A stretch of DNA of 59,372 bases, from positions 1-59,372 of the forward strand of contig CAZGKJ010000002.1 in the NCBI GenBank assembly GCA_964525955.1, written 5' to 3'. The translations under genes were made by a program, and so were the position numbers. Each line of letters starts with the position of its first letter. The first letter of the stretch is position 1. The notes under the pieces are model-generated. The model ran no database searches. It was not told the DNA's origin and was given only the letters and a program-made list of their open reading frames with translations. Shown here piece after piece: positions 1-59,372 of this stretch. Source of the stretch: an uncultured Candidatus Bathyarchaeia archaeon (GTDB lineage: Archaea; Thermoproteota; Bathyarchaeia; TCS64; B23).

Positions 1-282
1 GAGCTCCCTGAGGATGAGGCCATAGCTCTCTTTAGGACGCTTCACCGCCTCATAGGGCCGATACAACGGGCTGTGGGGGCTGATAGCACGACGATAGGCG
101 TAAACAACGGCCCTGAGAGTGGTCAGGAGGTTCCCCACGTCCATATCCACGTCATACCCAGGTTCAGGGGTGACGGCGGAGGCATAATCCAGGGCGTCGC
201 AAGGCTTTGGAGGAGGCCGACTAGGGGGGAGATGGAGAGGATAGCGAGGAGGATCAGGAATTTAGTGGCTTCTCCTGCTTAG
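1..282 (+). CDS. HIT (histidine triad) family protein, 5' end outside window
   Basis: Frame 1 is open from base 1. Histidine-triad motif HVHIHVIPR lies near the C-terminus. Confidence 0.8.
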   Translation, partial: ELPEDEAIALFRTLHRLIGPIQRAVGADSTTIGVNNGPESGQEVPHVHIHVIPRFRGDGGGIIQGVARLWRRPTRGEMERIARRIRNLVASPA

Positions 283-765
283 TCTCTCTTCGATCCATCT
301 ATGGTATTCGGCTACCTTCTCCCTTGGGAAGGGGTTTATGATGCTGATCTCCTTCACCTTCGCCAACTCCTCATCGAGTGTGTAGATCACCCCTGATCCA
401 AGGCTCCTTGATAGGGCTATTAGGAAGCCATCCCAGGACTCTATGCCATAATGGGCGGCGTAGTCGAGGGAGTCCAGCGCTAAATCGACCGTCAGGTTAG
501 GGTATAGGGCTGGAGACCTCGTTCTCAATATGCCCTCCAAAACCTTCCTGACGATGAGGCGGGAAACCCGTAGATACCTCGTGGCTATGTGATATGCGCC
601 GAGGATGATCGCTATTGGTATAATGGCCTTCCTCCTCCCCGAGAGTATCTCGGCGATGAACTCCACGGCATCCCCCTTCAGGGGATTATCGAAGGTTGCG
701 GGGATGAGGATGCTGACATCGATGACGCCATCAGCGGAATCCAAGCTTCCTCTCGGCATATTCAC
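262..765 (-). CDS. vapC: PIN-domain ribonuclease (VapC-type toxin)
   Basis: N-terminal acidic strand GVIDVSILI and C-terminal YTLDEEL are typical of PIN. The gene overlaps the upstream AbrB-type gene by 35 nt. Confidence 0.7.
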   Translation of the reverse strand: MNMPRGSLDSADGVIDVSILIPATFDNPLKGDAVEFIAEILSGRRKAIIPIAIILGAYHIATRYLRVSRLIVRKVLEGILRTRSPALYPNLTVDLALDSLDYAAHYGIESWDGFLIALSRSLGSGVIYTLDEELAKVKEISIINPFPREKVAEYHRWIEERLSRRSH

Positions 766-1006
766 GGCTCATCCACCTCCAGCTCTCCTCAACATCCTCA
801 GCGAAGGGCTCGGCGTGAAGTGAGAGGGCCATCTCCCTCCACTCAGCCACACGACTCTCCAGATCTTCATCAACAACCTCAACGATCAGCCTACGGCCAT
901 CGAGCCTCACCAACGCCTTACATCCATCCACGATGCCCAGAGATGCCCTAATGGACGCTGGGATCACCATCCTCCCCTGCTTATCGATCCTCACTATATA
1001 CTCCAT
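731..1006 (-). CDS. vapB: SpoVT/AbrB-type antitoxin (VapB)
   Basis: N-terminal swapped-hairpin motif IVRIDKQGRMVIPASIRASLGI. Confidence 0.8.
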   Translation of the reverse strand: MEYIVRIDKQGRMVIPASIRASLGIVDGCKALVRLDGRRLIVEVVDEDLESRVAEWREMALSLHAEPFAEDVEESWRWMSREYAERKLGFR

Positions 1007-1078
1007 AAATCACACCATATGGATTGAACTATTCCACATTTAATAAGCTTCCATCCATATACATCTCTAGGGATTGGG

Positions 1079-2161
1079 ATGAGGCGTAAGGTGTTTAGGG
1101 GTATGGGTTGTAGGCAGGTAGGCCGCAGCGGCCTCTGGGTCTCAGAGGTTGGCCTCGGCCTATGGAAGTGGGGTGACCCCTCCTATGACGGCTCAAAGGT
1201 TGGTGAGCATGAGGGCTTCAAGATTCTTGATCGAGCCTTGGAGCTTGGGGTCTTCTTCTGGGATACGGCTAACTCCTATAATTGGGGCTCTGGGAACTCT
1301 GAGAGGCTGATTGGACGCTACTTCGCCTCTAGGGGTCGCCGTGTCAGGGAGCAGGTGGTTCTGGCGACGAAGATCGCTAATTCCGTTAGGGAGGAGCATG
1401 AGGAGAAGGCGGATTTCACGCCGAATCAGCGTGGGGCTTCGAGGCTGTATATACGCAGAGCCGTCGAGGGATGCCTCAGACGCCTCCAAACCGACTATAT
1501 CGACCTCCTCTACGTCCACTATCCAGTTCTCGATGAGGAGGGTGAGTATGAGACCCCCTTAGAGGAGACTTGGGGAACCCTCGACGACCTCATCTCCGAC
1601 GGCGTGGTCTACTATCTCGGCGTCTCCAACTACAACATCAGGCAGATAGAGGAGGCGAGGGAGGCATTGAGGAAGGTTGCCAAGGATGCCTCCAGGCGCA
1701 TAGTGGCTGTCCAGAACCCCTACAACCTCCTGGAGAGGGATGCCGTATCGAAGGAGGAGGGCGTCGGCGAGGCCGAGTTTCTACGATATATCCGTGAGGC
1801 GGGTATAGGCCTTGTGCCCTACTTCCCCCTCGCAGCTGGGATGCTGACGGGCAAATATCGAAAGGACAACATCGATAGGGTTAAGGGGCATATCATCGAT
1901 GACAAGCTTCAGGACAGATACTTCACCGAGGCAAACTTCAGGGCTGTGGAGCTCCTACAGGAGTTCGCTAAGAGGAAGGGGGTAACGTTGCCGCAGTTGG
2001 CTATAGCCTGGCTCCTCAGCCATGAGGAGGTCTGCGGAGTCATCGCAGGAGTCACCAAGATGGAGCATCTCGAAGACAACGCCAAGGCGACGAGCATCGA
2101 ATTGACGGAGGAAGACCTCAGGGAGATCGATGAGATACTGGAGAGGGCTGGGGTTAGATGA
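1079..2161 (+). CDS. aldo/keto reductase family oxidoreductase
   Basis: AKR-like blocks are GLGLWKWG, FWDTANSY, IDLLYVHYP and QNPYNLLERD. Length is 360 aa. The start may be the internal Met of MGCRQVG. Confidence 0.9.
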   Translation: MRRKVFRGMGCRQVGRSGLWVSEVGLGLWKWGDPSYDGSKVGEHEGFKILDRALELGVFFWDTANSYNWGSGNSERLIGRYFASRGRRVREQVVLATKIANSVREEHEEKADFTPNQRGASRLYIRRAVEGCLRRLQTDYIDLLYVHYPVLDEEGEYETPLEETWGTLDDLISDGVVYYLGVSNYNIRQIEEAREALRKVAKDASRRIVAVQNPYNLLERDAVSKEEGVGEAEFLRYIREAGIGLVPYFPLAAGMLTGKYRKDNIDRVKGHIIDDKLQDRYFTEANFRAVELLQEFAKRKGVTLPQLAIAWLLSHEEVCGVIAGVTKMEHLEDNAKATSIELTEEDLREIDEILERAGVR

Positions 2162-2179
2162 GTAGGGATTTAAGGATCG

Positions 2180-2932
2180 ATGGAGACTGACATCCCGATG
2201 GCTGAGAAACCTAACTATGGCTCTCCGACCTGGCATGTGGTCTCCAACGCCATGTTGGGGGCCGCCCTCATCCTCGTGGGAGTCATCGCCGGACTCCGTT
2301 ATTCACCCCTCCTATATCTGCTGATCCTCCCTTCCATCTACTTCCTATGGTCGGCTTATGGTTGGAGTAGGGGAGGCTACCTGGAGGAGAGGCTTCGCAT
2401 CAGGGAGGAGTTTATCAGGGCCGTCGGAGTTGGAGACGGTGAACGAATCCTCGACGTTGGAACGGGGTCAGGCTTCCTCGCCATAGGCTTCGCAAAGGCG
2501 ATGAGAGAGGGTGAGGTGGTCGGCATAGACATCTGGATGCCCATGGGAGGCGGAACAACCATGGAGAACGCCTTGAGGAACGCCGAGATCGAGGGTGTAG
2601 CCGATAAGGTGGAGTTCAGGAGAGCCGATGCGAGGGAGATACCATACCCAGACGGCCACTTCGATAGGGTTGTGGCCAGCTTCACAATCCACATCATAAG
2701 GGATTGGCCGAGGGCGCTGAGGGAGATGGTTAGGGTTCTCAAGCCGGGGGGAGTCCTCGCCCTCTTAGAGCCTGGAAGGGGGTGGGCATCTGGATGGAGG
2801 GTTGAGAGGATTGTGGAGCATCTCAAGGAGCTCGGCCTGAAACAGGTGGAGCTCCAACCCTTCACGATCCATTATCCAAAGCGGAGGAAGGTCTACCTCA
2901 TCAAAGGTGTGAAGACGGGGGAGAAGGGATGA
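2180..2932 (+). CDS. class I SAM-dependent methyltransferase with N-terminal membrane anchor
   Basis: SAM motif I is ILDVGTGSGFLA and the post-I acidic strand is VVGIDI. Two hydrophobic helices precede the domain. Confidence 0.8.
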   Translation: METDIPMAEKPNYGSPTWHVVSNAMLGAALILVGVIAGLRYSPLLYLLILPSIYFLWSAYGWSRGGYLEERLRIREEFIRAVGVGDGERILDVGTGSGFLAIGFAKAMREGEVVGIDIWMPMGGGTTMENALRNAEIEGVADKVEFRRADAREIPYPDGHFDRVVASFTIHIIRDWPRALREMVRVLKPGGVLALLEPGRGWASGWRVERIVEHLKELGLKQVELQPFTIHYPKRRKVYLIKGVKTGEKG

Positions 2933-3083
2933 ACACCCCTCCCTGATGGAGCTGGCGGGGAGATTTGAGGGAGGCGTGGATTATACGGGGGAGGTTAAGG
3001 AGGAGGTGGAGAGACTCTTCCTCCAACGACGTGAGGGGCGGAGTAGAGCAGCAGAGATTTAACGCTTAGAACCCATATCACTC

Positions 3084-4187
3084 GTGGTGGAAGCCTTGGA
3101 GGTATATGAGATTCTCAGAGACCTAATGGAGGCTCCAGCCGTCACGGGCTTCGAGGATCAGCGTCGCCGAAGGATAATTGAATACTATAAGCGGTTCTGC
3201 GACTCGGTTTCAGTTGATGTCATCGGCAACGTCATAGGAACCCTCGGCGAAGGCGATAGGGCTGTGATGATCGCAGGCCACTACGACCAGATAGGGTTCA
3301 TGGTCAGATACATCGATGATAAGGGCTACATACACTTCTCACCCGTCGGAGGCTGGGATCAAAGGGTCGTCTACGGCATCAGGGTTAGGGTCTGGATCGG
3401 CGATGGATTGGATGACTATCTCATAGGGGTCGTCGGAGCCAAGCCTGCTCACCTCGCCGAGCCTAAAGAGAGGGAGAAGGCTGTTGAGTTTAAGGATATG
3501 CGCATAGACATCGGCGTTGGGAGCCGAGAGGAGGCTGAGAAACTCGGCGTCAAGCCTGGATGCCCCATTACACCCGATTCGACGCTGACGAGGCTGGGTA
3601 AGGACGATGGAGACCTATTGATTGGCCCAGCCTTCGACGACATATGCGCCGTAGCCTCCATGATCAAGGCTCTGGAGCTCCTCGACGGCGAGGCCCCAGA
3701 AGGCTTGAAGATACACATGGTGGCGACGGTTCAGGAGGAGATAGGGCTGAGGGGTGCAACGGTCTCAGGATACAACCTGAAGCCCTGGTGCGCCATAGCC
3801 TGCGACGTGACCCACGCAGTGGCTCCAGGCGTCGAAGCCGAGAGGGTGGGGGGCGTGGAGCTGGGGAAGGGCCCCGTCATCGCCGTGGGAGCAAACTTCA
3901 CCAGACCCCTATGGGAGTTGATGATGAAGGTAGCTGAGGAGAAGGGGATTCCATATCAACGTGAGGGGATACCAGGCCGAAGTGGGACGGATGCCTGGGC
4001 CCTGCAGGTTGTGAGGGGTGGAACCATAACGGGATTGATATCCATACCGAATAGGTATATGCATACGCCTAACGAGGTCATCTCCCTCAGCGACTTGGAG
4101 AATGTGGCGAGGCTGATGGCTGAGACCCTGAAGGCGCTGCCCGAGAGCAACCTGAGGCATATCGTCGAGGTCTATAGGAGGGGTTAA
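3084..4187 (+). CDS. M42 family metallopeptidase (FrvX/aminopeptidase-type)
   Basis: Blocks GHYDQIGFMV, PAFDDICAV and VQEEIGLRGA are characteristic of M42 peptidases. Length is 367 aa. Confidence 0.9.
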   Translation: MVEALEVYEILRDLMEAPAVTGFEDQRRRRIIEYYKRFCDSVSVDVIGNVIGTLGEGDRAVMIAGHYDQIGFMVRYIDDKGYIHFSPVGGWDQRVVYGIRVRVWIGDGLDDYLIGVVGAKPAHLAEPKEREKAVEFKDMRIDIGVGSREEAEKLGVKPGCPITPDSTLTRLGKDDGDLLIGPAFDDICAVASMIKALELLDGEAPEGLKIHMVATVQEEIGLRGATVSGYNLKPWCAIACDVTHAVAPGVEAERVGGVELGKGPVIAVGANFTRPLWELMMKVAEEKGIPYQREGIPGRSGTDAWALQVVRGGTITGLISIPNRYMHTPNEVISLSDLENVARLMAETLKALPESNLRHIVEVYRRG

Positions 4188-4748
4188 CCCTCTTTTTTTG
4201 CCCTGAACCTCCAGAATCCTCCTTATGGCCCTGAGCTCCTCCAGCATCTGCTCCTCAACGCTGCGCCTCTCCCTCCCAGTGAGGACTCCGATGCGTCTCA
4301 GGGCCTCATCCCTCAGCTCCACACCCCTCTCAGCGTCGATGTGGAGGAAGGAGACCTCCGCCCTGGCTCCAGCCTGCCCTCCGAGGGCTGCGGTGTGAAA
4401 ATCCAGGTTTGCAAGGCCGAGGCGCCTCTGGAGGGGGCCCTGCCTCAGGAGGATGTCACTCACCCTGTAGTAGGGGACTTGACTCTCCCTCCTCCACCAG
4501 ACCCCCCTCCTACACCTGATGTAATCCTCCTCCAACTCGTAGGTGATGCTCTCATAGTATCTCTCGATCCAGTAGAGGATGAAGGGGGCTGTGATGAGCG
4601 TTGGGAGATAGACGACGGCGAGAATTAACCTCGGCCTAAGCAGGAGGAGGGGGATACTCCAGCTTACGACTCCAAAGATGACGACGATCAACAGATACAG
4701 CCTATAAAGGGTCTTCATCTTAGGGCTCGGCCTAAGCCTCATATACAT
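3909..4748 (-). CDS. membrane protein with bacterial PH (bPH_2/YdbS-YdbT-like) domain; annotated 3' end probably artefactually extended
   Basis: Two N-terminal TM helices are followed by the pattern YRVSDILLRQGPLQRRLGLANLDFHTAA. The last ~93 codons run antisense through the M42 peptidase gene. One A fewer in the A7 run would give a stop at 4184-4186. Confidence 0.6.
   Translation of the reverse strand: MYMRLRPSPKMKTLYRLYLLIVVIFGVVSWSIPLLLLRPRLILAVVYLPTLITAPFILYWIERYYESITYELEEDYIRCRRGVWWRRESQVPYYRVSDILLRQGPLQRRLGLANLDFHTAALGGQAGARAEVSFLHIDAERGVELRDEALRRIGVLTGRERRSVEEQMLEELRAIRRILEVQGKKRGLTPPIDLDDMPQVALGQRLQGLSHQPRHILQVAEGDDLVRRMHIPIRYGYQSRYGSTPHNLQGPGIRPTSAWYPLTLIWNPLLLSYLHHQLP
4193..4199 (+). 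terminator. oligo-T tract (T7) just after the M42 peptidase stop
   Basis: A run of seven T lies 6 nt after the TAA stop. Archaeal termination commonly uses oligo-T. Confidence 0.4.
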
Positions 4749-4762
4749 CGACGATGGGAGGT

Positions 4763-5653
4763 TCAGGGTGGCTCATAAAATCCTTTCGATCCCCTCTTCA
4801 GCTCTCCCGCCAGCCTATGCGCCCACCTAATAGGTTCGGGAAGCCTATCACGTAGAGTTCTCAAGGCCAGCTCAACAGCCGTCTGAAGCGAAACCCTATG
4901 ACCTACGGAGACATAGACCCCACGACCATTCCGCCTCAAGACGGCTCCAACAACCCTATCTCTATGGATCAGCGGAGTCCAGCCATCCCTCGGCTCACCT
5001 TCACGCCCCACGAGTCTTCGGGCTGCGATGCCTATCGTCGGCAGGTTCAGCTCGACGCCGACGTGGGTCGCCAGGCCGCAGCGCCTTGGATGGGCTAAGC
5101 CGTGGCCATTCACCATCAACACATCGAGGGCTGACACACCCCTAACAGCCTCCTCAACAGCCGGAGCCTCCCTGAAGGCGAGATACCCAGGGATATATGG
5201 GAAGGAGACCTCCACAACGGCCTCGGAGGACTCGATGGGCCTCAAATCTGCGTCCAGGACGACGCAGACAGCATAGGCCACGTCACCCCTATATGCGACG
5301 TCGGTGCCGCCGATGAGCTCAGCCCTCTCAAAGTCGTCGAACTCCACAACCCTCGATGAGAGCTCCATCTGCAGCCTCCTCAGGGCCTCAAGGGGTCTGG
5401 AGGACTCGAAGTCGCCGTAGGGGTTCTCAGCCCCAGCGTCGACGAGGCCCCTCGCCCACCGAAACTCCTCACGTCTCAAGGCCTCCAGGACGGCTCTCAC
5501 GGCCCTGGCGTCTCCGAGGGCCTCAGCCAAAAGCCTCGGCGTCGTCACCCTCCCAGGGGGAATCTGCTCCAAGAGTCGCCTTAATTCCTTATAAAAATCA
5601 AGGGAAGATTGTTTCATTTTATAAGACACCCCAGTGAGATTCCCACATTTCAT
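4763..5653 (-). CDS. nfi: endonuclease V with N-terminal MGMT-type helix-turn-helix domain lacking the PCHR cysteine
   Basis: EndoV blocks are GGTDVAY, YIPGYLAFREAP, VNGHGLAHPRRCGLATHVGV and PTIGIAARRL. The N-terminal IPPGRVTTPRLLAEALGDARAVRAV resembles the alkyltransferase DNA-binding domain. The likely start is MKQSS at 5617. Confidence 0.85.
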   Translation of the reverse strand: MKCGNLTGVSYKMKQSSLDFYKELRRLLEQIPPGRVTTPRLLAEALGDARAVRAVLEALRREEFRWARGLVDAGAENPYGDFESSRPLEALRRLQMELSSRVVEFDDFERAELIGGTDVAYRGDVAYAVCVVLDADLRPIESSEAVVEVSFPYIPGYLAFREAPAVEEAVRGVSALDVLMVNGHGLAHPRRCGLATHVGVELNLPTIGIAARRLVGREGEPRDGWTPLIHRDRVVGAVLRRNGRGVYVSVGHRVSLQTAVELALRTLRDRLPEPIRWAHRLAGELKRGSKGFYEPP

Positions 5654-5718
5654 TTAAGTGATTTAATTTATCCCAATTTAACGTTAATTTTTTAAATATC
5701 TTAAAAATTCAGTAATAT

Positions 5719-6807
5719 ATGGAGGAATTGAGCACCATTTTACTCGTAGATGGGACCAGATATCAATTATGGAAACCTAATAATGAGAGAGTCTTCTCAG
5801 AATTAGTAAAAGATCACTTAAAGGATATCTTCGGTCCCAACCACATATATTTTGATATAGAGCCTAAACTAAGAACGGAGGCAGGTATAGGAACTAAACC
5901 AGATGGGATACTTTTGATTTTAAATGATAGACCTCAGTTATATATAGTGGAGTATGAATTATCAACCCATCCACTTCATGAACATATAGTAGCTCAGATG
6001 AGTAAATTTGCTACCGCACTAGAAAACATAAGAACGGTAAAGAAAATTGTTGATATCTTATACAATAACATAAATAAGGATCCATTTAAGAAGGCATATT
6101 TTGAGGCTGCAAATATAAAGCACATCCATAAATTTTTATTTGATTTATTTGAGAAAGAAATACGACTTGTTATTATAATTGATGAAAGAAACCCTGATTT
6201 AGATAAAGCAATGAAAATATGGCGTTCGCCATTTAAAATTGATATCATAGAATTTAGAACCTTTGAACACGAAAATGTCGGCATAAAAATTCATGCACAT
6301 CTTTTTAATACTATCCACATGCCTCCCTCCTTCCCTACTCCTGCATGGAATGAATTTTGGAAAGAACTTCTAGATAGATTATTTGAAGCTATGCCGAACA
6401 TACCAAAAAGACCTGCTTCAAAAGATCGTGTTCAATGGCTTAAGATAGAAAAAAGTATAAGAATCTATTATATGCATTTTGAATGGTGGGTTCATAGACG
6501 TATAAATGGTTGGTTTGAAATAGGACTGCACTTTGAGAAACCAAAAGATGCAACATATAATAGAAATGCTATTAGATGGTTTATGAGCCAGAAAGATGAA
6601 ATAGAGCAGAAGTTAAATGAAAGTTTATATTTTGAAGAAAAATGGGGAAAGACTAATGCAAGATTATACGTCAAAAGAGAGTTTGAAGGAGATATACTCC
6701 AAATCTCAGATGAATTTAAAAATTGGATAATTAATACAACCATTAAATTCTATAAGTTCCTTAAACCTAAAGTAAAGGAATATATAACGATCAATCCTTA
6801 TAAGTGA
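5719..6807 (+). CDS. hypothetical protein, N-terminal nuclease-like (PD-(D/E)xK-like) region plus DUF4268-like C-terminal region
   Basis: A long uninterrupted ORF in a strongly AT-rich segment. The N-terminal part contains KPDGILLILNDRPQLYIVEYEL. The C-terminal part has a W/F/Y-rich WFEIGLHFEKP pattern. Confidence 0.5.
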   Translation: MEELSTILLVDGTRYQLWKPNNERVFSELVKDHLKDIFGPNHIYFDIEPKLRTEAGIGTKPDGILLILNDRPQLYIVEYELSTHPLHEHIVAQMSKFATALENIRTVKKIVDILYNNINKDPFKKAYFEAANIKHIHKFLFDLFEKEIRLVIIIDERNPDLDKAMKIWRSPFKIDIIEFRTFEHENVGIKIHAHLFNTIHMPPSFPTPAWNEFWKELLDRLFEAMPNIPKRPASKDRVQWLKIEKSIRIYYMHFEWWVHRRINGWFEIGLHFEKPKDATYNRNAIRWFMSQKDEIEQKLNESLYFEEKWGKTNARLYVKREFEGDILQISDEFKNWIINTTIKFYKFLKPKVKEYITINPYK

Positions 6808-8068
6808 TGGCACTTAACTCCTTCTCTTCTTTTAAAGTTATGAGAGCTATTAGGGCTGAGAGGGCCATGGCCGAAGCCTGTACGTAGAGGGGGAGCTGGA
6901 AGCATCTCCCGTAGAGGGCTCCACCTATGAGGTTTCCAACAGCCCCTATGATGGAGCCTGGCTGAGCCCAGGGGGTTAGGCTCTGAACCACGCCGAGGGC
7001 TCCGAGGATGGCGTTTATCCTCCCCCTATGCTCCCTCGGCGAGTAGTCGACGAAGAGGGCTTGACTTGCAGCCGTTGAGAGGCTGCTCGATACAGCGCCC
7101 ATGATCCCTATGAGGAGGACGTGGAGGAAGCCTCTGCTATATATGAAGCCGAGGAGGATGAGGGGGTTTAGGATGAGGGAGATTAGAACGAGGCGGATCC
7201 GCCCCCATCTATCGGCCGCTATGGCGAAGGGGAAAACCAGAGTGAGGGCGACAACCCTTATAGCCGTTGAGACCAGCCCCCACTCGGCCTTCGATAGGCC
7301 TATGACATCCTCGGTTGCGTAGTTTACCCAGAAGGGGCCTCCGACGGCGGCTCCAAAGCTGAAGGAGGATGCCACGGCGATTAGCACCCATAGCTCCCTC
7401 GGCATGATCCTCAGCGTCTCACCCATCCCCCTCAGGGTGTCCCTGAGGATCGTCGACGCCTTGACGCTTCTCCTCTCCTCCGCTGGGAGGGTCTCCTTCA
7501 GGAGTAGAAGCCTAAGCGTTGAGGCTGTGAAGGAGGAGGCGAAGAGGAGGAGGTAGCCGAGCCTCAAAGCCCTGACGACGCCTACTCTGTCGATGTAGAG
7601 GCCCATCAAGTAGGGTGAGGCCAGGCCGAAGAGGGGTGGAATTATGCTGAGGAGGGCGTAGGCCTCAGCTCGATCCTCATCCCTCGTCGAGTCGGCTATG
7701 ATGGCGTTGAAGGCGGGCCCCCTGAAGCCTATGGCTATGGAGGAGAGGATCGAAGAGGCGATGAGCCACCTCCAATCTGGGGCGAAGGCATTTATCAGGG
7801 CGCTGGAGGAGAGGACGAAGCTAAGCGTATAGACCATACGCTTACGCCCGAGGGCATCAGCCATATAGCCGCCGAGGAGGAATGGGACGACGCCGCAGAG
7901 GGAGCCGACAGCCGATATGAGGCCTATATCGAAGTATCCACCCCCAAGCCCCAGGACATAAAGCGGCCAGAAGGGCCAGACAAGCTGACCCATAAGGGTC
8001 CAGAGGCCGGAGGTGAAGGCCATTACGCCGACGTTACCCCTCAACAGCTCCCTATAGTTAGCCCTCAT
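6791..8068 (-). CDS. major facilitator superfamily transporter
   Basis: About 12 hydrophobic segments, with the MFS loop motif ADALGRKRM between TM2 and TM3 and ADRWGRIR in the second half. Confidence 0.85.
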   Translation of the reverse strand: MRANYRELLRGNVGVMAFTSGLWTLMGQLVWPFWPLYVLGLGGGYFDIGLISAVGSLCGVVPFLLGGYMADALGRKRMVYTLSFVLSSSALINAFAPDWRWLIASSILSSIAIGFRGPAFNAIIADSTRDEDRAEAYALLSIIPPLFGLASPYLMGLYIDRVGVVRALRLGYLLLFASSFTASTLRLLLLKETLPAEERRSVKASTILRDTLRGMGETLRIMPRELWVLIAVASSFSFGAAVGGPFWVNYATEDVIGLSKAEWGLVSTAIRVVALTLVFPFAIAADRWGRIRLVLISLILNPLILLGFIYSRGFLHVLLIGIMGAVSSSLSTAASQALFVDYSPREHRGRINAILGALGVVQSLTPWAQPGSIIGAVGNLIGGALYGRCFQLPLYVQASAMALSALIALITLKEEKELSAITYKD

Positions 8069-8148
8069 CCCGATGCGACTCCATCCTTCACGAGCCGAGT
8101 AGAAAAACCTATCGCTTAGACACCCTTTAAAAGCTAATCAAGGAGGAG

Positions 8149-8619
8149 ATGAAGCCGATGATTGAGAGGGCTTCAAGCAATGATCTCAATAAAATACTTG
8201 ATGTAATCAACATCAGCAACCGTGAAGCCTTCAGTAAAATCATTCCAAAGGAGTATTTCAAAAGCCCAATCTTAACAATCGAAGAACTTAAGCACGATTT
8301 TGAAGTCATGGAGTTCTATGTTTATCGATTGAATAGTGAAATAGTCGGCGTTGCAGCTCTCCACGTCGAATCTGAGGATTCAGGTAGGATTAGGTGGGTT
8401 TATGTCCTACCAGAGTATCAGAGGAGAGGCATCGGCACGGCTTTAATCAAGTTTATTCAGGATAGGGCTAAGAGGATTGGATTGAAAAGATTGTGGCTGG
8501 TTACACCTGAGGGAGCTTATTGGGCGATCAACTTCTATAAGAAGCTGAGTTTTGAAATGAAGGATAGAATCGAAAGGCCCTGGGGATTTGATGCTGTAAT
8601 GTATAAGGAATTAAAGTAA
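8149..8619 (+). CDS. GNAT family N-acetyltransferase
   Basis: Acetyl-CoA binding motif A is YQRRGIGTALI. Length is 156 aa. The gene is somewhat AT-rich. Confidence 0.85.
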   Translation: MKPMIERASSNDLNKILDVINISNREAFSKIIPKEYFKSPILTIEELKHDFEVMEFYVYRLNSEIVGVAALHVESEDSGRIRWVYVLPEYQRRGIGTALIKFIQDRAKRIGLKRLWLVTPEGAYWAINFYKKLSFEMKDRIERPWGFDAVMYKELK

Positions 8620-8668
8620 TATGAGTGGATTTCTGGCTTTCGATGTGAGAGGGAGCCCATTTACATCT

Positions 8669-10114
8669 TTAAGTTTCGATCCTCCATCTCGTCCCCTTAG
8701 GTGTGTCCTCGAGGACTATGCCCACGCCCTGGAGCTCCTCCCTGATCCAGTCTGATAGGTCGTAGCGCCTCTCAGCCCTCAGCCTCTCCCTAACTTCAAT
8801 CAAGACACTTAGGGCCTTCCCGAGGAGCTCTGGGGCCTCAGCCCTCCGCTCCAATAGGCCGAGGGTGTTCAGCAACCCCCTATAGGTCTCATAGCCTTTT
8901 AGGAGGATGCCCTTGTTTGGTCTTCCCTCCGCATAGGTGTTTAGGGTTCTGGACATGGCGTGCAGTGCGTCGAGGGCGCCGTGGGTGTCTAGGTCATCAT
9001 CCATAGAGGCCTCGAATCTCAGCCTGAGGGCCTTAACCTCCCTAAGGAATCGCTCCTCCTCGACGCCGTAGCTGAGCTTCACATCCGGCTGCCTGAGGGC
9101 GTCCTCAACGATGCTTAGGGTGTTCCCCAATCGTTTAACCGCTGCCTCAGCTCCCTCCATCACCTCGTCTGTGTAGTCGATCTGGCGTCGATAGTGGGCT
9201 GATAGGTAGAAGTATCTCAGCGCATCTGGGCTATACTCCCGTAGGGCCTCGCCGATCCTTATGATGTTGCCGAGGCTCTTACTCATCTTCTCACCCCTGA
9301 TCCTGAGGAAGGCGACGTGAAGCCAGTATCTGACGAAGGGCTTACCGGTTAGCCCCTCACTCTGGGCGATCTCATTCTCATGATGCGGAAAGATCAGGTC
9401 TTCACCTCCCATGTGTATGTCGAGGGTCTCTCCGAGATACTTCTGGGACATGACGCTGCACTCTATATGCCACCCTGGGCGTCCAGGCCCCCAGGGCGAA
9501 TCGTAGTATATTCCCCTCTCCAGCTCCTCCGGAGTCGAACGCTTCCATAGGGCGAAGTCCTGTGGAGACTCCTTATCATACTCATCGGCCAGCATCCTCT
9601 CGGTCTTACGCACCTTCGAGAGGTCGATGCGGCTCAGCTTCCCATACCCTGGAAACTTGTCGATGTCATAGTAGACGCCGTCCGATGCCACATAGGCCAA
9701 CCCCTTCTTGAGCAGCCCCTCTATAAACCTGATCATGTCGTCGATATGCTCCGTCGCCTTTGGATAGAGGGTCGCCCTCTTGATGTTCATCCTATCCAGG
9801 CCCTGTAGGAAGACCCTCGTATAGCGCTCCGTGAACTCCTTTAGGGATACGCCCTCTCGACCTGAGTCCCTTATGGTCTTGTCGTCGATGTCGGTGATGT
9901 TCATCACGTAGAAGACGTCGTATCCCCTATACTCCAGCCATCTCCGGACGATGTCGCCCATGACGAAGAGCCTGAAGTTCCCTATGTGGGGCTCGGCATA
10001 CACCGTTGGGCCGCAGACATACATCCGAACCTTCCCAGGCTCCAGGGGGACGAATGGCCTCTTCTCCCTGGTCAGGGTGTCATATAGCTTCAACAATCCA
10101 GAACACCTCCACAA
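8669..10114 (-). CDS. cysS: cysteine--tRNA ligase
   Basis: Class I signatures HIGN (AEPHIGNFR) and KMSKSLGN, plus the conserved LKLYDTLTREK N-terminus. The true start may be an in-frame TTG just before KLYDT. Confidence 0.95.
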   Translation of the reverse strand: MWRCSGLLKLYDTLTREKRPFVPLEPGKVRMYVCGPTVYAEPHIGNFRLFVMGDIVRRWLEYRGYDVFYVMNITDIDDKTIRDSGREGVSLKEFTERYTRVFLQGLDRMNIKRATLYPKATEHIDDMIRFIEGLLKKGLAYVASDGVYYDIDKFPGYGKLSRIDLSKVRKTERMLADEYDKESPQDFALWKRSTPEELERGIYYDSPWGPGRPGWHIECSVMSQKYLGETLDIHMGGEDLIFPHHENEIAQSEGLTGKPFVRYWLHVAFLRIRGEKMSKSLGNIIRIGEALREYSPDALRYFYLSAHYRRQIDYTDEVMEGAEAAVKRLGNTLSIVEDALRQPDVKLSYGVEEERFLREVKALRLRFEASMDDDLDTHGALDALHAMSRTLNTYAEGRPNKGILLKGYETYRGLLNTLGLLERRAEAPELLGKALSVLIEVRERLRAERRYDLSDWIREELQGVGIVLEDTPKGTRWRIET

Positions 10115-10247
10115 AGAACCTAATCAGGGCTGGGCTAATCGTCGAAGAAGGCCGATTCAGCCTTGGAGGATACAACACAATATTCTCAGCCCTCCAGCCC
10201 AGCCGAATAACACTCCCTACAGCAGAGATTTAAGCCTTTTCCGGTTT

Positions 10248-10574
10248 TCACTCCATCTTAAGCCTCGATTCCACCCTCCTGATCGATTCGAAATGCCTAT
10301 CCCTAGTTTTCAAGGTCATCTTGTTATTCACGGCTATGGCGGCGATGAGGATGTCTATCGCTGGGACTGGCTTCCCCCTCTTAAGCAGATTCATCGATAG
10401 CTTGATCGCCAATTTATAGTCGTCATAGGTTGGATAGATTATCCTCAGCCCCCGCATATCCAGTGCCTTTGGGAACTCTATTATGTTGAGGATGGTTGTG
10501 AAGGCCTTCAGCTCCTTAACTCCAGATTTGGCCTCCTCGATCAGGCTGCTCGTATCGTAGAGAACCTCTCCCAT
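10248..10574 (-). CDS. vapC: PIN-domain toxin (VapC)
   Basis: A short PIN-like protein with N-terminal VLYDTSSLIE and C-terminal LKTRDRHF. It overlaps the upstream RHH gene by 34 nt. Confidence 0.7.
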   Translation of the reverse strand: MGEVLYDTSSLIEEAKSGVKELKAFTTILNIIEFPKALDMRGLRIIYPTYDDYKLAIKLSMNLLKRGKPVPAIDILIAAIAVNNKMTLKTRDRHFESIRRVESRLKME

Positions 10575-10816
10575 CCCCTCTCCCTCATCATCTCATAATG
10601 CCTTATGGCTCTCTCAAGGCTGATCTCCGATAGGGCCCTGGCGAATTCCTCTCCAAGCTCCTCGAGGAGCTCCTCGGAGGGGACTATCCTCGGCTCCTCG
10701 ATCCGCTTTAGATACTCGATGATGGCCTTACGAGCCACCTCACTCCACTTAACCTCGGGATGGCCCTTCATACGCCTATATAGGTCTTCTGGTATGGATA
10801 GTGTAATACTTGGCAT
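10541..10816 (-). CDS. vapB: ribbon-helix-helix (CopG-like) antitoxin (VapB)
   Basis: The N-terminal beta-strand plus helices, ITLSIPEDLYRRMK...WSEVARKAIIEYL, are typical of RHH antitoxins. Confidence 0.7.
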   Translation of the reverse strand: MPSITLSIPEDLYRRMKGHPEVKWSEVARKAIIEYLKRIEEPRIVPSEELLEELGEEFARALSEISLERAIRHYEMMRERGWERFSTIRAA

Positions 10817-10882
10817 ATGTGAATTTACATAATCAACATATTTAAGGATAATTATGGATAAACTCTTAACTCCTGAGGGGGA

Positions 10883-11785
10883 GTGTTACCTGGAGGTGTT
10901 CTGGTGTTCAGGCTTGAGGGGATCATGCCTCCGATGTTGACGCCCTTCGATGAACGTGAGGAGATCGATGAGGAGGCTCTGCGAAGCGAGGTTCGATACC
11001 TGTTGGAGGTGGGCGTCCACGGCCTCGTCGTCTGCGGTAGCACCGGTGAGGGCTACTCGATGACCCCAGCGGAGGTGGGGAGGATCACCGAGATCGTCAG
11101 AGACGAAGCCGGTAAGGATGTCCCCCTAATAACGGGTGTGATAGCCAACTCGGCCAACGTCGCAATAGCCCTCGGCCTCGCAGCCAAGGCCTCTGGGGCT
11201 GACGGGCTGATGGTTACGCCGGTTCACTACGTCTTCAAGCCGACGGATGAGGGGAACATCGACTACTATAGGCGTATAGCCGACGCTGTGGGCCTACCCA
11301 TCGTCATCTACAACGTCATACCCTGGAACACCATCTCCGTTGAGCTGGCTGTTAGACTCGTCGACGAGGTTGAGGCCATCAGGGGCATAAAGCAGAGCGG
11401 AGGCGACATCCACGGCCTCGCAGACATGATCAAAGCCTTAGGGCATCGAATACCCATAATGTCAGCCCTCGACGATGTGCTGCTGGCCAGCTTCATCCTC
11501 GGAGCCAGAGGAGCCATAGCGGCCATCTGCACCATCGCCCCAGAGCTATGCCTCGACCTATGGGAGGCAGCCAAAGACGGAGACCTCAAACGGGGGGTGG
11601 AGCTCCATAGACGGTTGCTGCCCATCTGGAGGGCCGTGGGGAAAGGAGACATGCCAGCGAGGGCCAAGGAGGCGTTGAGAATTCTGGGTCGAAAAGCCGG
11701 AAGGGCGAGAAGCCCACTGATTCCGGTTGACGAGGAGGCGAGACAGGAGATAGAGGCAGCCCTGAGAGAGGCTGGACTACTCTAA
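10883..11785 (+). CDS. dihydrodipicolinate synthase/N-acetylneuraminate lyase family aldolase (DapA/KDG-aldolase-like)
   Basis: Blocks are MLTPF, VVCGSTGEGYSMT and IVIYNVIPW, with Schiff-base Lys context IRGIKQSGGD. The start is probably downstream of the annotated TTG/GTG. Confidence 0.85.
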   Translation: MLPGGVLVFRLEGIMPPMLTPFDEREEIDEEALRSEVRYLLEVGVHGLVVCGSTGEGYSMTPAEVGRITEIVRDEAGKDVPLITGVIANSANVAIALGLAAKASGADGLMVTPVHYVFKPTDEGNIDYYRRIADAVGLPIVIYNVIPWNTISVELAVRLVDEVEAIRGIKQSGGDIHGLADMIKALGHRIPIMSALDDVLLASFILGARGAIAAICTIAPELCLDLWEAAKDGDLKRGVELHRRLLPIWRAVGKGDMPARAKEALRILGRKAGRARSPLIPVDEEARQEIEAALREAGLL

Positions 11786-11797
11786 CCTTTTTCCTCC

Positions 11798-12643
11798 ATG
11801 GAAGAGTCTTTTAGGGCGTGGGTGTATCATTGGTTGGGTTGGTTGATGGAGATCGTTAGGGTTCTCTCCATGGCCGTTGAGTCGGCTGGGAGGGCTAGGG
11901 GTATAAAGCCTAGCGATGAGATTCATCTCTCAGCCCTTAGATGGGAGACCTATTCGGCCCTCCAGAATCTGCTCGACGCCCTCTCGATGTTGGCTTCAAC
12001 CCTTGGGTTGAGGAAGCCCAGCTCCTACGCCGAGCTTGGAATCATCCTGAGGGAGGGGGGAATCCTAGATGAGGGGGATGCTGAGCTTGTAGGGAGGGTC
12101 GCAAGGTCTAGGAATCTCCTAGCCCACGCATATAGGAGGATGAGCGGGGAGGAGTTGATGGAGATTGTTGAGGCTCTACTCCCAGGCGTCGAGGATATGG
12201 CTGGGAGGTTGATGGGGGAGGTTGAGAGGAGGGGCATAGACCCTGAGGGAGAGGTGGAGGAGCTTAAATCCCTCAGGGAGCTCTTCGAATCCGAGGGGAT
12301 TCTCCTCGCATATCTCTACGGCAGCAGAGCCAGGGGAGACGCCGATGAGGATAGCGACTACGATATAGCCCTCCTCTACGGAAGACCGATAGGCGTTATG
12401 GAGGAGGTGGAGATGGCAGTGAGGATCGCTGACAGGCTGAACATCCCAGCCGATAGGGTTGACATCCTCATCCTAGACAAGGCTGGAGTCGACCTAGCTA
12501 TGAGAGTCATCAGAGAGGGGAAGCCCATCTACGTCGCCGATGAGGATTTCAGACATCGATACGAGGCCCACATCACAATAGAATACCTAGACCTAAACGA
12601 CCTAATGGACATCTACCTCTCAAGAGCGATGAAGAAAAGTTAG
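11798..12643 (+). CDS. fused HEPN(DUF86/HepT-like)-nucleotidyltransferase(MntA-like) protein
   Basis: The HEPN RxxxxH motif RSRNLLAHAY lies in the N-terminal half. The minimal NTase motif YLYGSRARGDADEDSDYDIALLY lies in the C-terminal half. Confidence 0.75.
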   Translation: MEESFRAWVYHWLGWLMEIVRVLSMAVESAGRARGIKPSDEIHLSALRWETYSALQNLLDALSMLASTLGLRKPSSYAELGIILREGGILDEGDAELVGRVARSRNLLAHAYRRMSGEELMEIVEALLPGVEDMAGRLMGEVERRGIDPEGEVEELKSLRELFESEGILLAYLYGSRARGDADEDSDYDIALLYGRPIGVMEEVEMAVRIADRLNIPADRVDILILDKAGVDLAMRVIREGKPIYVADEDFRHRYEAHITIEYLDLNDLMDIYLSRAMKKS

Positions 12644-12676
12644 GGAAATAGGTTAAGAGGATAAAAAGGGTGGTTT

Positions 12677-14131
12677 TTAGCTTGGTGGTGTCCAGTCTGG
12701 TCTTGGGAAGACTGCCTCCCTCTGGGCTCCAGCCATGGGCCAGACGAGGTAGGCCTCACCCTCTATGACCTGGTAGATGACGGCTCCACCATAGGCGTTG
12801 TCCCCAACCTCATCGAACTCTATTCGACCAGTCGGGTAGAGGTCGGCGGCCGGCCCAGAGGTGATCTCAACGGCCATGAAGGCCTCCCTTAGATGGTCTG
12901 GGTCTAGGGTCTCATCCTCTGGGAACATCTCCCCGTAGAGCTCCAGGGCCTCCTTTATCGTCCAGAGGCTGTAGGAGACTATGCCCCCCGCCTCTGTTGG
13001 CTTCTTCCCATAGCGCTTCTCGAACTCCGAGACGAACCAGTTGTTGTAGGCCGTGTTCCTCGCCCAGGAGTAGCTGTAGGTCTGCGTTATATACTCAACC
13101 GTCTCGCCGCCCGACTCTATGGACTTTGGGTCTGCGAATCCGCAGGCTCCCTGACCTGCGATGAACATCGGCTTCCAGCCTAGGTCGTGGACAGCCTTTG
13201 CGAAGAGGAGGGCGTCGCCGAAGTAGGGGTGGATGATGACGACGTCGATATCCTCCTCCATCAGCTTGCTGACTATCGGCGTCATATCTGCGATGTCCCA
13301 GGGATACTCGATGTGGTCTACGACGTTCATCCCCAGCGTCGCAGCCCTCTCCATCGCCGCCAGGGCGCCTAGCTTGCCGAAGATGGAGTCCTCGTTGAGG
13401 ACGGCGATCCTGACGGTGCCTGGGTCTATTCCAGCTCTACGCAGCATCTCATAGACGAAGTTGACGTTCGTCACGGCGTGAGCCGAGTTCTTCGGACAGG
13501 CCCTGAAGATGTAGTCGCCCTGCTCTGTTAGATAGTCGACGAGGGCGTCGGCGACTACGATTACCTTAGCAGGCTCTGTGATGTCGAGCATACCTCCAGT
13601 ATGCCTGCTGATGTAGGCTCCGACGATTATGGGAACCTTCTCCACGTGGACCAGCCTCTCAGCCGCCAATTTTGCGCCGTCGACGGTGCTCTTGCTATCC
13701 TCTACGACGAGCTTGAGCTTCGCACCCTTCAGGTTGACTATGCCACCCTTACTGTTTATGTCCTCGATTATGAGTTCAGCCGCCTGCTTCGCCTCGGTTC
13801 CGAAGACTGCGTAGCCGCCGGTTAGAGGCTCGACGAGGCCGATCTTGATCTCCTTCAGCTTGAACTTCTCACCAGGCGTCGGGGCCTTCGTCAGCTCGGC
13901 CACCGTTCCCGTGATCTCCCCCATCTGCTCCGAGAGGGTCTCCATCCCCTCCATCACGTCGCTGAAGCCGCTGGAGACCTCCTCGGAGAGGGTTGAGATC
14001 TCCTCCATGGCCTTCACAGCCATCGATGCGGCCTTCGAGGCGGTATTGATGGCGACGGCTGAGACGGCGATGTTGACGATGAGGAGGATTATGACGACGA
14101 TATCTATCGGGGTTATCCTCCTCTCGGCCAT
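12677..14131 (-). CDS. ABC transporter substrate-binding protein, branched-chain amino acid (LivK/Peripla_BP_6) type, membrane-anchored
   Basis: The start is set at MAERRITP (ATG 14131), followed by a TM helix, a helical spacer of about 60 aa and then IKIGLVEPLTGGYAVFG, typical of Liv-type binding proteins. It is divergent from the permease genes. Confidence 0.85.
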   Translation of the reverse strand: MAERRITPIDIVVIILLIVNIAVSAVAINTASKAASMAVKAMEEISTLSEEVSSGFSDVMEGMETLSEQMGEITGTVAELTKAPTPGEKFKLKEIKIGLVEPLTGGYAVFGTEAKQAAELIIEDINSKGGIVNLKGAKLKLVVEDSKSTVDGAKLAAERLVHVEKVPIIVGAYISRHTGGMLDITEPAKVIVVADALVDYLTEQGDYIFRACPKNSAHAVTNVNFVYEMLRRAGIDPGTVRIAVLNEDSIFGKLGALAAMERAATLGMNVVDHIEYPWDIADMTPIVSKLMEEDIDVVIIHPYFGDALLFAKAVHDLGWKPMFIAGQGACGFADPKSIESGGETVEYITQTYSYSWARNTAYNNWFVSEFEKRYGKKPTEAGGIVSYSLWTIKEALELYGEMFPEDETLDPDHLREAFMAVEITSGPAADLYPTGRIEFDEVGDNAYGGAVIYQVIEGEAYLVWPMAGAQREAVFPRPDWTPPS

Positions 14132-14226
14132 ATCTATCTCCAAATTATAAATCGTAGGTGGAATATAAATCTCTGATCCAGGGTCTGGAAAGATTTTATT
14201 TATATGGGAGCCCATCTCTCGTTTGA
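14132..14226. promoter_or_regulatory. divergent promoter region with TATA-like boxes
   Basis: A 95-nt AT-rich spacer containing aaattataaat and attttatttatat lies between the divergent binding-protein and permease starts. Confidence 0.4.
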
Positions 14227-15096
14227 ATGTTATCTCCAACTCTGCTACTCCAGAACCTCATCTTCGGAGTTCTCCTGGGTAGCATATACGCCCTCGCAGC
14301 CATAGGGCTTTCACTCATCTTCGGCGTCGTAAACCTCACAAACTTCGCCCATGGAGACTTCATAATGCTGGCGATGTACATCTCCTACTTCTTAGGGGTC
14401 TCCCTCAAGCTCGACCCCATATTGACGCCCATCATAGGTTTCCCCGCCTTCTTCCTCCTCGGAGTGGCCGTCTACCTCGCCATCTTCCACAAGATCATAA
14501 GGGCTCCACCCCTATCACAGATCGCCGTCACCGTCGGCCTATTGGTGCTGCTGAGAAACTTCGCCCTCGCCGTCTGGCATGCCGAGCCTAAGAGCATACC
14601 CCGAACCCTACTCGGATACTCCTATCGATTGGGTCCACTACTCATACCAGCCGACAGGTTGACGGGGATGCTCATAAGCATAGCCACCTTCCTCATCCTC
14701 CACCTCTTCCTCACCAAGACCAAAACCGGGATAGCGATGAGGGCGCTGGCCGACGACCTCGACTCAGCAGCCCTGATGGGCGTCAACGTCAGAAACCTCA
14801 ACATGTTGACCTGCGCCCTCGGCATAGGCATCGTAGCCCTCGCAGGCGGCATCCTCCTGACCTTCCAGCCGGTGAACCCCATGACAGGCCTCATATATGG
14901 ATTGCTCACATGGTCCGTCGTCGCCATGGCAGGCCTCGGAGGGGTCTCGGGGATACTGCTCTCAGGCATCATCTTCGGCATAGCCGACGCCTTCACGGCG
15001 GCCTTCTGGGATCCGAGGGCCAGGGAGATCACCATCTACATCCTCTTCATCCTCCTCCTCTGGTTCAGGCCTAAGGGCCTCTTCGGGAGGCGGTGA
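14227..15096 (+). CDS. livH: branched-chain amino acid ABC transporter permease (LivH-type)
   Basis: Polytopic protein with the N-terminal pattern LGSIYALAAIGLSLIFGVVNLTNFAHGDF. Confidence 0.9.
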   Translation: MLSPTLLLQNLIFGVLLGSIYALAAIGLSLIFGVVNLTNFAHGDFIMLAMYISYFLGVSLKLDPILTPIIGFPAFFLLGVAVYLAIFHKIIRAPPLSQIAVTVGLLVLLRNFALAVWHAEPKSIPRTLLGYSYRLGPLLIPADRLTGMLISIATFLILHLFLTKTKTGIAMRALADDLDSAALMGVNVRNLNMLTCALGIGIVALAGGILLTFQPVNPMTGLIYGLLTWSVVAMAGLGGVSGILLSGIIFGIADAFTAAFWDPRAREITIYILFILLLWFRPKGLFGRR

Positions 15097-15097
15097 T

Positions 15098-16084
15098 ATG
15101 GATCGCAGACTCATACTGGCGCCTTTGATAAGCCTCGGGGTTCTCTCCATAATCCCCCCTCTCCTTGGCTTCAACAACTACTACCTCCTCCTCGCCAGCC
15201 TCATACTGCTTTATACGACGATGGTGAGCGCCTGGAACATCATAGGGGGATTCGCAGGGCAGGTGGATCTCGCAGCCGGAGCCTACCATGGGATAGGGAT
15301 CTTCGTCACAGGCCTCCTCTTCATCTTCTACAGGGTGACGCCTCTGATCGGCATCTTCCTCGGCGGAGCCGTCGCATCCCTTTTGGCCGTCGCCATAGGT
15401 TACCCAACCTTCAGATTCGGCCTGAGGGAGGTCTGGTATGCCCTCTCCTCCCTCGCCCTCGTCGTCATCCTCTACAAGCTCTTCCTCGTCTGGGAGAGCG
15501 TCGGCGGAACCATAGAGAGATACCTCCCAAAAGTCGGCTTCTCCTGGTTCTATCTGACCTTTCCAGGCAACTACCTCTACTACTACCTCATGTCAGCCCT
15601 CCTCCTCGCAGCCACCATAGCCATCAACATAAGGATCAGGTATAGCAGGCTGGGCTACTACCTCCTCGCAATAAGGGAGAATGAGGAGGCAGCCGAGATG
15701 CTCGGCATAGATGTCAGGAGATACAAGCTCTACGCATTGATAATCTACAGCTTCATAGTCGGCCTAACAGGGGGCATATTCGTATTGATGCTCGGCTACG
15801 TCCACCCAGTCCTCTTCGACTCCTGGATAAGCATCCAGACCGCCATCCTAGGAATCGTCGGAGGACTCGGCTCCATAGCTGGAGGCCCAATAATCGCAGT
15901 TATACTCCTCGCCGTAGCTGAGTATCTGAGGGTGAGATTCGGAGGCTACATACCTGGGCTACACCAGATACTCTTCGCCATAATCCTCATGCTCATAGTC
16001 CTCTTCAAGCCAGGGGGCATAGGGGAATGGCTTGACAGCCTATGGCATAGGATCACGGCTAGGAGGAGGATGGAGGTTGCCTAA
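15098..16084 (+). CDS. livM: branched-chain amino acid ABC transporter permease (LivM-type)
   Basis: Polytopic protein with SAWNIIGGFAGQVDL and AIRENEEAAEMLGI blocks. It starts 1 nt after the livH stop. Confidence 0.9.
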   Translation: MDRRLILAPLISLGVLSIIPPLLGFNNYYLLLASLILLYTTMVSAWNIIGGFAGQVDLAAGAYHGIGIFVTGLLFIFYRVTPLIGIFLGGAVASLLAVAIGYPTFRFGLREVWYALSSLALVVILYKLFLVWESVGGTIERYLPKVGFSWFYLTFPGNYLYYYLMSALLLAATIAINIRIRYSRLGYYLLAIRENEEAAEMLGIDVRRYKLYALIIYSFIVGLTGGIFVLMLGYVHPVLFDSWISIQTAILGIVGGLGSIAGGPIIAVILLAVAEYLRVRFGGYIPGLHQILFAIILMLIVLFKPGGIGEWLDSLWHRITARRRMEVA

Positions 16085-16805
16085 ACCAATACTGGAGGTT
16101 AGGGGCGTAACCAAGAGGTTCGGAGGGCTCACAGCCCTCAGCAGGGTATCCTTCAACGTCGAGGAGGGCGCCATCATAGGCATCATAGGGCCAAACGGAG
16201 CTGGGAAGACTACGCTCTTCAACGTCATCACAGGCTTCCTAAAACCGGAGGAGGGGGAGGTCATCTACGATGGCCAAACCATAACGGGATTGCCGCCACA
16301 TAGGATCGCAAGGATGGGCGTAGCGAGAACCTTCCAGATAGTCAAACCCTTCCCAGAGCTGACCGTCGAGGAGGCGGTGAGGGTTGGAGCCTACCTCAGA
16401 GCTAAGGATGAGGAGGAGGTGAACGACATCGTCGACGACGTCCTGGAGTTCGTCGGCATAGAGGAGCTCAGAGACCGCTATGGGAAGGAGCTCAACCTAA
16501 TACAGTTGAAGCTCACCGAGATCGCGAGGGCCCTTGCGACGAGGCCGAGGCTGCTGCTCGTCGATGAGGCCGTGGCGGGGCTGACCCCTGGGGAGATAGA
16601 TGACATCATAGAGATGATGCACCGAATCAACGAGGAGCGGCATATAACCGTCTGCCTCATAGAGCATATAATGAGATTCATCATGAGGGTGTCGGAGCGC
16701 ATCATCGTATTACATCACGGCGAGAAGATATTCGAGGGCAAGCCCGAGGAGGCCTATGAGGATGAGGCCGTAATAAAGGCCTACCTGGGGGAGAGACGGA
16801 TATGA
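16032..16805 (+). CDS. livG: ABC transporter ATP-binding protein (LivG-type)
   Basis: Walker A is GPNGAGKTT, Walker B is LLLVDEAVAG and the C-terminal block is VIKAYLG. A TTG at 16077 (MPKPILEVRG) is a more likely start. Confidence 0.9.
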   Translation: MTAYGIGSRLGGGWRLPKPILEVRGVTKRFGGLTALSRVSFNVEEGAIIGIIGPNGAGKTTLFNVITGFLKPEEGEVIYDGQTITGLPPHRIARMGVARTFQIVKPFPELTVEEAVRVGAYLRAKDEEEVNDIVDDVLEFVGIEELRDRYGKELNLIQLKLTEIARALATRPRLLLVDEAVAGLTPGEIDDIIEMMHRINEERHITVCLIEHIMRFIMRVSERIIVLHHGEKIFEGKPEEAYEDEAVIKAYLGERRI

Positions 16806-17509
16806 GTCTGAGGGTTGAGGGGTTAAACGTCGCCTATGGGAGGGTTCAAGTCCTCTGGGACGTCGCCTTCAAAGTTGAGAGGGGGAGACTCGTCTCCATC
16901 ATAGGGCCAAACGGAGCTGGGAAGACGACGCTGATAAAAACCATAAGCGGACTGCTCAGACCCCTAAGCGGCAAAATTCTCTTCGAAGACCATGACATAA
17001 CCGGAAGACCACCCCACACCATCAAGAAGCTCGGCATATCAACAGTCCCCGAGGGCAGAGGCCTATTCCCAAACCTCACCGTAAAGGAGAACCTCATGAT
17101 GGGAAGCTACACAATAAAAGACCGACAACGAATAGAGAAGAACCTCAGATTCATACATCAACTCTTCCCAATCCTCAGTGAACGTGAACAGCAACTCGCA
17201 GGCTCCCTAAGCGGCGGAGAAGCCCAGATGCTCGCCATAGCCAGAGCCCTAATGAGCGAGCCGAAGATGCTCCTCTTCGACGAGCCAAGCCTCGGCCTAG
17301 CACCAATGATCGTCGAGAAGGTCTTCGAAGTCATAAAGACACTCAAACAAAGAGGCATAACCATCCTCCTCGTAGAGCAGCACGTCCAACACGCCCTCGA
17401 ACTAGCAGACTACGCCTACGTCCTCGAAAACGGGAGAATAGTCCTCGAAGGCGGGGGCCAAGAACTCCTCGAAAACCCACACTTGAAAAAGCATTATTTA
17501 GGTCTTTAG
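16802..17509 (+). CDS. livF: ABC transporter ATP-binding protein (LivF-type)
   Basis: Walker A is GPNGAGKTT, the signature is LSGGEAQML and Walker B is LLFDEPSLGL. It overlaps livG by 4 nt. Confidence 0.9.
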   Translation: MSLRVEGLNVAYGRVQVLWDVAFKVERGRLVSIIGPNGAGKTTLIKTISGLLRPLSGKILFEDHDITGRPPHTIKKLGISTVPEGRGLFPNLTVKENLMMGSYTIKDRQRIEKNLRFIHQLFPILSEREQQLAGSLSGGEAQMLAIARALMSEPKMLLFDEPSLGLAPMIVEKVFEVIKTLKQRGITILLVEQHVQHALELADYAYVLENGRIVLEGGGQELLENPHLKKHYLGL

Positions 17510-17515
17510 GATACT

Positions 17516-17992
17516 TTATGTCTCTTCGATGAAAAACTCCGGTTCGATTCGCTCTATCTCAGCTATTTTATCGAAGTCATGATCATAGGATACGATTTTC
17601 TTTACACCCAGCTTTCTCATCGCATGGTAGGTGAGGGCGTCATCGAAGTCGAGGTCGAGTTGCTCCATATATCCAGTTGCCCTGATCCTGTCTGGGAGGG
17701 AGAGGGGGAGCACTCTCAGCCCTTTATAGGCTAGGAGGGAAGAGAGGAAGAGGCGGAGCTCCCTCGGCCCCCCTCCATACTGCTCCATGACGATCAGGAT
17801 GGAATCTATGTGGAAGAGGGTTGTTACACCCCTCAGGGCGCCGTCTCTCAGCGCTCTTAGGAGAGCTCCGCAGGCCGCGGCGTGCTCCTCATCAAGCTCC
17901 AGCTCTAAGAAGATGTTTGAATCTATGAAGTAAAGCTCACCCTCCCCTAAATCTCTCAATCCTGATTCTCCTCGCCTCATGTTGAAGCTCAA
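17516..17992 (-). CDS. vapC: PIN-domain toxin (VapC)
   Basis: The ELYFIDSNIFLELELD N-terminal acidic strand and C-terminal SYDHDFDK are typical of PIN. Confidence 0.75.
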   Translation of the reverse strand: MSFNMRRGESGLRDLGEGELYFIDSNIFLELELDEEHAAACGALLRALRDGALRGVTTLFHIDSILIVMEQYGGGPRELRLFLSSLLAYKGLRVLPLSLPDRIRATGYMEQLDLDFDDALTYHAMRKLGVKKIVSYDHDFDKIAEIERIEPEFFIEET

Positions 17993-18209
17993 CCCCCGAT
18001 TTCCCCACGCCCTTAAGCAGACCCCTAATCGCCTCTACGGGGTCCTCAGGCACCTCCACGCCGACGGCCTCCTCCCAACCCGCGATCCACATCCTAATCG
18101 CCTCCTCAGCAGCCCTACTTAGAGCCCCTCTGCCGTAGCCATAGGCCTCCATGGCAAGTCTCCTAAAACGACGCTCCAGATCCTCGTCCAGATATACCTT
18201 AAGGCCCAT
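17937..18209 (-). CDS. vapB: RHH-type antitoxin (VapB)
   Basis: A small protein with KVYLDEDLERRFRRLAME, lying upstream of and overlapping the PIN gene. Confidence 0.6.
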   Translation of the reverse strand: MGLKVYLDEDLERRFRRLAMEAYGYGRGALSRAAEEAIRMWIAGWEEAVGVEVPEDPVEAIRGLLKGVGKSGVELQHEARRIRIERFRGG

Positions 18210-18271
18210 AGCTTAAGGGAAAAGGGAACAAAGATATTTATCCCTTTAGGAACAAAATGGATGGCAGGATC

Positions 18272-18278
18272 AAAAAAA
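18272..18278 (-). terminator. oligo-T (T7 on minus strand) immediately after the S9 peptidase stop
   Basis: The plus-strand A7 abuts the TAA stop of the minus-strand gene. Confidence 0.45.
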
Positions 18279-20192
18279 TTAATCCTTGAGGTGTTTATCG
18301 AACCATTTCAGCATCTGTTTTAGGCGTTCCTTCCTTATGCTCGGCTTTGCTAAGCTGCGGAAGACGTGGCTCCCCTCCATGAACAACACCAGTCTGGTCT
18401 CCTTTCCCAGGGCTTTGAGAGCTGTGTATAGGCCTATGGATTGGTCTATCCAGCATCTGTAGTCGTGGAGGCTGTGCACGAACATCGTGGGCGTCTCCAC
18501 GTTGGGTGCATAGGTGATCGGGGACTTCTCCCTGTAGGCCTCCTCGTTGCTCCAGGGTGTGCCCCCAATCTGGTCTGGGGCGAAGTAGAATCCTATGTCC
18601 GTCGTCCAGTAGAAGCTTCTCCAATCTGCTATGCCATTCTGGCTTATGGCCGCCCTGAAACGGTCTGTATGGGTGACTATCCAGTTTGTCATGTAGCCTC
18701 CGTAGGATAGGCCTGTCACCCCGAGGCGTTTGGGGTCTATGAAGTCGTAGTGCTTGAGGACGTGGTCTACGGCTTCCATGAGGTCTTGGTAGTCCCTCGT
18801 CCCGTATCGGCCTCTGATGTCTGCGAACTCCTCGCTGTATCCGTCGCTCCCCCGGGGGTTTGTGTAGAGGACGACGTATCCCCTGGCCGCATAGAGTTGA
18901 TGCTCGAACATGAAGCTGTATCCATACTTGCTCTTCGGGCCGCCGTGGATGTCTATGATCATTGGATAGCGCTTACCCTCCTCATAGTCGATGGGTTTGA
19001 GCATCCATCCCTCGATGGCTGCGCCGTCGGAGGCCTTGAACTCTATGCGTTGAGGGGTGCTTAGCTTCAGCTCTCTGAGGAGGGGGTCGTTGAAGCTGGT
19101 TAGGGCCCTATGTTCCCCAGCCTCCCAGACCCATAGCTCCCCCGGTGTGGTGGCCGTCACCTTTATGTATGCGACCACTCCGCTGGAGGCGGAGTATTCA
19201 TCGACGGATAGGTCTCCCTCGACTATGGCCTCCGGCTGGCCGTCTGGCTTCATCCGATATAGGTTGTGTCGCCCCCCTTCTGAGAGGGTGAAGTAGAGGT
19301 ATCCGCCGTCTTGGATGACTCCTGGATATGTTGCGTAGGGGCTTCTCATGTCATAGTATATTCGTCTGGAGCATCCCCTGTCGAGGTGTCCTGTTAGGTT
19401 TATGGGCTCTCCATCATCGGGGTCTATGATCCAGAGGGTGTTATGCGACGAGTATCCCCTATGGAGGTCGTTTCCGATGAAGGCAACTTGGCCGTCGATC
19501 CAGCAGAGTGATTCTATGTAGAATCCCCTCAGGAGCTCCCGATGCTCCCCAGACTCGATGTCCAAGACCTTTAAGCCCATCTTCCTGGGGTCGAGTTCAT
19601 CGATGGAAGAAGCATAGGCAACCCTACGGCCGTCTGGGGAGGGGGCGTGGCAGACGACGTTGAACTCCCCTGGAGTTAGAGGCCTAACCATCCCCGTATA
19701 GGCGTCGACGATGTGGAGCTGTCTGCGTAGATGGTGGATGAAGCCTACGGCGTCAAACCATAATGGTATTCGGTCGATGACCCTTACACGCTCATCGCAT
19801 TCACCTACCCTGGTCAGGAACCCTATATGGCGATCATCGATCCATAGGGGCTGCTCCACCCCACCTTTGAAGACTGCTATAAGACGCCTTGAGGCTCCAG
19901 CCTCATCGCACATCCATAGGGCTACGCCTCCACCCTCGACGCCCTTATCGGAGAGATAGAGGAGGCTTCGACCACCCCTCGACCACCTTGGATGGTGGCA
20001 TCGCCCATCCTCCACGACGCCGATCTCCTCTCCATCCTCGGAGTCCACGATCCAGATGGAGGCCCTATAATCATCCTTCCCATCATCAACCCTCGTGACC
20101 ACATAGGCTATGGAGTCCCCCTCAGGGGAGACCTGGGGATCGGAGACTATGATAAACCTGGATAGGTCTTCGATCTCTAAGGCTCTCGGCAT
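18279..20192 (-). CDS. S9 family serine peptidase (acylaminoacyl-peptidase/prolyl oligopeptidase type)
   Basis: An N-terminal beta-propeller-like region is followed by an alpha/beta hydrolase with nucleophile elbow GLSYGGYM. Length is 637 aa. Confidence 0.9.
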   Translation of the reverse strand: MPRALEIEDLSRFIIVSDPQVSPEGDSIAYVVTRVDDGKDDYRASIWIVDSEDGEEIGVVEDGRCHHPRWSRGGRSLLYLSDKGVEGGGVALWMCDEAGASRRLIAVFKGGVEQPLWIDDRHIGFLTRVGECDERVRVIDRIPLWFDAVGFIHHLRRQLHIVDAYTGMVRPLTPGEFNVVCHAPSPDGRRVAYASSIDELDPRKMGLKVLDIESGEHRELLRGFYIESLCWIDGQVAFIGNDLHRGYSSHNTLWIIDPDDGEPINLTGHLDRGCSRRIYYDMRSPYATYPGVIQDGGYLYFTLSEGGRHNLYRMKPDGQPEAIVEGDLSVDEYSASSGVVAYIKVTATTPGELWVWEAGEHRALTSFNDPLLRELKLSTPQRIEFKASDGAAIEGWMLKPIDYEEGKRYPMIIDIHGGPKSKYGYSFMFEHQLYAARGYVVLYTNPRGSDGYSEEFADIRGRYGTRDYQDLMEAVDHVLKHYDFIDPKRLGVTGLSYGGYMTNWIVTHTDRFRAAISQNGIADWRSFYWTTDIGFYFAPDQIGGTPWSNEEAYREKSPITYAPNVETPTMFVHSLHDYRCWIDQSIGLYTALKALGKETRLVLFMEGSHVFRSLAKPSIRKERLKQMLKWFDKHLKD

Positions 20193-20233
20193 AATGGCTC
20201 CCTATGGCTAAGCCTCATGGAGATGTTATAAGG

Positions 20234-21037
20234 TTATGTGGTTGATCCCTTCGGCTGGAGCTCGAATTCGCAGTAGGGGTCTCCCATAGCTATGCACTTA
20301 ACCTCCCTGGCGGTCATCTCCCTCTTGAAGAATTCTGAAGCTATACCCGTTATGAGGCCTCTAATATACTGGCTGAAGGGATGCCCAGCTCCACGGCCAA
20401 GCTCGCACTCTATGGAGTTATATACTCTAACCCTCGCCCTTGGAGGGTTCTCCTGGAGCTCCATGAACTCTATTATGCCGTAGCCGAGGGCCTTCAGGGC
20501 CCTCGCAACGGTCTCCAACCCCTTATCAAGGCTCTTGATGCCCAGCCTCTGAGCCGACATAGCTGCGTGGCGCCCCCTGCTCCGACCTGCCTCGAGGCCG
20601 AGGTGGTATAGCATCGCCTCACCTCCACTGCCGAGGCGCTCCCTGAAGGAGACGAATATGCCTCGGAGCATCCCATTGTCGAGGATTAGTGCCCTCCTTC
20701 GACCGAGCATTATCGGGAATGTGGCGTCGTCGATGAGGAAGCCGTCGACGACCGGCTCTATGAGGATGACATCCTCCACGAAGTCGAGGGCCTTAAGCTC
20801 CTCGGCGATGGCTTGAGGAGTCACATCGGAGTCTGTGAAGTCTATGAGGAATATGATGCCTCCACGCTCACCCGCCTCGACGGCGATGGCTGTGGAATAC
20901 AATATGTCTAAACCCCTCTCAGCCATAATCGATGAGATCGATGCCAAAACGCCAGGCTTTGAGAATGCCTCAACAGTTATGCCGTAGAGCCTACGACCTG
21001 GACGATATATGAACCTCTGAACCTGGAATGGAATCAT
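20234..21037 (-). CDS. ACT domain plus V4R (4-vinyl reductase) domain protein, probable small-molecule sensor
   Basis: The N-terminal FSKPGVLASISSIMAERGLDI is ACT-like. The C-terminal CIAMGDPYCEFEL is typical of V4R domains. Confidence 0.6.
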   Translation of the reverse strand: MIPFQVQRFIYRPGRRLYGITVEAFSKPGVLASISSIMAERGLDILYSTAIAVEAGERGGIIFLIDFTDSDVTPQAIAEELKALDFVEDVILIEPVVDGFLIDDATFPIMLGRRRALILDNGMLRGIFVSFRERLGSGGEAMLYHLGLEAGRSRGRHAAMSAQRLGIKSLDKGLETVARALKALGYGIIEFMELQENPPRARVRVYNSIECELGRGAGHPFSQYIRGLITGIASEFFKREMTAREVKCIAMGDPYCEFELQPKGSTT

Positions 21038-21310
21038 ATCATGATTTTCTCTGGGGCGTCTTTAATCTTTTATGGATTGCTGCGGTGAGGGGAAAGAAGG
21101 GATATTGATAAGCCATTAAGGAACTAATGCGAGGTTTTCCTCTTTAAAATAAGAGGAACTTCTGATGAGCAATAGCTACTCGATTTACTCCAATGATCGG
21201 AGAGGTCGGTATAGAAGGTTCCACTAAAATTTAGGCAAAAATTGGAGTTAATCTTTAATAATTTCACAAGTTTTCTTATAATACGTACATTTCCTAAATC
21301 ACGTGAAAAT

Positions 21311-21318
21311 TTATAAAT
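21311..21318 (+). promoter_or_regulatory. TATA box candidate for the island operon
   Basis: ttataaat lies about 27-34 nt upstream of the ATG at 21345, consistent with a leaderless or short-leader archaeal transcript. Confidence 0.45.
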
Positions 21319-21344
21319 CAGCGCTGTATTAAATTTTGTATAGG

Positions 21345-21740
21345 ATGTCAGTAAGGGAAATCTACGAGGAGTTGCTTATAGATAAAACTAAAAGAGCAAA
21401 GGCGCTGGTTGAAAAAGCAAAGGGAATCCTAGGAATAGATAAGGATACTGGTGAACCATTAATTCTTGTATCTAGATCAAAATTAACAGACAGACTTTTA
21501 ATATCATTATACTTATGTGGTAAATATTTTGCATCGGAATTGGGATTGGTAGAAAGCCCATCTGCTACATTAGAAGAACTATCTAAAAAATTGGGTATTT
21601 CAAAAGCCGTTATTTCTGCTAGAATAACAGAACTTAAAAGAGAGGGAAAAATAAGAATGATAAATAGAGGAGAATATGCGGTTATATTTTCTATGATTGG
21701 ATCTATTTTAGATGAGGCTCGTGAGAAAATAGGTGATTAA
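21345..21740 (+). CDS. winged-helix DNA-binding protein
   Basis: The C-terminal TLEELSKKLGISKAVISARITELKREGKIRMINRGEYAV is wHTH-like. The ATG at 21345 is preferred over the TTG at 21336. Confidence 0.6.
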   Translation: MSVREIYEELLIDKTKRAKALVEKAKGILGIDKDTGEPLILVSRSKLTDRLLISLYLCGKYFASELGLVESPSATLEELSKKLGISKAVISARITELKREGKIRMINRGEYAVIFSMIGSILDEAREKIGD

Positions 21741-21741
21741 A

Positions 21742-21870
21742 ATGAATGACAATAAAATTGTTACTTTTAAAATAAAGGGAGACACTTACGAGTTAGAAAT
21801 TAAAGGAACTTTATCTGAATTGACGTCTGAAATAGATAACATAATTTTCTTTCTAAAAAAAATTAAATGA
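21742..21870 (+). CDS. 42-codon ORF, probably the N-terminal part of the following wHTH gene (break at an A8 run)
   Basis: The ATG lies 2 nt after the previous stop. The product is MNDNKIVTFKIKGDTYELEIKG... Removing one A at 21855-21862 fuses it in frame to 21893..22195, which itself lacks an ATG start. Confidence 0.4.
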   Translation: MNDNKIVTFKIKGDTYELEIKGTLSELTSEIDNIIFFLKKIK

Positions 21871-21892
21871 AAAATTACAATCATCTGGCATA

Positions 21893-22195
21893 TTGGAGGA
21901 GATTTCACCTGAGGAAATACCAACAGTAGAAGAAATAGAAGAAGCCCCAACAGAGGAAATTCCAGTAATAAGGCCCTCTAGAAGTACGATGGAGAATATA
22001 ATGGCACTTTTTGAACAAGATTGGGGCAAAAAACCAAGATCAGTGGCTGAGGTTATGAAAGCTCTTGAGGTTAATGCAGTACCGGACCATCCTGCAGCTG
22101 TTTCAACATATCTACGTAGATTAGTTAAAAGGGGATTTTTAAGAAGAATAAAGAAAGATAATTTATGGCATTATTATAAACTTCCAAGCACTTAA
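21893..22195 (+). CDS. winged-helix DNA-binding protein with acidic EEI-repeat linker
   Basis: The C-terminal SVAEVMKALEV...AAVSTYLRRLVKRGFLRRIKKDNLWHYYKL is wHTH-like. Only a TTG start is available. Confidence 0.6.
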   Translation: MEEISPEEIPTVEEIEEAPTEEIPVIRPSRSTMENIMALFEQDWGKKPRSVAEVMKALEVNAVPDHPAAVSTYLRRLVKRGFLRRIKKDNLWHYYKLPST

Positions 22196-22196
22196 G

Positions 22197-22793
22197 GTGG
22201 CTAGTTTGACGGGGCATTTAGCTCCGTATATCGGTAGCTCTGCTGAAAGAGACGTTAAAAAATTATTAGAAGCCTTAGGATACTCAATATTGCGAGAGAA
22301 TGTGATACATCCTAACATAGATAAGGTTATTAAATTTATTGGTATACCTAAACCTGAGCCACAAAACCAATGTTTTTTACAAAAACCAATTTTTTCTCCT
22401 CCATCTGAAGATATAATCGCAGTAAGTATAAAACAAAGAGATATAAGAATATCTGATATAAAGCAGCTTCTAGAAGATATTGAAGAAGCGAAATTATGTG
22501 AAGACCCAACGTTGCATAATATAAGTTCTGGTCTTATCATCACAAATTTTACTAAATTACCAAGTGAGATCAATCGTTATTTTGAAATGGGAATTTATTG
22601 TTGGGATTTACGTAGATTATTTTTTTACGCTTCTAAGATTAATAGACTGAGACATATGTCCTCTATAGGGCCTGTTAGAGAATTTATAATAGATTCACCA
22701 TCATTAAATATAAAAGCATCATATCTTAGATTATTGAACCCATCATATGAATCTAAAAAACACAATCGTGGGAAAATTCGTAATTTTTATTGA
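22197..22793 (+). CDS. Mrr-like restriction endonuclease (PD-(D/E)xK) domain protein
   Basis: AERDVKKLLEALGYSI, then DIIAVSIKQRD and then GLIITNFTKLP...IYCWDLRRLF follow the Mrr_cat order of motifs. A GTG start lies 1 nt after the previous stop. Confidence 0.55.
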   Translation: MASLTGHLAPYIGSSAERDVKKLLEALGYSILRENVIHPNIDKVIKFIGIPKPEPQNQCFLQKPIFSPPSEDIIAVSIKQRDIRISDIKQLLEDIEEAKLCEDPTLHNISSGLIITNFTKLPSEINRYFEMGIYCWDLRRLFFYASKINRLRHMSSIGPVREFIIDSPSLNIKASYLRLLNPSYESKKHNRGKIRNFY

Positions 22794-23079
22794 TGAGCAT
22801 GATAGCGAATTTATTTATAGTGCTGATCACCATACAGAAGTATTAGAATATATTTATAGTAAAGAGATAAAACCTATGATAGAACAAAGAGACTTCAATG
22901 TATATTCACAATTTGAGGTGCATGTATTAGGAAAAGCTGCACCAGAATTAATAAGAAACTCTTATATAGAGTTCTCTAGGAGGTACTTACGCTCCAATGA
23001 AAAAGGAATAGGAGCGCTATTTGCTGCGGATATTCCAATATATCAATATGGGGTATCTCCTTGGAGCATTTTAATTTAA
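22747..23079 (+). CDS. hypothetical protein, possibly the C-terminal continuation of 22197..22793 (break at an A6 run)
   Basis: The overlap is 47 nt. Deleting one A at 22755-22760 joins ...NPSYESK to NTIVGKFVIFIDEHD in frame. Confidence 0.45.
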   Translation: MNLKNTIVGKFVIFIDEHDSEFIYSADHHTEVLEYIYSKEIKPMIEQRDFNVYSQFEVHVLGKAAPELIRNSYIEFSRRYLRSNEKGIGALFAADIPIYQYGVSPWSILI

Positions 23080-23080
23080 T

Positions 23081-24160
23081 CTAAATTTTTATCTCTCCAT
23101 AATCTGCTTGGCAAGGTGGCCCTTTTGTTATGTGCATCCTCTTCTCATCGAGGTCCATGATGATTGAGGCGAGGGTTGCACCCCTGAAGTCCTCAGGCTC
23201 CTCTGGGTCTGGATGGCAGCAGACGGAGTGGGGCTTACCATAGTGGTCTCGGAGGATTTCCATCACGCTCTGAACAGTTATCTCACCCCACTCGGCTTCC
23301 AAGGCGGTCTTAACCCTATAGAGTCTGTAGATGGAGTCTGGGTATCGCCTTACGAAGATATCCCTCACCTTCAGGGCTCTCGGCCCTATGAGGTGGTTTG
23401 TATGCGCCAGCAACCCCTCCCTCGGGGTGAGTATGGAGACATCCAGCGGCGTGGCCTCGAGGTCGACGGCGAATCCCCCAGCCTGGGTGAGGAGGACGTT
23501 ATATGAAACCGATCTCGATGCATTTAGGAAGACCTTCATCGCCTCGGAGATTCTTCTGCATCGGAGCATCTCACGGCAGACGATCCAGAATGGTGGATTG
23601 GCCTCGAAGTGATCCTGGTCTGAGACGAGGGCATTGACGACGATGCCCAAACCCTCGGAGTTGAAGCCCTTTTGGCCGATTATTCCGGCCTCAGTATGCA
23701 TCAGTATCCTGGGCCTCCCCTCCTCCTCCACGTCGAGGAGTATGCATCCATCCTGGACGCCGAGTAGGTAATCCCAATTCTGAGCCAGCAGCGTATGGCC
23801 ATCCGCCGAGGCCTCTGGGAGAACCGCAAGAGATGTGCACTGAGGCCTCATCTCGGACCAGACAACCTCATATCGACCATTTATGGCGGCCAAAAGCTCC
23901 AGGGGGACATCAGCCCCCTCAGCGACTCCACGGAGCTCCTCTAGGAGATCGGGGGAGAACTCCCCTATGGCTTTTAGAATCTCGGCTCCACGCTCAGCGA
24001 TCCTCTCACGGCTTAGGCCAAGGTTCCTACCCCAGAGATCGACGTAATACTCGACGTTCCTCCTAACCAACTCACGGGCCTTCTCGCCGTGTTGAACCCC
24101 ACAGCTATAGGGGTCTCCCTCAACCCTGATCAATGGGAATGGAGTCTCCAAAGGTTTCAC
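23081..24160 (-). CDS. peptidase C45 family (acyl-CoA:6-aminopenicillanic acid acyltransferase-like) Ntn hydrolase
   Basis: C45-like layout with the candidate self-processing nucleophile in RPQCTSLAV and downstream NWDY and HTNH blocks. Confidence 0.75.
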   Translation of the reverse strand: MKPLETPFPLIRVEGDPYSCGVQHGEKARELVRRNVEYYVDLWGRNLGLSRERIAERGAEILKAIGEFSPDLLEELRGVAEGADVPLELLAAINGRYEVVWSEMRPQCTSLAVLPEASADGHTLLAQNWDYLLGVQDGCILLDVEEEGRPRILMHTEAGIIGQKGFNSEGLGIVVNALVSDQDHFEANPPFWIVCREMLRCRRISEAMKVFLNASRSVSYNVLLTQAGGFAVDLEATPLDVSILTPREGLLAHTNHLIGPRALKVRDIFVRRYPDSIYRLYRVKTALEAEWGEITVQSVMEILRDHYGKPHSVCCHPDPEEPEDFRGATLASIIMDLDEKRMHITKGPPCQADYGEIKI

Positions 24161-24451
24161 CGATAGATGATTCCCCCCACCGGTTAAAGCGTTGTCATCA
24201 CCGTTAGCCCCGCAGGTTATAGGGCTGTGCTCTCAAAGGGTTGAGGCTCCCTGGTGGTCGCATCACCGAAGGAGCTGGCGGAGGAGAAGCGCATCGGAGG
24301 GGACATATAGACGCCTACGCCTGGATGAGTATCTAAGGGAAGCGGGGCTACGATCCACATGCTCCGTTAGGGTCTCCGCCGACAAGTCCATAAGCGATGT
24401 TGAGAGACCCATCGGAACTCACCCTCCACTGGAAATATCAATTTGCCCACA

Positions 24452-27229
24452 TTAGGGAGGGACTTTATGGCGGCTATAATATTCCTCCTCGATGGGGCTG
24501 ACGTACATCGAATAGAGGAGGCTGGGCCTCCTCCAGGCGATGATGGCGAGGGCTATCAGGGAGATGAGGCTGATGAGGTATCCAGCCTTCTCTGGGAGGG
24601 AGAGGTCATAGATTAAAATCACATCGGCGGGGGGATCAAACTCCGGAAGGGGGATATACATCATCCCTGGACCAGCCATGTAAATTTTAAGATTGGTTTT
24701 ATGGCTGCCCTCGACGAGGATGGCATGCCACTGCTTGAAATAGCATTCTTTAAATAATATTCCATCCGCTATCTCATTGAGTTTTATAATTCTCCTCTGA
24801 GGATTTATAAATTGATAATCATAATCTAATTCATCATTCTTTTCTATCCCCTTAAGCCACCTCAGTATTCTAACTATAAATTTAGCCTCCTCCGAATTTC
24901 TGAAGCTTTTGGTGTGGTAGAAGAGGTTCATACCAGACCAGACGACCCTCCCCCTTCCATACTCCCCAGCTACGATGATCGGCTTACCCTGCGCACAGAT
25001 TATCGGCGCCGCCCACTCAGCAGTCTCAATGGTGGAGGAGACACCCCAGCCGAACTCCCCATAGCGAGGAGGTGAAAAGAGTGTGAAGTTCACTCCATCA
25101 GAAATGGGATGGGGGGAAACCTCAAACAACCAATCCTCCATTATGGATGAGGTATGCGTCTCCCTCACCGGAAACGGATCCGGAAGGGCTTCAGCTGCGA
25201 AATCTGGGGAGCCGTTGGCCTCTAAAAATAGGCAGCCCCCCTCATAGACATAAGCCGAGAGGAGCTCAGCCATCCGTTTGAGACTTTTATACTTATATCC
25301 ATAGAGGATTAAGAGGGGGAACTCCCTCAACTCCTTTAAGGTATAAGAATCTACAAGTTCCCTACCTAGAAGAGGTATGACGTAATCGCTTCCCAGACCT
25401 GTGATGCTTAGAGCTCTTAGGAAAACATCATACTTCTCCCTCGAACCGATAAAGAGGATGGGAGTTGTTTTAGTTGAATAAGCGATCCTAGAATAATTCA
25501 AATATTCAAATACACACCACACCCCCCTCTTCAAAGTCAAATTATAAGGCCCCCCATCAAATAATCCACATTCATTCCCTTCAGAAACAATCCATCTAAT
25601 TGCATACCAATCCAATAAGAAGTAAGCTTCATAAGTTTTAGGACGAACCCAAACCGTTTTCTCAAACCAGCTTTTCCAATAAGCATATGGAACACCCTGA
25701 TCATAATAATCCCTAGACTGTGGAACATCAAAATAATAATTAAACCATATAGCTATACTAGCATTCTTAATCCCAATCCTATATTGAACATCATTTCCTA
25801 TATTAAGACCTTCAGCTAAATAAGGCTTAAAATTCAACCCACCCCTTAACCTTATTTTCATTATGTTAAACCCTATTATTGGAGTCTCCAATATAAATCC
25901 AATTGTAATACATAATAGTAAAATGAATATTTTGATAGCTCTTTTTAAATCTTTATTAATTTTGACATTTTTAAATAATATGTTTAGAGAAAAGACTACA
26001 TATAAGCTGACACCTAAAATTGAGATACTATTTGGATGTTCCGGCCCAAATCCTGAAATATATAGGTTTCTTGGATAAAATTTGATATATCCCATATAGC
26101 TGTATATTAGAAGTATTATAAAGTATATGAGGGATGATATATTCCAAGCTTTTAAATTTTTATCCGAAGTTTTTCCTAAATATTTTATATTTAATATCGT
26201 TAGTATTATGAACATAGGAAATATTATGCAGAAGAGATCTAAGTGAGATGGCGTATATATTAGATATGATAATTTAGCTGGATCATAATTTACTCCTCCA
26301 ATTAACATTTTGCTTGCTCTATTTGGATTTGAAAATAGGAATTGCATAATGTATAGCATATTTAGAGGAAATATTATTAAAATTAATTTGAATATGTTTA
26401 ATAATGAATGTAGAAGGGATTTTCCTTTGAATATTAAAACTCCAAATATTAATGCTAATGCGGTTAAACCTCCTATTATATGTGTTAATATGCTTAAAGT
26501 TAATGATATTGGGAAAAGATATAGAGCTAATCGATTTATTCGCTTTTTATTATATATTAAGTTGAATAGATAGAGGGATAGACCAGCAAAGCCTAGTGAT
26601 AATACTCTAGCATATGTTCCAACTACGAACCAAAATACCCAGAAGGCTGGGGTGAATATTATTAACATTGGTCCCATCATCGTTAGGATTTCATCTTTCG
26701 TTACATCATATATTAGGGCTGATATGCTTACCATGAGAAGTATTATTGATGCTGTTGATAATATGTTTATTGAGTATTCCACTGGTATGTTGAATAGTTT
26801 GGAGGTTAAGGCTATCATAAAGTAAGATAATGGTGGGTAGGTTCCGCCAAAAATGGGGACTCCAAAGTCCCATTGATAATTCCACCAAAAGTTAGGGAAG
26901 TATTTAAGTATGTATTTTGCTTTGTAGATATGAGCATAGGCATCGCATCCTCTTGGAAAGGCTATTATTGGAGATGTTCCAACTATGAAGATAAAAGTGA
27001 AAACTGCTACAGCAGTATATATTACTAGGGATCGATATGCCCCTATTTTAGATGGCTTCGATACCGTCCTCACCTTCACCCCCCGGCGACTCTTGAAGAG
27101 TTGTAGTAAATCCTTAAGATCCCCCAATGATATTCCAGATCTATAGGCCATCTCTACGTGTCTGAAGCCGGTGTCATAGTCTCCGGCGTCGTAGTAGGCC
27201 CAGGCTAATGCGTAGTGGGCCTCACCCAT
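24452..27229 (-). CDS. large polytopic membrane protein with N-terminal TPR-like fragment and C-terminal soluble domain (GT-C-like glycosyltransferase is a guess)
   Basis: A 925-aa uninterrupted ORF. EAHYALAWAYYDAGDYDTGF is TPR-like, followed by more than 12 hydrophobic helices and then a soluble region of about 350 aa. No WWDYG motif was seen. Confidence 0.6.
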   Translation of the reverse strand: MGEAHYALAWAYYDAGDYDTGFRHVEMAYRSGISLGDLKDLLQLFKSRRGVKVRTVSKPSKIGAYRSLVIYTAVAVFTFIFIVGTSPIIAFPRGCDAYAHIYKAKYILKYFPNFWWNYQWDFGVPIFGGTYPPLSYFMIALTSKLFNIPVEYSINILSTASIILLMVSISALIYDVTKDEILTMMGPMLIIFTPAFWVFWFVVGTYARVLSLGFAGLSLYLFNLIYNKKRINRLALYLFPISLTLSILTHIIGGLTALALIFGVLIFKGKSLLHSLLNIFKLILIIFPLNMLYIMQFLFSNPNRASKMLIGGVNYDPAKLSYLIYTPSHLDLFCIIFPMFIILTILNIKYLGKTSDKNLKAWNISSLIYFIILLIYSYMGYIKFYPRNLYISGFGPEHPNSISILGVSLYVVFSLNILFKNVKINKDLKRAIKIFILLLCITIGFILETPIIGFNIMKIRLRGGLNFKPYLAEGLNIGNDVQYRIGIKNASIAIWFNYYFDVPQSRDYYDQGVPYAYWKSWFEKTVWVRPKTYEAYFLLDWYAIRWIVSEGNECGLFDGGPYNLTLKRGVWCVFEYLNYSRIAYSTKTTPILFIGSREKYDVFLRALSITGLGSDYVIPLLGRELVDSYTLKELREFPLLILYGYKYKSLKRMAELLSAYVYEGGCLFLEANGSPDFAAEALPDPFPVRETHTSSIMEDWLFEVSPHPISDGVNFTLFSPPRYGEFGWGVSSTIETAEWAAPIICAQGKPIIVAGEYGRGRVVWSGMNLFYHTKSFRNSEEAKFIVRILRWLKGIEKNDELDYDYQFINPQRRIIKLNEIADGILFKECYFKQWHAILVEGSHKTNLKIYMAGPGMMYIPLPEFDPPADVILIYDLSLPEKAGYLISLISLIALAIIAWRRPSLLYSMYVSPIEEEYYSRHKVPP

Positions 27230-27378
27230 ATGGGGGTCGATTTCGAGACATCGCCTCCCTCATCAAATGGAGTCTGTCGCCGCTGAGAACGAGGCCCTAC
27301 AGGAGGCCCTAAGAACTCACTTCGAGAGGTTGTTGGTTTCGGCTGGAGGCGGCGTTTTGAAGCCGGTGATGAGTTGCT

Positions 27379-28443
27379 TCACATCCTCTCCTTCTCATAT
27401 TCCACCTGGACGGTGAGGATGCTGCGGAGGATTCTCCGTTCGGGTTCATCTCGGTCTATCCAGCCGGAGAGGTTGATGTGTTCTATGCCTCCGCCTGGGT
27501 TGTTTATGGCTTTGAAGAGTATTCGTTCTACCTCTTGGATGAGGTCTCGGCGCAGCCGTTCAGGTGTATAGTTGGCCTCCCTCTTCCTGAGCACCCATAT
27601 TGAGAGCTGTATATGCTCTCTGATGGCCTTGTGCCGTGCCCCTATGTCGAGGACTGTGGCTCTGGCTCCTGCGACGGGGCCTACGGTTATCTGCCAGTCG
27701 GCCTCCTTGAATATGTGTTCATCGGGCCATGCTGCTGATATCCTTCCTGGAATCGGCTTTCCCTCGTCGTCGTAGACCTTCACCCCGTCTTCTGGGTCTG
27801 AGAGTAGGTTGACGATGAGCTTCTTCGGGTCTATGCTCCATGAGGCCTCTATCGTTGTGGGGCTGTGGAGCTCTACTGTGAGTCTCAATAGGCCTGTCTC
27901 TGGGTTGTAGCTGTATGTCTTGGCTCCCCGTATGCCTATGGGTTCTCCCAGGTCTGCGCAGTCTATTATGAGCTGCGCCGACAGGCCTTCGGGGCCGTCT
28001 ATCGTCATCCTCATCCATCTTGAAGTGGCATCGTATCTCGCATCCTTTACGGCTCCACCTTGTATTGCTGTTATCAGGGGCTTCCTCCTCGGAGTCGATG
28101 AGAGCCTTATCTTGAGGGTCTTCCCCACCAGGGTTAGGGGGTCTATGAGGAGGCTGTTTAGGGGTTTTCCATCGAGGGTGGCACTCTCTATGTGGTATGG
28201 GTCTGTGAAGTCTGTGCTGAGAAGCGTGCCGCCTCCACCATCCTGGACGGTGAGGCTGTCGACGTATATGTAAGGCGTCTGATCAGCGGATTTAAAGGCT
28301 GATATGCCTATGAGGCCAGTCCAGAGGGGGAGGCCATCGTAGGTGAGGATGACCTCTCCATTTACCTTGAGGGTTAGGCTCTCCCCTTCAGCCCTCAATT
28401 CTATTTCATGGAATTGGCCGTCTGCTGGGAGCTGGTAGGCCAC
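27379..28443 (-). CDS. hypothetical beta-sandwich protein; N-terminal LamG/DUF1080-like fragment, C-terminal region reminiscent of phage neck/tail-completion proteins
   Basis: GTG start. FHEIELRAEGESLTLKVNGEVILTYDG is a lectin-fold-like strand pattern. The assignment of the C-terminal IQLSIWVLRK...ILRSILTVQVEYE pattern is weak. Confidence 0.5.
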   Translation of the reverse strand: MAYQLPADGQFHEIELRAEGESLTLKVNGEVILTYDGLPLWTGLIGISAFKSADQTPYIYVDSLTVQDGGGGTLLSTDFTDPYHIESATLDGKPLNSLLIDPLTLVGKTLKIRLSSTPRRKPLITAIQGGAVKDARYDATSRWMRMTIDGPEGLSAQLIIDCADLGEPIGIRGAKTYSYNPETGLLRLTVELHSPTTIEASWSIDPKKLIVNLLSDPEDGVKVYDDEGKPIPGRISAAWPDEHIFKEADWQITVGPVAGARATVLDIGARHKAIREHIQLSIWVLRKREANYTPERLRRDLIQEVERILFKAINNPGGGIEHINLSGWIDRDEPERRILRSILTVQVEYEKERM

Positions 28444-28506
28444 CTCATCCAGTAATGTCCATTTGTCATTCTCCTTCTTATACAGCCTTGTGAGGCCGTC
28501 AGGAGG

Positions 28507-30306
28507 GTGGTGGAGGATTTCCCAGAGATTTCCACAAGCTGTGTTAAGCCTCCCTCAGACCCTGACTGCGTCGGCCTATGGCACCTCGATGAGGGGGAGG
28601 GCTCTATGGCTGAGGACAGCAGCGGAGGGGGTCACGACGGCTCTATCAGCGGAGCTACATGGGTTGATGGACGATACGGTAAGGCTCTCCACTTCGATGG
28701 AGACGACACCGTTGACTGCGGAGACATAGATGAGATAGATGGAGTCTCGGAGCTGACCGTCGAGGTATGGGTTAGGGTTCCAGCGGATGCCGGTGGGACG
28801 AGGGAGTTTATCCGTAAGGATGGCGTCTTCGCCCACGGCTTCGGCTGGTCGGCTAATAGGCCGAGATTCTGGGTTTACTTCACAGATATAGGATGGAGGA
28901 ACAGTGGAGACGGCCCAGAGATAAATGATGACCGGTGGCATCACATAGTCGGAGTCTACGACGGCCAATACATACGCATATACGTCGATGGAGTTGAGAG
29001 AAGCAGCAACAACGTAGGCCCCCATCCAGTCGCCTCAAATGCAGCTCATGTCCACATAGGAAGCTGGGATGGCTCAGCAGAGTTCATGATCGGAGACATA
29101 GACGAGGTGGCATTATACAGCAGAGCCCTAACAGCCGAGGAGATATGGGAACACTACTCCAAGGGCCCAGCGCCAGTGAACATCTCAAAGACCTACATCG
29201 AAAGCCATAGGGCTGACATACTCGACCAATTGGCCTCAATAGCCTCAAAGGCCACAGGGAAAGCCTGGAGCTGGAGACTCGGATATGGGCAAGACCTATG
29301 GTTCAGACCCCGAGATGAGGGCCCCCTATGCTCCTCGACGATCCAGGAGGGGGTAAACCTCCTTACAGGAGTCCGCCGAGGTCGAGACCTCTATGAATTG
29401 GCTAATAGGATCATAGTTCTCAGCGGCTTCGTCCTCTATCCTTTTGAGGATCTATACTGCGAAGATGTCAGCCTCTGGAGCATAGAGTGGTGTGGACAGT
29501 GCACATCGCCAGCCCTGCAGAATGATGACAACTCTAAGGAGGGAGACTACGCCATGATGATCTATGATGACACGCTGAACTGGTGGAGGGTCGCCCGAAG
29601 CATACCCAGCATAGACCTCACAGGATACAAAGGCCTAAGGCTGTGGTTGAAGATAAACGGCTCATGGAGCGGGGCCAGTAGCGACGAGATAACGATAAAG
29701 TTTGGCACAAACAACTCTAACTGCTACTATAAGGCTGTGAGGCTCGGCGTAGGCATCAACGAGTGGGCGCACATCGACGTGGAGCTCAGCAGGTTTGGGA
29801 AGGCTGGGAACCCAGACCTCAGCGATGTAACCTGGATAGCTCTCGAAGCCGTATGGCCCAGCAACCTATACGGAAACGTCACATGGGATGGATGGCACTG
29901 GTATGCCGAGAACCTGAAAGTTGAGGTCAGAGACGGCTCCTCGGAGCTGCCGGAGCACACCTACGTCTATAAGGATGCACGGCTGAACCGCCTTGAGCTG
30001 CTCCGAGACCTGGCTCAGGGCCTACTGGAAGCGATGAAAGCAGCCTCAGACCGAATATTGCTGCCGGTCATAGGTGCACCAGACCTCCAGAGGGGTCGAA
30101 GAGTCCAGGTTGAGGCCCCCAGCTTAGGGCTGAGCGGCGTCTACATCATCGCCGAGGCTGAGCACAGGCTCAACCACAGCGAAGGATACATCACGAGGGT
30201 TCTCCTGGAGAGCAGCCGCTATGCCCTGACCTCCGAGCTGAGGAGGCTTCTGGAACGGGAGCTCCGACTGGAGAGACGGGGAGACTTGGAGGTGATCATC
30301 ACATGA
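28507..30306 (+). CDS. LamG (concanavalin A-like lectin) domain protein with CBM-like middle domain and tail-protein-like C-terminus
   Basis: The LamG_3 pattern runs GLWHLDEGEGSMAEDSSGGGHDG...GKALHFDG...ELTVEVWV...WHHIVGVYDG...IYVDG...IGDIDEVALYSRALTAEEI. The middle DLTGYKGLRLWLKING...WAHIDVEL is CBM-like. The C-terminal part is GRRVQVEAPSLGLSGVYIIAEAEHRL. Confidence 0.8.
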   Translation: MVEDFPEISTSCVKPPSDPDCVGLWHLDEGEGSMAEDSSGGGHDGSISGATWVDGRYGKALHFDGDDTVDCGDIDEIDGVSELTVEVWVRVPADAGGTREFIRKDGVFAHGFGWSANRPRFWVYFTDIGWRNSGDGPEINDDRWHHIVGVYDGQYIRIYVDGVERSSNNVGPHPVASNAAHVHIGSWDGSAEFMIGDIDEVALYSRALTAEEIWEHYSKGPAPVNISKTYIESHRADILDQLASIASKATGKAWSWRLGYGQDLWFRPRDEGPLCSSTIQEGVNLLTGVRRGRDLYELANRIIVLSGFVLYPFEDLYCEDVSLWSIEWCGQCTSPALQNDDNSKEGDYAMMIYDDTLNWWRVARSIPSIDLTGYKGLRLWLKINGSWSGASSDEITIKFGTNNSNCYYKAVRLGVGINEWAHIDVELSRFGKAGNPDLSDVTWIALEAVWPSNLYGNVTWDGWHWYAENLKVEVRDGSSELPEHTYVYKDARLNRLELLRDLAQGLLEAMKAASDRILLPVIGAPDLQRGRRVQVEAPSLGLSGVYIIAEAEHRLNHSEGYITRVLLESSRYALTSELRRLLERELRLERRGDLEVIIT

Positions 30307-30458
30307 TAGAGTTCCTAAACGTGATCATCGCAGCTCTGGCGGGCTTCGTCTTGGGCTTAGCGGTTCACTCAGCCTATGTTCACAGCAAGAAGAGGGGGGA
30401 GCTGGGGCCTATGCCCTGGGATCACCCGGATGGAGGGGAGGGGGATGAGGAGGGTTAG
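30303..30458 (+). CDS. small single-pass membrane protein (51 aa)
   Basis: Its ATG shares an ATGA overlap with the LamG gene stop. The product is MIEFLNVIIAALAGFVLGLAVHSAY followed by a charged tail. It is below the ORF-track size cutoff. Confidence 0.4.
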   Translation: MIEFLNVIIAALAGFVLGLAVHSAYVHSKKRGELGPMPWDHPDGGEGDEEG

Positions 30459-30846
30459 CTTGGGGGAGCTTCGTAGGGGTGACCTCATCCTCGTCCGGTG
30501 GATCGACGCCAGCGATGTTAAGGCTCCGTTGAGGGAGCATGAGGCTAGGCCTGAGGTCTATGTGAAGAATTGGGGCGTATACCTCGGCGTCTCTGGTAGG
30601 CGGAGGAGGATGATGCTCCTGGGTAAGGATGTGGTGGAGGCTCAGGGGGAGTGGGGTGCGACGAGGATACCCCTGGAGCTCATCGAGGAGATCATACTCC
30701 TCATGCCCAGGGAGGAGACATCGAAGGCGATTGGGGAGGTTCTCAGCATCACGAGGAGGGTGAGGCTGAGGAGGTTTCAGTATAGGAACTCCGACTGGGT
30801 GAGGCTCCATGCTCGACTGGTTGAGGAGGATGCTGACCAGGCGTAG
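30445..30846 (+). CDS. hypothetical protein (small beta-rich domain)
   Basis: The internal ATG at 30445 (MRRVSLGELRRGDLILVRWID) is preferred because it overlaps the preceding small ORF by 14 nt. Confidence 0.5.
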   Translation: MRRVSLGELRRGDLILVRWIDASDVKAPLREHEARPEVYVKNWGVYLGVSGRRRRMMLLGKDVVEAQGEWGATRIPLELIEEIILLMPREETSKAIGEVLSITRRVRLRRFQYRNSDWVRLHARLVEEDADQA

Positions 30847-31072
30847 AGTCATAATAGATGAAGAGGCCCCGAGGAGGGTTAGGGTCATAGAGGAGGAGGC
30901 GAGTGAAAGCCTCGTCTACACAATAGCGCTGACACTTCTCATCCTCCTCGCCCTCTCAATCCTCGAAGCCCTCTACCTACTGACATTCCATCAGTGGAGC
31001 GACTCAATCTTCAACGGAATAATGCTCGTCATCGGAACAGTCCTCGGAGCCCTATGGGGGAGACATGGATGA
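30809..31072 (+). CDS. small two-helix membrane protein
   Basis: A charged N-terminus is followed by LVYTIALTLLILLALSILEALYLL and IMLVIGTVLGALWG. Its stop shares an ATGA overlap with the next start. Confidence 0.5.
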   Translation: MLDWLRRMLTRRRVIIDEEAPRRVRVIEEEASESLVYTIALTLLILLALSILEALYLLTFHQWSDSIFNGIMLVIGTVLGALWGRHG

Positions 31073-32570
31073 GGCTTAGAGCCAAAACAACGGCGAGAAT
31101 CAAACAACGTCGATGGGATGCCCAGCGAGGCTGCTACGTCTACACCATAGAGTTCTCAACTAAGACGCCTCTGACGGAGCGCACCCTGAAGGTGGCTGAA
31201 GCCTTCGGCCTCGGCGTAGACGAGGAGCATAGGTTCACAATCTATCGAGACTTCGAGCTCCACCTTAAACGGGGAGACATAGTATACATAACCGGAGACA
31301 GCGGAAGCGGGAAGAGCGCACTACTAAAAGCCATAAAGGCTGACCTCGGAGACAAAGCCATAGACATCGATGAAGTCACATGGGATGAGGACAGACCCCT
31401 CATAGATCAGATCGGAGACAGCTTCCAGGAAGGCCTTAGGCTGCTATGTCGAGTCGGCCTAAACGACGCATTCCTCTTCCTCCGAAAACCCAGGGAGCTG
31501 AGCGACGGACAGAGGTATAGGTTCAGGCTTGCGAAGCTCTTAGAGGCCCAGAAGCCCTACTGGATATGCGACGAGTTCTGTAGCACCCTCGACCGCACAA
31601 CAGCCAGGATCGTCGCATATAACATTCAGAAGCAGGCTCGAAGAGTCGGAGCCACCCTAATCGCTGCGACGACGCACACAGACTGGAGGCCGACCTAAAT
31701 CCCTCGATACGCATACACAAGGGCTGGGGAGAGAAAGTCAGCGTAGAATATAGAGCCAACAGGCCCGCTGAGAGGTGCAGCGTCGTAGAGGACATAACCA
31801 TCAGGGAAGGCAGCCTCAGAGACTATCATCGGCTCAGCCATCTCCATTACAGGCATACGGGGAGGCCTGGAATCCCCATCAAAATATACTGCATGGAGAG
31901 GGGGTCAGAGCTCATAGGGGTCATCGTCTACGCATATCCAGGGCCAACAGCTAAGGGTCGTCGAGAGGCCGTCGGATACACGCCGAGTCTGAAGGAGCTC
32001 AACACCGAATGGGCTGTCATAAGCAGAGTCATCATACATCCCAAATATCGAAGCATAGGCCTCGGCATACGCCTCGTTAAGGAGACCCTGCCCAGGGTGG
32101 GGAGACGCCACGTGGAGCTCATCGCTGTTATGGCTCAGTATAACCCCTTCGCCGAGAAGGCCGGAATGAAGCTGATAAGGATTCAGAGGCCCCATCCATC
32201 TGTTTGGGAGGCAATCGAGAGACTTAGGAAGCTGGGCTTCGATCCAGTTCTCATGGCCTCGGAACGCTACAATCTCCATAAGTTGAGGAGGCTGAGGCCA
32301 GAGGCCTTAGAGGCTGTGCGTGATGCCTTGCTGGGTGTGGCGCCCTACCTGTATAGGAGGCTGATAGCCACAGATCGATTTGGAGCCTTCGTCAGGAGGC
32401 GTCAGATGAGGGAGTGGCTTGGCGAGGCTGATTTGGAGGCTTTATCGAGATGCCTCAAAAGGCTTAATGTTCTGAGTCAGACGAAGGCCTACCTATACTG
32501 GTGCAGAGACTGGATGGAGGGTGGGGAGTCTCATGTTAATGGATCCATTAACATGATTGAAAAATTATAA
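31069..32570 (+). pseudogene. ABC-type ATPase fused to GNAT acetyltransferase domain (COG2401-like architecture), interrupted by a 1-nt frameshift near 31681-31685
   Basis: Walker A is GDSGSGKS, the signature is LSDGQRYR, Walker B is YWICDEF and the H-loop is ATTHTD. The protein then continues in the -1 frame as LEADLNPSIRIHKGWGEKV... into GNAT motif A, HPKYRSIGLGIRLV. Confidence 0.7.
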
Positions 32571-32581
32571 CGGTGTTATAG

Positions 32582-32827
32582 ATGAGGGGCTACATCTTCA
32601 CGGATAGGGAGAGGGAGCTTCTTGAGGGGTGGCTGGAGTCTGGGGTGGAGACTCCGACTCTTAGGGTTCTCTTCCATCAGATGGGGAGGTCTACGAGGCG
32701 TCTCATCTCAGATTTAAGGCTTTTTGTCAGGGTGGCGAGGAGGCTTAGGGCTTTGGGGAGGTGGGCTGGGAGGCCTTCGAGGGCGGAGTTGAAGCGCCTG
32801 TTAATGGAGGTGGTGGAGGATGAGTGA
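32582..32827 (+). CDS. hypothetical small basic protein
   Basis: An 81-aa Arg-rich helical protein, co-directional and overlapping the next ORF by 8 nt. Confidence 0.45.
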   Translation: MRGYIFTDRERELLEGWLESGVETPTLRVLFHQMGRSTRRLISDLRLFVRVARRLRALGRWAGRPSRAELKRLLMEVVEDE

Positions 32828-33077
32828 GCTGGTCATAAGGCTGAGGAGGGTTCGAATAGAGCCTGAGAGGGAGAGGGAGAATCTCATAAACAGGTTGAAG
32901 ATAATCATCAGGAGACTTGAGAGGTTGATAGAGAACCCCAGCACACCAACCAAAATCCGGTTGAGAGCGATAGACACCCTCACCAGGGTCATCAGGATGT
33001 GCTACACCATGATCAGGGATGTGGAGATCGATAGCCTTGAGCGAGAGATTGAAACGCTTGAGGAAGAGGAGACGTGA
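32820..33077 (+). CDS. hypothetical coiled-coil protein (position compatible with a small terminase subunit)
   Basis: An 85-aa protein with heptad-like R/E/I/L content, immediately upstream of and overlapping the large terminase. The function is inferred from position only. Confidence 0.35.
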   Translation: MSELVIRLRRVRIEPERERENLINRLKIIIRRLERLIENPSTPTKIRLRAIDTLTRVIRMCYTMIRDVEIDSLEREIETLEEEET

Positions 33078-34437
33078 ACTAATAGAGAGGAAGAAGCTGA
33101 AGAAAGCGAAAATAAAACTCCCAACAGACCCAGTAGAGTTCTGCGAGAAGATACTCCATATAAGGCTGACAGGCTATCAGCGGAGGCTCCTAAGGCTTCT
33201 GGCTGAGGGCCATAGACGGATAGTTCTCAGATGGGCGAGGCAGACGGGTAAGACCTACATACTGGCTGCGGTTCTCATCTGGTATTGCTCAACGCATCCA
33301 GGCTCCACAGCCCTGATAGTTGCTCCAGGATTGAGGCAGAGCCTGATACTAAGCGACAGGATACACGGCCTACTGAACCAGATGGAGCCGAGCATCAGGA
33401 GGGGCGTCATCGAGAAGGCTCTTAGAACCATCATAAGATTCAGAAATGGCAGCCAGATCGTTGCACTCCCCAACAGCGAGCACCTATTGAGGGGCTATAC
33501 GGCTCATCTGGTCATCTGCGATGAGGCAGCCTTCTTCCACAACGATGAGGCCATCTTCCCCCACATCCTAATGCCCATGATGGCGACGACAAATGGCATC
33601 ATGATCGTAAGCAGCACACCCTGGGGAAGGAGATCAATCTACCATCAACTAAACCAAGACCCAGATTGGGTTTTGATCCACGTCCCCTGGACAGAGGCGG
33701 TTAAAGAGGGCATATACAGCAGAGAATTCGTCGGGGAGATTGAGAAGCTGAGGGAGACGAGGCCACAGGCATTCAGGATGGAGTATGAAGCCGAGTTCAT
33801 AGAGGATGAGGAGGCGTGGCTGAGCCAAGACCTACTGGCCAAAGCCATAGACGAGGAGCTTGAATACTACCGCATAGAGGACAGAGCCAAGGGGCAATTC
33901 TATATGGGTTTAGACCTCGCAGAGCGGAGAGACTACACAGCCATCGCAGTCATACAGCGGGAGGGGCAGCTGCTCAAGCTGGTTCATAGGCATAAATTCC
34001 CCCTCGGAACAGGCTTGGCGGCGGCCATAGGATACATAAAAACCCTAAGAGAAAACTGGAATGACATAAGGAAGATCTACGTCGACATAACGAAGCATGG
34101 AGACTACTTCATACAAGACATGCACGAAGCCGGAATACCGGAAGCAGAGGGCATCATATTCACACAGAGAAGAAAACAAGAGATGGCCCAGCTACTGAGG
34201 CAGAGAATACAGGAGGGAAGGCTACGAATACCCTACGACAGAGAACTCCTAAACGAGCTGAACATAGAGAGATACGAGCTAACCAAGACGGGAGCCATAA
34301 GGTTCTATCACCCAGAGGGGACACATGACGATCAATTCTGGGCGCTCGCCTTGGCGGTCTATGCGGCGGAGACGGAGGCAATACCGAGGAGGCCGAGAAT
34401 CTCGGTTAGGAGGCTCTTCGATGGGGGTATTCGCTGA
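33019..34437 (+). CDS. terL: terminase large subunit (TerL) ATPase-nuclease
   Basis: Blocks are YQRRLL, Walker A WARQTGKTY, Walker B HLVICDEAAFF, coupling motif VSSTPWG, RNase H-like nuclease Asp MGLDLAERRDYTAIAV and C-terminal GTHDDQFWALALAVYAAE. Confidence 0.9.
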   Translation: MWRSIALSERLKRLRKRRRELIERKKLKKAKIKLPTDPVEFCEKILHIRLTGYQRRLLRLLAEGHRRIVLRWARQTGKTYILAAVLIWYCSTHPGSTALIVAPGLRQSLILSDRIHGLLNQMEPSIRRGVIEKALRTIIRFRNGSQIVALPNSEHLLRGYTAHLVICDEAAFFHNDEAIFPHILMPMMATTNGIMIVSSTPWGRRSIYHQLNQDPDWVLIHVPWTEAVKEGIYSREFVGEIEKLRETRPQAFRMEYEAEFIEDEEAWLSQDLLAKAIDEELEYYRIEDRAKGQFYMGLDLAERRDYTAIAVIQREGQLLKLVHRHKFPLGTGLAAAIGYIKTLRENWNDIRKIYVDITKHGDYFIQDMHEAGIPEAEGIIFTQRRKQEMAQLLRQRIQEGRLRIPYDRELLNELNIERYELTKTGAIRFYHPEGTHDDQFWALALAVYAAETEAIPRRPRISVRRLFDGGIR

Positions 34438-34873
34438 GGAGCTTTACACGCCCCCTATGCTTCCCGCTTAGGGCCTCTATGAGCTTCTCATCAGCCGTGT
34501 ATAGGGTTGTGTTCAGCCTCTCGGCGAGGGCGACGTAGGAGGCGTCGTAGATGGTTAGATTGTTCTCCAAGGCTATCTTGGCTGTTAGCCTGGCGTATTC
34601 GCCTTTAAGCCCGTAGAGTTTGAAGCCGTAGAGGGAGAGGCTCTCAGCTATATCCATCAGCCTCTCAGCCTCCAATCGATCGGTGGAGTATCTAACGGCG
34701 TTCAACACCTCAAAAGGCATGAGGGCCGGAGCCGCCAGCTCGACTTTGCCGTCGATGTAGTCCTCCCTGATCCTCAGCGCCTCCTCTCGATCGGGTTCGA
34801 GGACATACCACTTGACGACGACGCTGGCGTCAACAACAAGCTCAGCGCCTCCCCCTCCACCTCCTGATCTCAT
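34406..34873 (-). CDS. vapC: PIN-domain toxin (VapC)
   Basis: LVVDASVVVKWYVLEPD and TLYTADEKL are typical of VapC. Its 3' end overlaps the terL 3' end by 32 nt, convergently. Confidence 0.8.
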   Translation of the reverse strand: MRSGGGGGGAELVVDASVVVKWYVLEPDREEALRIREDYIDGKVELAAPALMPFEVLNAVRYSTDRLEAERLMDIAESLSLYGFKLYGLKGEYARLTAKIALENNLTIYDASYVALAERLNTTLYTADEKLIEALSGKHRGRVKLLSEYPHRRAS

Positions 34874-35069
34874 CTACACCCCTCCAACCGGCCTTGGGCC
34901 TGATGAGGCTCCGCTCATTCAGGAGGACAGCCTTAGCGAGATTCCTAAAACCCTCACCCTCCAAAACACGGTGGATAGCCTCCCTGATAACCCCACTCCA
35001 ATTTATATGACTCAAACGCTCCATCCGACGCTTAGTCTCCTCATCCACCCTAACGGTGACCACAGGCAT
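34842..35069 (-). CDS. vapB: RHH (CopG-like) antitoxin (VapB)
   Basis: MPVVTVRVDEETKRRMERL...WSGVIREAIHRVL. Confidence 0.75.
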   Translation of the reverse strand: MPVVTVRVDEETKRRMERLSHINWSGVIREAIHRVLEGEGFRNLAKAVLLNERSLIRPKAGWRGVDEIRRWRGRR

Positions 35070-35077
35070 ACTAAAGC

Positions 35078-35105
35078 AAAATAAATACGTATATAAATAT
35101 ATTAC
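35078..35105. promoter_or_regulatory. AT-rich TATA-box region between divergent vapB and cyclase genes
   Basis: aaaataaatacgtatataaatatatta lies in an otherwise GC-rich context. Confidence 0.45.
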
Positions 35106-35165
35106 ACATGGGAGTTAAGCTTTAAGGTATTAGCTAATAATGTCAAGTAATTATTGGGGATCACA

Positions 35166-36225
35166 ATGGCCGAGAAGGGGGGTCTCGTCGTCTGGGCGGC
35201 CCTCTTCATCATCGGCCTCCTCATAGGCGTCGGAGCAGGCTATGGAGTCGCAGCCTCAACCTACGGCAGGAAGATCAAGGGCTATGAGGAGAGGGTCTCA
35301 GAGCTTGAGAAGACGAAGACAAGCCTCGAAACCAAGGTCTCGGAGCTCCAGAGCGACAAGGAGGAGCTGCTGGAGATGGTCGACGAGCTGAAGGAGACCC
35401 GTGAGGATCTGGAGTCAGAGATCTCTGAGCTTAGAGCAGAGGTTGAGGAGCTGGAGGGGAAGGTTCCAGCAGACCTCTGGGACCTCTACTTCAAGTATAT
35501 CAAGCCTAAGAAGTTCGTCGACCTAACCCACAGCTTCAGACCCGGCATACCACACTGGCCAGGCTTCCCAGACTCCAAGAGGGAGATACTATACTGGTAT
35601 GAGCCAGGCGTGGGAACCATGGGCTCAGGATTCTACGCAGAATACTTCTGCCATGTCGGCCAGTGGGGAACCCACTGCGACCCCCCCAGCCCACTTCATA
35701 AAGGGCCTGATGACCATCGACGAGCTTCCGGTCAAGTGGATGGTTCTGCCCCTCGTAGTCATCGACGTCCATGAGAAGGTGGCTGAAAACCCAGACTACG
35801 TGTTGACGGTCGACGACATAAAGGCCTGGGAGGCCAAATACGGCCCAATACCGGAGGGAGCCTTCGTTGCCATGAGGACCGACTGGTCTAAACGGTGGCC
35901 TGACATGGCTGCGATGAGAAACGAGGATGCCGAGGGCGTAGCCCACTATCCAGGCTGGACGCTGAGCGCCCTCAAATATCTCTTCGAGGAGAGAAACGTA
36001 ACAGCCATAGGCCACGAGCCGACGGACACGGATCCAGGGGTCAACACAACCAGGGGCATATACGCCTGCGAATCCTATGTGCTCTCCCTCAACAAATACC
36101 AGATAGAGCTCCTAACAAACCTAGACAAGGTTCCGGAGTATGGAGCCCTAGTCGTCGTCACATGGCCTAAACCGGAGAATGGGTCAGGGTTCCCAGCGAG
36201 GGTCTTCGCCATAATCCCAGGATAA
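35166..36225 (+). pseudogene. membrane-anchored coiled-coil protein fused to cyclase/kynurenine-formamidase family domain, split by a frameshift in a C7 run (35681-35687)
   Basis: A TM helix is followed by the SELEKTKTSLETKVSELQSDKEELLEMVDELKETREDLESEISELRAEVEELEG coil and then DLTHSF. Reading the C7 run as C6 restores HVGQWGTHCDPPAHFIKG, matching the HxGTHxDxPxH metal-binding motif. Confidence 0.7.
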
Positions 36226-36289
36226 ACCCCTTTTTATGACAGCCCACATTTTTGAAATGGGATAGATTATAAGTGGGAATATAGATGAA

Positions 36290-36556
36290 ATGGATGGGAT
36301 GGAGACCCTGGTCAGGGTGGATAGGAGAGGGAGGATCGTCATACCTAAGGCTGTGAGGGAGCGCATCGGATTGGGGAGGATGGCCAGGCTTAGAGTTGAG
36401 GGGGGGAGGATCACAATCGAGCCCGCCAGAAATCCCCTCGAAGCCTTAAGGAGGACGGTGAGGGTGAACATCACCGACGTGGAGGGGGAGCTCAGGGAGT
36501 TGAGGAGGGAGGCCGAGGAGCAGCTTAAGAGGGAGGCCTCAAGGCGTTGGCGATAG
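36290..36556 (+). CDS. vapB: SpoVT/AbrB-type antitoxin (VapB)
   Basis: LVRVDRRGRIVIPKAVRERIGL. Confidence 0.8.
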   Translation: MDGMETLVRVDRRGRIVIPKAVRERIGLGRMARLRVEGGRITIEPARNPLEALRRTVRVNITDVEGELRELRREAEEQLKREASRRWR

Positions 36557-36969
36557 TCGAAACAGACTTCATAATAGCCCTCCTAAACGAGAGGGACCGC
36601 CTCCACAGGATTTACATAGAGATAGCGGAGGAGGATAACCTCACCCTCTCCCCCTACACCCTCATAGAGGTTGAGATGCTATGGCTCTCCAGGAGGCTCA
36701 TAATAGAGGATTATGAAGCCTTCCAGAGACATCTCAACGACCTCCTCGAATACTACTCGATAAGGCTAATGACAGACAAACCCAGATACCATGCAGAAGC
36801 CCACAGACTGAGGAGGGAAAACAACCTAACCTACTTCGACAGCCTACACGCAGCTGCAGCCCTCACAGAAGACCTAACCCTCATAAGCTCAGACCCTATA
36901 TACCGCAGGGTGGAAAACCTAAAACACCTACACCCAACAGAATGGCGGGGCAGACGCCAATACCTATAA
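36547..36969 (+). CDS. vapC: PIN-domain toxin (VapC)
   Basis: MAIVETDFIIALLNERD, YFDSLHAAAAL and LISSDPIY. It overlaps vapB by 10 nt. Confidence 0.8.
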   Translation: MAIVETDFIIALLNERDRLHRIYIEIAEEDNLTLSPYTLIEVEMLWLSRRLIIEDYEAFQRHLNDLLEYYSIRLMTDKPRYHAEAHRLRRENNLTYFDSLHAAAALTEDLTLISSDPIYRRVENLKHLHPTEWRGRRQYL

Positions 36970-36994
36970 AACACCAAAACCAAAACCTAACGGG

Positions 36995-38008
36995 ATGAGG
37001 GGCAGAATCAAGAGGCTGAGGGTCAAAAACCTACTAAGCCTCAGAGACGTAACCATAGACTTCGGAGAAAAACTCACAGTCCTCGTAGGCCCAAACGCAG
37101 GAGGAAAAAGCAACATAATAAAAACATTAGAAACAATAAAAAGAAGCGTTGAATTCCAACCTAATCAAAAATTTCTTTTAAGCCTTTTAAAAATCGATTT
37201 TAAAGAGTTTATATTTGGAGGGGACACAAGAAAAGAAGGGCTCATTCAATTAGATGGGGTTATGAATGGAAAAGATTTTGAGTATGAAGCTAATCTATTT
37301 AGAAAGATTCCATTTGAAGATTACATTTTTTGGAAGCAAGAGTCTGATGCTGCTTCGTTCTTAGGTAAAATGGGATTTTATTCCTTTGTCCCTCAATCTA
37401 TATTGAATGAAGTTGAGATGGAGGAAGGCCCTATTTTATCCAGAGATGGATCAAATCTCGCAGGTCTCCTTGCTTATCTTAAGCTCACAGATTATAAGCT
37501 GTTCCATTCTATTGAGGAGAAACTTATGAGTTATGTCCCAGAGATTGAGGAGATCATATTATTTCCTAAAACTATTAAAGAAAACGCTGTGAAGAAGGTT
37601 TATCGAATATGCATTAGAGAGAGGGGATTTAAGGAATCCTTCACCAATATTTCGGATGGGACCCTAAGGCTTTTGAGCTTCGTTACGGCTCTAAGCCTTA
37701 ACCACTCTCTCGTAGCCTTTGAGGAGCCTGAGAACTGCATTCATCCCCATCTCCTGGAGCTCCTCGTTGATATGATGCGTAAGGCTGATTGCCAAGTCGT
37801 CATCACGACGCATTCACCCTATCTCCTGGATTATGTTGAGCCGGAGGAGGTTGTTGTTGTCTGGAGGGAGATGGGTGAGGAGGGATTGGAGACCAAGGTG
37901 AGGAGGCCCTCAGAGGAGGAGCTTGAGAGGGTTAAGGCTCTATTGAGAGATGGTTGGACTCTCGGGGAGGTCTGGTGTTCGGGGGTTATAGGGGGAGTCC
38001 CTGAGTGA
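36995..38008 (+). CDS. ABC/SMC-like AAA ATPase (AAA_21/OLD-family ATPase type)
   Basis: IKRLRVKNLLSLRDVTIDFG, Walker A GPNAGGKSN, signature-like SDGTLRLLSF, Walker B LVAFEEPENCIHP and ITTHSP. The core of the gene is AT-rich. Confidence 0.85.
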   Translation: MRGRIKRLRVKNLLSLRDVTIDFGEKLTVLVGPNAGGKSNIIKTLETIKRSVEFQPNQKFLLSLLKIDFKEFIFGGDTRKEGLIQLDGVMNGKDFEYEANLFRKIPFEDYIFWKQESDAASFLGKMGFYSFVPQSILNEVEMEEGPILSRDGSNLAGLLAYLKLTDYKLFHSIEEKLMSYVPEIEEIILFPKTIKENAVKKVYRICIRERGFKESFTNISDGTLRLLSFVTALSLNHSLVAFEEPENCIHPHLLELLVDMMRKADCQVVITTHSPYLLDYVEPEEVVVVWREMGEEGLETKVRRPSEEELERVKALLRDGWTLGEVWCSGVIGGVPE

Positions 38009-38535
38009 TCGGCATCGTCGTCGAGGGGCCGACGGATAAGGCGGCAGTTGAGACGATATGTAGAAGGCTTAGAATTCGATGTGAGGTGAGGTTCGCAAAA
38101 AGACCAGGGGGAAATGAGCCTAAAGCGATTAATAGCTTGATAAGACGGGAATTCCTCCCCATGGGAGCCGATAAGGTGATAGTCCTAAAGGATGAGAAGG
38201 CTTCACCAGGCGTATTAGAAACCATTCGAAGAATCATAAGAGAAACCCAAGACCTGATCGAGACGGAGCTTATAGTGATAAAGCCCGAGATGGAGGCCTG
38301 GCTCCTCGCAGACCCAGAGGCCGTCGAGAGAGTTCTGGGCCATAGACCGAGGATCAGGAACCCTGAGGAATGCGAGAATCCGGTGGATGAACTGGATAGA
38401 ACCGCTATGAGATGCGGTAGAAGATATATGAAGAGTCCAAAGCTTGTGCATAGAATCGTCGAGGAGATGGATTTGGAGAGGGCTAGGGAAAGATGTAGCT
38501 CCCTCAACCTCTTCCTCAGAAAACTCACCTCATAA
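38005..38535 (+). CDS. small TOPRIM-like protein (DUF4276/RloB/AriB class)
   Basis: A GTGA start-stop overlap joins it to the ATPase gene. The N-terminal IGIVVEGPTDKAAVETI matches the TOPRIM conserved Glu strand. A later acidic VIVLKDEK and EMEAWLLAD follow. Confidence 0.55.
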   Translation: MIGIVVEGPTDKAAVETICRRLRIRCEVRFAKRPGGNEPKAINSLIRREFLPMGADKVIVLKDEKASPGVLETIRRIIRETQDLIETELIVIKPEMEAWLLADPEAVERVLGHRPRIRNPEECENPVDELDRTAMRCGRRYMKSPKLVHRIVEEMDLERARERCSSLNLFLRKLTS

Positions 38536-38676
38536 ACAACCTTTAGAGCTATGCATCACCATCATGATCCCTAGAGTTAATCGCATCATGGAATCTTCTC
38601 TCAAATTCCCTCCAATCTCCTATGGCATCAACTCCTAGATCGACGCTATCAAAGAACTTAGTGAGATTAAACCGCC

Positions 38677-39009
38677 TCAAGCCTTTTCACCTTCAACGAT
38701 TCTCCTCCTTAAAGCCCTTAGGGTTCCTGAGACTCTTAGGACGTGGAGGGCGACCTGTGAGCCTTCCACCTCCGTTATGGCTGTGAGCGACGCCCTCATC
38801 CAGGGGAGCCATCTATGGTTGCATCTCACTATGCCGATTCGGTGTTGTTCATCGAACTCTATCAGGGTGGGCTCCAGCTTCCATAGGCCGTTTAGTCCGT
38901 ATAGCCTCTCAATGCTCCCCTTTATAGCCTCCTCCAAGTCTCTTCTCTTCACGGTTTCTCCCTCAACCTTGAAGGCCAGATATCTCCTCCTAATTGGTTC
39001 GACGGGCAT
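38677..39009 (-). CDS. rnp2: RNase P protein component 2 (Pop5 homologue)
   Basis: RRRYLAFKVEGE at the N-terminus, a length of about 110 aa, and co-transcription with the Rpp30 homologue. Confidence 0.8.
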   Translation of the reverse strand: MPVEPIRRRYLAFKVEGETVKRRDLEEAIKGSIERLYGLNGLWKLEPTLIEFDEQHRIGIVRCNHRWLPWMRASLTAITEVEGSQVALHVLRVSGTLRALRRRIVEGEKA

Positions 39010-39703
39010 CGACTCCGCCTCCCTGGCCTATGACCCTAACCCCAGGCGCCGCATATTCACCTGACAGCTTCCTCCTATTCCTCTCTATGATGCTCCAGGG
39101 ATTTGTGGAGACCATCTCCACGGCATCTTCGAGTTCTATGTCCAGCAGGGTCAGCAGCGATGCCAGACCCCTAGGCTCCCTCATCTCCAGAGGCTCTGAG
39201 GCTCCGCTGGATAGGATGACGGGGACACCCCTCCTATAGGCGTTCCAGATTCCCTCAGCCACTCTCCTTAATCCACGGAGGCTCCCATACTCGATTAGGG
39301 TGAGGAGCTCCGTCAGGTTTATCTCATAGGCGCATCCGCTCTGAGCTGCCAGCCTCGCCTCGGCTTCGTCGAACCAGAGGCCTGAACCTGGAGGGAAGTA
39401 GACCACGTCAACCCTATGGTCTCGGGCCGCCTGCCTCGCCACGGCCTTGCTATGACATTCGACAGCCACCACCACGTATAGGGTTCTAACCCTCCGTAGA
39501 GAAGCCTTCAAGGCTCCAGCCGTCTTTGGCTTCAGGTCGACCCGTGAGATGACGTCTAAACCCCTCGGAGCCTCCAGCCCCTCTAGGGTTTGGCTGCCCG
39601 CCACGGCCACGGCTTCATATCCAAGTCTTTTAGCCTTCTCCAGCATCGGCTTCAGCTCCTCTCGGCTTCGGGGTCTTAGGTGGAGGTCTATGAAGCGGCG
39701 CAT
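38990..39703 (-). CDS. rnp3: RNase P protein component 3 (Rpp30 homologue)
   Basis: FIDLHLRP start and a length typical of a PHP-like TIM-barrel (237 aa). It overlaps the Pop5 gene. Confidence 0.8.
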   Translation of the reverse strand: MRRFIDLHLRPRSREELKPMLEKAKRLGYEAVAVAGSQTLEGLEAPRGLDVISRVDLKPKTAGALKASLRRVRTLYVVVAVECHSKAVARQAARDHRVDVVYFPPGSGLWFDEAEARLAAQSGCAYEINLTELLTLIEYGSLRGLRRVAEGIWNAYRRGVPVILSSGASEPLEMREPRGLASLLTLLDIELEDAVEMVSTNPWSIIERNRRKLSGEYAAPGVRVIGQGGGVDARRTN

Positions 39704-39797
39704 CCCAAAGGGGTTTAGGGGCTGAGCCTAAAGAGGTTTCCCTAGTTTTTCTGAGGAGTATTTTTATATCAGAATAAAGATGAATTGACTGATTGAT

Positions 39798-40046
39798 ATG
39801 TATTTGTCTGAGGAAGCCGTCATAGGTAAGAGGGGGGTTCTAGTCATCCCGAAGGAGATTAGGGAGAAATTGGGCTTGAAGGAGGGGAGGAGAGTCCTCA
39901 TAGGAGTTGAGGGAGGTAAAATCATCATCGAGCCACTGCCCAGCGATCCCTTCAAGGTTCTGGAGGAGGTTATCGGCGAGCCTTATAGGGAGGAGGTGGA
40001 TGAGGAGAGGGCTATGAGGTGGATGAGGGAGCATGCCGGTCGCTGA
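39798..40046 (+). CDS. vapB: SpoVT/AbrB-type antitoxin (VapB)
   Basis: VIGKRGVLVIPKEIREKLGLKEG. Confidence 0.8.
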   Translation: MYLSEEAVIGKRGVLVIPKEIREKLGLKEGRRVLIGVEGGKIIIEPLPSDPFKVLEEVIGEPYREEVDEERAMRWMREHAGR

Positions 40047-40434
40047 CACGGATCTCCTATTCGCTCTAAATCCAATCGATCCAAAACATGAGAAGGCTCT
40101 GAGAAGCGTCAAAACCATAGAGGGGATAGTGGCGCCAGATACGGCCCTCCTAGAGTTCCAATTCGTCCTCAGGGGGAGGGGGAAGAGTAGAGATGAAATC
40201 AAATACGCCCTACTAGCCCTCCTAGAAATCCTGAGGAGATATGGGATTAGAGAGGTGAAGACCATTGATCTCAAGCTCCTAGCTCTACAATTGGAGTTAG
40301 AGGAGCGCTATGGATTAACCTACTTCGACAGCCTCATAGCTGCCTCAGCCCTAATTCAAGATGGAGCCGTCATCTCCGACGATAAAGCCTTTGATAAGGT
40401 AGAGGGGCTACGTAGGATACCTATCTCCAAATAG
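40033..40434 (+). CDS. vapC: PIN-domain toxin (VapC)
   Basis: MPVADTDLLFAL, YFDSLIAASAL and VISDDKAF. It overlaps vapB by 14 nt. Confidence 0.8.
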   Translation: MPVADTDLLFALNPIDPKHEKALRSVKTIEGIVAPDTALLEFQFVLRGRGKSRDEIKYALLALLEILRRYGIREVKTIDLKLLALQLELEERYGLTYFDSLIAASALIQDGAVISDDKAFDKVEGLRRIPISK

Positions 40435-40467
40435 CTTTTAAGGCCTCTAACCCCTAATTGATGCGCC

Positions 40468-41367
40468 ATGGGGGGCCTCCTATACCATGAAGCCATCAGA
40501 CCCGGCCTCTCCAGGCTTATAGGGGTTAGGCGGGTCGTCTACTCTGGCCGCACAAGGTTTCAGAGGGTTGAAATCGTCGACACCGAGGTTTTTGGACGTA
40601 TGCTCTTCCTCGACGGCATATCTCAGCTCTCAACCTTCGATGAGCACATATATCATGAGAGCCTCGTCCATCCGGCTTTGTTGACTCATCCCAGGCCGAG
40701 GAGGGTTTTGATCATCGGTGGAGGAGACGGGGGAGCCCTGGAGGAGGTTTTGAAGCATAGGGTCGTCGAGGAGGTCGTCATGGTGGACATCGACGAGGAG
40801 CTCATAGAGTTGACGAGACGCCACCTATGGGAAGTCAACAGGGGGGCCTTCGACGATCCAAGGGTTCAACTCATCTTCAGGGATGGCCGCGAATACATCG
40901 ATGGATGCTCTGAGGACTTTGATGCAGTGATACTCGACCTAACAGACCCCTTGGGGCCATCGAGGAGGCTCTACACCCTTGAAGCCTACCGGAGGATCGG
41001 CGAAATAATCGGCGATGAGGGGATAATGGTGACCCACGCCGAGTCGCCCTACATCTATCAGAGGGAGTTCCTCACAATATATAGAACCCTCAGCGAGGTC
41101 TACCGCATCGTCAGACCCTATGGAGCCTGGATTCCAAGCCTCGGCTCCTACTGGATGTTCATAACAGCCTCCAACACCCACGACCCAAGGGCCATAGGCC
41201 CGGAGGAGATTGAGCGGAGACTCAAGGAGCGGGGCATAAAGACCCAATACTACACATCGGAGCTCCAGAGAGCCATCTTCACGCTGCCAAAGAACATCCA
41301 GGAGGCCCTAGAGAAGGGTGATGTAGGGTTATCAACGGATGAGAGACCCTTGGAGAGACTCCTTTAA
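40468..41367 (+). CDS. speE: polyamine aminopropyltransferase (spermidine synthase)
   Basis: LFLDGISQLSTFDEHIYHE, VLIIGGGDGGALEEVLKH, MVDIDEE and ILDLTDP. Confidence 0.9.
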   Translation: MGGLLYHEAIRPGLSRLIGVRRVVYSGRTRFQRVEIVDTEVFGRMLFLDGISQLSTFDEHIYHESLVHPALLTHPRPRRVLIIGGGDGGALEEVLKHRVVEEVVMVDIDEELIELTRRHLWEVNRGAFDDPRVQLIFRDGREYIDGCSEDFDAVILDLTDPLGPSRRLYTLEAYRRIGEIIGDEGIMVTHAESPYIYQREFLTIYRTLSEVYRIVRPYGAWIPSLGSYWMFITASNTHDPRAIGPEEIERRLKERGIKTQYYTSELQRAIFTLPKNIQEALEKGDVGLSTDERPLERLL

Positions 41368-41425
41368 TGCCCGTTATAGAGTCGTATCTGGAGCTGGCTG
41401 AGGAGATATTTGAGGGGGTGAGGGG

Positions 41426-41917
41426 ATGGCTTGTGGAGAGGGGGTTGATCTAGGGTTTACGCCGGAGGGCTTGGATGTATACGAGGGGCTGAAGGATTGG
41501 TTGAAGGCGCTTAGAGATAGGGGTGTGAAGGTGAGATGCGCCGTCGTCATCGGCTCTAGGGCTAGGGGGGAGTGGAGGCCTCACAGCGATACGGATGTCC
41601 TCATCGTCGTTGAGGAGGATGTGAGGATCCCCTACCTCGATGAGGGGATGCGCATCGGGGTGGAGGCGAGGGTCTACACGGCTGAGGGGCTGTTGAGAGC
41701 CTTGAGTGAGCTTAGGCTCACACCCTTGGAGGCGGGGGATCACGGCATCCCCATCTACGACGACGGCTTCTGGAAGCTGTTCAAAGAGGAGTTTGAGAGG
41801 GTTAAGGCCCGATATGGCTTGGAGCGCATCGACATCGGATGGAGGGTGAGGGAGAAACCCTTTAGGCTTCGACGAGGCGTCTCACATGGTCGAGATAGTT
41901 CCTCGCTTTCTCCATGA
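41426..41917 (+). CDS. minimal nucleotidyltransferase (MNT-type); true start probably ATG 41367 with a frameshift in a G5 run (41440-41444)
   Basis: The NTase motif is VVIGSRARGEWRPHSDTDVLIVV. An upstream ORF, MPVIESYLELAEEIFEGVRGWLVERG, starts in a TAATG junction with the speE stop. It joins in frame if the G5 run is read as G6. Confidence 0.7.
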   Translation: MACGEGVDLGFTPEGLDVYEGLKDWLKALRDRGVKVRCAVVIGSRARGEWRPHSDTDVLIVVEEDVRIPYLDEGMRIGVEARVYTAEGLLRALSELRLTPLEAGDHGIPIYDDGFWKLFKEEFERVKARYGLERIDIGWRVREKPFRLRRGVSHGRDSSSLSP

Positions 41918-42245
41918 GGGGCTTATGTTCAGGCTCCTCATATATGAGACCATAAAAGCATTCCCCGTGGAGTTTACTCCTGACATCCATGAAGTATGAG
42001 GCCATGACCCTCGCCTCGTCCTCCTTCAGCCCAGCCTTCACGAAGGCCTCAGCCACAAAATCCCTCCAGTAGACGCCTTTAGGAGGGGCGATCCTCCCCA
42101 GATACCTCCGGGTTAATGCCGCCGTTGCAGCCTTCACAGACGCCCAAATCTTCTCAGCGGCGTCATAGTAGTCCTCCTCTTCGAGGAGTTTCATACCTAG
42201 CCTATGATACTCCTCAGCCATCAAGATATACCTCTCAGCCTCCAT
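41862..42245 (-). CDS. PaREP1-family (HEPN-like helical) protein
   Basis: The helical pattern AERYILMAEEYHRLGMKLLEEEDYYDAAEKIWASVKAATAAL is typical of the archaeal PaREP1 family. Confidence 0.65.
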   Translation of the reverse strand: MEAERYILMAEEYHRLGMKLLEEEDYYDAAEKIWASVKAATAALTRRYLGRIAPPKGVYWRDFVAEAFVKAGLKEDEARVMASYFMDVRSKLHGECFYGLIYEEPEHKPLMEKARNYLDHVRRLVEA

Positions 42246-42360
42246 CTATGCCACCTATGTTAGGGTAGGGACACCATTAAGGCTTTAGGAAGACGGGGAT
42301 TTGGCCTTTCCCCACCATCCACTGCGCAGCCCTTATCTCCCTCTCCGCCCTTAAGGCTAT

Positions 42361-43074
42361 TTGATGTATGGTTGGAGGCTTCGCATCGGCCTTATAGTGC
42401 CTTCGAGCAACACAACCATGGAGTCCGAGTTCAACAGGATGAAGCCTGAGGGGGTCAGCGTCCACACGGCTAGGATGAGGCTGATAGAGGCGACTCCCGA
42501 TGCCTTGATTAAGATGGCTGAGGATGCCCATAGGGCTGCGGAGCTCCTCGCCACGGCGGATGTCGACGTCATCATCTACGGATGCACCACAGGCTCCCTC
42601 GTCAAGGGGGTTGAGTGGGAGGAGGGGCTGAGGAGGGAGATCGAGGAGTCGACGGGCATCAAAACCGTCACAACGGCTGGAGCAGTCGTCGACGCCTTGA
42701 GGGCTCTGGGCATAAAGCGGCTCTGCGTCGCAACCCCCTATATAAAGGAGCTGGATGAGCTGGAGGTCAGATTCCTAAGTGAACTCGGCTTCGAGGTCTT
42801 GGCCATAAAGGGTCTTGGCCTGAAGAGGAATACGGAGATCGGCTCCCAGCCTCCATGGGTCTCATATCGATTAACGAGGGAGGCCTATAGGGATGAGGCC
42901 GACGGCATATTCATCAGCTGCACAAACTTCAGAACAATAGAGATCATAGAGAGGTTGGAGGCTGAGTATGGTAAGCCAGTCGTCACCAGTAATCAGGCCT
43001 CCATGTGGGCTGCGATGAAGCTGATCCATCAGCCAATAGAGGGCTATGGCCGTCTATTGAGGGAGATGGTGTAG
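42361..43074 (+). CDS. Asp/Glu racemase superfamily enzyme, maleate isomerase/arylmalonate decarboxylase-like
   Basis: RIGLIVPSSNTTMESEF, with the two catalytic Cys contexts YGCTTGS and ISCTNFRT. Confidence 0.8.
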   Translation: MMYGWRLRIGLIVPSSNTTMESEFNRMKPEGVSVHTARMRLIEATPDALIKMAEDAHRAAELLATADVDVIIYGCTTGSLVKGVEWEEGLRREIEESTGIKTVTTAGAVVDALRALGIKRLCVATPYIKELDELEVRFLSELGFEVLAIKGLGLKRNTEIGSQPPWVSYRLTREAYRDEADGIFISCTNFRTIEIIERLEAEYGKPVVTSNQASMWAAMKLIHQPIEGYGRLLREMV

Positions 43075-43096
43075 AAAAAGGGGTGCGCCTCCCCTT

Positions 43097-44173
43097 TTAT
43101 GCCGCGAAGATTCTCATGTCTCCGAGGATGGCTGTTGGGAGGGGCATATCCTTCATCGTCAGCAATCCAGGCTGAGCCGTTATGACTCTGGGAATCATGT
43201 TGACGACGATGTGAGCCGTCTCCCAGTCTCCGAGCATCTCGCTCATCCTCACCTTTATCGTGGGCGTCCCCTCGATGATATACTCCTCATAGCCCTCCTC
43301 GACTCCTGCGTGCATCACCAATTTATAGCGTATGACCGGCTCCCCATTCATTATGCCCTCTGCGACGGCGTTGTATCCCAGCATCTCACCTGGCTTCACA
43401 GTCGTGTAGGTTGTCTTCACCTCCCTCTCAGCGATCACCGGCTCCGGTGGATACTCCTTGATCTCATCGAGAGTCCATCCAAGGGCTGCAGCAGTGAGGG
43501 CGACGGACTGCCTGAAGCCCACGTGACCTGTGATCTCCCCGCTTTCAAGCTTCGCCTTAAACTCCTCCGGCTTCATACCGGTTCCGATCTTACGCTGGAA
43601 GGAGGAACGTCTCTGACCCGTAGGTATGGCCCTCACAGCCTCTATACGTTTAACCTCCCTGCACAGAGCCGTCAGGATGAGGGGGAAGGTATCCATGAAG
43701 TATCCTGGATTTATGCCCGTCGCCAGAACGGTGACGCCATACTGCCTGGCGAGGCCGTCGATCTCAGCCGCCAGCTGAGGCTCATCAACCCATGGATAGG
43801 CCAACTCCTCGGAGGTTGAGACCACATCTAAGCCAGCCTCGATGCATTTGACAACCTGATCATAGACCGTCCTCACATAGGATGTCGTGGCTATCACAGC
43901 AACATCGGCTCCGATCTTATCCAACAGAGTGTCGGCATCATCGGTGACCGTGACCCCAAGCCTCCGGTCGAGGCCGATTATCTCCCCGAGATCCTTCCCA
44001 ACCTTCCCTGGATCGATGTCCACAGCCCCCACGATCTTTATTCCCCTCTTCCCAAGGATCGTATGCGCGATCCTCTGCCCTATCGGGCCGAGGCCGAAGA
44101 GAACAACCCTAATCTCATCCATGGCCATCCATAAATCACCTCCAACCCCTCTAAAGGGTTTCGAGACCTTCAC
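43097..44173 (-). CDS. NAD(P)-binding DapB-like dehydrogenase (2,4-diaminopentanoate dehydrogenase-like)
   Basis: The Rossmann start is IRVVLFGLGPIGQRIA and the following block is IVGAVDIDPGKVGKDLGEI. The start is probably the internal MAMDEI. Confidence 0.65.
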   Translation of the reverse strand: MKVSKPFRGVGGDLWMAMDEIRVVLFGLGPIGQRIAHTILGKRGIKIVGAVDIDPGKVGKDLGEIIGLDRRLGVTVTDDADTLLDKIGADVAVIATTSYVRTVYDQVVKCIEAGLDVVSTSEELAYPWVDEPQLAAEIDGLARQYGVTVLATGINPGYFMDTFPLILTALCREVKRIEAVRAIPTGQRRSSFQRKIGTGMKPEEFKAKLESGEITGHVGFRQSVALTAAALGWTLDEIKEYPPEPVIAEREVKTTYTTVKPGEMLGYNAVAEGIMNGEPVIRYKLVMHAGVEEGYEEYIIEGTPTIKVRMSEMLGDWETAHIVVNMIPRVITAQPGLLTMKDMPLPTAILGDMRIFAA

Positions 44174-44216
44174 TCCCCCTCAAAGCGTTATAAGGGTTTG
44201 TGGAGGAGATACAAGC

Positions 44217-44879
44217 ATGCGTTATGCAGCTATATTATCTCTGGCGAGAGGGATAGCTAAGAAGCATGATATCTCAAGGAATCGGAGGAGGTTAGGGGAA
44301 TTTATGGAGGATGTGTTTAACGCTGTGACTCGTAGATTTAATCTATGTGAAAGGGGATTTCAAGCGAGGGCTGCAATATATGGGGGGGCCTTCCAGGCGA
44401 TCTTCACCGTGATCATGGAGGAGCTATTCCCCGATGTCAGGTTGATCCACGGCTGTGAGATGGAGGATGCATGCCTCATGGGAGTTGGAAAGGCAGATTT
44501 CGTTGTTATAGATGAGGGGGATAGGATTCTCGCAGTGATAGAGGCTAAGGGATCAGCCGATTATATAATATGCAACGGGAGGAGGATAGAGTTACCTAAA
44601 CCAGGCCTCATAAGAACTGATACCACTAAGAAGGCTATAGCAAATGCAGCACAGGTTAAATATGGAATATCCCTTGATATTCCATATATCATAGTCACCA
44701 GTCATAAGCCTTATGAGGGATCGAGTTCCCACTGTATGCTAAAGCTGGTTGAGGGTAAGCTCGTAGATATGGTAGTGGATGTGAAGAGATACGATGAACT
44801 CAGGGAGATGGTTAAGTTGATTAGGGGTGCCAAACCCTCGAAACTCATCTATCGGAGGGGGAGGGCTGTCAGGATATGA
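44217..44879 (+). CDS. type II restriction endonuclease candidate (PD-(D/E)xK)
   Basis: The start is set at MRYAAIL; the upstream part of the ORF is an antisense shadow. The core is GKADFVVIDEGDRILAVIEAKG, that is D...ExK. It is convergent with the methyltransferase. Confidence 0.6.
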   Translation: MRYAAILSLARGIAKKHDISRNRRRLGEFMEDVFNAVTRRFNLCERGFQARAAIYGGAFQAIFTVIMEELFPDVRLIHGCEMEDACLMGVGKADFVVIDEGDRILAVIEAKGSADYIICNGRRIELPKPGLIRTDTTKKAIANAAQVKYGISLDIPYIIVTSHKPYEGSSSHCMLKLVEGKLVDMVVDVKRYDELREMVKLIRGAKPSKLIYRRGRAVRI

Positions 44880-45786
44880 ACTCGATGATCGACCTCGTCG
44901 TCCGCCTCAACCTCTCCCTCGCCATATGGACATAGGCCTCATCAACATCTATACCTATGAAATGCCTCCCCGCCTTAATGGCTGCCACACAGGTTGTCCC
45001 ACTACCCACGAAGGGGTCTAAGACAACATCTCCCTTAAAGGTGTATAGCTGGATGCATCTATATGGCAGCTCCTCCGGGAAGGGGGCTGGATGGCCAACC
45101 CTCCGAGCGGACTCTGGGGGGATATGCCAGACGCTCCTGGTAAATTCGAGAAATTCATCTCTCGTTATGGTGCTCTCACGCCCCTCGCTTGCCCTGCTGA
45201 AGGAGCCTTTAGACATCACAATGATATACTCATGTTGATCCCTGAGGAGGGGGTTGGAGGCTGAGAGCCAGCTTCCCCAGGCTGTGGAGGAGCTGCTTAC
45301 GGCCTCACCCTTATCCCAGATGATCTCACCGCGCATTAGGAAGCCTATCCCCTCGAAGAGTTCTATGAGATAGGCGTGTAGGGGTATGTAGGGCCTCCTA
45401 CCTAGATTCGCAACGTTGAAGCAGACACGTCCACCCCAGACGAGAACCCTATAGACCTCACGCATAACCTCCCCTATGAAGTCGAGATATTCGCCCACCG
45501 TCAAATCCTCATCATAGTCCTTCCCAACGTTATAGGGTGGGGAGGTCACCATGAGATGGATGCAATTATCTGGAAGCTCCCTGAGAACCTCCCTCGCATC
45601 CCCAAGTATCACCTTATCTAAAAACTCTGGGGGAACCGCATTCTCGACTAGATCATCCGGTCTCGGAGTGGGGAGGATTATATTCCTATACATCCTCCTG
45701 GAGTAGAAGGGTGTAGAATCATGGGACTCTCGACCCCTCACTCCGAAGCTGCTCGTCTTCGTCCTCCTACGCCTCTTAAGGGTCAT
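44869..45786 (-). CDS. beta-class amino-DNA methyltransferase (N4-cytosine or N6-adenine)
   Basis: Motif IV (MVTSPPYNVGKDY) precedes motif I (VLDPFVGSGTTCVAA...FIGID). An SPPY motif favours m4C. Confidence 0.9.
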   Translation of the reverse strand: MTLKRRRRTKTSSFGVRGRESHDSTPFYSRRMYRNIILPTPRPDDLVENAVPPEFLDKVILGDAREVLRELPDNCIHLMVTSPPYNVGKDYDEDLTVGEYLDFIGEVMREVYRVLVWGGRVCFNVANLGRRPYIPLHAYLIELFEGIGFLMRGEIIWDKGEAVSSSSTAWGSWLSASNPLLRDQHEYIIVMSKGSFSRASEGRESTITRDEFLEFTRSVWHIPPESARRVGHPAPFPEELPYRCIQLYTFKGDVVLDPFVGSGTTCVAAIKAGRHFIGIDVDEAYVHMARERLRRTTRSIIEFIS

Positions 45787-45873
45787 CGATGAAGCCTACG
45801 CGGCCGCCCTATTTTTATCCAGCGCATCGAAACCAGAAGAGATTTCACAATCTTCGAGAACTCCCTTAATGCC

Positions 45874-46647
45874 ATGAGTCGAGTCTGGCTTCAGGATATG
45901 ACCTGGAGGGAGGTTGAGGAGGTCGTCGCCAGGTCTAAGGGGGTTGTCCTACTTCCGGTGGGGAGTGTGGAGCAGCATGGATTACACCTCCCCCTGGGAA
46001 CCGACACCTACCTGGCCATAGGCCTCGCCGAGGATGCAGCTGAGAGGACCGGCGTCCCCGTTGCGCCTCCCATCTGGTATGGTTGGAGCCCCCATCACAT
46101 GGCCTATCCAGGCTCCACAACCATAAGGCCTGAAGTCCTCATCGAACTGGTCTATGATGTCATCTCATCTCTGTCGAGGCACGGCTTCAAGAGATTCATC
46201 ATCATCAACGGCCATAGGATTGCGAACATACCCTGGCTTCAGGTCGCAGCTGAGAGGGCTCAGAGGCAGCTGGGCGTAAGGGTCTGTCTCTTCGATCCAG
46301 CCTATATGAGCCGTGAAGTCGTCGATGAGCTCGGCTTCGGCCCAGTGGGCCATGCAGATGAGATAGAGACAAGCCAAATGCTGTATAGGTTTCCGGAGCT
46401 CGTCGATCTTGAGAGGGCGAGGGACTACATCCCAGAGGCTAAACCCCTATACATCGTCGATCCCAGAGGCGTTGGGGACACCCTATGCTATGTTCCAAGC
46501 ACCGTTGAGGATATGGCCAAGCTGAGGGAGGTCTCAGGTGGAGCCGTGGGGAGGCCTACAGCCTCAAATAGGGAGAGTGGGCGCAGATATCATGAACACC
46601 TCGTTAAACGCCTCGTGGAGGTTATAAAGAGGGTGATGGAGGCTTAG
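45874..46647 (+). CDS. creatininase family amidohydrolase
   Basis: LLPVGSVEQHGLHLPLGTD and GHADEIETS are metal-ligand blocks. Confidence 0.85.
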   Translation: MSRVWLQDMTWREVEEVVARSKGVVLLPVGSVEQHGLHLPLGTDTYLAIGLAEDAAERTGVPVAPPIWYGWSPHHMAYPGSTTIRPEVLIELVYDVISSLSRHGFKRFIIINGHRIANIPWLQVAAERAQRQLGVRVCLFDPAYMSREVVDELGFGPVGHADEIETSQMLYRFPELVDLERARDYIPEAKPLYIVDPRGVGDTLCYVPSTVEDMAKLREVSGGAVGRPTASNRESGRRYHEHLVKRLVEVIKRVMEA

Positions 46648-47564
46648 GCTGTGGCTATCGTCCATAGGAGTTCGACGACGAATTGATTCACCAGAGTTGG
46701 AAGCCCGTCAACCGTCAGCGTCGGCTCACCTGTTACGCCGTCTATCCCCCCAGCCTTTATAACCCTCTCCAACAGCCTCAGCTCCCTCTTCCCATCGTGT
46801 CTATACTCGATGTCCTTCAGCTCGGCGAGGGCCGCTGAGATGGTGTAGGCTCCCCAGTTCGATGTGGCTGCGATTACGAGGATGTCAGCCGGAGTCGAGG
46901 CCGCTATCCCAGCCTGGCAGGGGCATTGGCAGCGGTCTCCGTTTGGGACGTGCTTCCTCACGGTCTCCTCTATTAGTCCGCATCCAAGCTCGTTTCCTCC
47001 GTCTCCCACGGCGATGGTTGTGATCCCCCGTTCCCTGGCCTTTAGGAAGAGGTGGTCGGTTTTGCCTATGAGGTCTGAGATGTTGTATCCCCTCATGGTG
47101 TGATACTCGCCTTTCACGTTCCACCCTGGACGCTCTATGGAGACTATGGCTGCGGGGTCGTAGCGGTTTAGGAGCTCCTCACACTGCCTCTCAGCCTTGT
47201 CCCCCTCCGTTGAGATGAGCTCCACTGGGAACTCGTCCTCGATGACTCCCCTCACAACTGGTTCACATGGCTTATCGGTCACCAATATTGGTTTTAGGCC
47301 TACATCCCTCAGCGTATAGGCCAGGACGGCTGCCCCTGGAGGGCCATCTGTCTCGCAGACGTTCTTAGGGGGTATGGGGAATCCCGTTATCACGAGGATA
47401 TGCCTCCCCTCCCCAGCCTTTGAAAGCCTCTCGGCTGCAGCCCTGCATAGGGTTCCGCCGACCTTCTCGAGGGCCGCCCTATAAAGGGTCTCGGAGACCC
47501 CCCTCATCGGTATGTCAGCCGAGGCTAAGTGGTCTAATGAGTAGGTTTTCCTCTCGAAGTCCAT
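46644..47564 (-). CDS. DUF4392 / D-glutamate cyclase-like protein
   Basis: VITGFPIPPKNVCETDGPPGAAVLA and VGDGGNELGCG blocks. Confidence 0.65.
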   Translation of the reverse strand: MDFERKTYSLDHLASADIPMRGVSETLYRAALEKVGGTLCRAAAERLSKAGEGRHILVITGFPIPPKNVCETDGPPGAAVLAYTLRDVGLKPILVTDKPCEPVVRGVIEDEFPVELISTEGDKAERQCEELLNRYDPAAIVSIERPGWNVKGEYHTMRGYNISDLIGKTDHLFLKARERGITTIAVGDGGNELGCGLIEETVRKHVPNGDRCQCPCQAGIAASTPADILVIAATSNWGAYTISAALAELKDIEYRHDGKRELRLLERVIKAGGIDGVTGEPTLTVDGLPTLVNQFVVELLWTIATA

Positions 47565-47645
47565 ATCATGGGATATTTGGAGAGTTGATTTAAGTAATTT
47601 GACCGAATCTTCAAAAATCTCTTATATGGATCAGTAATCACTATA

Positions 47646-48965
47646 TTGACGGTGGATATGAGCTCCGCTGGGAGAAGGACGCTTGTTTATGCGATCATAG
47701 CGATAATAGTGATAGCAGCCGTCGGCGGCTCCGCCTACTACCTCATGAGGCCGAGGAAGCCTAAGGTCATCAAGGTTGGAGCCATATTCCCCCTGACGGG
47801 CGCCCTGGCTGAGGCTGGCAAGCTCCAGAAGTATGCGACGGAGTGGGCCGTCGGGGAGATCAACGAGGCTGGGGGTATAAAGAGCCTTGGAGGCGCCAAG
47901 ATAGAGGTTGTTTGGGGCGACACGGAGTGCGACCCCTCCGTCGCCAGCAGTGAGGCCGTTAGGCTGATAACGGCTGAGAAGGTTGTCTGCGTCGTCGGAG
48001 CCTATATGAGCGCCTGCACAAAGACGGTGAGCGACAGCTGTGAGAAGTATAAGACTCCCTGCCTAAACCCGCTTTCAACCTCCCCAGCCCTAACCATGAG
48101 GGGTTTGAAGTGGTTCTTCAGGCTGACCGGCCACGACGCCCTCTTCTGCAAGCAGCACTGGGACTTCATAAAGGAGTTGAATGAGGAGAAGGGTCTCGGC
48201 CTAAAGACCTTCGCCACCATGGAGGAGGACACGGAGTGGGGCGTAAAATCTGGGGAGGCCTACATAGAGTATGGGAAGGCAGCTGGATTCGAGCATCTCA
48301 TCGACGTCAGGTATCATAGGGGTGCTGCGAGCCTCGACTCGGAGGTAGCCAAGCTGAAGGAGGCGAATCCAGACATCATCTGCCTCACGATGTATACGCC
48401 CGACGCAATACTCTTCGTGAAGACCATGTATAAGCTGGGCTTCCACCCCAAGATCATCATCGCCCAGGACGTAGGCTTCGTACATCCAAGCTACAAGAAG
48501 GAGGTCGGCGAGATGGGCTACTGGATAATGAGCCGAGAGGTCTTCAACTGGGATCTCGCAACGGTCTCCCCGAAGATCAAGGCTAAGGCCGATGAGTATA
48601 AGGCCAAATACGGCGTAGACCTCGAGGGATGCGCAGCCAGAACCTACGTCGCCTGGCACGTCCTCGCCCTCGCCCTCGAGGAGGCTGGTAAGGAGGCGAA
48701 TCCCTGGAAGGACCTTGATGGATTCAGGGCTGCCCTGAGGGATGCTCTCGAGAACCTTGAGATCACACCTGAGGAGTGGGCTGATCTTCCATGGGCCATC
48801 ACAACCTATGACGGCGTGAAGTTCGGTGGGTTGAGGACTGGTGAGGCTGGTCAGAACATCAAGGCCTGGGGGATAATCGTCCAGATGTTCGACGACGGCA
48901 AGTATTACACGGTCTACCCGGAGAAGTATGCGACTAAGAAGGCTGTGGCCCCCATACCCTGGTAA
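47646..48965 (+). CDS. ABC transporter substrate-binding protein (Liv/Peripla_BP_6 type), membrane-anchored
   Basis: A TM helix is followed by IKVGAIFPLTGALAEAG. The likely start is the ATG at 47658 (MSSAGRR). Confidence 0.85.
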   Translation: MTVDMSSAGRRTLVYAIIAIIVIAAVGGSAYYLMRPRKPKVIKVGAIFPLTGALAEAGKLQKYATEWAVGEINEAGGIKSLGGAKIEVVWGDTECDPSVASSEAVRLITAEKVVCVVGAYMSACTKTVSDSCEKYKTPCLNPLSTSPALTMRGLKWFFRLTGHDALFCKQHWDFIKELNEEKGLGLKTFATMEEDTEWGVKSGEAYIEYGKAAGFEHLIDVRYHRGAASLDSEVAKLKEANPDIICLTMYTPDAILFVKTMYKLGFHPKIIIAQDVGFVHPSYKKEVGEMGYWIMSREVFNWDLATVSPKIKAKADEYKAKYGVDLEGCAARTYVAWHVLALALEEAGKEANPWKDLDGFRAALRDALENLEITPEEWADLPWAITTYDGVKFGGLRTGEAGQNIKAWGIIVQMFDDGKYYTVYPEKYATKKAVAPIPW

Positions 48966-48969
48966 CCCA

Positions 48970-48976
48970 TTTTTTT
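48970..48976 (+). terminator. oligo-T (T7) between the binding-protein gene and the permease genes (possible attenuating terminator)
   Basis: A T7 run begins 5 nt after the stop at 48965. Confidence 0.4.
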
Positions 48977-48985
48977 AAAATATCA

Positions 48986-49882
48986 TTGAGTTATTTTGGT
49001 GGGATCATGGTCGATCTATGGCTGTTGGGTCAGGCCACCACCAGCGGCCTCCTCCTCGGATGCATATACGCCGTTGTAGCCCTCGGCCTCTCATTGATAT
49101 GGGGTGTGATGGAGATAGTGAACTTCGCCCATGGAGACTTCCTAATGCTCTCCATGTATCTCTCCTACTTCCTCTTCACATACCTCGGCTTAGACCCCCT
49201 CATAGGCTCCATCCTCGGCTTCCTGATGGGTCTCGCCCTCGGCCTCATCGTCGAGAAGGGGCTTATAGAGAAGGTTTTAGGCTCACCTCCCATCGTCACC
49301 ATCCTCGTCACCTTCTCCGTGTTGTTGATCATACGCTATGGAGCCATGGCGGCCTGGGGGCCTGGGGTGAAGACGCTGCATCCATGGTACTTCATGGCCA
49401 TCCTCGACCTATGGGGTGTGAGAATCTCCATGGCCTACCTCATAGGAGCCCTCATCTCGCTGGCCGCCACCATCGCCCTACACATATTCCTGAAGAAGAC
49501 CTACACGGGCATCGCCCTACGGGCGACATCTCAGAATAGGTTGGCCGCCGAGCTCCTAGGCATAGACGCCAGGAAGATGTATACGTTGTCATTCTGCATA
49601 GGCGTAGCCCTCGTAGGCCTCGCCGGTGGAGTCCTATCAACCTTCTACTACGTCATCCCAGAGGTTGGTGGACGCTTCTGCATGCTCTCCTTCGTCATCG
49701 TCGTCCTCGGAGGCTTCGGAAGCCTATTGGGGACTTTCCTAGGAGGCCTCATCATAGGGGTTGCGGAGGAGATATCAGCCATCTTCATCCCGCCGGTGAT
49801 GAAGGATGTGGTGGCCTTCATCATCTTCCTCCTCATATTGATGCTGAAGCCAAGCGGCCTCTTCGGGGAGGTGGCGAGATGA
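48986..49882 (+). CDS. livH: branched-chain amino acid ABC transporter permease (LivH-type)
   Basis: LLGCIYAVVALGLSLIWGVMEIVNFAHGDF. The likely start is the ATG at 49007. Confidence 0.9.
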   Translation: MSYFGGIMVDLWLLGQATTSGLLLGCIYAVVALGLSLIWGVMEIVNFAHGDFLMLSMYLSYFLFTYLGLDPLIGSILGFLMGLALGLIVEKGLIEKVLGSPPIVTILVTFSVLLIIRYGAMAAWGPGVKTLHPWYFMAILDLWGVRISMAYLIGALISLAATIALHIFLKKTYTGIALRATSQNRLAAELLGIDARKMYTLSFCIGVALVGLAGGVLSTFYYVIPEVGGRFCMLSFVIVVLGGFGSLLGTFLGGLIIGVAEEISAIFIPPVMKDVVAFIIFLLILMLKPSGLFGEVAR

Positions 49883-50919
49883 GAGCCCTAAGGATGATTA
49901 AGGCTGAGCTATCCACAAAGGCTGGGCGAATCTTCAACGCCGCAGCCATAGTCGCTGTTATTCTCCCCCTGGTGGTGAGGGATCAATTCTTCATAAACGC
50001 CATGATGCTCGTCTACATGTACTCCATAATCGCCTTGGCCTGGAACCTTATGAACGGCTACACTGGGCTGCTGAGCTTCGGCCACGCCGTCTTCTTCGGC
50101 ATAGGAGCCTACACACTCATGCTCCTCCTATATAGGGGTGTGACCCCCTGGATTGGGATGCTCCTCGGAGGCCTCCTATCAGCCGGGTTCGCATTCCTCC
50201 TCGGAGTCCCCTTCTCCCGTCTCAGAAGCCACTGGTTCGCCCTTGGAACCCTCGTCCTGGGGGAGATATTCCTAATCGTCTTCGCAAACTGGAGGGCTGT
50301 CGGGGGAGCCCTCGGACTCGACCAGCCTCGTAGACTCCTCCTATCCCCGCCCTCAATATACTGGCTTAACTATGCGAGGCCGACCCCCTACTACTATCTA
50401 GCCCTCGGAATCCTCGGGTTAGAGCTCCTACTCTTATATGCCATATTGAATAGTAGGCCTGGATACTTCTTCCAGGCTATAAGGGAGGATGAGGAGGCTG
50501 CGATGGCCTCAGGCATCAACGTCACCCTCTATAAATGTATCTCGATGGCGATAAGCGGATTCTTCACGGGTGTAGCTGGAGGCATATACACCGTGAGATT
50601 CGGATACATAGACCCCTACGCGGTCTTCTCCATGATGCGCATATCGGTTTACCCAGTCATCGCAGGCCTCATAGGGGGAGTATACTCGCTGATAGGCCCG
50701 ATAATAGGGTCGCTGATCTTCGTCCCCACAGCCGAGTATCTGAGAGCCATAGTGGGGGGAACACTCGGCTCAAGATTCCAGGGGGTTCACTTCGCCTCCT
50801 TCGGCATAGTCCTCCTAATCATAAGTATGCGCATACCCGAGGGCCTGATGGGATGGCTTGAGATGAGGGGACTCCTCAAACCCCTCATGTCATCGGGGGG
50901 AGGAAGCGATGAGCGGTGA
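49879..50919 (+). CDS. livM: branched-chain amino acid ABC transporter permease (LivM-type)
   Basis: LAWNLMNGYTGLLSFGHAVFFGIGAY and AIREDEEAAMASGI. It overlaps livH by 4 nt. Confidence 0.9.
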   Translation: MRALRMIKAELSTKAGRIFNAAAIVAVILPLVVRDQFFINAMMLVYMYSIIALAWNLMNGYTGLLSFGHAVFFGIGAYTLMLLLYRGVTPWIGMLLGGLLSAGFAFLLGVPFSRLRSHWFALGTLVLGEIFLIVFANWRAVGGALGLDQPRRLLLSPPSIYWLNYARPTPYYYLALGILGLELLLLYAILNSRPGYFFQAIREDEEAAMASGINVTLYKCISMAISGFFTGVAGGIYTVRFGYIDPYAVFSMMRISVYPVIAGLIGGVYSLIGPIIGSLIFVPTAEYLRAIVGGTLGSRFQGVHFASFGIVLLIISMRIPEGLMGWLEMRGLLKPLMSSGGGSDER

Positions 50920-51634
50920 GGCCATACTGAGGGGTGAGGGACTCGTAAAGAGGTTTGGAGGTCTCATCGCCGTCAACGAGGTGAGCTTCAACCTCTACAG
51001 GGGGGAGATACTCGGACTCATAGGCCCAAACGGAGCTGGGAAGACAACCCTCTTCAACCTCATAACAGGCTTCCTAAAACCGGATAGGGGTAGGGTATAC
51101 TTCAACGACAGGGACATAACTGGATGGCCTCCACATAGGATAGCCCTAGAGGGCGTGGCCAGAACCTTCCAACTTGTGAGGCCCTTCCTAAGGATGACGG
51201 CCCTCGAGAACGTCATGATAAGCGCCCTCTCAAAGGTTGGAGGCCTCGAGGAGGCTGAGGAGACAGCCCTCGAGCTCCTCGAATTCCTCAACCTGAGCGA
51301 TAAGAGGGATTGGAGGGCGAGCTCGCTGACGATAGTTGAGAGGAAGAAGCTTGAGATCGCCAGGGCGCTCGCCTTGAAGCCGGAGGTTCTCCTCCTCGAC
51401 GAGCCGATAGCGGGCCTAAACCCTAAGGAGGTGGACGACATGCTTGAAACCCTGAGGGAGATCAGGGAGAGGGGCGTCACAATCCTCATCGTCGAGCATG
51501 TGATGAGGGCCATAATGAACATCTGTGAACGGATCATCGTAATGCATTATGGAAGGCTGATCGCCGAGGGGACACCCAGCGAGATATCCAGCGACCCAAA
51601 GGTGATAGAGGCATACCTGGGAGGTGTGATGTGA
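50909..51634 (+). CDS. livG: ABC transporter ATP-binding protein (LivG-type)
   Basis: Walker A is GPNGAGKTT, Walker B is LLLDEPIAGL and the C-terminal block is VIEAYLG. Confidence 0.9.
   Translation: MSGEAILRGEGLVKRFGGLIAVNEVSFNLYRGEILGLIGPNGAGKTTLFNLITGFLKPDRGRVYFNDRDITGWPPHRIALEGVARTFQLVRPFLRMTALENVMISALSKVGGLEEAEETALELLEFLNLSDKRDWRASSLTIVERKKLEIARALALKPEVLLLDEPIAGLNPKEVDDMLETLREIRERGVTILIVEHVMRAIMNICERIIVMHYGRLIAEGTPSEISSDPKVIEAYLGGVM
51113..51144 (+). repeat. 32-nt perfect direct repeat, copy 1 (in livG-type gene)
   Basis: gacataactggatggcctccacataggatagc is identical to 51833..51864, exactly 720 nt downstream. Confidence 0.9.
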
Positions 51635-52348
51635 ATGGAGGGGGTTCTGGAGGTCGAGGGCATAGACGTATACTATGGGGAGCTCCAAGCCCTATGGGGG
51701 GTTTCACTCCACATAGAGGAGGGGGAGTTCATCTCCCTCGTAGGCTCAAACGGAGCTGGGAAGACCACAACCCTAAGAGCAATCTCAGGCCTATTGACGC
51801 CGAGGAGAGGTAAGATAATCTTCGCAGGTAAAGACATAACTGGATGGCCTCCACATAGGATAGCTCAGGAGGGGTTGGCCCACATACCTGAGGGGAGGCA
51901 GCTATTCCCAAGGCTGACGGTTCTGGAGAACCTGAAGATGGGGGCCTACACCCCGAGGGCCCGTGAACGCTTCGATGAGACCCTCGAATTCGTCTTCACC
52001 CTCTTCCCAAGGCTTAAGGAGAGGAGAGACCAGATAGCTGGAACCCTGAGCGGAGGAGAAAGGCAGATGCTCGCCATAGCCCGAGGCCTGATGCTGAGGC
52101 CTAAGCTCCTGATGCTCGATGAGCCTTCACTCGGCCTCGCACCGAAGCTGGTTCAAAGAGTCATGGACACGTTGAGGAGGCTGCATGAGGAGGGGTTAAC
52201 CATACTACTCGTGGAGCAGAACGTCAGATACGCCCTGGAGCTCGCAGATAGGGGATACGTCCTCGAGACAGGGAGAGTCGTAATGGAGGGTGGAGGCAGG
52301 GAGCTGCTGGAAGACCCGAGGATCAAGAAGGCCTACCTCGGCCTCTAA
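51635..52348 (+). CDS. livF: ABC transporter ATP-binding protein (LivF-type)
   Basis: Walker A is GSNGAGKTT, the signature is LSGGERQML and Walker B is LMLDEPSLGL. Confidence 0.9.
   Translation: MEGVLEVEGIDVYYGELQALWGVSLHIEEGEFISLVGSNGAGKTTTLRAISGLLTPRRGKIIFAGKDITGWPPHRIAQEGLAHIPEGRQLFPRLTVLENLKMGAYTPRARERFDETLEFVFTLFPRLKERRDQIAGTLSGGERQMLAIARGLMLRPKLLMLDEPSLGLAPKLVQRVMDTLRRLHEEGLTILLVEQNVRYALELADRGYVLETGRVVMEGGGRELLEDPRIKKAYLGL
51833..51864 (+). repeat. 32-nt perfect direct repeat, copy 2 (in livF-type gene)
   Basis: Identical to 51113..51144. Both copies encode DITGWPPHRIA. Confidence 0.9.
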
Positions 52349-53159
52349 ACCCCCTCCTCAAATTCTCCCTAAGCCACTCTGAGAGCCTTGGGGCGAGACC
52401 CCTCAATCTCTCCGCAGCCTCATATAGTAATTCATGGTTGAGCTCCACGTATCGATGGACTAGGATATTCCTCACCCTAGCCGTCTCCGATAGCTCCTCA
52501 GCCAGCTTTTGGGGCATAACCCTCGCCTCCCCCAGCCTCCTGGGATATTGGGAGTAGTATTCGACGGCCCCTAGGCCTAGGGCGTGGACTAGATGGCGGC
52601 AGATGTCGAGGGCCGCCTCTATGGCCCTATGTATAGCCCTCTCAAAGGCGTAGGTTCTCTCCAGATCCCCGAGTATCCACTCCAACCCCTCCTCAAGGTA
52701 TCTCTCAAGGAGGGATGCAGCCCTCAGAACTTCATCCAGTCTCCTAGAGAGGAGCTCCTCATCCACCTCTGGATCCTCCCTCAGCCAGAGCTCCCTTGAG
52801 CATCTCAGCTCCTCCCTCAGGGTTGGATAGATGGCTTGAAGCTTGGATGAGAGCCTCTCCTCCTCATCCCCCACATCTAGGAGCTTAACTCCCTCGGATA
52901 GGATTCTATGGATGAGGAGGGGGTCAGCCCCCTCCAGGTCTAAGATATCCACCCTCCCCTCCGATATCTGGAGGGCTTTTGAGGCCCTCTCAACGATCTT
53001 GGATAGGGCCTCCAGCTTCCCCACACCACGGATCAGGACGGCTATATCAACGTCGCGAGGCCTCCCAGCTCTGAGAGCTGAGCCGTAGAGGTAGGCTAGG
53101 GCTAAACCCTCAACGCCCCTAAGGGCCTGGGATAGACGCCTCACCACCCCCCTATCCAT
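52323..53159 (-). CDS. fused nucleotidyltransferase(MntA-like)-HEPN(DUF86/HepT-like) protein
   Basis: The start is set at MDRGVVRRL (53159). The NTase motif AYLYGSALRAGRPRDVDIAVL is N-terminal. The HEPN motif ARVRNILVHRY is C-terminal. Confidence 0.75.
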   Translation of the reverse strand: MDRGVVRRLSQALRGVEGLALAYLYGSALRAGRPRDVDIAVLIRGVGKLEALSKIVERASKALQISEGRVDILDLEGADPLLIHRILSEGVKLLDVGDEEERLSSKLQAIYPTLREELRCSRELWLREDPEVDEELLSRRLDEVLRAASLLERYLEEGLEWILGDLERTYAFERAIHRAIEAALDICRHLVHALGLGAVEYYSQYPRRLGEARVMPQKLAEELSETARVRNILVHRYVELNHELLYEAAERLRGLAPRLSEWLRENLRRGFRGRGRPS

Positions 53160-53163
53160 CCAC

Positions 53164-54414
53164 CTACCCCCTGTAGAAGGTGTCTGGGGGGACATCCCTG
53201 TAGACCGTAAGCCCTGGGGCTATCCAGCTCCTCGGCCCGATCTTGACTCCTGGCATCAGGTTTACGCCGATACCCGTCTGGGCCTCGTCTCCAATGAAGG
53301 CTCCCAATTTCCGCCTACCAGAGTCGATGAGATGGCCCTCTACGTTGACCTTCACCGTCCCCTTATCGAATCTTAGGTTCGCCGTTATGGTTCCAGCTCC
53401 CAGGTTGCATCCCTCCCCTATGATGCTGTCCCCTATGTAGGAGAGATGCGCTATATGGCTTCGGGGCATCACGATGCTGTTCTTCACCTCGCAGGCATTC
53501 CCTATACGGGCCTCAGCCCCTATGCTTGTGCCGGGCCTGATGTAGCAGTTTGGCCCTATATCGGCTCCAGGCCCTATGTAGACGGGGCCCTCTATGTAGG
53601 CTCCAGCCCTGACCCTCGCCTCACTCTCGATCCATACGGATCCCTCTATGTGGGCTCCGGCTTCGACTCTCCCCTCTATATGGGGCTCCAACTCGCTTAG
53701 CGCCCTCTCATTGGCCTCTAAGAGCTTCCAGGGGTAACCGATGTCAATCCAGTCCTCAGCCTCCAAAACCGCAGCCCTTATGATTTGGCCGTTCTCCATC
53801 ATCTCCCTCAGGGCGTCGGTCACCTCGTATTCGCCTCTAACTGAGGGCTTCAGGGCCTTGAGCCTCTGGAAGATTTCGGGTGTGAATATGTATAGGCCTG
53901 TGTTGGCGAGGTTGCTGGGCTCCCTCCCCCTCTCAGGCTTCTCTATGAGGTTGACAACCCTATCGTCCTGGAGGAAGACTACTCCGAAGCGTGTGGGGTC
54001 TTCGACGGGGACGACGGCCATCGTCGTCTCCCCAGGTCTATGGGCTTTAAGCAGCTTCTCCAGGGCCTTCGATGAGAGATATAGGTCTCCGTAAATGCCT
54101 ATGAACTCCTCATCGCCTACATATTCCTCCGCCAGCCTAAATGCGTCTCCGGTTCCCCTGGCCTCACCCTGATCCACGTAGGTCAGCTCCAAACCCAGCT
54201 CCGAGCCGTCTCCGAAGCGCTGCTTAATCATCTCCCCGAGGTGATGTATGATGATGAGGGCCTCATCGACGCCTACGGCCTTCAACCTCAGCAGCAGCCA
54301 CTCCAGGATGGGTCTGCCCCCTATGGGTAGGAGGTGTTTAGGCCTCGTCAGAGTGAAGGGTTTAAGCCTCACCCCTCTCCCCGCTGCGAGGATTACAGCC
54401 TTCAACCCCCACAC
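53164..54414 (-). CDS. glmU: bifunctional sugar-1-phosphate nucleotidylyltransferase/acetyltransferase (archaeal GlmU-like)
   Basis: The N-terminal block is AVILAAGRGVRLKPFTLTRPKHLLPIGGRPIL. The C-terminal part carries left-handed beta-helix hexapeptide repeats (IGPNCYIRPGTSIGAEARIGNACEV...). Confidence 0.8.
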   Translation of the reverse strand: MWGLKAVILAAGRGVRLKPFTLTRPKHLLPIGGRPILEWLLLRLKAVGVDEALIIIHHLGEMIKQRFGDGSELGLELTYVDQGEARGTGDAFRLAEEYVGDEEFIGIYGDLYLSSKALEKLLKAHRPGETTMAVVPVEDPTRFGVVFLQDDRVVNLIEKPERGREPSNLANTGLYIFTPEIFQRLKALKPSVRGEYEVTDALREMMENGQIIRAAVLEAEDWIDIGYPWKLLEANERALSELEPHIEGRVEAGAHIEGSVWIESEARVRAGAYIEGPVYIGPGADIGPNCYIRPGTSIGAEARIGNACEVKNSIVMPRSHIAHLSYIGDSIIGEGCNLGAGTITANLRFDKGTVKVNVEGHLIDSGRRKLGAFIGDEAQTGIGVNLMPGVKIGPRSWIAPGLTVYRDVPPDTFYRG

Positions 54415-55763
54415 CTCCTTATGGCCTCCGAGGTGAGGCGTCTCCCCACCTCGATTAGCTCCTCAACTCGTTTACGGCTTCGGGCTTCAGCCGTCACCCT
54501 TATGACGGGCTCCGTCCCCGAGGGCCTGATCAATAGCCATCCGTCGCTCAGCTCTATTCGAAGCCCATCCACCGTCGACGTTGATCGGATGTCGGTGAGA
54601 TGCTCGGGGTATAATTGTTGGATGTTTCTCATCACGTCGGCCTTCAGATGGTTTGGGCATTCAACCTTCACCCTTATCAATGGATACTCAGGTATGTCAG
54701 CCACAAACCCTGAGAGGGTTGTATCAAGCTCCTCAAGGGCTTTTAGAAGTCTTAGGGCGGATAGGAGGCCGTCGGGGCAGGGGTGGACGTCGGGGTGTAT
54801 CCAGGCGCCCACGGGTTCTCCTCCGAAGACTCCTCCATGCCTCATGAGGGCCTCAGCCACATAGGCGTCTCCGACCCTGGTTCTTATGACCCTGCCCCCT
54901 GCGAGCTTGACGGCCTCATCGATGCACATGGAGGCCCCCACATGGGTGACGACGACCCCTCCACGGCATCTCTCTACGATGTGGGCTGCGTAGGCTGCCA
55001 AAACCCTGTCAGGTGTTGGCGCCACCCCCCTCTCGTCGATGAACATCACCCTGTCTCCGTCTCCGTCGAAGGCGAATCCTATATGGGCCTCTGAGGCCCT
55101 AACAAGCTCTCCAAGCCTCCTCAGGGTTTCACCTCGGGGTTCTGGGGCGCCTGTTGTGAAGTATCCATCTGGATTTGCGTTTATGTAGAGAGCCTCACAG
55201 CCGATGGCCTTCAGGGCCTCTGGAGCCGTAACCGCTGTGGCTCCATTCATAAGGTCGCAGACAGTCCTCCACTCCCTCTGGAGCTCCAGGTCTCTAAGTA
55301 TGGCGTCGAGGTATAGGGGTGTTGCCTCCACCTCCTCCACCGATCCCACCCCGCTCCAATCCGATGGCCTGTAGGCTTTGCGCCGCATGATCTCCTCTAT
55401 GGCTCTCCGCTGCTCCTCTCCATAGGCCATCCCCGAGCTGTCGAAGGGTTTTAGGCCGTTATACTCCGGCGGGTTGTGTGAGGCCGTTATGCTGACTCCA
55501 GCGTCAGCTGATAGAACCCTCGTAGTGTAGGCTGTCAGCGGTGTTGGTGCGAGGCCGAGGGATTCGACGTCGCATCCGCAGGAGGTGGCTCCGGATATTA
55601 GGGCCGCCTCCAGCATCTCCCCCGTGGGCCTTGTGTCTCTGCCGACGATGAGGACTCCGCCTCTATTGAGTGTGGCTATGGCCTTTCCAACCTCCAGGGC
55701 GAGCTGAGGTGTCAGCTCGACGTTGACTACTCCTCTGATGCCGGATGTTCCGAAGAGGGTCAT
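54402..55763 (-). CDS. glmM: phosphoglucosamine mutase / phosphohexomutase
   Basis: The start is set at MTLFGTSGIRG. The active-site phosphoserine loop is SITASHNPPEYNGLK, the metal loop is FAFDGDGDR and GGEPVG is also present. Confidence 0.9.
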   Translation of the reverse strand: MTLFGTSGIRGVVNVELTPQLALEVGKAIATLNRGGVLIVGRDTRPTGEMLEAALISGATSCGCDVESLGLAPTPLTAYTTRVLSADAGVSITASHNPPEYNGLKPFDSSGMAYGEEQRRAIEEIMRRKAYRPSDWSGVGSVEEVEATPLYLDAILRDLELQREWRTVCDLMNGATAVTAPEALKAIGCEALYINANPDGYFTTGAPEPRGETLRRLGELVRASEAHIGFAFDGDGDRVMFIDERGVAPTPDRVLAAYAAHIVERCRGGVVVTHVGASMCIDEAVKLAGGRVIRTRVGDAYVAEALMRHGGVFGGEPVGAWIHPDVHPCPDGLLSALRLLKALEELDTTLSGFVADIPEYPLIRVKVECPNHLKADVMRNIQQLYPEHLTDIRSTSTVDGLRIELSDGWLLIRPSGTEPVIRVTAEARSRKRVEELIEVGRRLTSEAIRRCGG

Positions 55764-56455
55764 CGCAGACGCCTCTCTGGGACGAATCTTCGGAGGGGGT
55801 CTACGCTCATAACTCTTTCCAAATCGCTTAGGGTGAGACCCCTCTTCAAGTCGCCGTAGATTTCGCATCGCTCAAATCGATCCATCTCATCTGGATGTCT
55901 CACGACGATCTCAGCCTCATATTCGTTTAGGGGTATGTGGATGTGGTGTGAAACCTTTATCTCGCCGCCCTTCTGAACTGAGACCTCCTCCACCACCCCT
56001 ATGTTGTAGCCCCCCTCCATTAGACGCCGCTCCACCTCCTTCGGGTTCTCGGCGTAGACCACTATGTCTATGTCGCTCCCCCTCCTCGCTGTGCCTCTCC
56101 ACACGCTTCCGATGAGTCTTGGGTTGAAGGCTGAGAGAAGCCTCATGATGTTGAGGGCTTCACGGCGCATCTCCAATAGTCTTCGACGACGCTCCTCCCC
56201 CTCCATCTCATCGGCGATGGCGTCGAGCTCCAGGGCCACCTCATAGTTGCTGGGCAGGGCATCTGCATCGAGGCTTCTGGCTGCCTCCAGCTTCGCCTCC
56301 CTAAAATCCTCCACGGCTCCGATGTATAGGAGCCAAGCCGCCTCCCTCGCAACCCTCCGCCGAGGCTCCAAGTCGCCACAATTAGGTGGAGTGCATGGAT
56401 ATTTGAGCCTCATGCTACCCTCTTTTATACGCCTAATCTTATATCCCTTGATCAA
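55760..56455 (-). CDS. nucleotidyltransferase-domain protein, function unknown
   Basis: The minimal NTase motif is GSVWRGTARRGSDIDIVVY. Its stop shares an ATGA overlap with the glmM start. Confidence 0.6.
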   Translation of the reverse strand: MIKGYKIRRIKEGSMRLKYPCTPPNCGDLEPRRRVAREAAWLLYIGAVEDFREAKLEAARSLDADALPSNYEVALELDAIADEMEGEERRRRLLEMRREALNIMRLLSAFNPRLIGSVWRGTARRGSDIDIVVYAENPKEVERRLMEGGYNIGVVEEVSVQKGGEIKVSHHIHIPLNEYEAEIVVRHPDEMDRFERCEIYGDLKRGLTLSDLERVMSVDPLRRFVPERRLR

Positions 56456-56460
56456 GGGAT

Positions 56461-57729
56461 TTGAAGGTGGTGAATTCTATCGATTTAGAGTATATTAGAT
56501 ATGTTTTAAATGAAGCTTATGAACGATTGAAGGATGTTTATCTGATCTCCTCCGCTCTAGGCCCCGTCAGGCTTTATGCCGCCGCTGACATAGTTGATAA
56601 GGAGTTCTGGACACTTTTCTGCGCCCTAGTGGATTTTCAAATCCCTGTTCAAAGGGTGCTAAATCCAATGCTCACAGGTCTAGTGGAATATATGGAGAGA
56701 AATGGTTTAAAATTCATCGACCTAATATTTGATAAGGAGCTTGCTGAAAAGGTTTTCAACACTTTTAGCTGGTCTTCAAAGAGGGGAGTTAGAAGAGGCT
56801 TCACTCATAGATTTGTGAAGATCGTCGATTTGATCCTCCTTTTAAATATCTTTAAAAGGATAATTGAGGAGTATGGCTCACTCAACGCTCCGATTAAAGA
56901 GGCTTATAGCAAGGCCATCAATGAAGTTGAGCCAATGGAGCATGTCTTTAAGGAGGTTGTTAGCTTATTTGCCCACTATGGCGGCAAACCTCCACTCACC
57001 CCAGTGAGGTTTGGCTCGGCTTTAAAGAGGTTAGCCTTGTTCACGAGGTGGATGGTTAGGCCATATCCAGACCTGGGACTGTGGAATTTCATAGATAAGA
57101 AGCACCTCGTGATCTCCTTGGATGAGGGTTTGAGGAGGATTCTTTTAAGAGCCTTCTCGATGAATGTGTCGATGAATTGGCGTGGAGTTCTAAAAGCTAC
57201 GAGATTTCTAAGGAAGATTAACCCCTCTGACCCCGCAAAATACGATTATTTACTTTCAAGATTATCTATAATGAAATACTGCGCCAAAGAACATGCTAGA
57301 TCAAGGTGTTATTTATGTCCAATTGCAAAGGTATGTGTATCAGCGAATGTTCCTATAGTGCCAAAGTCTAAGCCTTTAACAGGTAGAGAGGGAAAGATCT
57401 TTGAGAGGTTTCTAGAAATCTATGGAAATATTATTGACTCTGTTTCAACAGAGTATCCACTGGACAATTATTCTACTGATGCTTTAATTCATATGGTTAA
57501 CTGTAACAATTACATTGTTGAGGTTGAGTATGAACTCAACTACGTTGCTATTGGTCAAGTTATAACATATCGATATCTATACTTCAAAAAACATAAAAAA
57601 CATATTAAACCAATGATAATATGCATGAAATCATCAAAGGATTTAGAGGAGGCATGTAAGCTGGAACAGGGAATAGAAGTTGTGACGATTGAAAATTTAT
57701 CTAACGAAATTTCAGGGAGGCGGGTTTAA
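56461..57729 (+). CDS. DUF2400 (TIGR02757, HhH-GPD-like) protein with extra C-terminal nuclease-like domain
   Basis: LKRLALFTRWMVRPYPDLGLWNFI, INPSDPAKYDYLLSRL and the Cys cluster CYLCPIAKVC match the DUF2400 pattern. An additional ~110 aa contain TDALIHMVNCNNYIVEVEYEL. The gene is AT-rich. Confidence 0.6.
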   Translation: MKVVNSIDLEYIRYVLNEAYERLKDVYLISSALGPVRLYAAADIVDKEFWTLFCALVDFQIPVQRVLNPMLTGLVEYMERNGLKFIDLIFDKELAEKVFNTFSWSSKRGVRRGFTHRFVKIVDLILLLNIFKRIIEEYGSLNAPIKEAYSKAINEVEPMEHVFKEVVSLFAHYGGKPPLTPVRFGSALKRLALFTRWMVRPYPDLGLWNFIDKKHLVISLDEGLRRILLRAFSMNVSMNWRGVLKATRFLRKINPSDPAKYDYLLSRLSIMKYCAKEHARSRCYLCPIAKVCVSANVPIVPKSKPLTGREGKIFERFLEIYGNIIDSVSTEYPLDNYSTDALIHMVNCNNYIVEVEYELNYVAIGQVITYRYLYFKKHKKHIKPMIICMKSSKDLEEACKLEQGIEVVTIENLSNEISGRRV

Positions 57730-58301
57730 TCTTTCGGCATTTCGAGGAGTTCAGACTTCCTTATGCCCACGTGCCTAAGGGCGGCGACCTTCCTCGCCTC
57801 GTTGTAGATGTCTGAAGCCATCTTTCCGAGAACCATCTCATGGACTATCTGCTCGAAGGTGAGGGTCTTAGCCTTCTCCTCTATAATCTCCCTCATAATC
57901 TGCCTGATCCTCTTCTGCTGAGACGTCTTTATACGCCTCTTTGTGAAGGCGACGGCGCATATCTTCAGCCGGTATCCATCGATGGTTGTCACCCTGAAGA
58001 TGCCGTCGACCTTACTGCTCCTACGCCTGACGAGGCTTCTGAGATAGTCCCTGAGATATTCATGCCCCTTGAAGATGGTTTTGGCCCTGTGATCCTCGAC
58101 GTCGAGTATCTGGAATCTGAGCTTTATATTCTCCTGGGAGTAGTCCCCAGTGATCTGCCCCAGCGTCGTCTCTACGACTCGCCCAATAACCTTCTGTGGG
58201 TCGTCGGCCGGAGTCTCCCCCACCTTACCCTCCCCGAAGTATCTGGGCAGGTAGACCTCATACCACTCTTTCCTACGCCACTTATCCCTCACACGGCTCA
58301 A
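57726..58301 (-). CDS. rps3ae: 30S ribosomal protein S3Ae (eS1)
   Basis: DKWRRKEWYEVYLPRYFG N-terminal block; length 191 aa. Confidence 0.9.
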   Translation of the reverse strand: MSRVRDKWRRKEWYEVYLPRYFGEGKVGETPADDPQKVIGRVVETTLGQITGDYSQENIKLRFQILDVEDHRAKTIFKGHEYLRDYLRSLVRRRSSKVDGIFRVTTIDGYRLKICAVAFTKRRIKTSQQKRIRQIMREIIEEKAKTLTFEQIVHEMVLGKMASDIYNEARKVAALRHVGIRKSELLEMPKD

Positions 58302-58407
58302 ATCCTAATCCCCTAAGAGCCTCTGGGAGAGAAGCCCACAACCCATTTATATCTTTCGCCCAGCGAAGATTCATATCCAAACTCAACCTAATAGCCTTAG
58401 AGCAGAT

Positions 58408-58817
58408 TTGGGGGAGCATGGAGTCAGGGGGGAGGCCCTAAGCTGGCTCAACGAGGCCAGGGAGGATATAGAAGTAGCGGGGGAGCTCATAGGTTTAGTG
58501 AGGTATTCACATGCCTGCTTCATGGCTCAGCAGGCCGCTGAGAAGGCCCTTAAGGCTCTCATACTGGCGAGCTTAGGGTCTATGAGCGAATCCACGACCT
58601 GACGGAGCTTTATAGCAGCCTTGAGGGGCATCTAACCCTACCCGATGAAGTTGAGGATAAGCTTCCAACCCTCTCAGCCTACTACGTCACAGCCAGATAT
58701 CCGAATGCAGGCCTGAGACAGCCCTCAAGGTCTCTTGGGAGGTCTCAGGCTGAGGAGGCTCTGAGGATAGCTGGGGAGGTGGTTGAGGCCGTTGAGGGGA
58801 TTATCGGAGAGGCATAG
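58408..58817 (+). pseudogene. HEPN domain protein split by a frameshift at a G run (58576-58578)
   Basis: The N-terminal part ends ...FMAQQAAEKALKALILASLG. The -1 frame continues VYERIHDLTELY...YYVTARYPN..., typical of the second half of a HEPN domain, and ends at a TAG at 58815-58817. Confidence 0.65.
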
Positions 58818-59112
58818 GAGGGCCCTTGAAGCCTTCCTATCCAGGGTTAGGGAGCACCTCGGAGATGTGGAGGTCTACCTAACGGGAAGCCTCGCCAGGG
58901 GTGACTGGCTCCTGGACAGCGACATAGACCTCATAGTCGTCTCAGACGAGCTGAGAGGGCTGAAGCCCTGGGAGAGATATGCGACGCTGAGGAGGCTTGC
59001 ACCCAGGGATGTGGCCTTCGACATCCTCGGCTATACGAGGGAGGAGTTTGAGAGGCTTAAGGCCTTCAGGGCCGAGCTGAGGAATCCCGACCCCCTATTG
59101 AGGCTGATCTAA
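58783..59112 (+). CDS. minimal nucleotidyltransferase (MNT antitoxin-type)
   Basis: VYLTGSLARGDWLLDSDIDLIVV. It overlaps the end of the HEPN reading frame. Confidence 0.8.
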   Translation: MRPLRGLSERHRRALEAFLSRVREHLGDVEVYLTGSLARGDWLLDSDIDLIVVSDELRGLKPWERYATLRRLAPRDVAFDILGYTREEFERLKAFRAELRNPDPLLRLI

Positions 59113-59113
59113 C

Positions 59114-59356
59114 TCATCCCGATAGGGCTTCCAAGGCCCTCTCGGCTGCCTGGATGCAGGCGAGGAAGTCGTCGAGCGTCGGCAGTAGGCTCCTCAGCTT
59201 CCGGGTCTTCACCCATATCCGTAGTGTCGCCCCCTCCCTCACGGCCTGAACGTCTATTCCCTCTGGGGCTTGATAGTTGTCCGGCGATATGGCCTCGTAG
59301 ACGGCTTTGGCTGTGGCCTCGTCTTCGTATCTAAGCCTGATCCAAGCCTCCGCCAT
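59114..59356 (-). CDS. pcc1: KEOPS complex subunit Pcc1-like protein
   Basis: An 80-aa protein with the pattern ...AKAVYEAISPD...LRIWVKTRKLRSLLPTLDDFLACI, resembling archaeal Pcc1. Confidence 0.6.
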   Translation of the reverse strand: MAEAWIRLRYEDEATAKAVYEAISPDNYQAPEGIDVQAVREGATLRIWVKTRKLRSLLPTLDDFLACIQAAERALEALSG

Positions 59357-59372
59357 GCCTCTGCTCCCCTAT

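Follow-up and report, generated by a model that had tools for sequence, protein, structure and literature searches.

The region between positions 27379 and 34437 of the window, by which we mean the whole 59,372-nucleotide stretch of Bathyarchaeia DNA analysed here and to which all coordinates refer, is very probably the grounded, internally deleted remnant of a siphovirus-like (Caudoviricetes-type) tailed provirus in a Bathyarchaeia chromosome. What is left would be the right-hand end of that provirus, produced by ordinary decay and not a designed capsid-less module, and the absence of a capsid would be the outcome of gene loss by deletion. Nothing indicates that the remnant still forms particles or packages DNA. 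Relatives of the block in metagenome-assembled genomes (MAGs) of Bathyarchaeia were fetched as metagenome loci, to which L-numbers (L001, L013 and so on) refer. The block and its immediate flanks comprise the following features:

24452..27229, minus strand: PTPS_related membrane protein gene in the left flank, outside the element, in a low-GC stretch
27250..27309, plus strand: final ~20 codons of a PHP-domain gene, marking the left boundary (tblastn with L013 PHP232)
27379..28490 (ORF 27379-28443), minus strand: 3′ remnant (~350 codons) of a GH92-lectin-neck virion protein gene, by homology to L013 GH92_1078
28485..28500, no strand: apparent deletion junction, where homology to the L007/L009/L010 and L013 genes ends
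28507..30306, plus strand: 5′-truncated gene for a LamG tail fibre/baseplate-type protein (Laminin_G_3, PHROG 8510)
30303..30458, plus strand: x47 family, 51-aa membrane protein with one hydrophobic helix, 88% identical to L001 x47
30445..30846, plus strand: x122 family, 133-aa conserved protein, 69% identical to L001 x122
30809..31072, plus strand: x87/x67 family, 87-aa membrane protein with two hydrophobic helices, 41% identical to L001 x87
31069..32570, plus strand: ABC-ATPase-GNAT fusion gene (COG2401-like; PHROG 293 plus 886), its frame disrupted by the loss of 1 nt
32582..32827, plus strand: x73 family, 81-aa helical protein, 38% identical to L001 x73
32820..33077, plus strand: 85-aa coiled-coil protein, candidate small terminase subunit from its position directly upstream of terL
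33019..34437, plus strand: large terminase subunit TerL, ORF intact (Terminase_6N/6C, PHROG 2)
34406..35069, minus strand: PIN toxin gene and RHH antitoxin gene in the right flank, outside the element, arranged as in L001 (87-92% identity)

From 28507 to 34437, the co-directional ORFs for the LamG protein, three small proteins, the ABC-ATPase-GNAT, two small helical proteins and TerL overlap by 8 to 59 nt, with ATGA overlaps at 30303 and 31069, just as the original prediction had described them. Its remark that the GC content matches the host also holds, with 0.52-0.59 in the block against ~0.55 for most of the window; the left-flank PTPS_related region (24452..27229) lies at 0.31-0.40, and ordinary cellular genes occupy 12.7-24.2 kb. 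Both flanks can be placed by comparison with relatives. The PTPS_related gene shares 42% identity with its PTPS_related/TPR counterpart beside the intact element of L013, and 27250..27309 matches residues 208-227 of L013 PHP232 with 75% identity (tblastn, E 2e-4); in L013, the PHP gene has the PTPS gene on one side and the GH92-neck gene on the other. On the right, the PIN/RHH pair also occurs in L019 and L103, and the junction between element and flank falls at ~34372, inside the 3′ end of terL, where homology with L009 stops.

These comparisons place the block within a ~19-kb element conserved in Bathyarchaeia MAGs, of which the window carries an internally deleted copy; its ‘intact’ reference was pieced together from contigs of different MAGs. 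L001 shares with the window the right flank and the genes from LamG to TerL, and further upstream it has gp10-like and PhageMin_Tail genes, a gene order also found in L007, L009 and L010. L013 shares the left flank (PTPS, PHP), followed by a 1078-aa GH92-neck gene and then by the genes from x118 through the tape measure. Relatives collinear with the block thus have genes for the tail tube, the tape measure, Neck1 and head closure, with family profile matches to head closure Hc1, Neck1 (1.7e-25) and tape measure (4.7e-44). Somewhat more distant relatives have head genes as well: a major capsid in L036 (PF05065, 26.2 bits against a cut-off of 24.2), matches to major capsid PHROG 1650 in L100 (5.6e-10) and L099 (2.1e-9), and Portal_Mu, Mu_F and capsid genes in L005. 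In L099, whose tube is 80% identical to the L007 query, the capsid gene and a gp6-like connector stand just left of the same inverted module. As L099, L036, L100 and L005 carry capsid or portal genes, the family is one of siphovirus-like archaeal proviruses. The loci were fetched with 10-kb flanks, so that head modules fall outside in most of them, and an iterated HMM search for the capsid recovered only its three seeds (L005, L036 and L100). HMM portal matches in a compact group of IMG/VR contigs were set aside, as we did not trust their identity.

Pieced together, the family gene order would begin with the head genes (cement, HK97-type major capsid, gp6-like connector), followed by a pair made up of a head-closure gene and an enzyme/neck gene, in either orientation, and by two membrane or lectin proteins. 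Tube, Ig-tube, a chaperone-like protein, Neck1 and the tape measure would come next, and then two small genes, the LamG fibre/baseplate protein and three small proteins, two of them membrane proteins. The right end would consist of a DNA methyltransferase in some members, the ABC-ATPase-GNAT, two small helical proteins, the second of which is likely to be the small terminase, and TerL. Head genes to the right of terL were considered and rejected; L009, L024, L031, L032 and L104 have cellular or otherwise non-viral genes there.

Against this order, the window appears to lack ~10.5 kb at ~28485-28500 relative to the L013/L007/L001 composite, including the head closure, tail tube, Neck1 and tape measure genes. 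The evidence comes from both sides of the gap. On the left, residues 729-1077 of L013 GH92_1078 align with 27379..28490 at 56% identity. The full-length counterpart (~1078 aa) consists of a GH92 glycosidase, a ConA-like lectin, a beta domain and a C-terminal neck domain, and in the window the ~700 catalytic N-terminal codons are deleted and the 3′ third is left. This divergent gene (27379-28443), for which a tail/neck-like C-terminus had been proposed, is 60% identical over its C-terminal 150 aa to a stand-alone 150-aa neck protein of L099; the ORF is not a whole gene, and the remnant has no match of its own in Pfam, PHROG or NCBIfam. On the right, the LamG gene matches residues 233-835 of an 836-aa orthologue in L001 with 74% identity and is likewise 5′-truncated. 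Its predicted LamG domain stands (Laminin_G_3, 1.1e-28; PHROG 8510 virion structural protein, 2e-14) and the CBM-like part is weak (CBM_11, 0.057), but the gene is incomplete. The DNA matches LamG836 of L007, L009 and L010 from 28484-28490 onwards, and minus-strand homology to the L013 GH92 gene stops at the same point. Two divergent genes, both truncated at their 5′ ends, thus appear to meet at 28485-28500 in what reads, in the assembled contig, as a deletion junction.

The ABC-ATPase-GNAT, originally taken for one fusion gene, retains that family assignment but is no longer a single intact gene: it is split into two ORFs in different frames (31069-31698 and 31893-32570) by what appears in the assembly as the loss of a single nucleotide near 31681, judged against seven relatives. 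Decay has gone further in L019 and L103, two other assemblies of the same chromosomal locus, which lack the equivalent of 24292-31216 and in which the ABC-GNAT gene is 5′-truncated and terL internally deleted. The segment from ABC-GNAT to terL is the last surviving part in all three decayed copies. Elsewhere, the tape-measure and wHTH genes are both split in L102, and a cyclase gene at 35154-36225 looks split in the window and is split in L103 too. The head module would already have gone in the lineage of the window, as seen in L013 and the window; the window copy would then have lost the ~10.5 kb between the GH92-neck and LamG genes, and would also have gained the 1-nt deletion in ABC-GNAT. 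Collinear larger elements, a junction of truncated genes, a frameshift and the more eroded L019 and L103 together bear out one of the two possibilities first raised, a heavily decayed provirus. The element genes bear the mark of past purifying selection (dN/dS of 0.09-0.20), and values of 0.10-0.20 show that they still worked until recently.

Genes that would make the block anything larger were sought in several ways. As originally noted, it contains no portal, capsid, protease, tail tube, integrase or replication family by Pfam, PHROG or NCBIfam, and the search for portal and capsid homologues among the small ORFs leaves it truly capsid-less: no ORF without a family exceeds 133 aa, neither the L005 and L036 capsids nor the L005 Portal_Mu has a tblastn match in the window, and an HMM seeded with L005/L036/L100 finds no capsid there. 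L001, L007 and L013 have a tail tube and a tape measure, neither of which has a match in the window. The search for att-like direct repeats between ~27.3 and 34.4 kb found none, and the window has no tRNA or Rfam features. Points that run counter to a provirus are this lack of an integrase, of att repeats and of a tRNA target, and that L013 is head-less, yet its tail genes are intact. In addition, dS is higher in the element genes (0.75-1.3) than in the flanking genes (0.3-0.6) and the x73/x98 cassette exists in two allelic forms, so that the history of the element was not purely vertical.

The other possibility first raised was an undescribed system, with the packaging enzyme retained as a host module. 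Here, the host would have retained TerL, ABC-GNAT and the small ORFs for a role in the cell or in defence once the rest of the virus had gone, which we regard as very improbable. Several observations lean towards it: the catalytic motifs of TerL are intact, the ABC-GNAT-to-terL segment outlasts the rest in the window, L019 and L103, the block lies beside toxin-antitoxin genes and an HEC-01 candidate defence pair, and solitary intact TerL paralogues are present in Bathyarchaeia chromosomes. The dN/dS of TerL and ABC-GNAT is also low, at 0.09-0.15. Low dN/dS is, however, equally expected if the divergence mostly arose in active viruses. Furthermore, the very genes supposed to be kept are breaking down, with ABC-GNAT frameshifted in the window and truncated in L019 and L103, and terL deleted internally in the latter two; no PADLOC defence model matches except a generic P-loop. 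The gene set is indeed conserved as a unit in other genomes, but as part of complete viral genomes. A set found inside viral genomes, with its retained genes decaying, leaves the host-module reading unsupported.

A functional head-less element, be it a satellite or a tailocin-like or gene transfer agent (GTA)-like entity with tail, connectors and terminase and with its capsid borrowed or absent, of which the window would hold a damaged copy, is more improbable still. The case for it comes from L013, which ends at the GH92-neck gene beside cellular PHP/PTPS, without capsid or portal and with intact tail genes, and from the dN/dS of 0.14-0.35 of the L012-L013 tail genes. Yet this head-less left end is documented by that one contig and the window only, the close relative L099 has its capsid and gp6-like connector left of the same inverted module, tail genes are decaying in L102, there are no integrase or replication genes, and connectors such as Hc1 and Neck1 imply that there is a cognate head to attach to. 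L012 was considered as a second head-less example and rejected; at its left edge lies a wHTH gene whose L099 homologue comes next after the capsid region. Tailocins and GTAs are likewise virus-derived chromosomal gene sets without part of the viral genome, but tailocins keep tube, baseplate and (F-type) tape measure and no terminase, whereas the window has a terminase and neither tube nor tape measure; GTAs keep capsid, portal and terminase, whereas the window has no capsid or portal. Phage satellites (PICI/P4-like) carry their own integrase, replication/primase and packaging-redirecting genes, and no such families were found in the block or its relatives. Least probable is that the 28.49-kb junction and the frameshifts come from a chimeric or error-containing MAG contig: the sequence is apparently from a metagenome-assembled genome and a second gene, the cyclase, also appears split, but the two sides of the junction belong to one syntenic neighbourhood (left flank as in L013, right flank as in L001, L019 and L103), the locus carries other deletions in independent assemblies, and the cyclase is split in L103 as well.

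The terL of the window, first described as complete, has an intact ORF. Its product keeps the Walker A and Walker B motifs, SST and the nuclease Asp residues, and it matches Terminase_6N (5.9e-9) and Terminase_6C (2.3e-11), both above Pfam cut-offs, and PHROG 2 (8e-40). Homologues of the 85-aa coiled-coil protein stand directly upstream of terL throughout the family and are fused into x261 in L097; they have no family match in Pfam or in the family search of the relatives. Among the other small proteins, the x122 family is found in 127 of 185 sequences (fetched loci and window) by iterated HMM search and has no match in Pfam, PHROG or NCBIfam; its ORF has alternative starts at 30376 and 30445, of which homology backs 30445. 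The x87/x67 gene always comes after x122 in relatives, and L009 has a near-identical 81-aa ORF at the position of the x73-family gene.

The ABC-ATPase-GNAT deserves attention beyond this locus. The window copy is 77-83% identical to the intact 497-aa L001 protein and matches ABC_tran (9e-12), PHROG 293 (1.6e-33) and PHROG 886 (5.5e-12), with the GDSGSGKS (Walker A), LSDGQ (signature) and WICDEF (Walker B) motifs kept in its ABC domain. For the C-terminal half, GNAT Pfam families are weak (6e-4 or worse, below Pfam cut-offs); relatives carry PF00583, and the top match in BFVD is to a phage protein named ‘GNAT family’ (3e-20). An AlphaFold2 model of a 94%-identical, intact relative has a pLDDT of 88, and its fold matches are MacB/LolD-type nucleotide-binding domains; in the PDB fold search such ABC domains dominate and no match spans the whole protein, and NCBIfam and PDB sequence searches return generic ABC transporter ATPases only. 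The gene adjoins TerL in 51 of 57 informative metagenome loci, and a profile scan places it in at least 233 IMG/VR viral contigs, where a scan with a single protein as query gave no match. In L001 and L097, a DNA methyltransferase gene precedes it. ABC-GNAT is thus a widespread, so far uncharacterised accessory of the terminase module.

Homologues of both halves (34-41% identity over 71-88% of the protein) occur in Pseudomonas phage nickie and SSU5-like phage-plasmids, with genomes of ~100-112 kb. In nickie, their position is the same as here: a small DNA-binding gene follows directly, and then terL, portal and capsid. In both nickie and SSU5 a ParB-like or DNA methyltransferase gene precedes them, as the methyltransferase does in L001 and L097. 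In these phages, a small ORF separates the ATPase gene from the GNAT gene, whereas in the archaeal family they are fused. In TmcA/NAT10 RNA cytidine acetyltransferases, a P-loop NTPase is joined to a GNAT acyltransferase whose substrate is a nucleic-acid base, an analogous architecture that serves as a lead for function only: their NTPase domain is helicase-type where ours is an ABC-type nucleotide-binding domain, and ABC-GNAT has no TmcA or NAT10 match by sequence or fold in the NCBIfam and PDB searches. As an accessory of packaging, ABC-GNAT would use the binding or hydrolysis of ATP to drive the transfer of an acyl group to viral DNA or to a protein of the packaging machinery or virion. We tentatively consider it possible, at rather less than even chances, that it is a functional terminase partner in archaeal and bacterial tailed viruses, acting as an ATP-dependent acyltransferase on packaged DNA or on a packaging or virion protein, and that the window holds one trace of it. 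A variant in which hosts selectively keep the terL/ABC-GNAT end of the provirus for their own use is weaker than this. A literature search on COG2401-like ABC-ATPase/acetyltransferase fusions and SSU5 homologues found no report on function, and the gene is not mentioned in the descriptions of Bathyarchaeia viruses (PMC11705971, PMC10848311).

The closest known counterparts of the remnant are defective (cryptic) proviruses of archaeal tailed viruses. Those descriptions cover the Bathyarchaeia tailed proviruses BATPV1 and BATPV2, ‘Fuxiviridae’ and ‘Kunpengviridae’ (PMC11705971, PMC10848311), and include one defective Bathyarchaeia provirus rich in antitoxin genes (PMC11705971). The remnant resembles them in host class, in chromosomal integration and in its Caudoviricetes-type morphogenetic genes: a Terminase_6-type TerL and, in the relatives of the window, Neck1/gp10-like, tape measure and HK97-type capsid genes. 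Unlike them, the window copy retains only the distal third of the morphogenetic operon.

As a decaying provirus, the block is removed as a candidate ‘undescribed system’. Defective proviruses are poorly described in archaea (PMC11705971), and this locus documents an erosion series of one archaeal provirus across several metagenomes. It also draws attention to a fused ABC-ATPase-GNAT whose gene is in tight linkage with terL across hundreds of archaeal viral contigs; in the bacterial phage nickie, the homologues are split and are likewise found upstream of terL.

The block at 27379-34437 is, as judged from its sequence and that of its relatives, the defective remainder of a tailed provirus in Bathyarchaeia; elements of this kind, defective ones among them, have been described before (PMC10848311, PMC11705971). 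The coordinates and overlaps of its open reading frames (ORFs) are confirmed:

27379-28443, opposite in direction to the plus-strand ORFs: divergent ORF
28507-30306, plus strand: LamG protein (Laminin_G_3, 1.1e-28; weak CBM_11)
30303-30458, plus strand: ORF, ATGA overlap at 30303
30376/30445-30846, plus strand: ORF
30809-31072, plus strand: ORF
31069-31698, plus strand: ABC part, ATGA overlap at 31069 (ABC_tran, 9e-12; PHROG 293, 1.6e-33)
31893-32570, plus strand: GNAT part (weak GNAT matches; PHROG 886, 5.5e-12)
32582-32827, plus strand: ORF
32820-33077, plus strand: ORF
33019-34437, plus strand: TerL, the large terminase subunit (Terminase_6N/6C; PHROG 2, 8e-40)

Besides the two ATGA overlaps, the plus-strand ORFs otherwise overlap by 8-59 nt, and the GC content of the block is host-like, as the original prediction had it. 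Family searches agree with its LamG, ABC and TerL calls and, weakly, with the CBM-like and GNAT ones, and likewise returned no portal, capsid, protease, tube, integrase or replication family in the block; no tRNA or Rfam feature was found across the window. Two genes taken as whole are not: the LamG gene is 5'-truncated and the divergent gene is a fragment of a larger one. The supposed single ABC-ATPase-GNAT gene (ABC-GNAT) has its ABC-ATPase and GNAT-like parts in different frames.

Metagenome-assembled genomes (MAGs) of Bathyarchaeia and of other archaea contain hundreds of close TerL homologues, at 47-92% identity. In one related locus, L001 (GCA_054042865.1), TerL is 82-84% identical, gene content from LamG through terL is the same, and the right flank is shared (PIN, RHH, cyclase, MazE/PIN, AAA_15, DUF4276 and two RNase P subunits). 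Further upstream, L001 carries two small genes, a 714-aa tape-measure protein (PhageMin_Tail; PHROG 991, 4.7e-44) and an HK97-gp10-like/Neck1 protein, an order repeated in L006-L010, contigs of other Bathyarchaeota MAGs, with two tail-tube paralogues in addition in L007. The left end of the element is seen in contig L013, where a PTPS_related gene and a PHP gene are followed on the minus strand by the genes of a GH92-containing protein (1078 aa) and of a 118-aa protein weakly matching head closure Hc1, after which plus-strand genes extend to the tape measure. In the window, a 925-aa gene (24452-27229) matches the PTPS gene, 27250-27309 matches the final 20 codons of the PHP gene, and the 354-aa divergent ORF aligns with residues 729-1077 of the GH92 protein at 56% identity. 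Plus-strand DNA homology to the LamG gene begins at 28484-28490, the very point at which minus-strand homology to the GH92 gene stops. Since its left side matches L013 and its right side L001, the window holds both ends of such an element without the middle, and about 10.5 kb is missing, comprising:

the 5' parts of the two genes at the junction (about 700 codons of GH92, 232 of LamG)
the Hc1-like gene and two lectin/membrane genes
a wHTH gene and a toxin-antitoxin pair
two tube genes, a chaperone-like gene, Neck1 and the tape measure
two small genes between the tape measure and LamG

The neck-domain protein has a different large N-terminal partner in each relative, fused or encoded adjacently, which suggests that the neck appendages are swappable and several of them carbohydrate-active:

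L013, 3742-6978: GH92 plus ConA-like domain
L012, 5606-7270: BNR_4
L036, 2294-4148: separate beta-helix protein
L099, 2022-5221: separate 916-aa protein, blank in family searches

By gene content, the element family is judged viral, with heads. The tube protein of the locus L099 shares 80% identity with the L007 query, and directly to the left of its copy of the inverted Hc1/neck module this locus encodes a gp6-like connector and a major capsid protein, of which the C-terminal part is present (PHROG 1650, 2.1e-9). L036, with an ABC-GNAT 60% identical, has a capsid gene (PF05065, 26.2 bits versus a Pfam cut-off of 24.2), then connectors, tail genes, ABC-GNAT and terL; in L100, cement and capsid genes precede the tube gene, and L005 carries terL, Portal_Mu, Mu_F and capsid genes. 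A functional head-less element, for which one left-end contig is the sole basis, is weakened by the capsid of the close relative L099 and by decay of the nearly whole copy in L102, where the tape-measure and wHTH genes are both split.

Decay goes further elsewhere. L019 and L103, two independent assemblies of the window's chromosomal locus (82-90% identical in DNA), lack everything between window positions 24292 and 31216, and in them ABC-GNAT is 5'-truncated and terL internally deleted. The window itself reads GACTGG near 31681, versus GACCTGG in 7/7 relatives examined, a frameshift in ABC-GNAT. The copies are thus ordered as an apparent erosion series, from the fuller ones (L102 and the composite reference of L013, L007 and L001 contigs) through the window to L019/L103. 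Such independent decayed copies, together with synteny on both sides of the junction, make an assembly artefact unlikely. Exaptation of terL and ABC-GNAT by the host is contradicted by lesions in one or both of these genes in the window, L019 and L103. Of the two readings originally offered, the decayed provirus is supported, by collinear viral relatives and truncations; the retained host module is not supported.

Against L001, dN/dS is 0.15 for TerL, 0.12 for the ABC half, 0.14 for the GNAT half and 0.20 for LamG, and against the L009 contig about 0.1; with the window's TerL motifs intact, these low values imply genes functional until recently, a pattern consistent with a virus that was once active and became grounded recently. 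Descent of the element has not been purely vertical: dS is higher in its genes than in the flanks, and there are two allelic forms of the pair of small genes that precedes terL.

In all cases checked, cellular or other non-viral sequence follows terL on the right, so terL is the last gene of the integrated element; the window and L009 cease to be homologous at 34372, 65 nt ahead of the stop codon, which places the right junction inside the terL 3' end. In L036, a duplicated TerL C-terminus fragment (residues 412-447; 14440-14547) lies about 1 kb downstream of the intact gene, and TerL tails differ between the window and L009, hinting that the terL 3' end may be a recombination or integration site. 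Large Bathyarchaeia contigs also carry solitary TerL paralogues, at L002 10001-11440 and L004 10001-11386, which are 53-55% identical and keep every catalytic motif; upstream there is just an ORF of 168-187 aa, and the vicinity has no further viral gene. One of the paralogues lies in a PIN toxin-rich region of L001's own genome.

Within 6 kb right of the remnant are three PIN-type toxin-antitoxin pairs (34406-35069, 36290-36969 and 39840-40434). The cyclase-family gene at 35154-36225 is two overlapping ORFs (206 and 208 aa) and a single 345-aa gene in L001; as it is also split in L103, the split is probably genuine rather than a sequencing error. At 36995-38535, the PADLOC candidate defence system HEC-01 (A, 2e-44; B, 1e-14) is matched by a 337-aa AAA_15/AAA_21 ATPase, whose gene falls in a stretch of low GC (0.42), and by a 176-aa DUF4276 protein. 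Sharp low-GC islands (0.31-0.41 versus a background of 0.55) lie at 6001-7000, 21001-23000 (missing from the orthologous L019 locus), 25001-27000 (the PTPS_related gene) and 57001-58000.

A profile scan of JGI metagenomes gave 345 relatives of ABC-GNAT; at least 2148 are in the protein database and at least 233 IMG/VR viral contigs carry one. Among the 57 of 80 fetched loci with enough flank to judge, terL is adjacent and co-directional in 51, two small genes downstream in 18 and immediately upstream in 33. The gene is not universal: L097 has instead a 261-aa fused small protein (14292-15077) between a methyltransferase and terL, its C-terminal part matching the window's 85-aa ORF. Split ABC/GNAT homologues occur in 86 GenBank phage records. 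In Pseudomonas phage nickie (L096, 3383-9423), where the two parts are separate genes with a small ORF between, the order is ParB-like, methyltransferase, ABC, small ORF, GNAT part, small ORF, DNA-binding protein, terL, portal, hypothetical gene and capsid, so that the ParB-like/methyltransferase-ABC-GNAT row is directly upstream of the terminase genes. Salmonella phage SSU5 (L095, 4653-7797) has two ParB-like genes, then separate ABC and GNAT genes with a small ORF between them, where the linear record ends on the right; no terL was seen in the stretch examined. A methyltransferase occupies the corresponding position in L001 and L097. The row is annotated as 'ABC transporter'.

An AF2 model of an intact, 94% identical relative is confident (pLDDT 88, pTM 0.82). 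In its N-terminal half it resembles MacB/LolD-type ABC nucleotide-binding domains; among viral proteins the top match is to a 'GNAT family' protein of a Leptospira phage (3e-20), with weaker matches to small GNAT-like phage proteins, including Mom. The curated families, solved structures and literature searched give no function, and linkage to terL indicates a role tied to packaging; the protein may use ATP to transfer acyl groups to DNA or to a protein of the packaging machinery or the virion. Of the leads, the most useful is this uncharacterised ABC-ATPase-GNAT accessory, which accompanies terminase modules in viruses of both domains.

Follow-up and report, generated by a model that had tools for sequence, protein, structure and literature searches.

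Four co-oriented genes on the plus strand of a contig from an uncultured Candidatus Bathyarchaeia archaeon (GenBank assembly GCA_964525955.1, contig CAZGKJ010000002.1; the whole 59,372-nt stretch analysed is referred to as the window) encode a VapB-like antitoxin, a VapC-like toxin, an ABC-type ATPase, and a small protein of TOPRIM-like appearance. The initial annotation regarded them as one co-transcribed unit. The locus thereby raises the question of whether the toxin-antitoxin genes and the ATPase-TOPRIM pair belong to a single system or are separate modules, and, in the latter case, what the pair itself might be.

The vapBC genes and their relation to the downstream pair

The four open reading frames, the 25-nt spacer between the vapC stop codon and the ATPase ATG (36970-36994), and the 4-nt overlap of the ATPase stop and the DUF4276 start, which reads GTGA (38005-38008), were all verified (Table 1). 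The motifs GPNAGGKSN, SDGTLRLL, LVAFEEPE, ITTHSP, and IGIVVEGPTDKAAVETI were all found in the translations, and the HMM support for the four genes was far above chance. The pair is flanked by a cyclase-family gene and by genes for RNase P subunits, with polyamine genes also in the vicinity; no recognised defence island was found at the locus, the neighbours being housekeeping genes. Neither the Rfam scan nor the tRNA scan of the window gave a match.

Table 1. Features of the locus (positions in the window; motif and residue numbers refer to the respective protein)
Feature	Position	Strand	Remarks
vapB-like antitoxin	36290..36556	+	88 aa, AbrB/SpoVT/MazE fold
vapC-like PIN toxin	36547..36969	+	140 aa, TTG start
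HEC-01A-type ABC ATPase	36995..38008	+	337 aa, ATG start
HEC-01B-type DUF4276 TOPRIM-like protein	38005..38535	+	176 aa, GTG start
vapBC presence/absence block	36236..36952		717 nt; locus L008 and joint in X7/X8
TATA-like box TATAAAA	36965..36971	+	across vapC stop codon
Hypervariable cassette 1 (Insert 1 of the ABC fold)	37138..37368	+	ATPase aa 48-125
Variable cassette 2 (ATPase C-terminal tail and DUF4276 core)	37935..38288	+	swapped together
Walker A, G32-S39	37088-37111	+	ATPase motif
Signature ISDGTLR, 219-225	37649-37669	+	ATPase motif
Walker B and catalytic Glu LVAFEEPE, 239-246	37709-37732	+	ATPase motif
H-loop TTHSP, 271-275	37805-37819	+	ATPase motif
E7	38023-38025	+	conserved DUF4276 residue
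D63	38191-38193	+	conserved DUF4276 residue
E97	38293-38295	+	conserved DUF4276 residue

In HMM searches, the first gene product matched PF04014 (MazE_antitoxin, 4e-7) and TIGR01439 (AbrB, 1.8e-9); translation probably begins at the ATG of position 36299, which lies about 26 nt downstream of a TTATAA sequence (36268-36273). The second product matched the PIN domain PF01850 (1e-10) and retained all of the acidic residues D7, E42, D98, and D116. The two genes overlap by 10 nt, and a Shine-Dalgarno motif (GGGAGG, 36531-36536) is situated 10 nt ahead of the TTG of vapC. With the antitoxin gene first, overlapping genes, and the PIN acidic residues in place, they fully fit VapBC type II and constitute an ordinary toxin-antitoxin pair spanning 36290-36969, which showed no unusual feature beyond its variable presence among strains.

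As to this variable presence, other strains have 35-39 nt in place of the 717-nt vapBC block, which is missing from the related locus L008. The corresponding joint (36235 to 36953) was detected in two DNA runs (X7 and X8) alongside vapBC-bearing contigs at similar depth, and the ATPase-DUF4276 pair was intact in the vapBC-less haplotype. When 60 distinct upstream neighbours of the pair were compared, a PIN gene lay directly upstream in only four, namely those of the window, L001, L002, and L009, which represent one orthologous locus of close relatives; none preceded the more distant pairs, and recurrent linkage of vapBC to the pair in independent lineages was not observed. The window contains at least three vapBC-type pairs, the second of which (39798-40434) is likewise missing in relatives, so that adjacency by chance is likely.

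The initial annotation had also found no TATA-like sequence in the A/C-rich spacer ahead of the ATPase gene. This held for the 25-nt spacer itself, but a TATAAAA element was found straddling the vapC stop codon, 30 to 24 nt ahead of the ATPase ATG, a geometry to be expected of leaderless transcription. TATAAA and the following CACCAAAACCAAAACCTAAC were invariant in five relatives, including the vapBC-less L008, in flanks that were 6-16% divergent. Shine-Dalgarno motifs were present for vapC and for the DUF4276 gene (GGGGGAG, 7 nt ahead of the GTG) and absent for vapB and the ATPase gene, with no spaced motif of this kind preceding the ATPase ATG. The region was contained in one metatranscriptome only, at a depth of about 2, too thin for establishing operon structure; there, a contig starts at about 36990, some 5 nt before the ATPase ATG, without coverage of vapBC, and a DNA contig placed the Insert 1 allele (see below) of that RNA contig behind vapC. 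A window-wide statistic of TATA positions was too noisy because start codons are uncertain, and the geometry is supported by individual examples at -22 to -32 only. From the sequence and this depth-2 RNA contig, a promoter and a transcription start site of the ATPase gene were predicted; the TATA box at -30 to -24 probably drives the ATPase-DUF4276 pair independently of vapBC, as a leaderless or near-leaderless mRNA. Read-through from vapBC is possible because no oligo-T terminator was found between vapC and the ATPase gene, but the evidence shows no need for it.

These data bear directly on the idea that vapB, vapC, and the two downstream genes form one co-transcribed system, with the toxin-antitoxin genes regulating, stabilising, or cooperating with the ATPase and its partner. 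Such a system would be consistent with the co-orientation of the four genes, with the short terminator-free spacer, and with the retention of the arrangement in four relatives whose nucleotide identity is 84-94%. In addition, a joint from 36235 to 38686 in one low-depth RNA contig, in which the whole 2.45-kb block is missing, suggests that the block may be lacking as a unit; this empty-site joint was treated as weak, as none was seen in 12 further DNA runs with joints examined. However, the restriction of the upstream PIN gene to a single orthologous locus, the co-occurrence of vapBC-less and vapBC-bearing haplotypes in the same samples, the presence of at least three vapBC pairs in the window, of which this one and the second are missing in relatives, and a conserved TATA-like box before an ATPase gene that, unlike the internal genes vapC and DUF4276, has no Shine-Dalgarno motif all argue against it. 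A four-gene functional unit was thus judged improbable, and vapBC is a dispensable neighbour that forms no part of the ATPase module.

Identity of the ATPase-DUF4276 pair

The ATPase was matched by the Pfam AAA_21 model (2e-33), and PADLOC HEC-01A (PDLC04182, 2e-44) was the best of its 148 PADLOC matches. Among PDB sequence profiles it matched OLD (6P74, 9e-19) as well as Eco8 OLD, PtuA, GajA, and AriA, and also the heads of RecF, Rad50, and SMC. An AlphaFold2 model (pLDDT 92) submitted to Foldseek gave PtuA/retron I-A (1e-15), OLD (1e-13), and GajA (within 1e-15 to 1e-12), again together with Rad50 and SMC. The Walker A, signature, Walker B with catalytic Glu, and H-loop motifs were invariant in an alignment of 72 sequences. 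The protein is an OLD/PtuA-like ABC ATPase of the AAA_21 family, belonging to the OLD-type clade, and the kinship with OLD, GajA, and AriA envisaged at the outset was borne out, and extended to PtuA, by the Pfam, PADLOC, PDB profile, and Foldseek results.

The 176-aa protein was identified as DUF4276 (PF14103, 7e-14; bit score 53, gathering score 30.2), a family that has been placed in the Toprim superfamily (PMC12065111), and it also matched PADLOC HEC-01B (PDLC04191, 1e-14). Its AlphaFold2 model (pLDDT 93) consists of b1-a1-b2-a2-b3-a3-b4 followed by a helical C-terminal half. E7, which lies in VVEG just after strand beta1 (residues 2-6 of the model), is present in 45 of 50 and in 78 of 79 family members, as expected of the Toprim Glu. 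As for the Toprim DxD, the first Asp, D63, is invariant and the second position varies, reading D63-E64-K65 in the window and H, D, E, K, S, or R in relatives. Across the family, E7, D11, D63, E97, and D103 were called invariant, W99 being also conserved, and on the basis of this conservation D11, E97, and D103 could complete a metal site. Comparison of the model with BFVD returned an RloB-like match (E 9e-4, TM 0.60) and weak DnaG-primase matches, and OLD-like_TOPRIM was weakly matched by 13 of 79 DUF4276 members. When the PDB was searched with Foldseek, no TOPRIM match reached significance, the best matches being generic Rossmann-like folds (E 0.013 at best), and the PDB sequence-profile search yielded a marginal match to PH0156/2P62 alone (E 0.013). 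Of the families named in the initial annotation, AAA_21 and DUF4276 were recovered, together with an RloB-like match by structure, but DUF4435/AriB was not matched at E<=1 in Pfam or PADLOC. The Pfam assignment, the confident four-fold beta-alpha model, the invariant acidic residues, and the RloB-like and OLD-like_TOPRIM matches together support a TOPRIM-like nature of the small protein; the variable second position of DxD and the lack of a significant TOPRIM match in the PDB speak against it.

[quoted passage not shown] Like HEC-01, the window pair comprises adjacent, co-oriented genes for an AAA_21 ABC ATPase and a DUF4276 protein, both with HEC-01 models as their best PADLOC matches, and its Insert 1 forms an extension of the N-terminal beta-hairpin, in agreement with the published description of HEC-01A. 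It differs in being archaeal and outside any Hma system, in having D-E-K instead of DxD and a shorter Insert 1, and in a within-population cassette polymorphism that is unreported for HEC-01. Taken together with the evidence on vapBC, it is very probable that the pair is of HEC-01 type and independent of the toxin-antitoxin genes.

Other ATPase-nuclease systems resemble the pair less completely. PARIS likewise encodes its ATPase (AriA) and TOPRIM effector (AriB) in separate adjacent genes, and the AriA profile matches the window ATPase at 1e-32, although that model equals Pfam AAA_21. The pair does not belong to PARIS, since its partner is DUF4276 and AriB is DUF4435; moreover, the ATPase has 337 aa versus about 460 aa, and the pair is carried by neither phages nor satellites. 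Class 1 OLD proteins (P2 Old and Thermus scotoductus OLD 6P74) and GajA are the closest solved relatives of the ATPase by profile and among its top structural matches, but in these proteins ATPase and TOPRIM are fused, which places the two-gene pair outside the class. Gabija furthermore requires the GajB helicase, whereas no UvrD-like helicase was found among the pair's neighbours. In Foldseek, Septu PtuA/retron I-A came closest to the ATPase model (1e-15); PtuA is, however, partnered by the HNH nuclease PtuB, and in type I-A also by a retron, rather than by a TOPRIM protein. Mad3/Mad4 of MADS also combine an AAA_21-type ATPase with a DUF4276 relative, but the window proteins match them weakly, scoring 80.9 and 23.5 against NCBIfam cut-offs of 420 and 160, which excludes membership, and neither a methyltransferase nor other mad genes lie near the pair. 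Within MADS, Mad3 and Mad4 themselves count as accessory genes.

Contig searches with the ATPase alignment as query recovered 91 related loci from a wide range of archaeal and bacterial phyla, and in about 80 of them DUF4276 directly follows the ATPase. Pairs of HEC-01 type thus occur widely in both domains, with a patchy phyletic distribution and heterogeneous neighbours elsewhere. A tblastn search with DUF4276 against phage and plasmid records gave no match, and IMG/VR contained four weak ATPase relatives only, the pair being all but absent from phage, plasmid, and viral-contig collections.

Exchange of cassettes between co-existing strains

The AT-rich core of the ATPase gene had been taken as a sign of acquisition. 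The compositional anomaly is real, with a GC content of 0.33-0.37 at 37050-37650 versus about 0.55 in the flanks, but acquisition accounts for it only in part, as the AT-rich portion corresponds to a hypervariable cassette, all alleles of which are AT-rich. This cassette, Insert 1, has a GC content of 0.31 and a GC3 of 0.24 versus 0.6-0.7 in neighbouring genes, and sits between H1 (38-51) and S2 (127-129) in the ATPase model. Its nucleotide identity to L009 and L001 is 0.39-0.57, that of the flanks 0.85-1.0. At least six allele classes were distinguished, 12-26% identical in amino acids, versus 71-93% for the rest of the ATPase. A joint from 37137 to 37369 with 207 foreign nt, corresponding to a swap of Insert 1, was found in runs X3, X5, X6, and X7, both alleles being present in X3. 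Throughout the family, evolution is faster in Insert 1 than in the remainder of the ATPase, and its length is about 78 aa here versus about 125 aa in most relatives. A diversity-generating retroelement was considered as the source of the variation and rejected: the window contains no template copy, and the alleles are unalignable, not A-mutated.

The second cassette covers ATPase aa 314-337 and the DUF4276 TOPRIM core (aa 1-95). Its nucleotide identity to L002, L007, and L047 is about 50%, with flanks at 90-98%, and a joint from 37934 to 38289, where 330 nt replace 354, was found in X8, X9, and X12, X8 containing both alleles. The parts of the pair are exchanged between co-existing strains as sharp-edged cassettes. 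In addition, a 2-nt frameshift in DUF4276 was found in L009 and L011, and truncated 106-aa DUF4276 products in eight contigs. Replacement and fast evolution of Insert 1, cassette 2, and these frameshifts and truncations were regarded as signs of an evolutionary arms race.

The same variation could be the turnover of a selfish element, if the pair were an addiction module in which the ATPase restrains a TOPRIM toxin and which has no antiviral role. Presence/absence and frameshift polymorphism would be consistent with this, Pfam describes AAA_21 as a putative AbiEii/type IV toxin-antitoxin domain, AriA was termed an 'antitoxin' by its PDB depositors, the assayed HEC-01 did not protect, and the locus lacks a defence-island context. 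Simple addiction, however, leaves unexplained why a surface insert has at least six unrelated alleles next to a catalytic core that is 71-93% identical, and addiction modules usually thrive in plasmids, phages, and viruses, the very collections from which the pair is near-absent. Nor are the two roles mutually exclusive; PARIS acts both as an addiction module and as an antiviral system. We consider pure addiction unlikely. A housekeeping function in DNA repair, comparable to that of the bacterial ABC ATPase RecF with the Toprim protein RecR, would suit the RNase P and polyamine genes nearby and the profile matches to RecF, Rad50, and SMC heads. Yet the best matches of the ATPase are the defence ATPases OLD, PtuA, and GajA rather than RecF, and the patchy distribution, the heterogeneous neighbours elsewhere, the allele replacement, and the frameshifted natural copies render a repair role highly improbable.

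A candidate sensor-nuclease and its implications

The reading that we prefer, with a probability of roughly 0.6 as a whole, is that the locus comprises two separate two-gene modules that are neighbours in one Bathyarchaeia-like lineage, the pair being an autonomous, cassette-swapping antiviral sensor-nuclease of HEC-01 type. The best working analogy for the pair is PARIS, with a sensor ATPase that frees or switches on its TOPRIM nuclease. The ATPase is probably translationally coupled to the DUF4276 protein. In the proposed mechanism, which is modelled on OLD, Gabija, and PARIS, the ATPase oligomer may hold or gate the TOPRIM nuclease via its C-terminal tail, while the surface-exposed Insert 1 may recognise an invader feature. 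ATP binding or hydrolysis would then permit cleavage of nucleic acid by the metal-dependent TOPRIM nuclease, whereby the invader would be blocked or the cell killed. Inter-strain recombination exchanges Insert 1, the putative specificity determinant, independently of the ATPase tail and TOPRIM core, which move together as the putative interface, and the population therefore carries many variants. The chances of this antiviral sensor-nuclease mechanism, which is drawn by analogy, appear roughly even.

The locus presents no new architecture: the HEC-01 candidate kind was already known, and the proposed linkage to vapBC dissolves. What is new here is the hypervariable Insert 1 cassette of the ATPase and the second cassette across the ATPase tail and TOPRIM core, which point to arms-race-like dynamics for HEC-01-type candidates in uncultured hydrothermal Bathyarchaeia-like archaea. 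The bounded, multi-allelic Insert 1, cassette 2, and the frameshifted natural copies supply natural variation by which function can be mapped onto the structure, and probably mark sites of recognition and subunit contact. More tentatively, as an idea that is possible rather than probable, Insert 1 may be the trigger-sensing specificity element of HEC-01-type systems and the ATPase C-tail with the TOPRIM core a co-evolving interface, both maintained by vent archaea populations as exchangeable cassettes; the shuffling of type I restriction specificity domains offers a parallel for such exchange. If so, cassette exchange would spread different immunities across the vent archaea population, and the natural Insert 1 alleles would offer the first practical route to what this widespread ATPase-TOPRIM family senses.

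Composition and family assignment of the ATPase–DUF4276 pair

The four plus-strand ORFs were found exactly at the positions described in the initial annotation, including the 25-nt spacer from the vapC stop to the ATPase ATG and the GTGA overlap of the ATPase stop with the DUF4276 start. The AT-rich ATPase core described there was also borne out: GC was 0.33–0.37 at 37050–37650 versus approximately 0.55 in the flanks, and GC3 was 0.24 in ATPase codons 48–125 versus 0.6–0.7 in the neighbouring genes.

Open reading frames of the vapBC–ATPase–DUF4276 region
Feature	Position	Strand	Properties
vapB, MazE/AbrB antitoxin	36290–36556	+	88 aa; Pfam 4e-7
vapC, PIN	36547–36969	+	140 aa; TTG start; 10-nt overlap with vapB; Pfam 1e-10
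ATPase, AAA_21	36995–38008	+	337 aa; Pfam 2e-33; AAA_15 and SMC_N also matched
DUF4276 gene	38005–38535	+	176 aa; GTG start; Pfam 7e-14

The proposal that the pair is an ATPase–TOPRIM conflict module with OLD/PARIS logic was supported, and the pair corresponds to HEC-01, a candidate already catalogued but unvalidated. Besides Pfam AAA_21/AAA_15 and DUF4276, the two proteins matched PADLOC defence profiles, the best being HEC-01A for the ATPase (2e-44) and HEC-01B for the DUF4276 protein (1e-14). HEC-01, an ABC ATPase plus TOPRIM-like candidate, was found inside Hma systems; a metal site resembling that of OLD was noted by the authors, and the representative tested in E. coli protected against none of the phages tried (bioRxiv 10.1101/2024.01.29.577857). 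As for the function, target and trigger of the pair, we can only infer them.

A profile of 72 ATPase sequences matched the Thermus class 1 OLD nuclease 6P74 (9e-19), followed by Eco8 OLD, PtuA, GajA and AriA, and the AlphaFold model (pLDDT 92) matched PtuA/retron I-A effectors (1e-15), then OLD, Rad50/SMC and GajA. Walker A (G32–S39), the signature (S220–R225), Walker B with the catalytic Glu (E243, E244) and the H-loop (H273) were invariant across the family.

DUF4276 and RloB have been placed in the Toprim superfamily (PMC12065111), and the small protein scored 53 bits against the DUF4276 gathering score of 30.2. Its model (pLDDT 93) displayed the order b1(2–6)-a1-b2(26–30)-a2-b3(57–63)-a3-b4(86–92), followed by a helical C-terminal half, and E7, G8, D11, D63, E97, W99 and D103 were invariant or nearly so. 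Among viral structures the best match of the model was an RloB-like protein (E 9e-4, TM 0.60), and DnaG-primase matches were weak; in the family (n = 79), OLD-like_TOPRIM was weakly matched by 13 members, DUF3226 by 39 and RloB by 5. A clean Toprim call was weakened because Foldseek of the model against PDB gave no significant match and the second Asp of DxD was not conserved, the window reading D63-E64-K65. The sequence and the model thus support a TOPRIM-like protein but do not establish a canonical Toprim active site.

Conservation of the pair and variability of vapBC

Across 91 loci drawn from metagenomes and one genome per GTDB species, the DUF4276 ORF lay immediately 3' of the ATPase in approximately 80. 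The archaeal loci belonged to Bathyarchaeia, Desulfurococcales, Culexmicrobium, Methanomethylicota, Korarchaeia-like lineages, Archaeoglobus and Njordarchaeota, and the bacterial ones to Chloroflexota, Planctomycetota, Acidobacteriota and Myxococcota; phage, plasmid and IMG/VR collections contained practically no members of the family. Three Desulfurococcales loci (L005/L006/L029, 542–6413) carry three tandem AAA_21-type ATPase genes, each followed by a small ORF, with a DUF4276 of only 81 aa behind the third, an arrangement suggestive of related ATPase modules clustered in a local array.

A PIN gene directly upstream of the ATPase (gap 26–27 nt) was seen only in the window and three related loci, L001, L002 and L009. 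These four represent one orthologous locus of close relatives (84–94% nucleotide identity) sharing the cyclase-family gene, vapBC, the pair and the RNase P Rpp14/Rpp30 genes. Exactly these loci also supplied the 4 PIN genes among 60 distinct co-directional upstream ORFs in our census, the remainder being heterogeneous (Lon, helicases, tRNA synthetases and a methylase, among others). In L008, of the same lineage, the cyclase gene is followed directly by the ATPase, with 35 nt in place of window 36236–36952. This vapBC-less joint was also found in DNA runs X7 and X8 next to vapBC-bearing contigs at comparable depths (5.8 vs 10 and 32 vs 47, respectively). vapBC is therefore a dispensable polymorphism inside the population.

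A second vapBC of the window (39798–40434; MazE 2e-11, PIN 2e-11) was missing in L002, L007, L009, L011 and L047, where a remnant of only about 93 nt is kept; TA modules are frequently gained and lost in this lineage. In run X25, one low-depth metatranscriptome contig joined 36235 to 38686 with 70 nt between them (cyclase end to Rpp14 end), which would be a haplotype without all four genes; the joint was not found in 12 further DNA runs with joints examined.

The sample of origin was a hydrothermal vent metagenome, and proteins at least 90% identical to the window's spermidine synthase carry the name Candidatus Bathyarchaeota. The pair is flanked by the cyclase-family and RNase P subunit genes, and a terminase-large-subunit-like gene with a further PIN/RHH pair is located about 2.5 kb upstream of it; in L001, CRISPR-Cas genes follow about 5 kb downstream. 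The lone terminase-like gene (Terminase_6N/6C, 33019–34437), which adjoins the minus-strand PIN/RHH pair (34406–35069) and is conserved in L001, L008 and L009, could be either the remnant of a provirus or a terminase that has been domesticated. The cyclase-family gene (PF04199), a single 345-aa ORF in L001 and L002, is represented in the window (35154–36225) by two overlapping ORFs in different frames (35154–35774 and 35599–36225), and in the source sample a second population of contigs carries numerous substitutions and indels at 35654–35761. Either the frameshift behind the split is genuine, or the assembly is a chimera of two strains.

Transcription signals

TATAAAA was located at 36965–36971, across the vapC stop and 30–24 nt upstream of the ATPase ATG. 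Both TATAAA and CACCAAAACCAAAACCTAAC directly after it were invariant in 5/5 aligned relatives, including the vapBC-less L008; the surrounding coding DNA was 6–16% divergent. The spacer 5' of the ATPase contains, at 36972–36989, a tandem hexamer-like repeat (CACCAAAACCAAAACC), likewise invariant in five relatives, a possible regulatory or 5'-UTR element as opposed to neutral spacer.

A spaced Shine-Dalgarno motif was seen ahead of vapC (GGGAGG, 10 nt from the TTG) and ahead of the DUF4276 gene (GGGGGAG, 7 nt from the GTG). Neither vapB nor the ATPase has one; each shows a TATA-like box about 25–30 nt upstream instead. In crenarchaeal/TACK organisms, operon-first genes are commonly leaderless and internal genes carry Shine-Dalgarno motifs. 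Read in this way, the pattern indicates two operons. A metatranscriptome contig of depth 2 started about 5 nt upstream of the ATPase ATG, with vapBC lacking RNA coverage, and in a DNA contig from another run the same allele of Insert 1, the variable ATPase segment, sits behind vapC; this start is only suggestive of a separate pair transcript. Read-through from vapC into the ATPase is possible, because no oligo-T lies between them. The co-transcribed four-gene unit proposed in the initial annotation was not upheld: the adjacency is lineage-specific and strain-variable, and the pair has its own promoter-like element.

Exchangeable cassettes within the pair

Compared with L009 and L001, nucleotide identity was 0.85–1.0 over 4.6 kb of synteny and dropped to 0.39–0.57 at 37058–37358. 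At the protein level, ATPase residues 48–125 (Insert 1) fell into at least six classes with 12–26% mutual identity, the remainder of the ATPase being 71–93% identical. Contigs of runs X3, X5, X6 and X7 were window-like to 37137, carried 207 different nt and rejoined at 37369; X3 contained both alleles, and the borders were sharp and reproducible across runs. In the model, Insert 1 lies between helix H1 (38–51) and strand S2 (127–129) and consists mainly of beta-strands lengthening the N-terminal hairpin sheet. Because every allele is AT-rich (GC 0.22–0.40), the low GC characterizes the cassette pool as a whole and does not mark one recent transfer. A diversity-generating retroelement was excluded as the source, no template copy being present within the window. 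Family-wide, Insert 1 always diverged more quickly than the remaining ATPase sequence (mean identity 0.51 in pairs whose remainder was 0.8–0.9 identical), with the Bathyarchaeia-like lineage of the window as the extreme case.

Further sharp low-GC islands (to 0.25) occur at 25300–26800, 5500–6700, 20900–22900 and 57100–57500, the first inside a minus-strand ORF (24452–27229, 925 aa) without a confident Pfam family and others within one gene each of the DUF4268 and DUF2400 families; these could be variable cassettes like that of the ATPase.

L002, L007 and L047 have Insert 1 as in the window, yet differ by about 50% at 37935–38288, a second cassette covering ATPase residues 314–337 and DUF4276 residues 1–95 (the entire TOPRIM core), with E7, D11 and D63 retained in both alleles. 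The joint 37934→38289, with 330 nt replacing 354, was recurrent in runs X8, X9 and X12, and X8 carried both forms. That both parts are replaced together suggests a contact between ATPase tail and TOPRIM core. A 2-nt deletion frameshifting DUF4276 (window equivalent about 38278) is common to L009 (4584–5112) and L011 (478–1006), which derive from different metagenomes, and in the 90% identity cluster of DUF4276, 8 contigs encode truncated products of 106 aa.

The new and most interesting result is that, in natural populations, the pair is built of modular cassettes with multiple alleles. This structure is consistent with an arms-race gene and suggests a sensor role for Insert 1 and an interface formed by ATPase tail and TOPRIM core.
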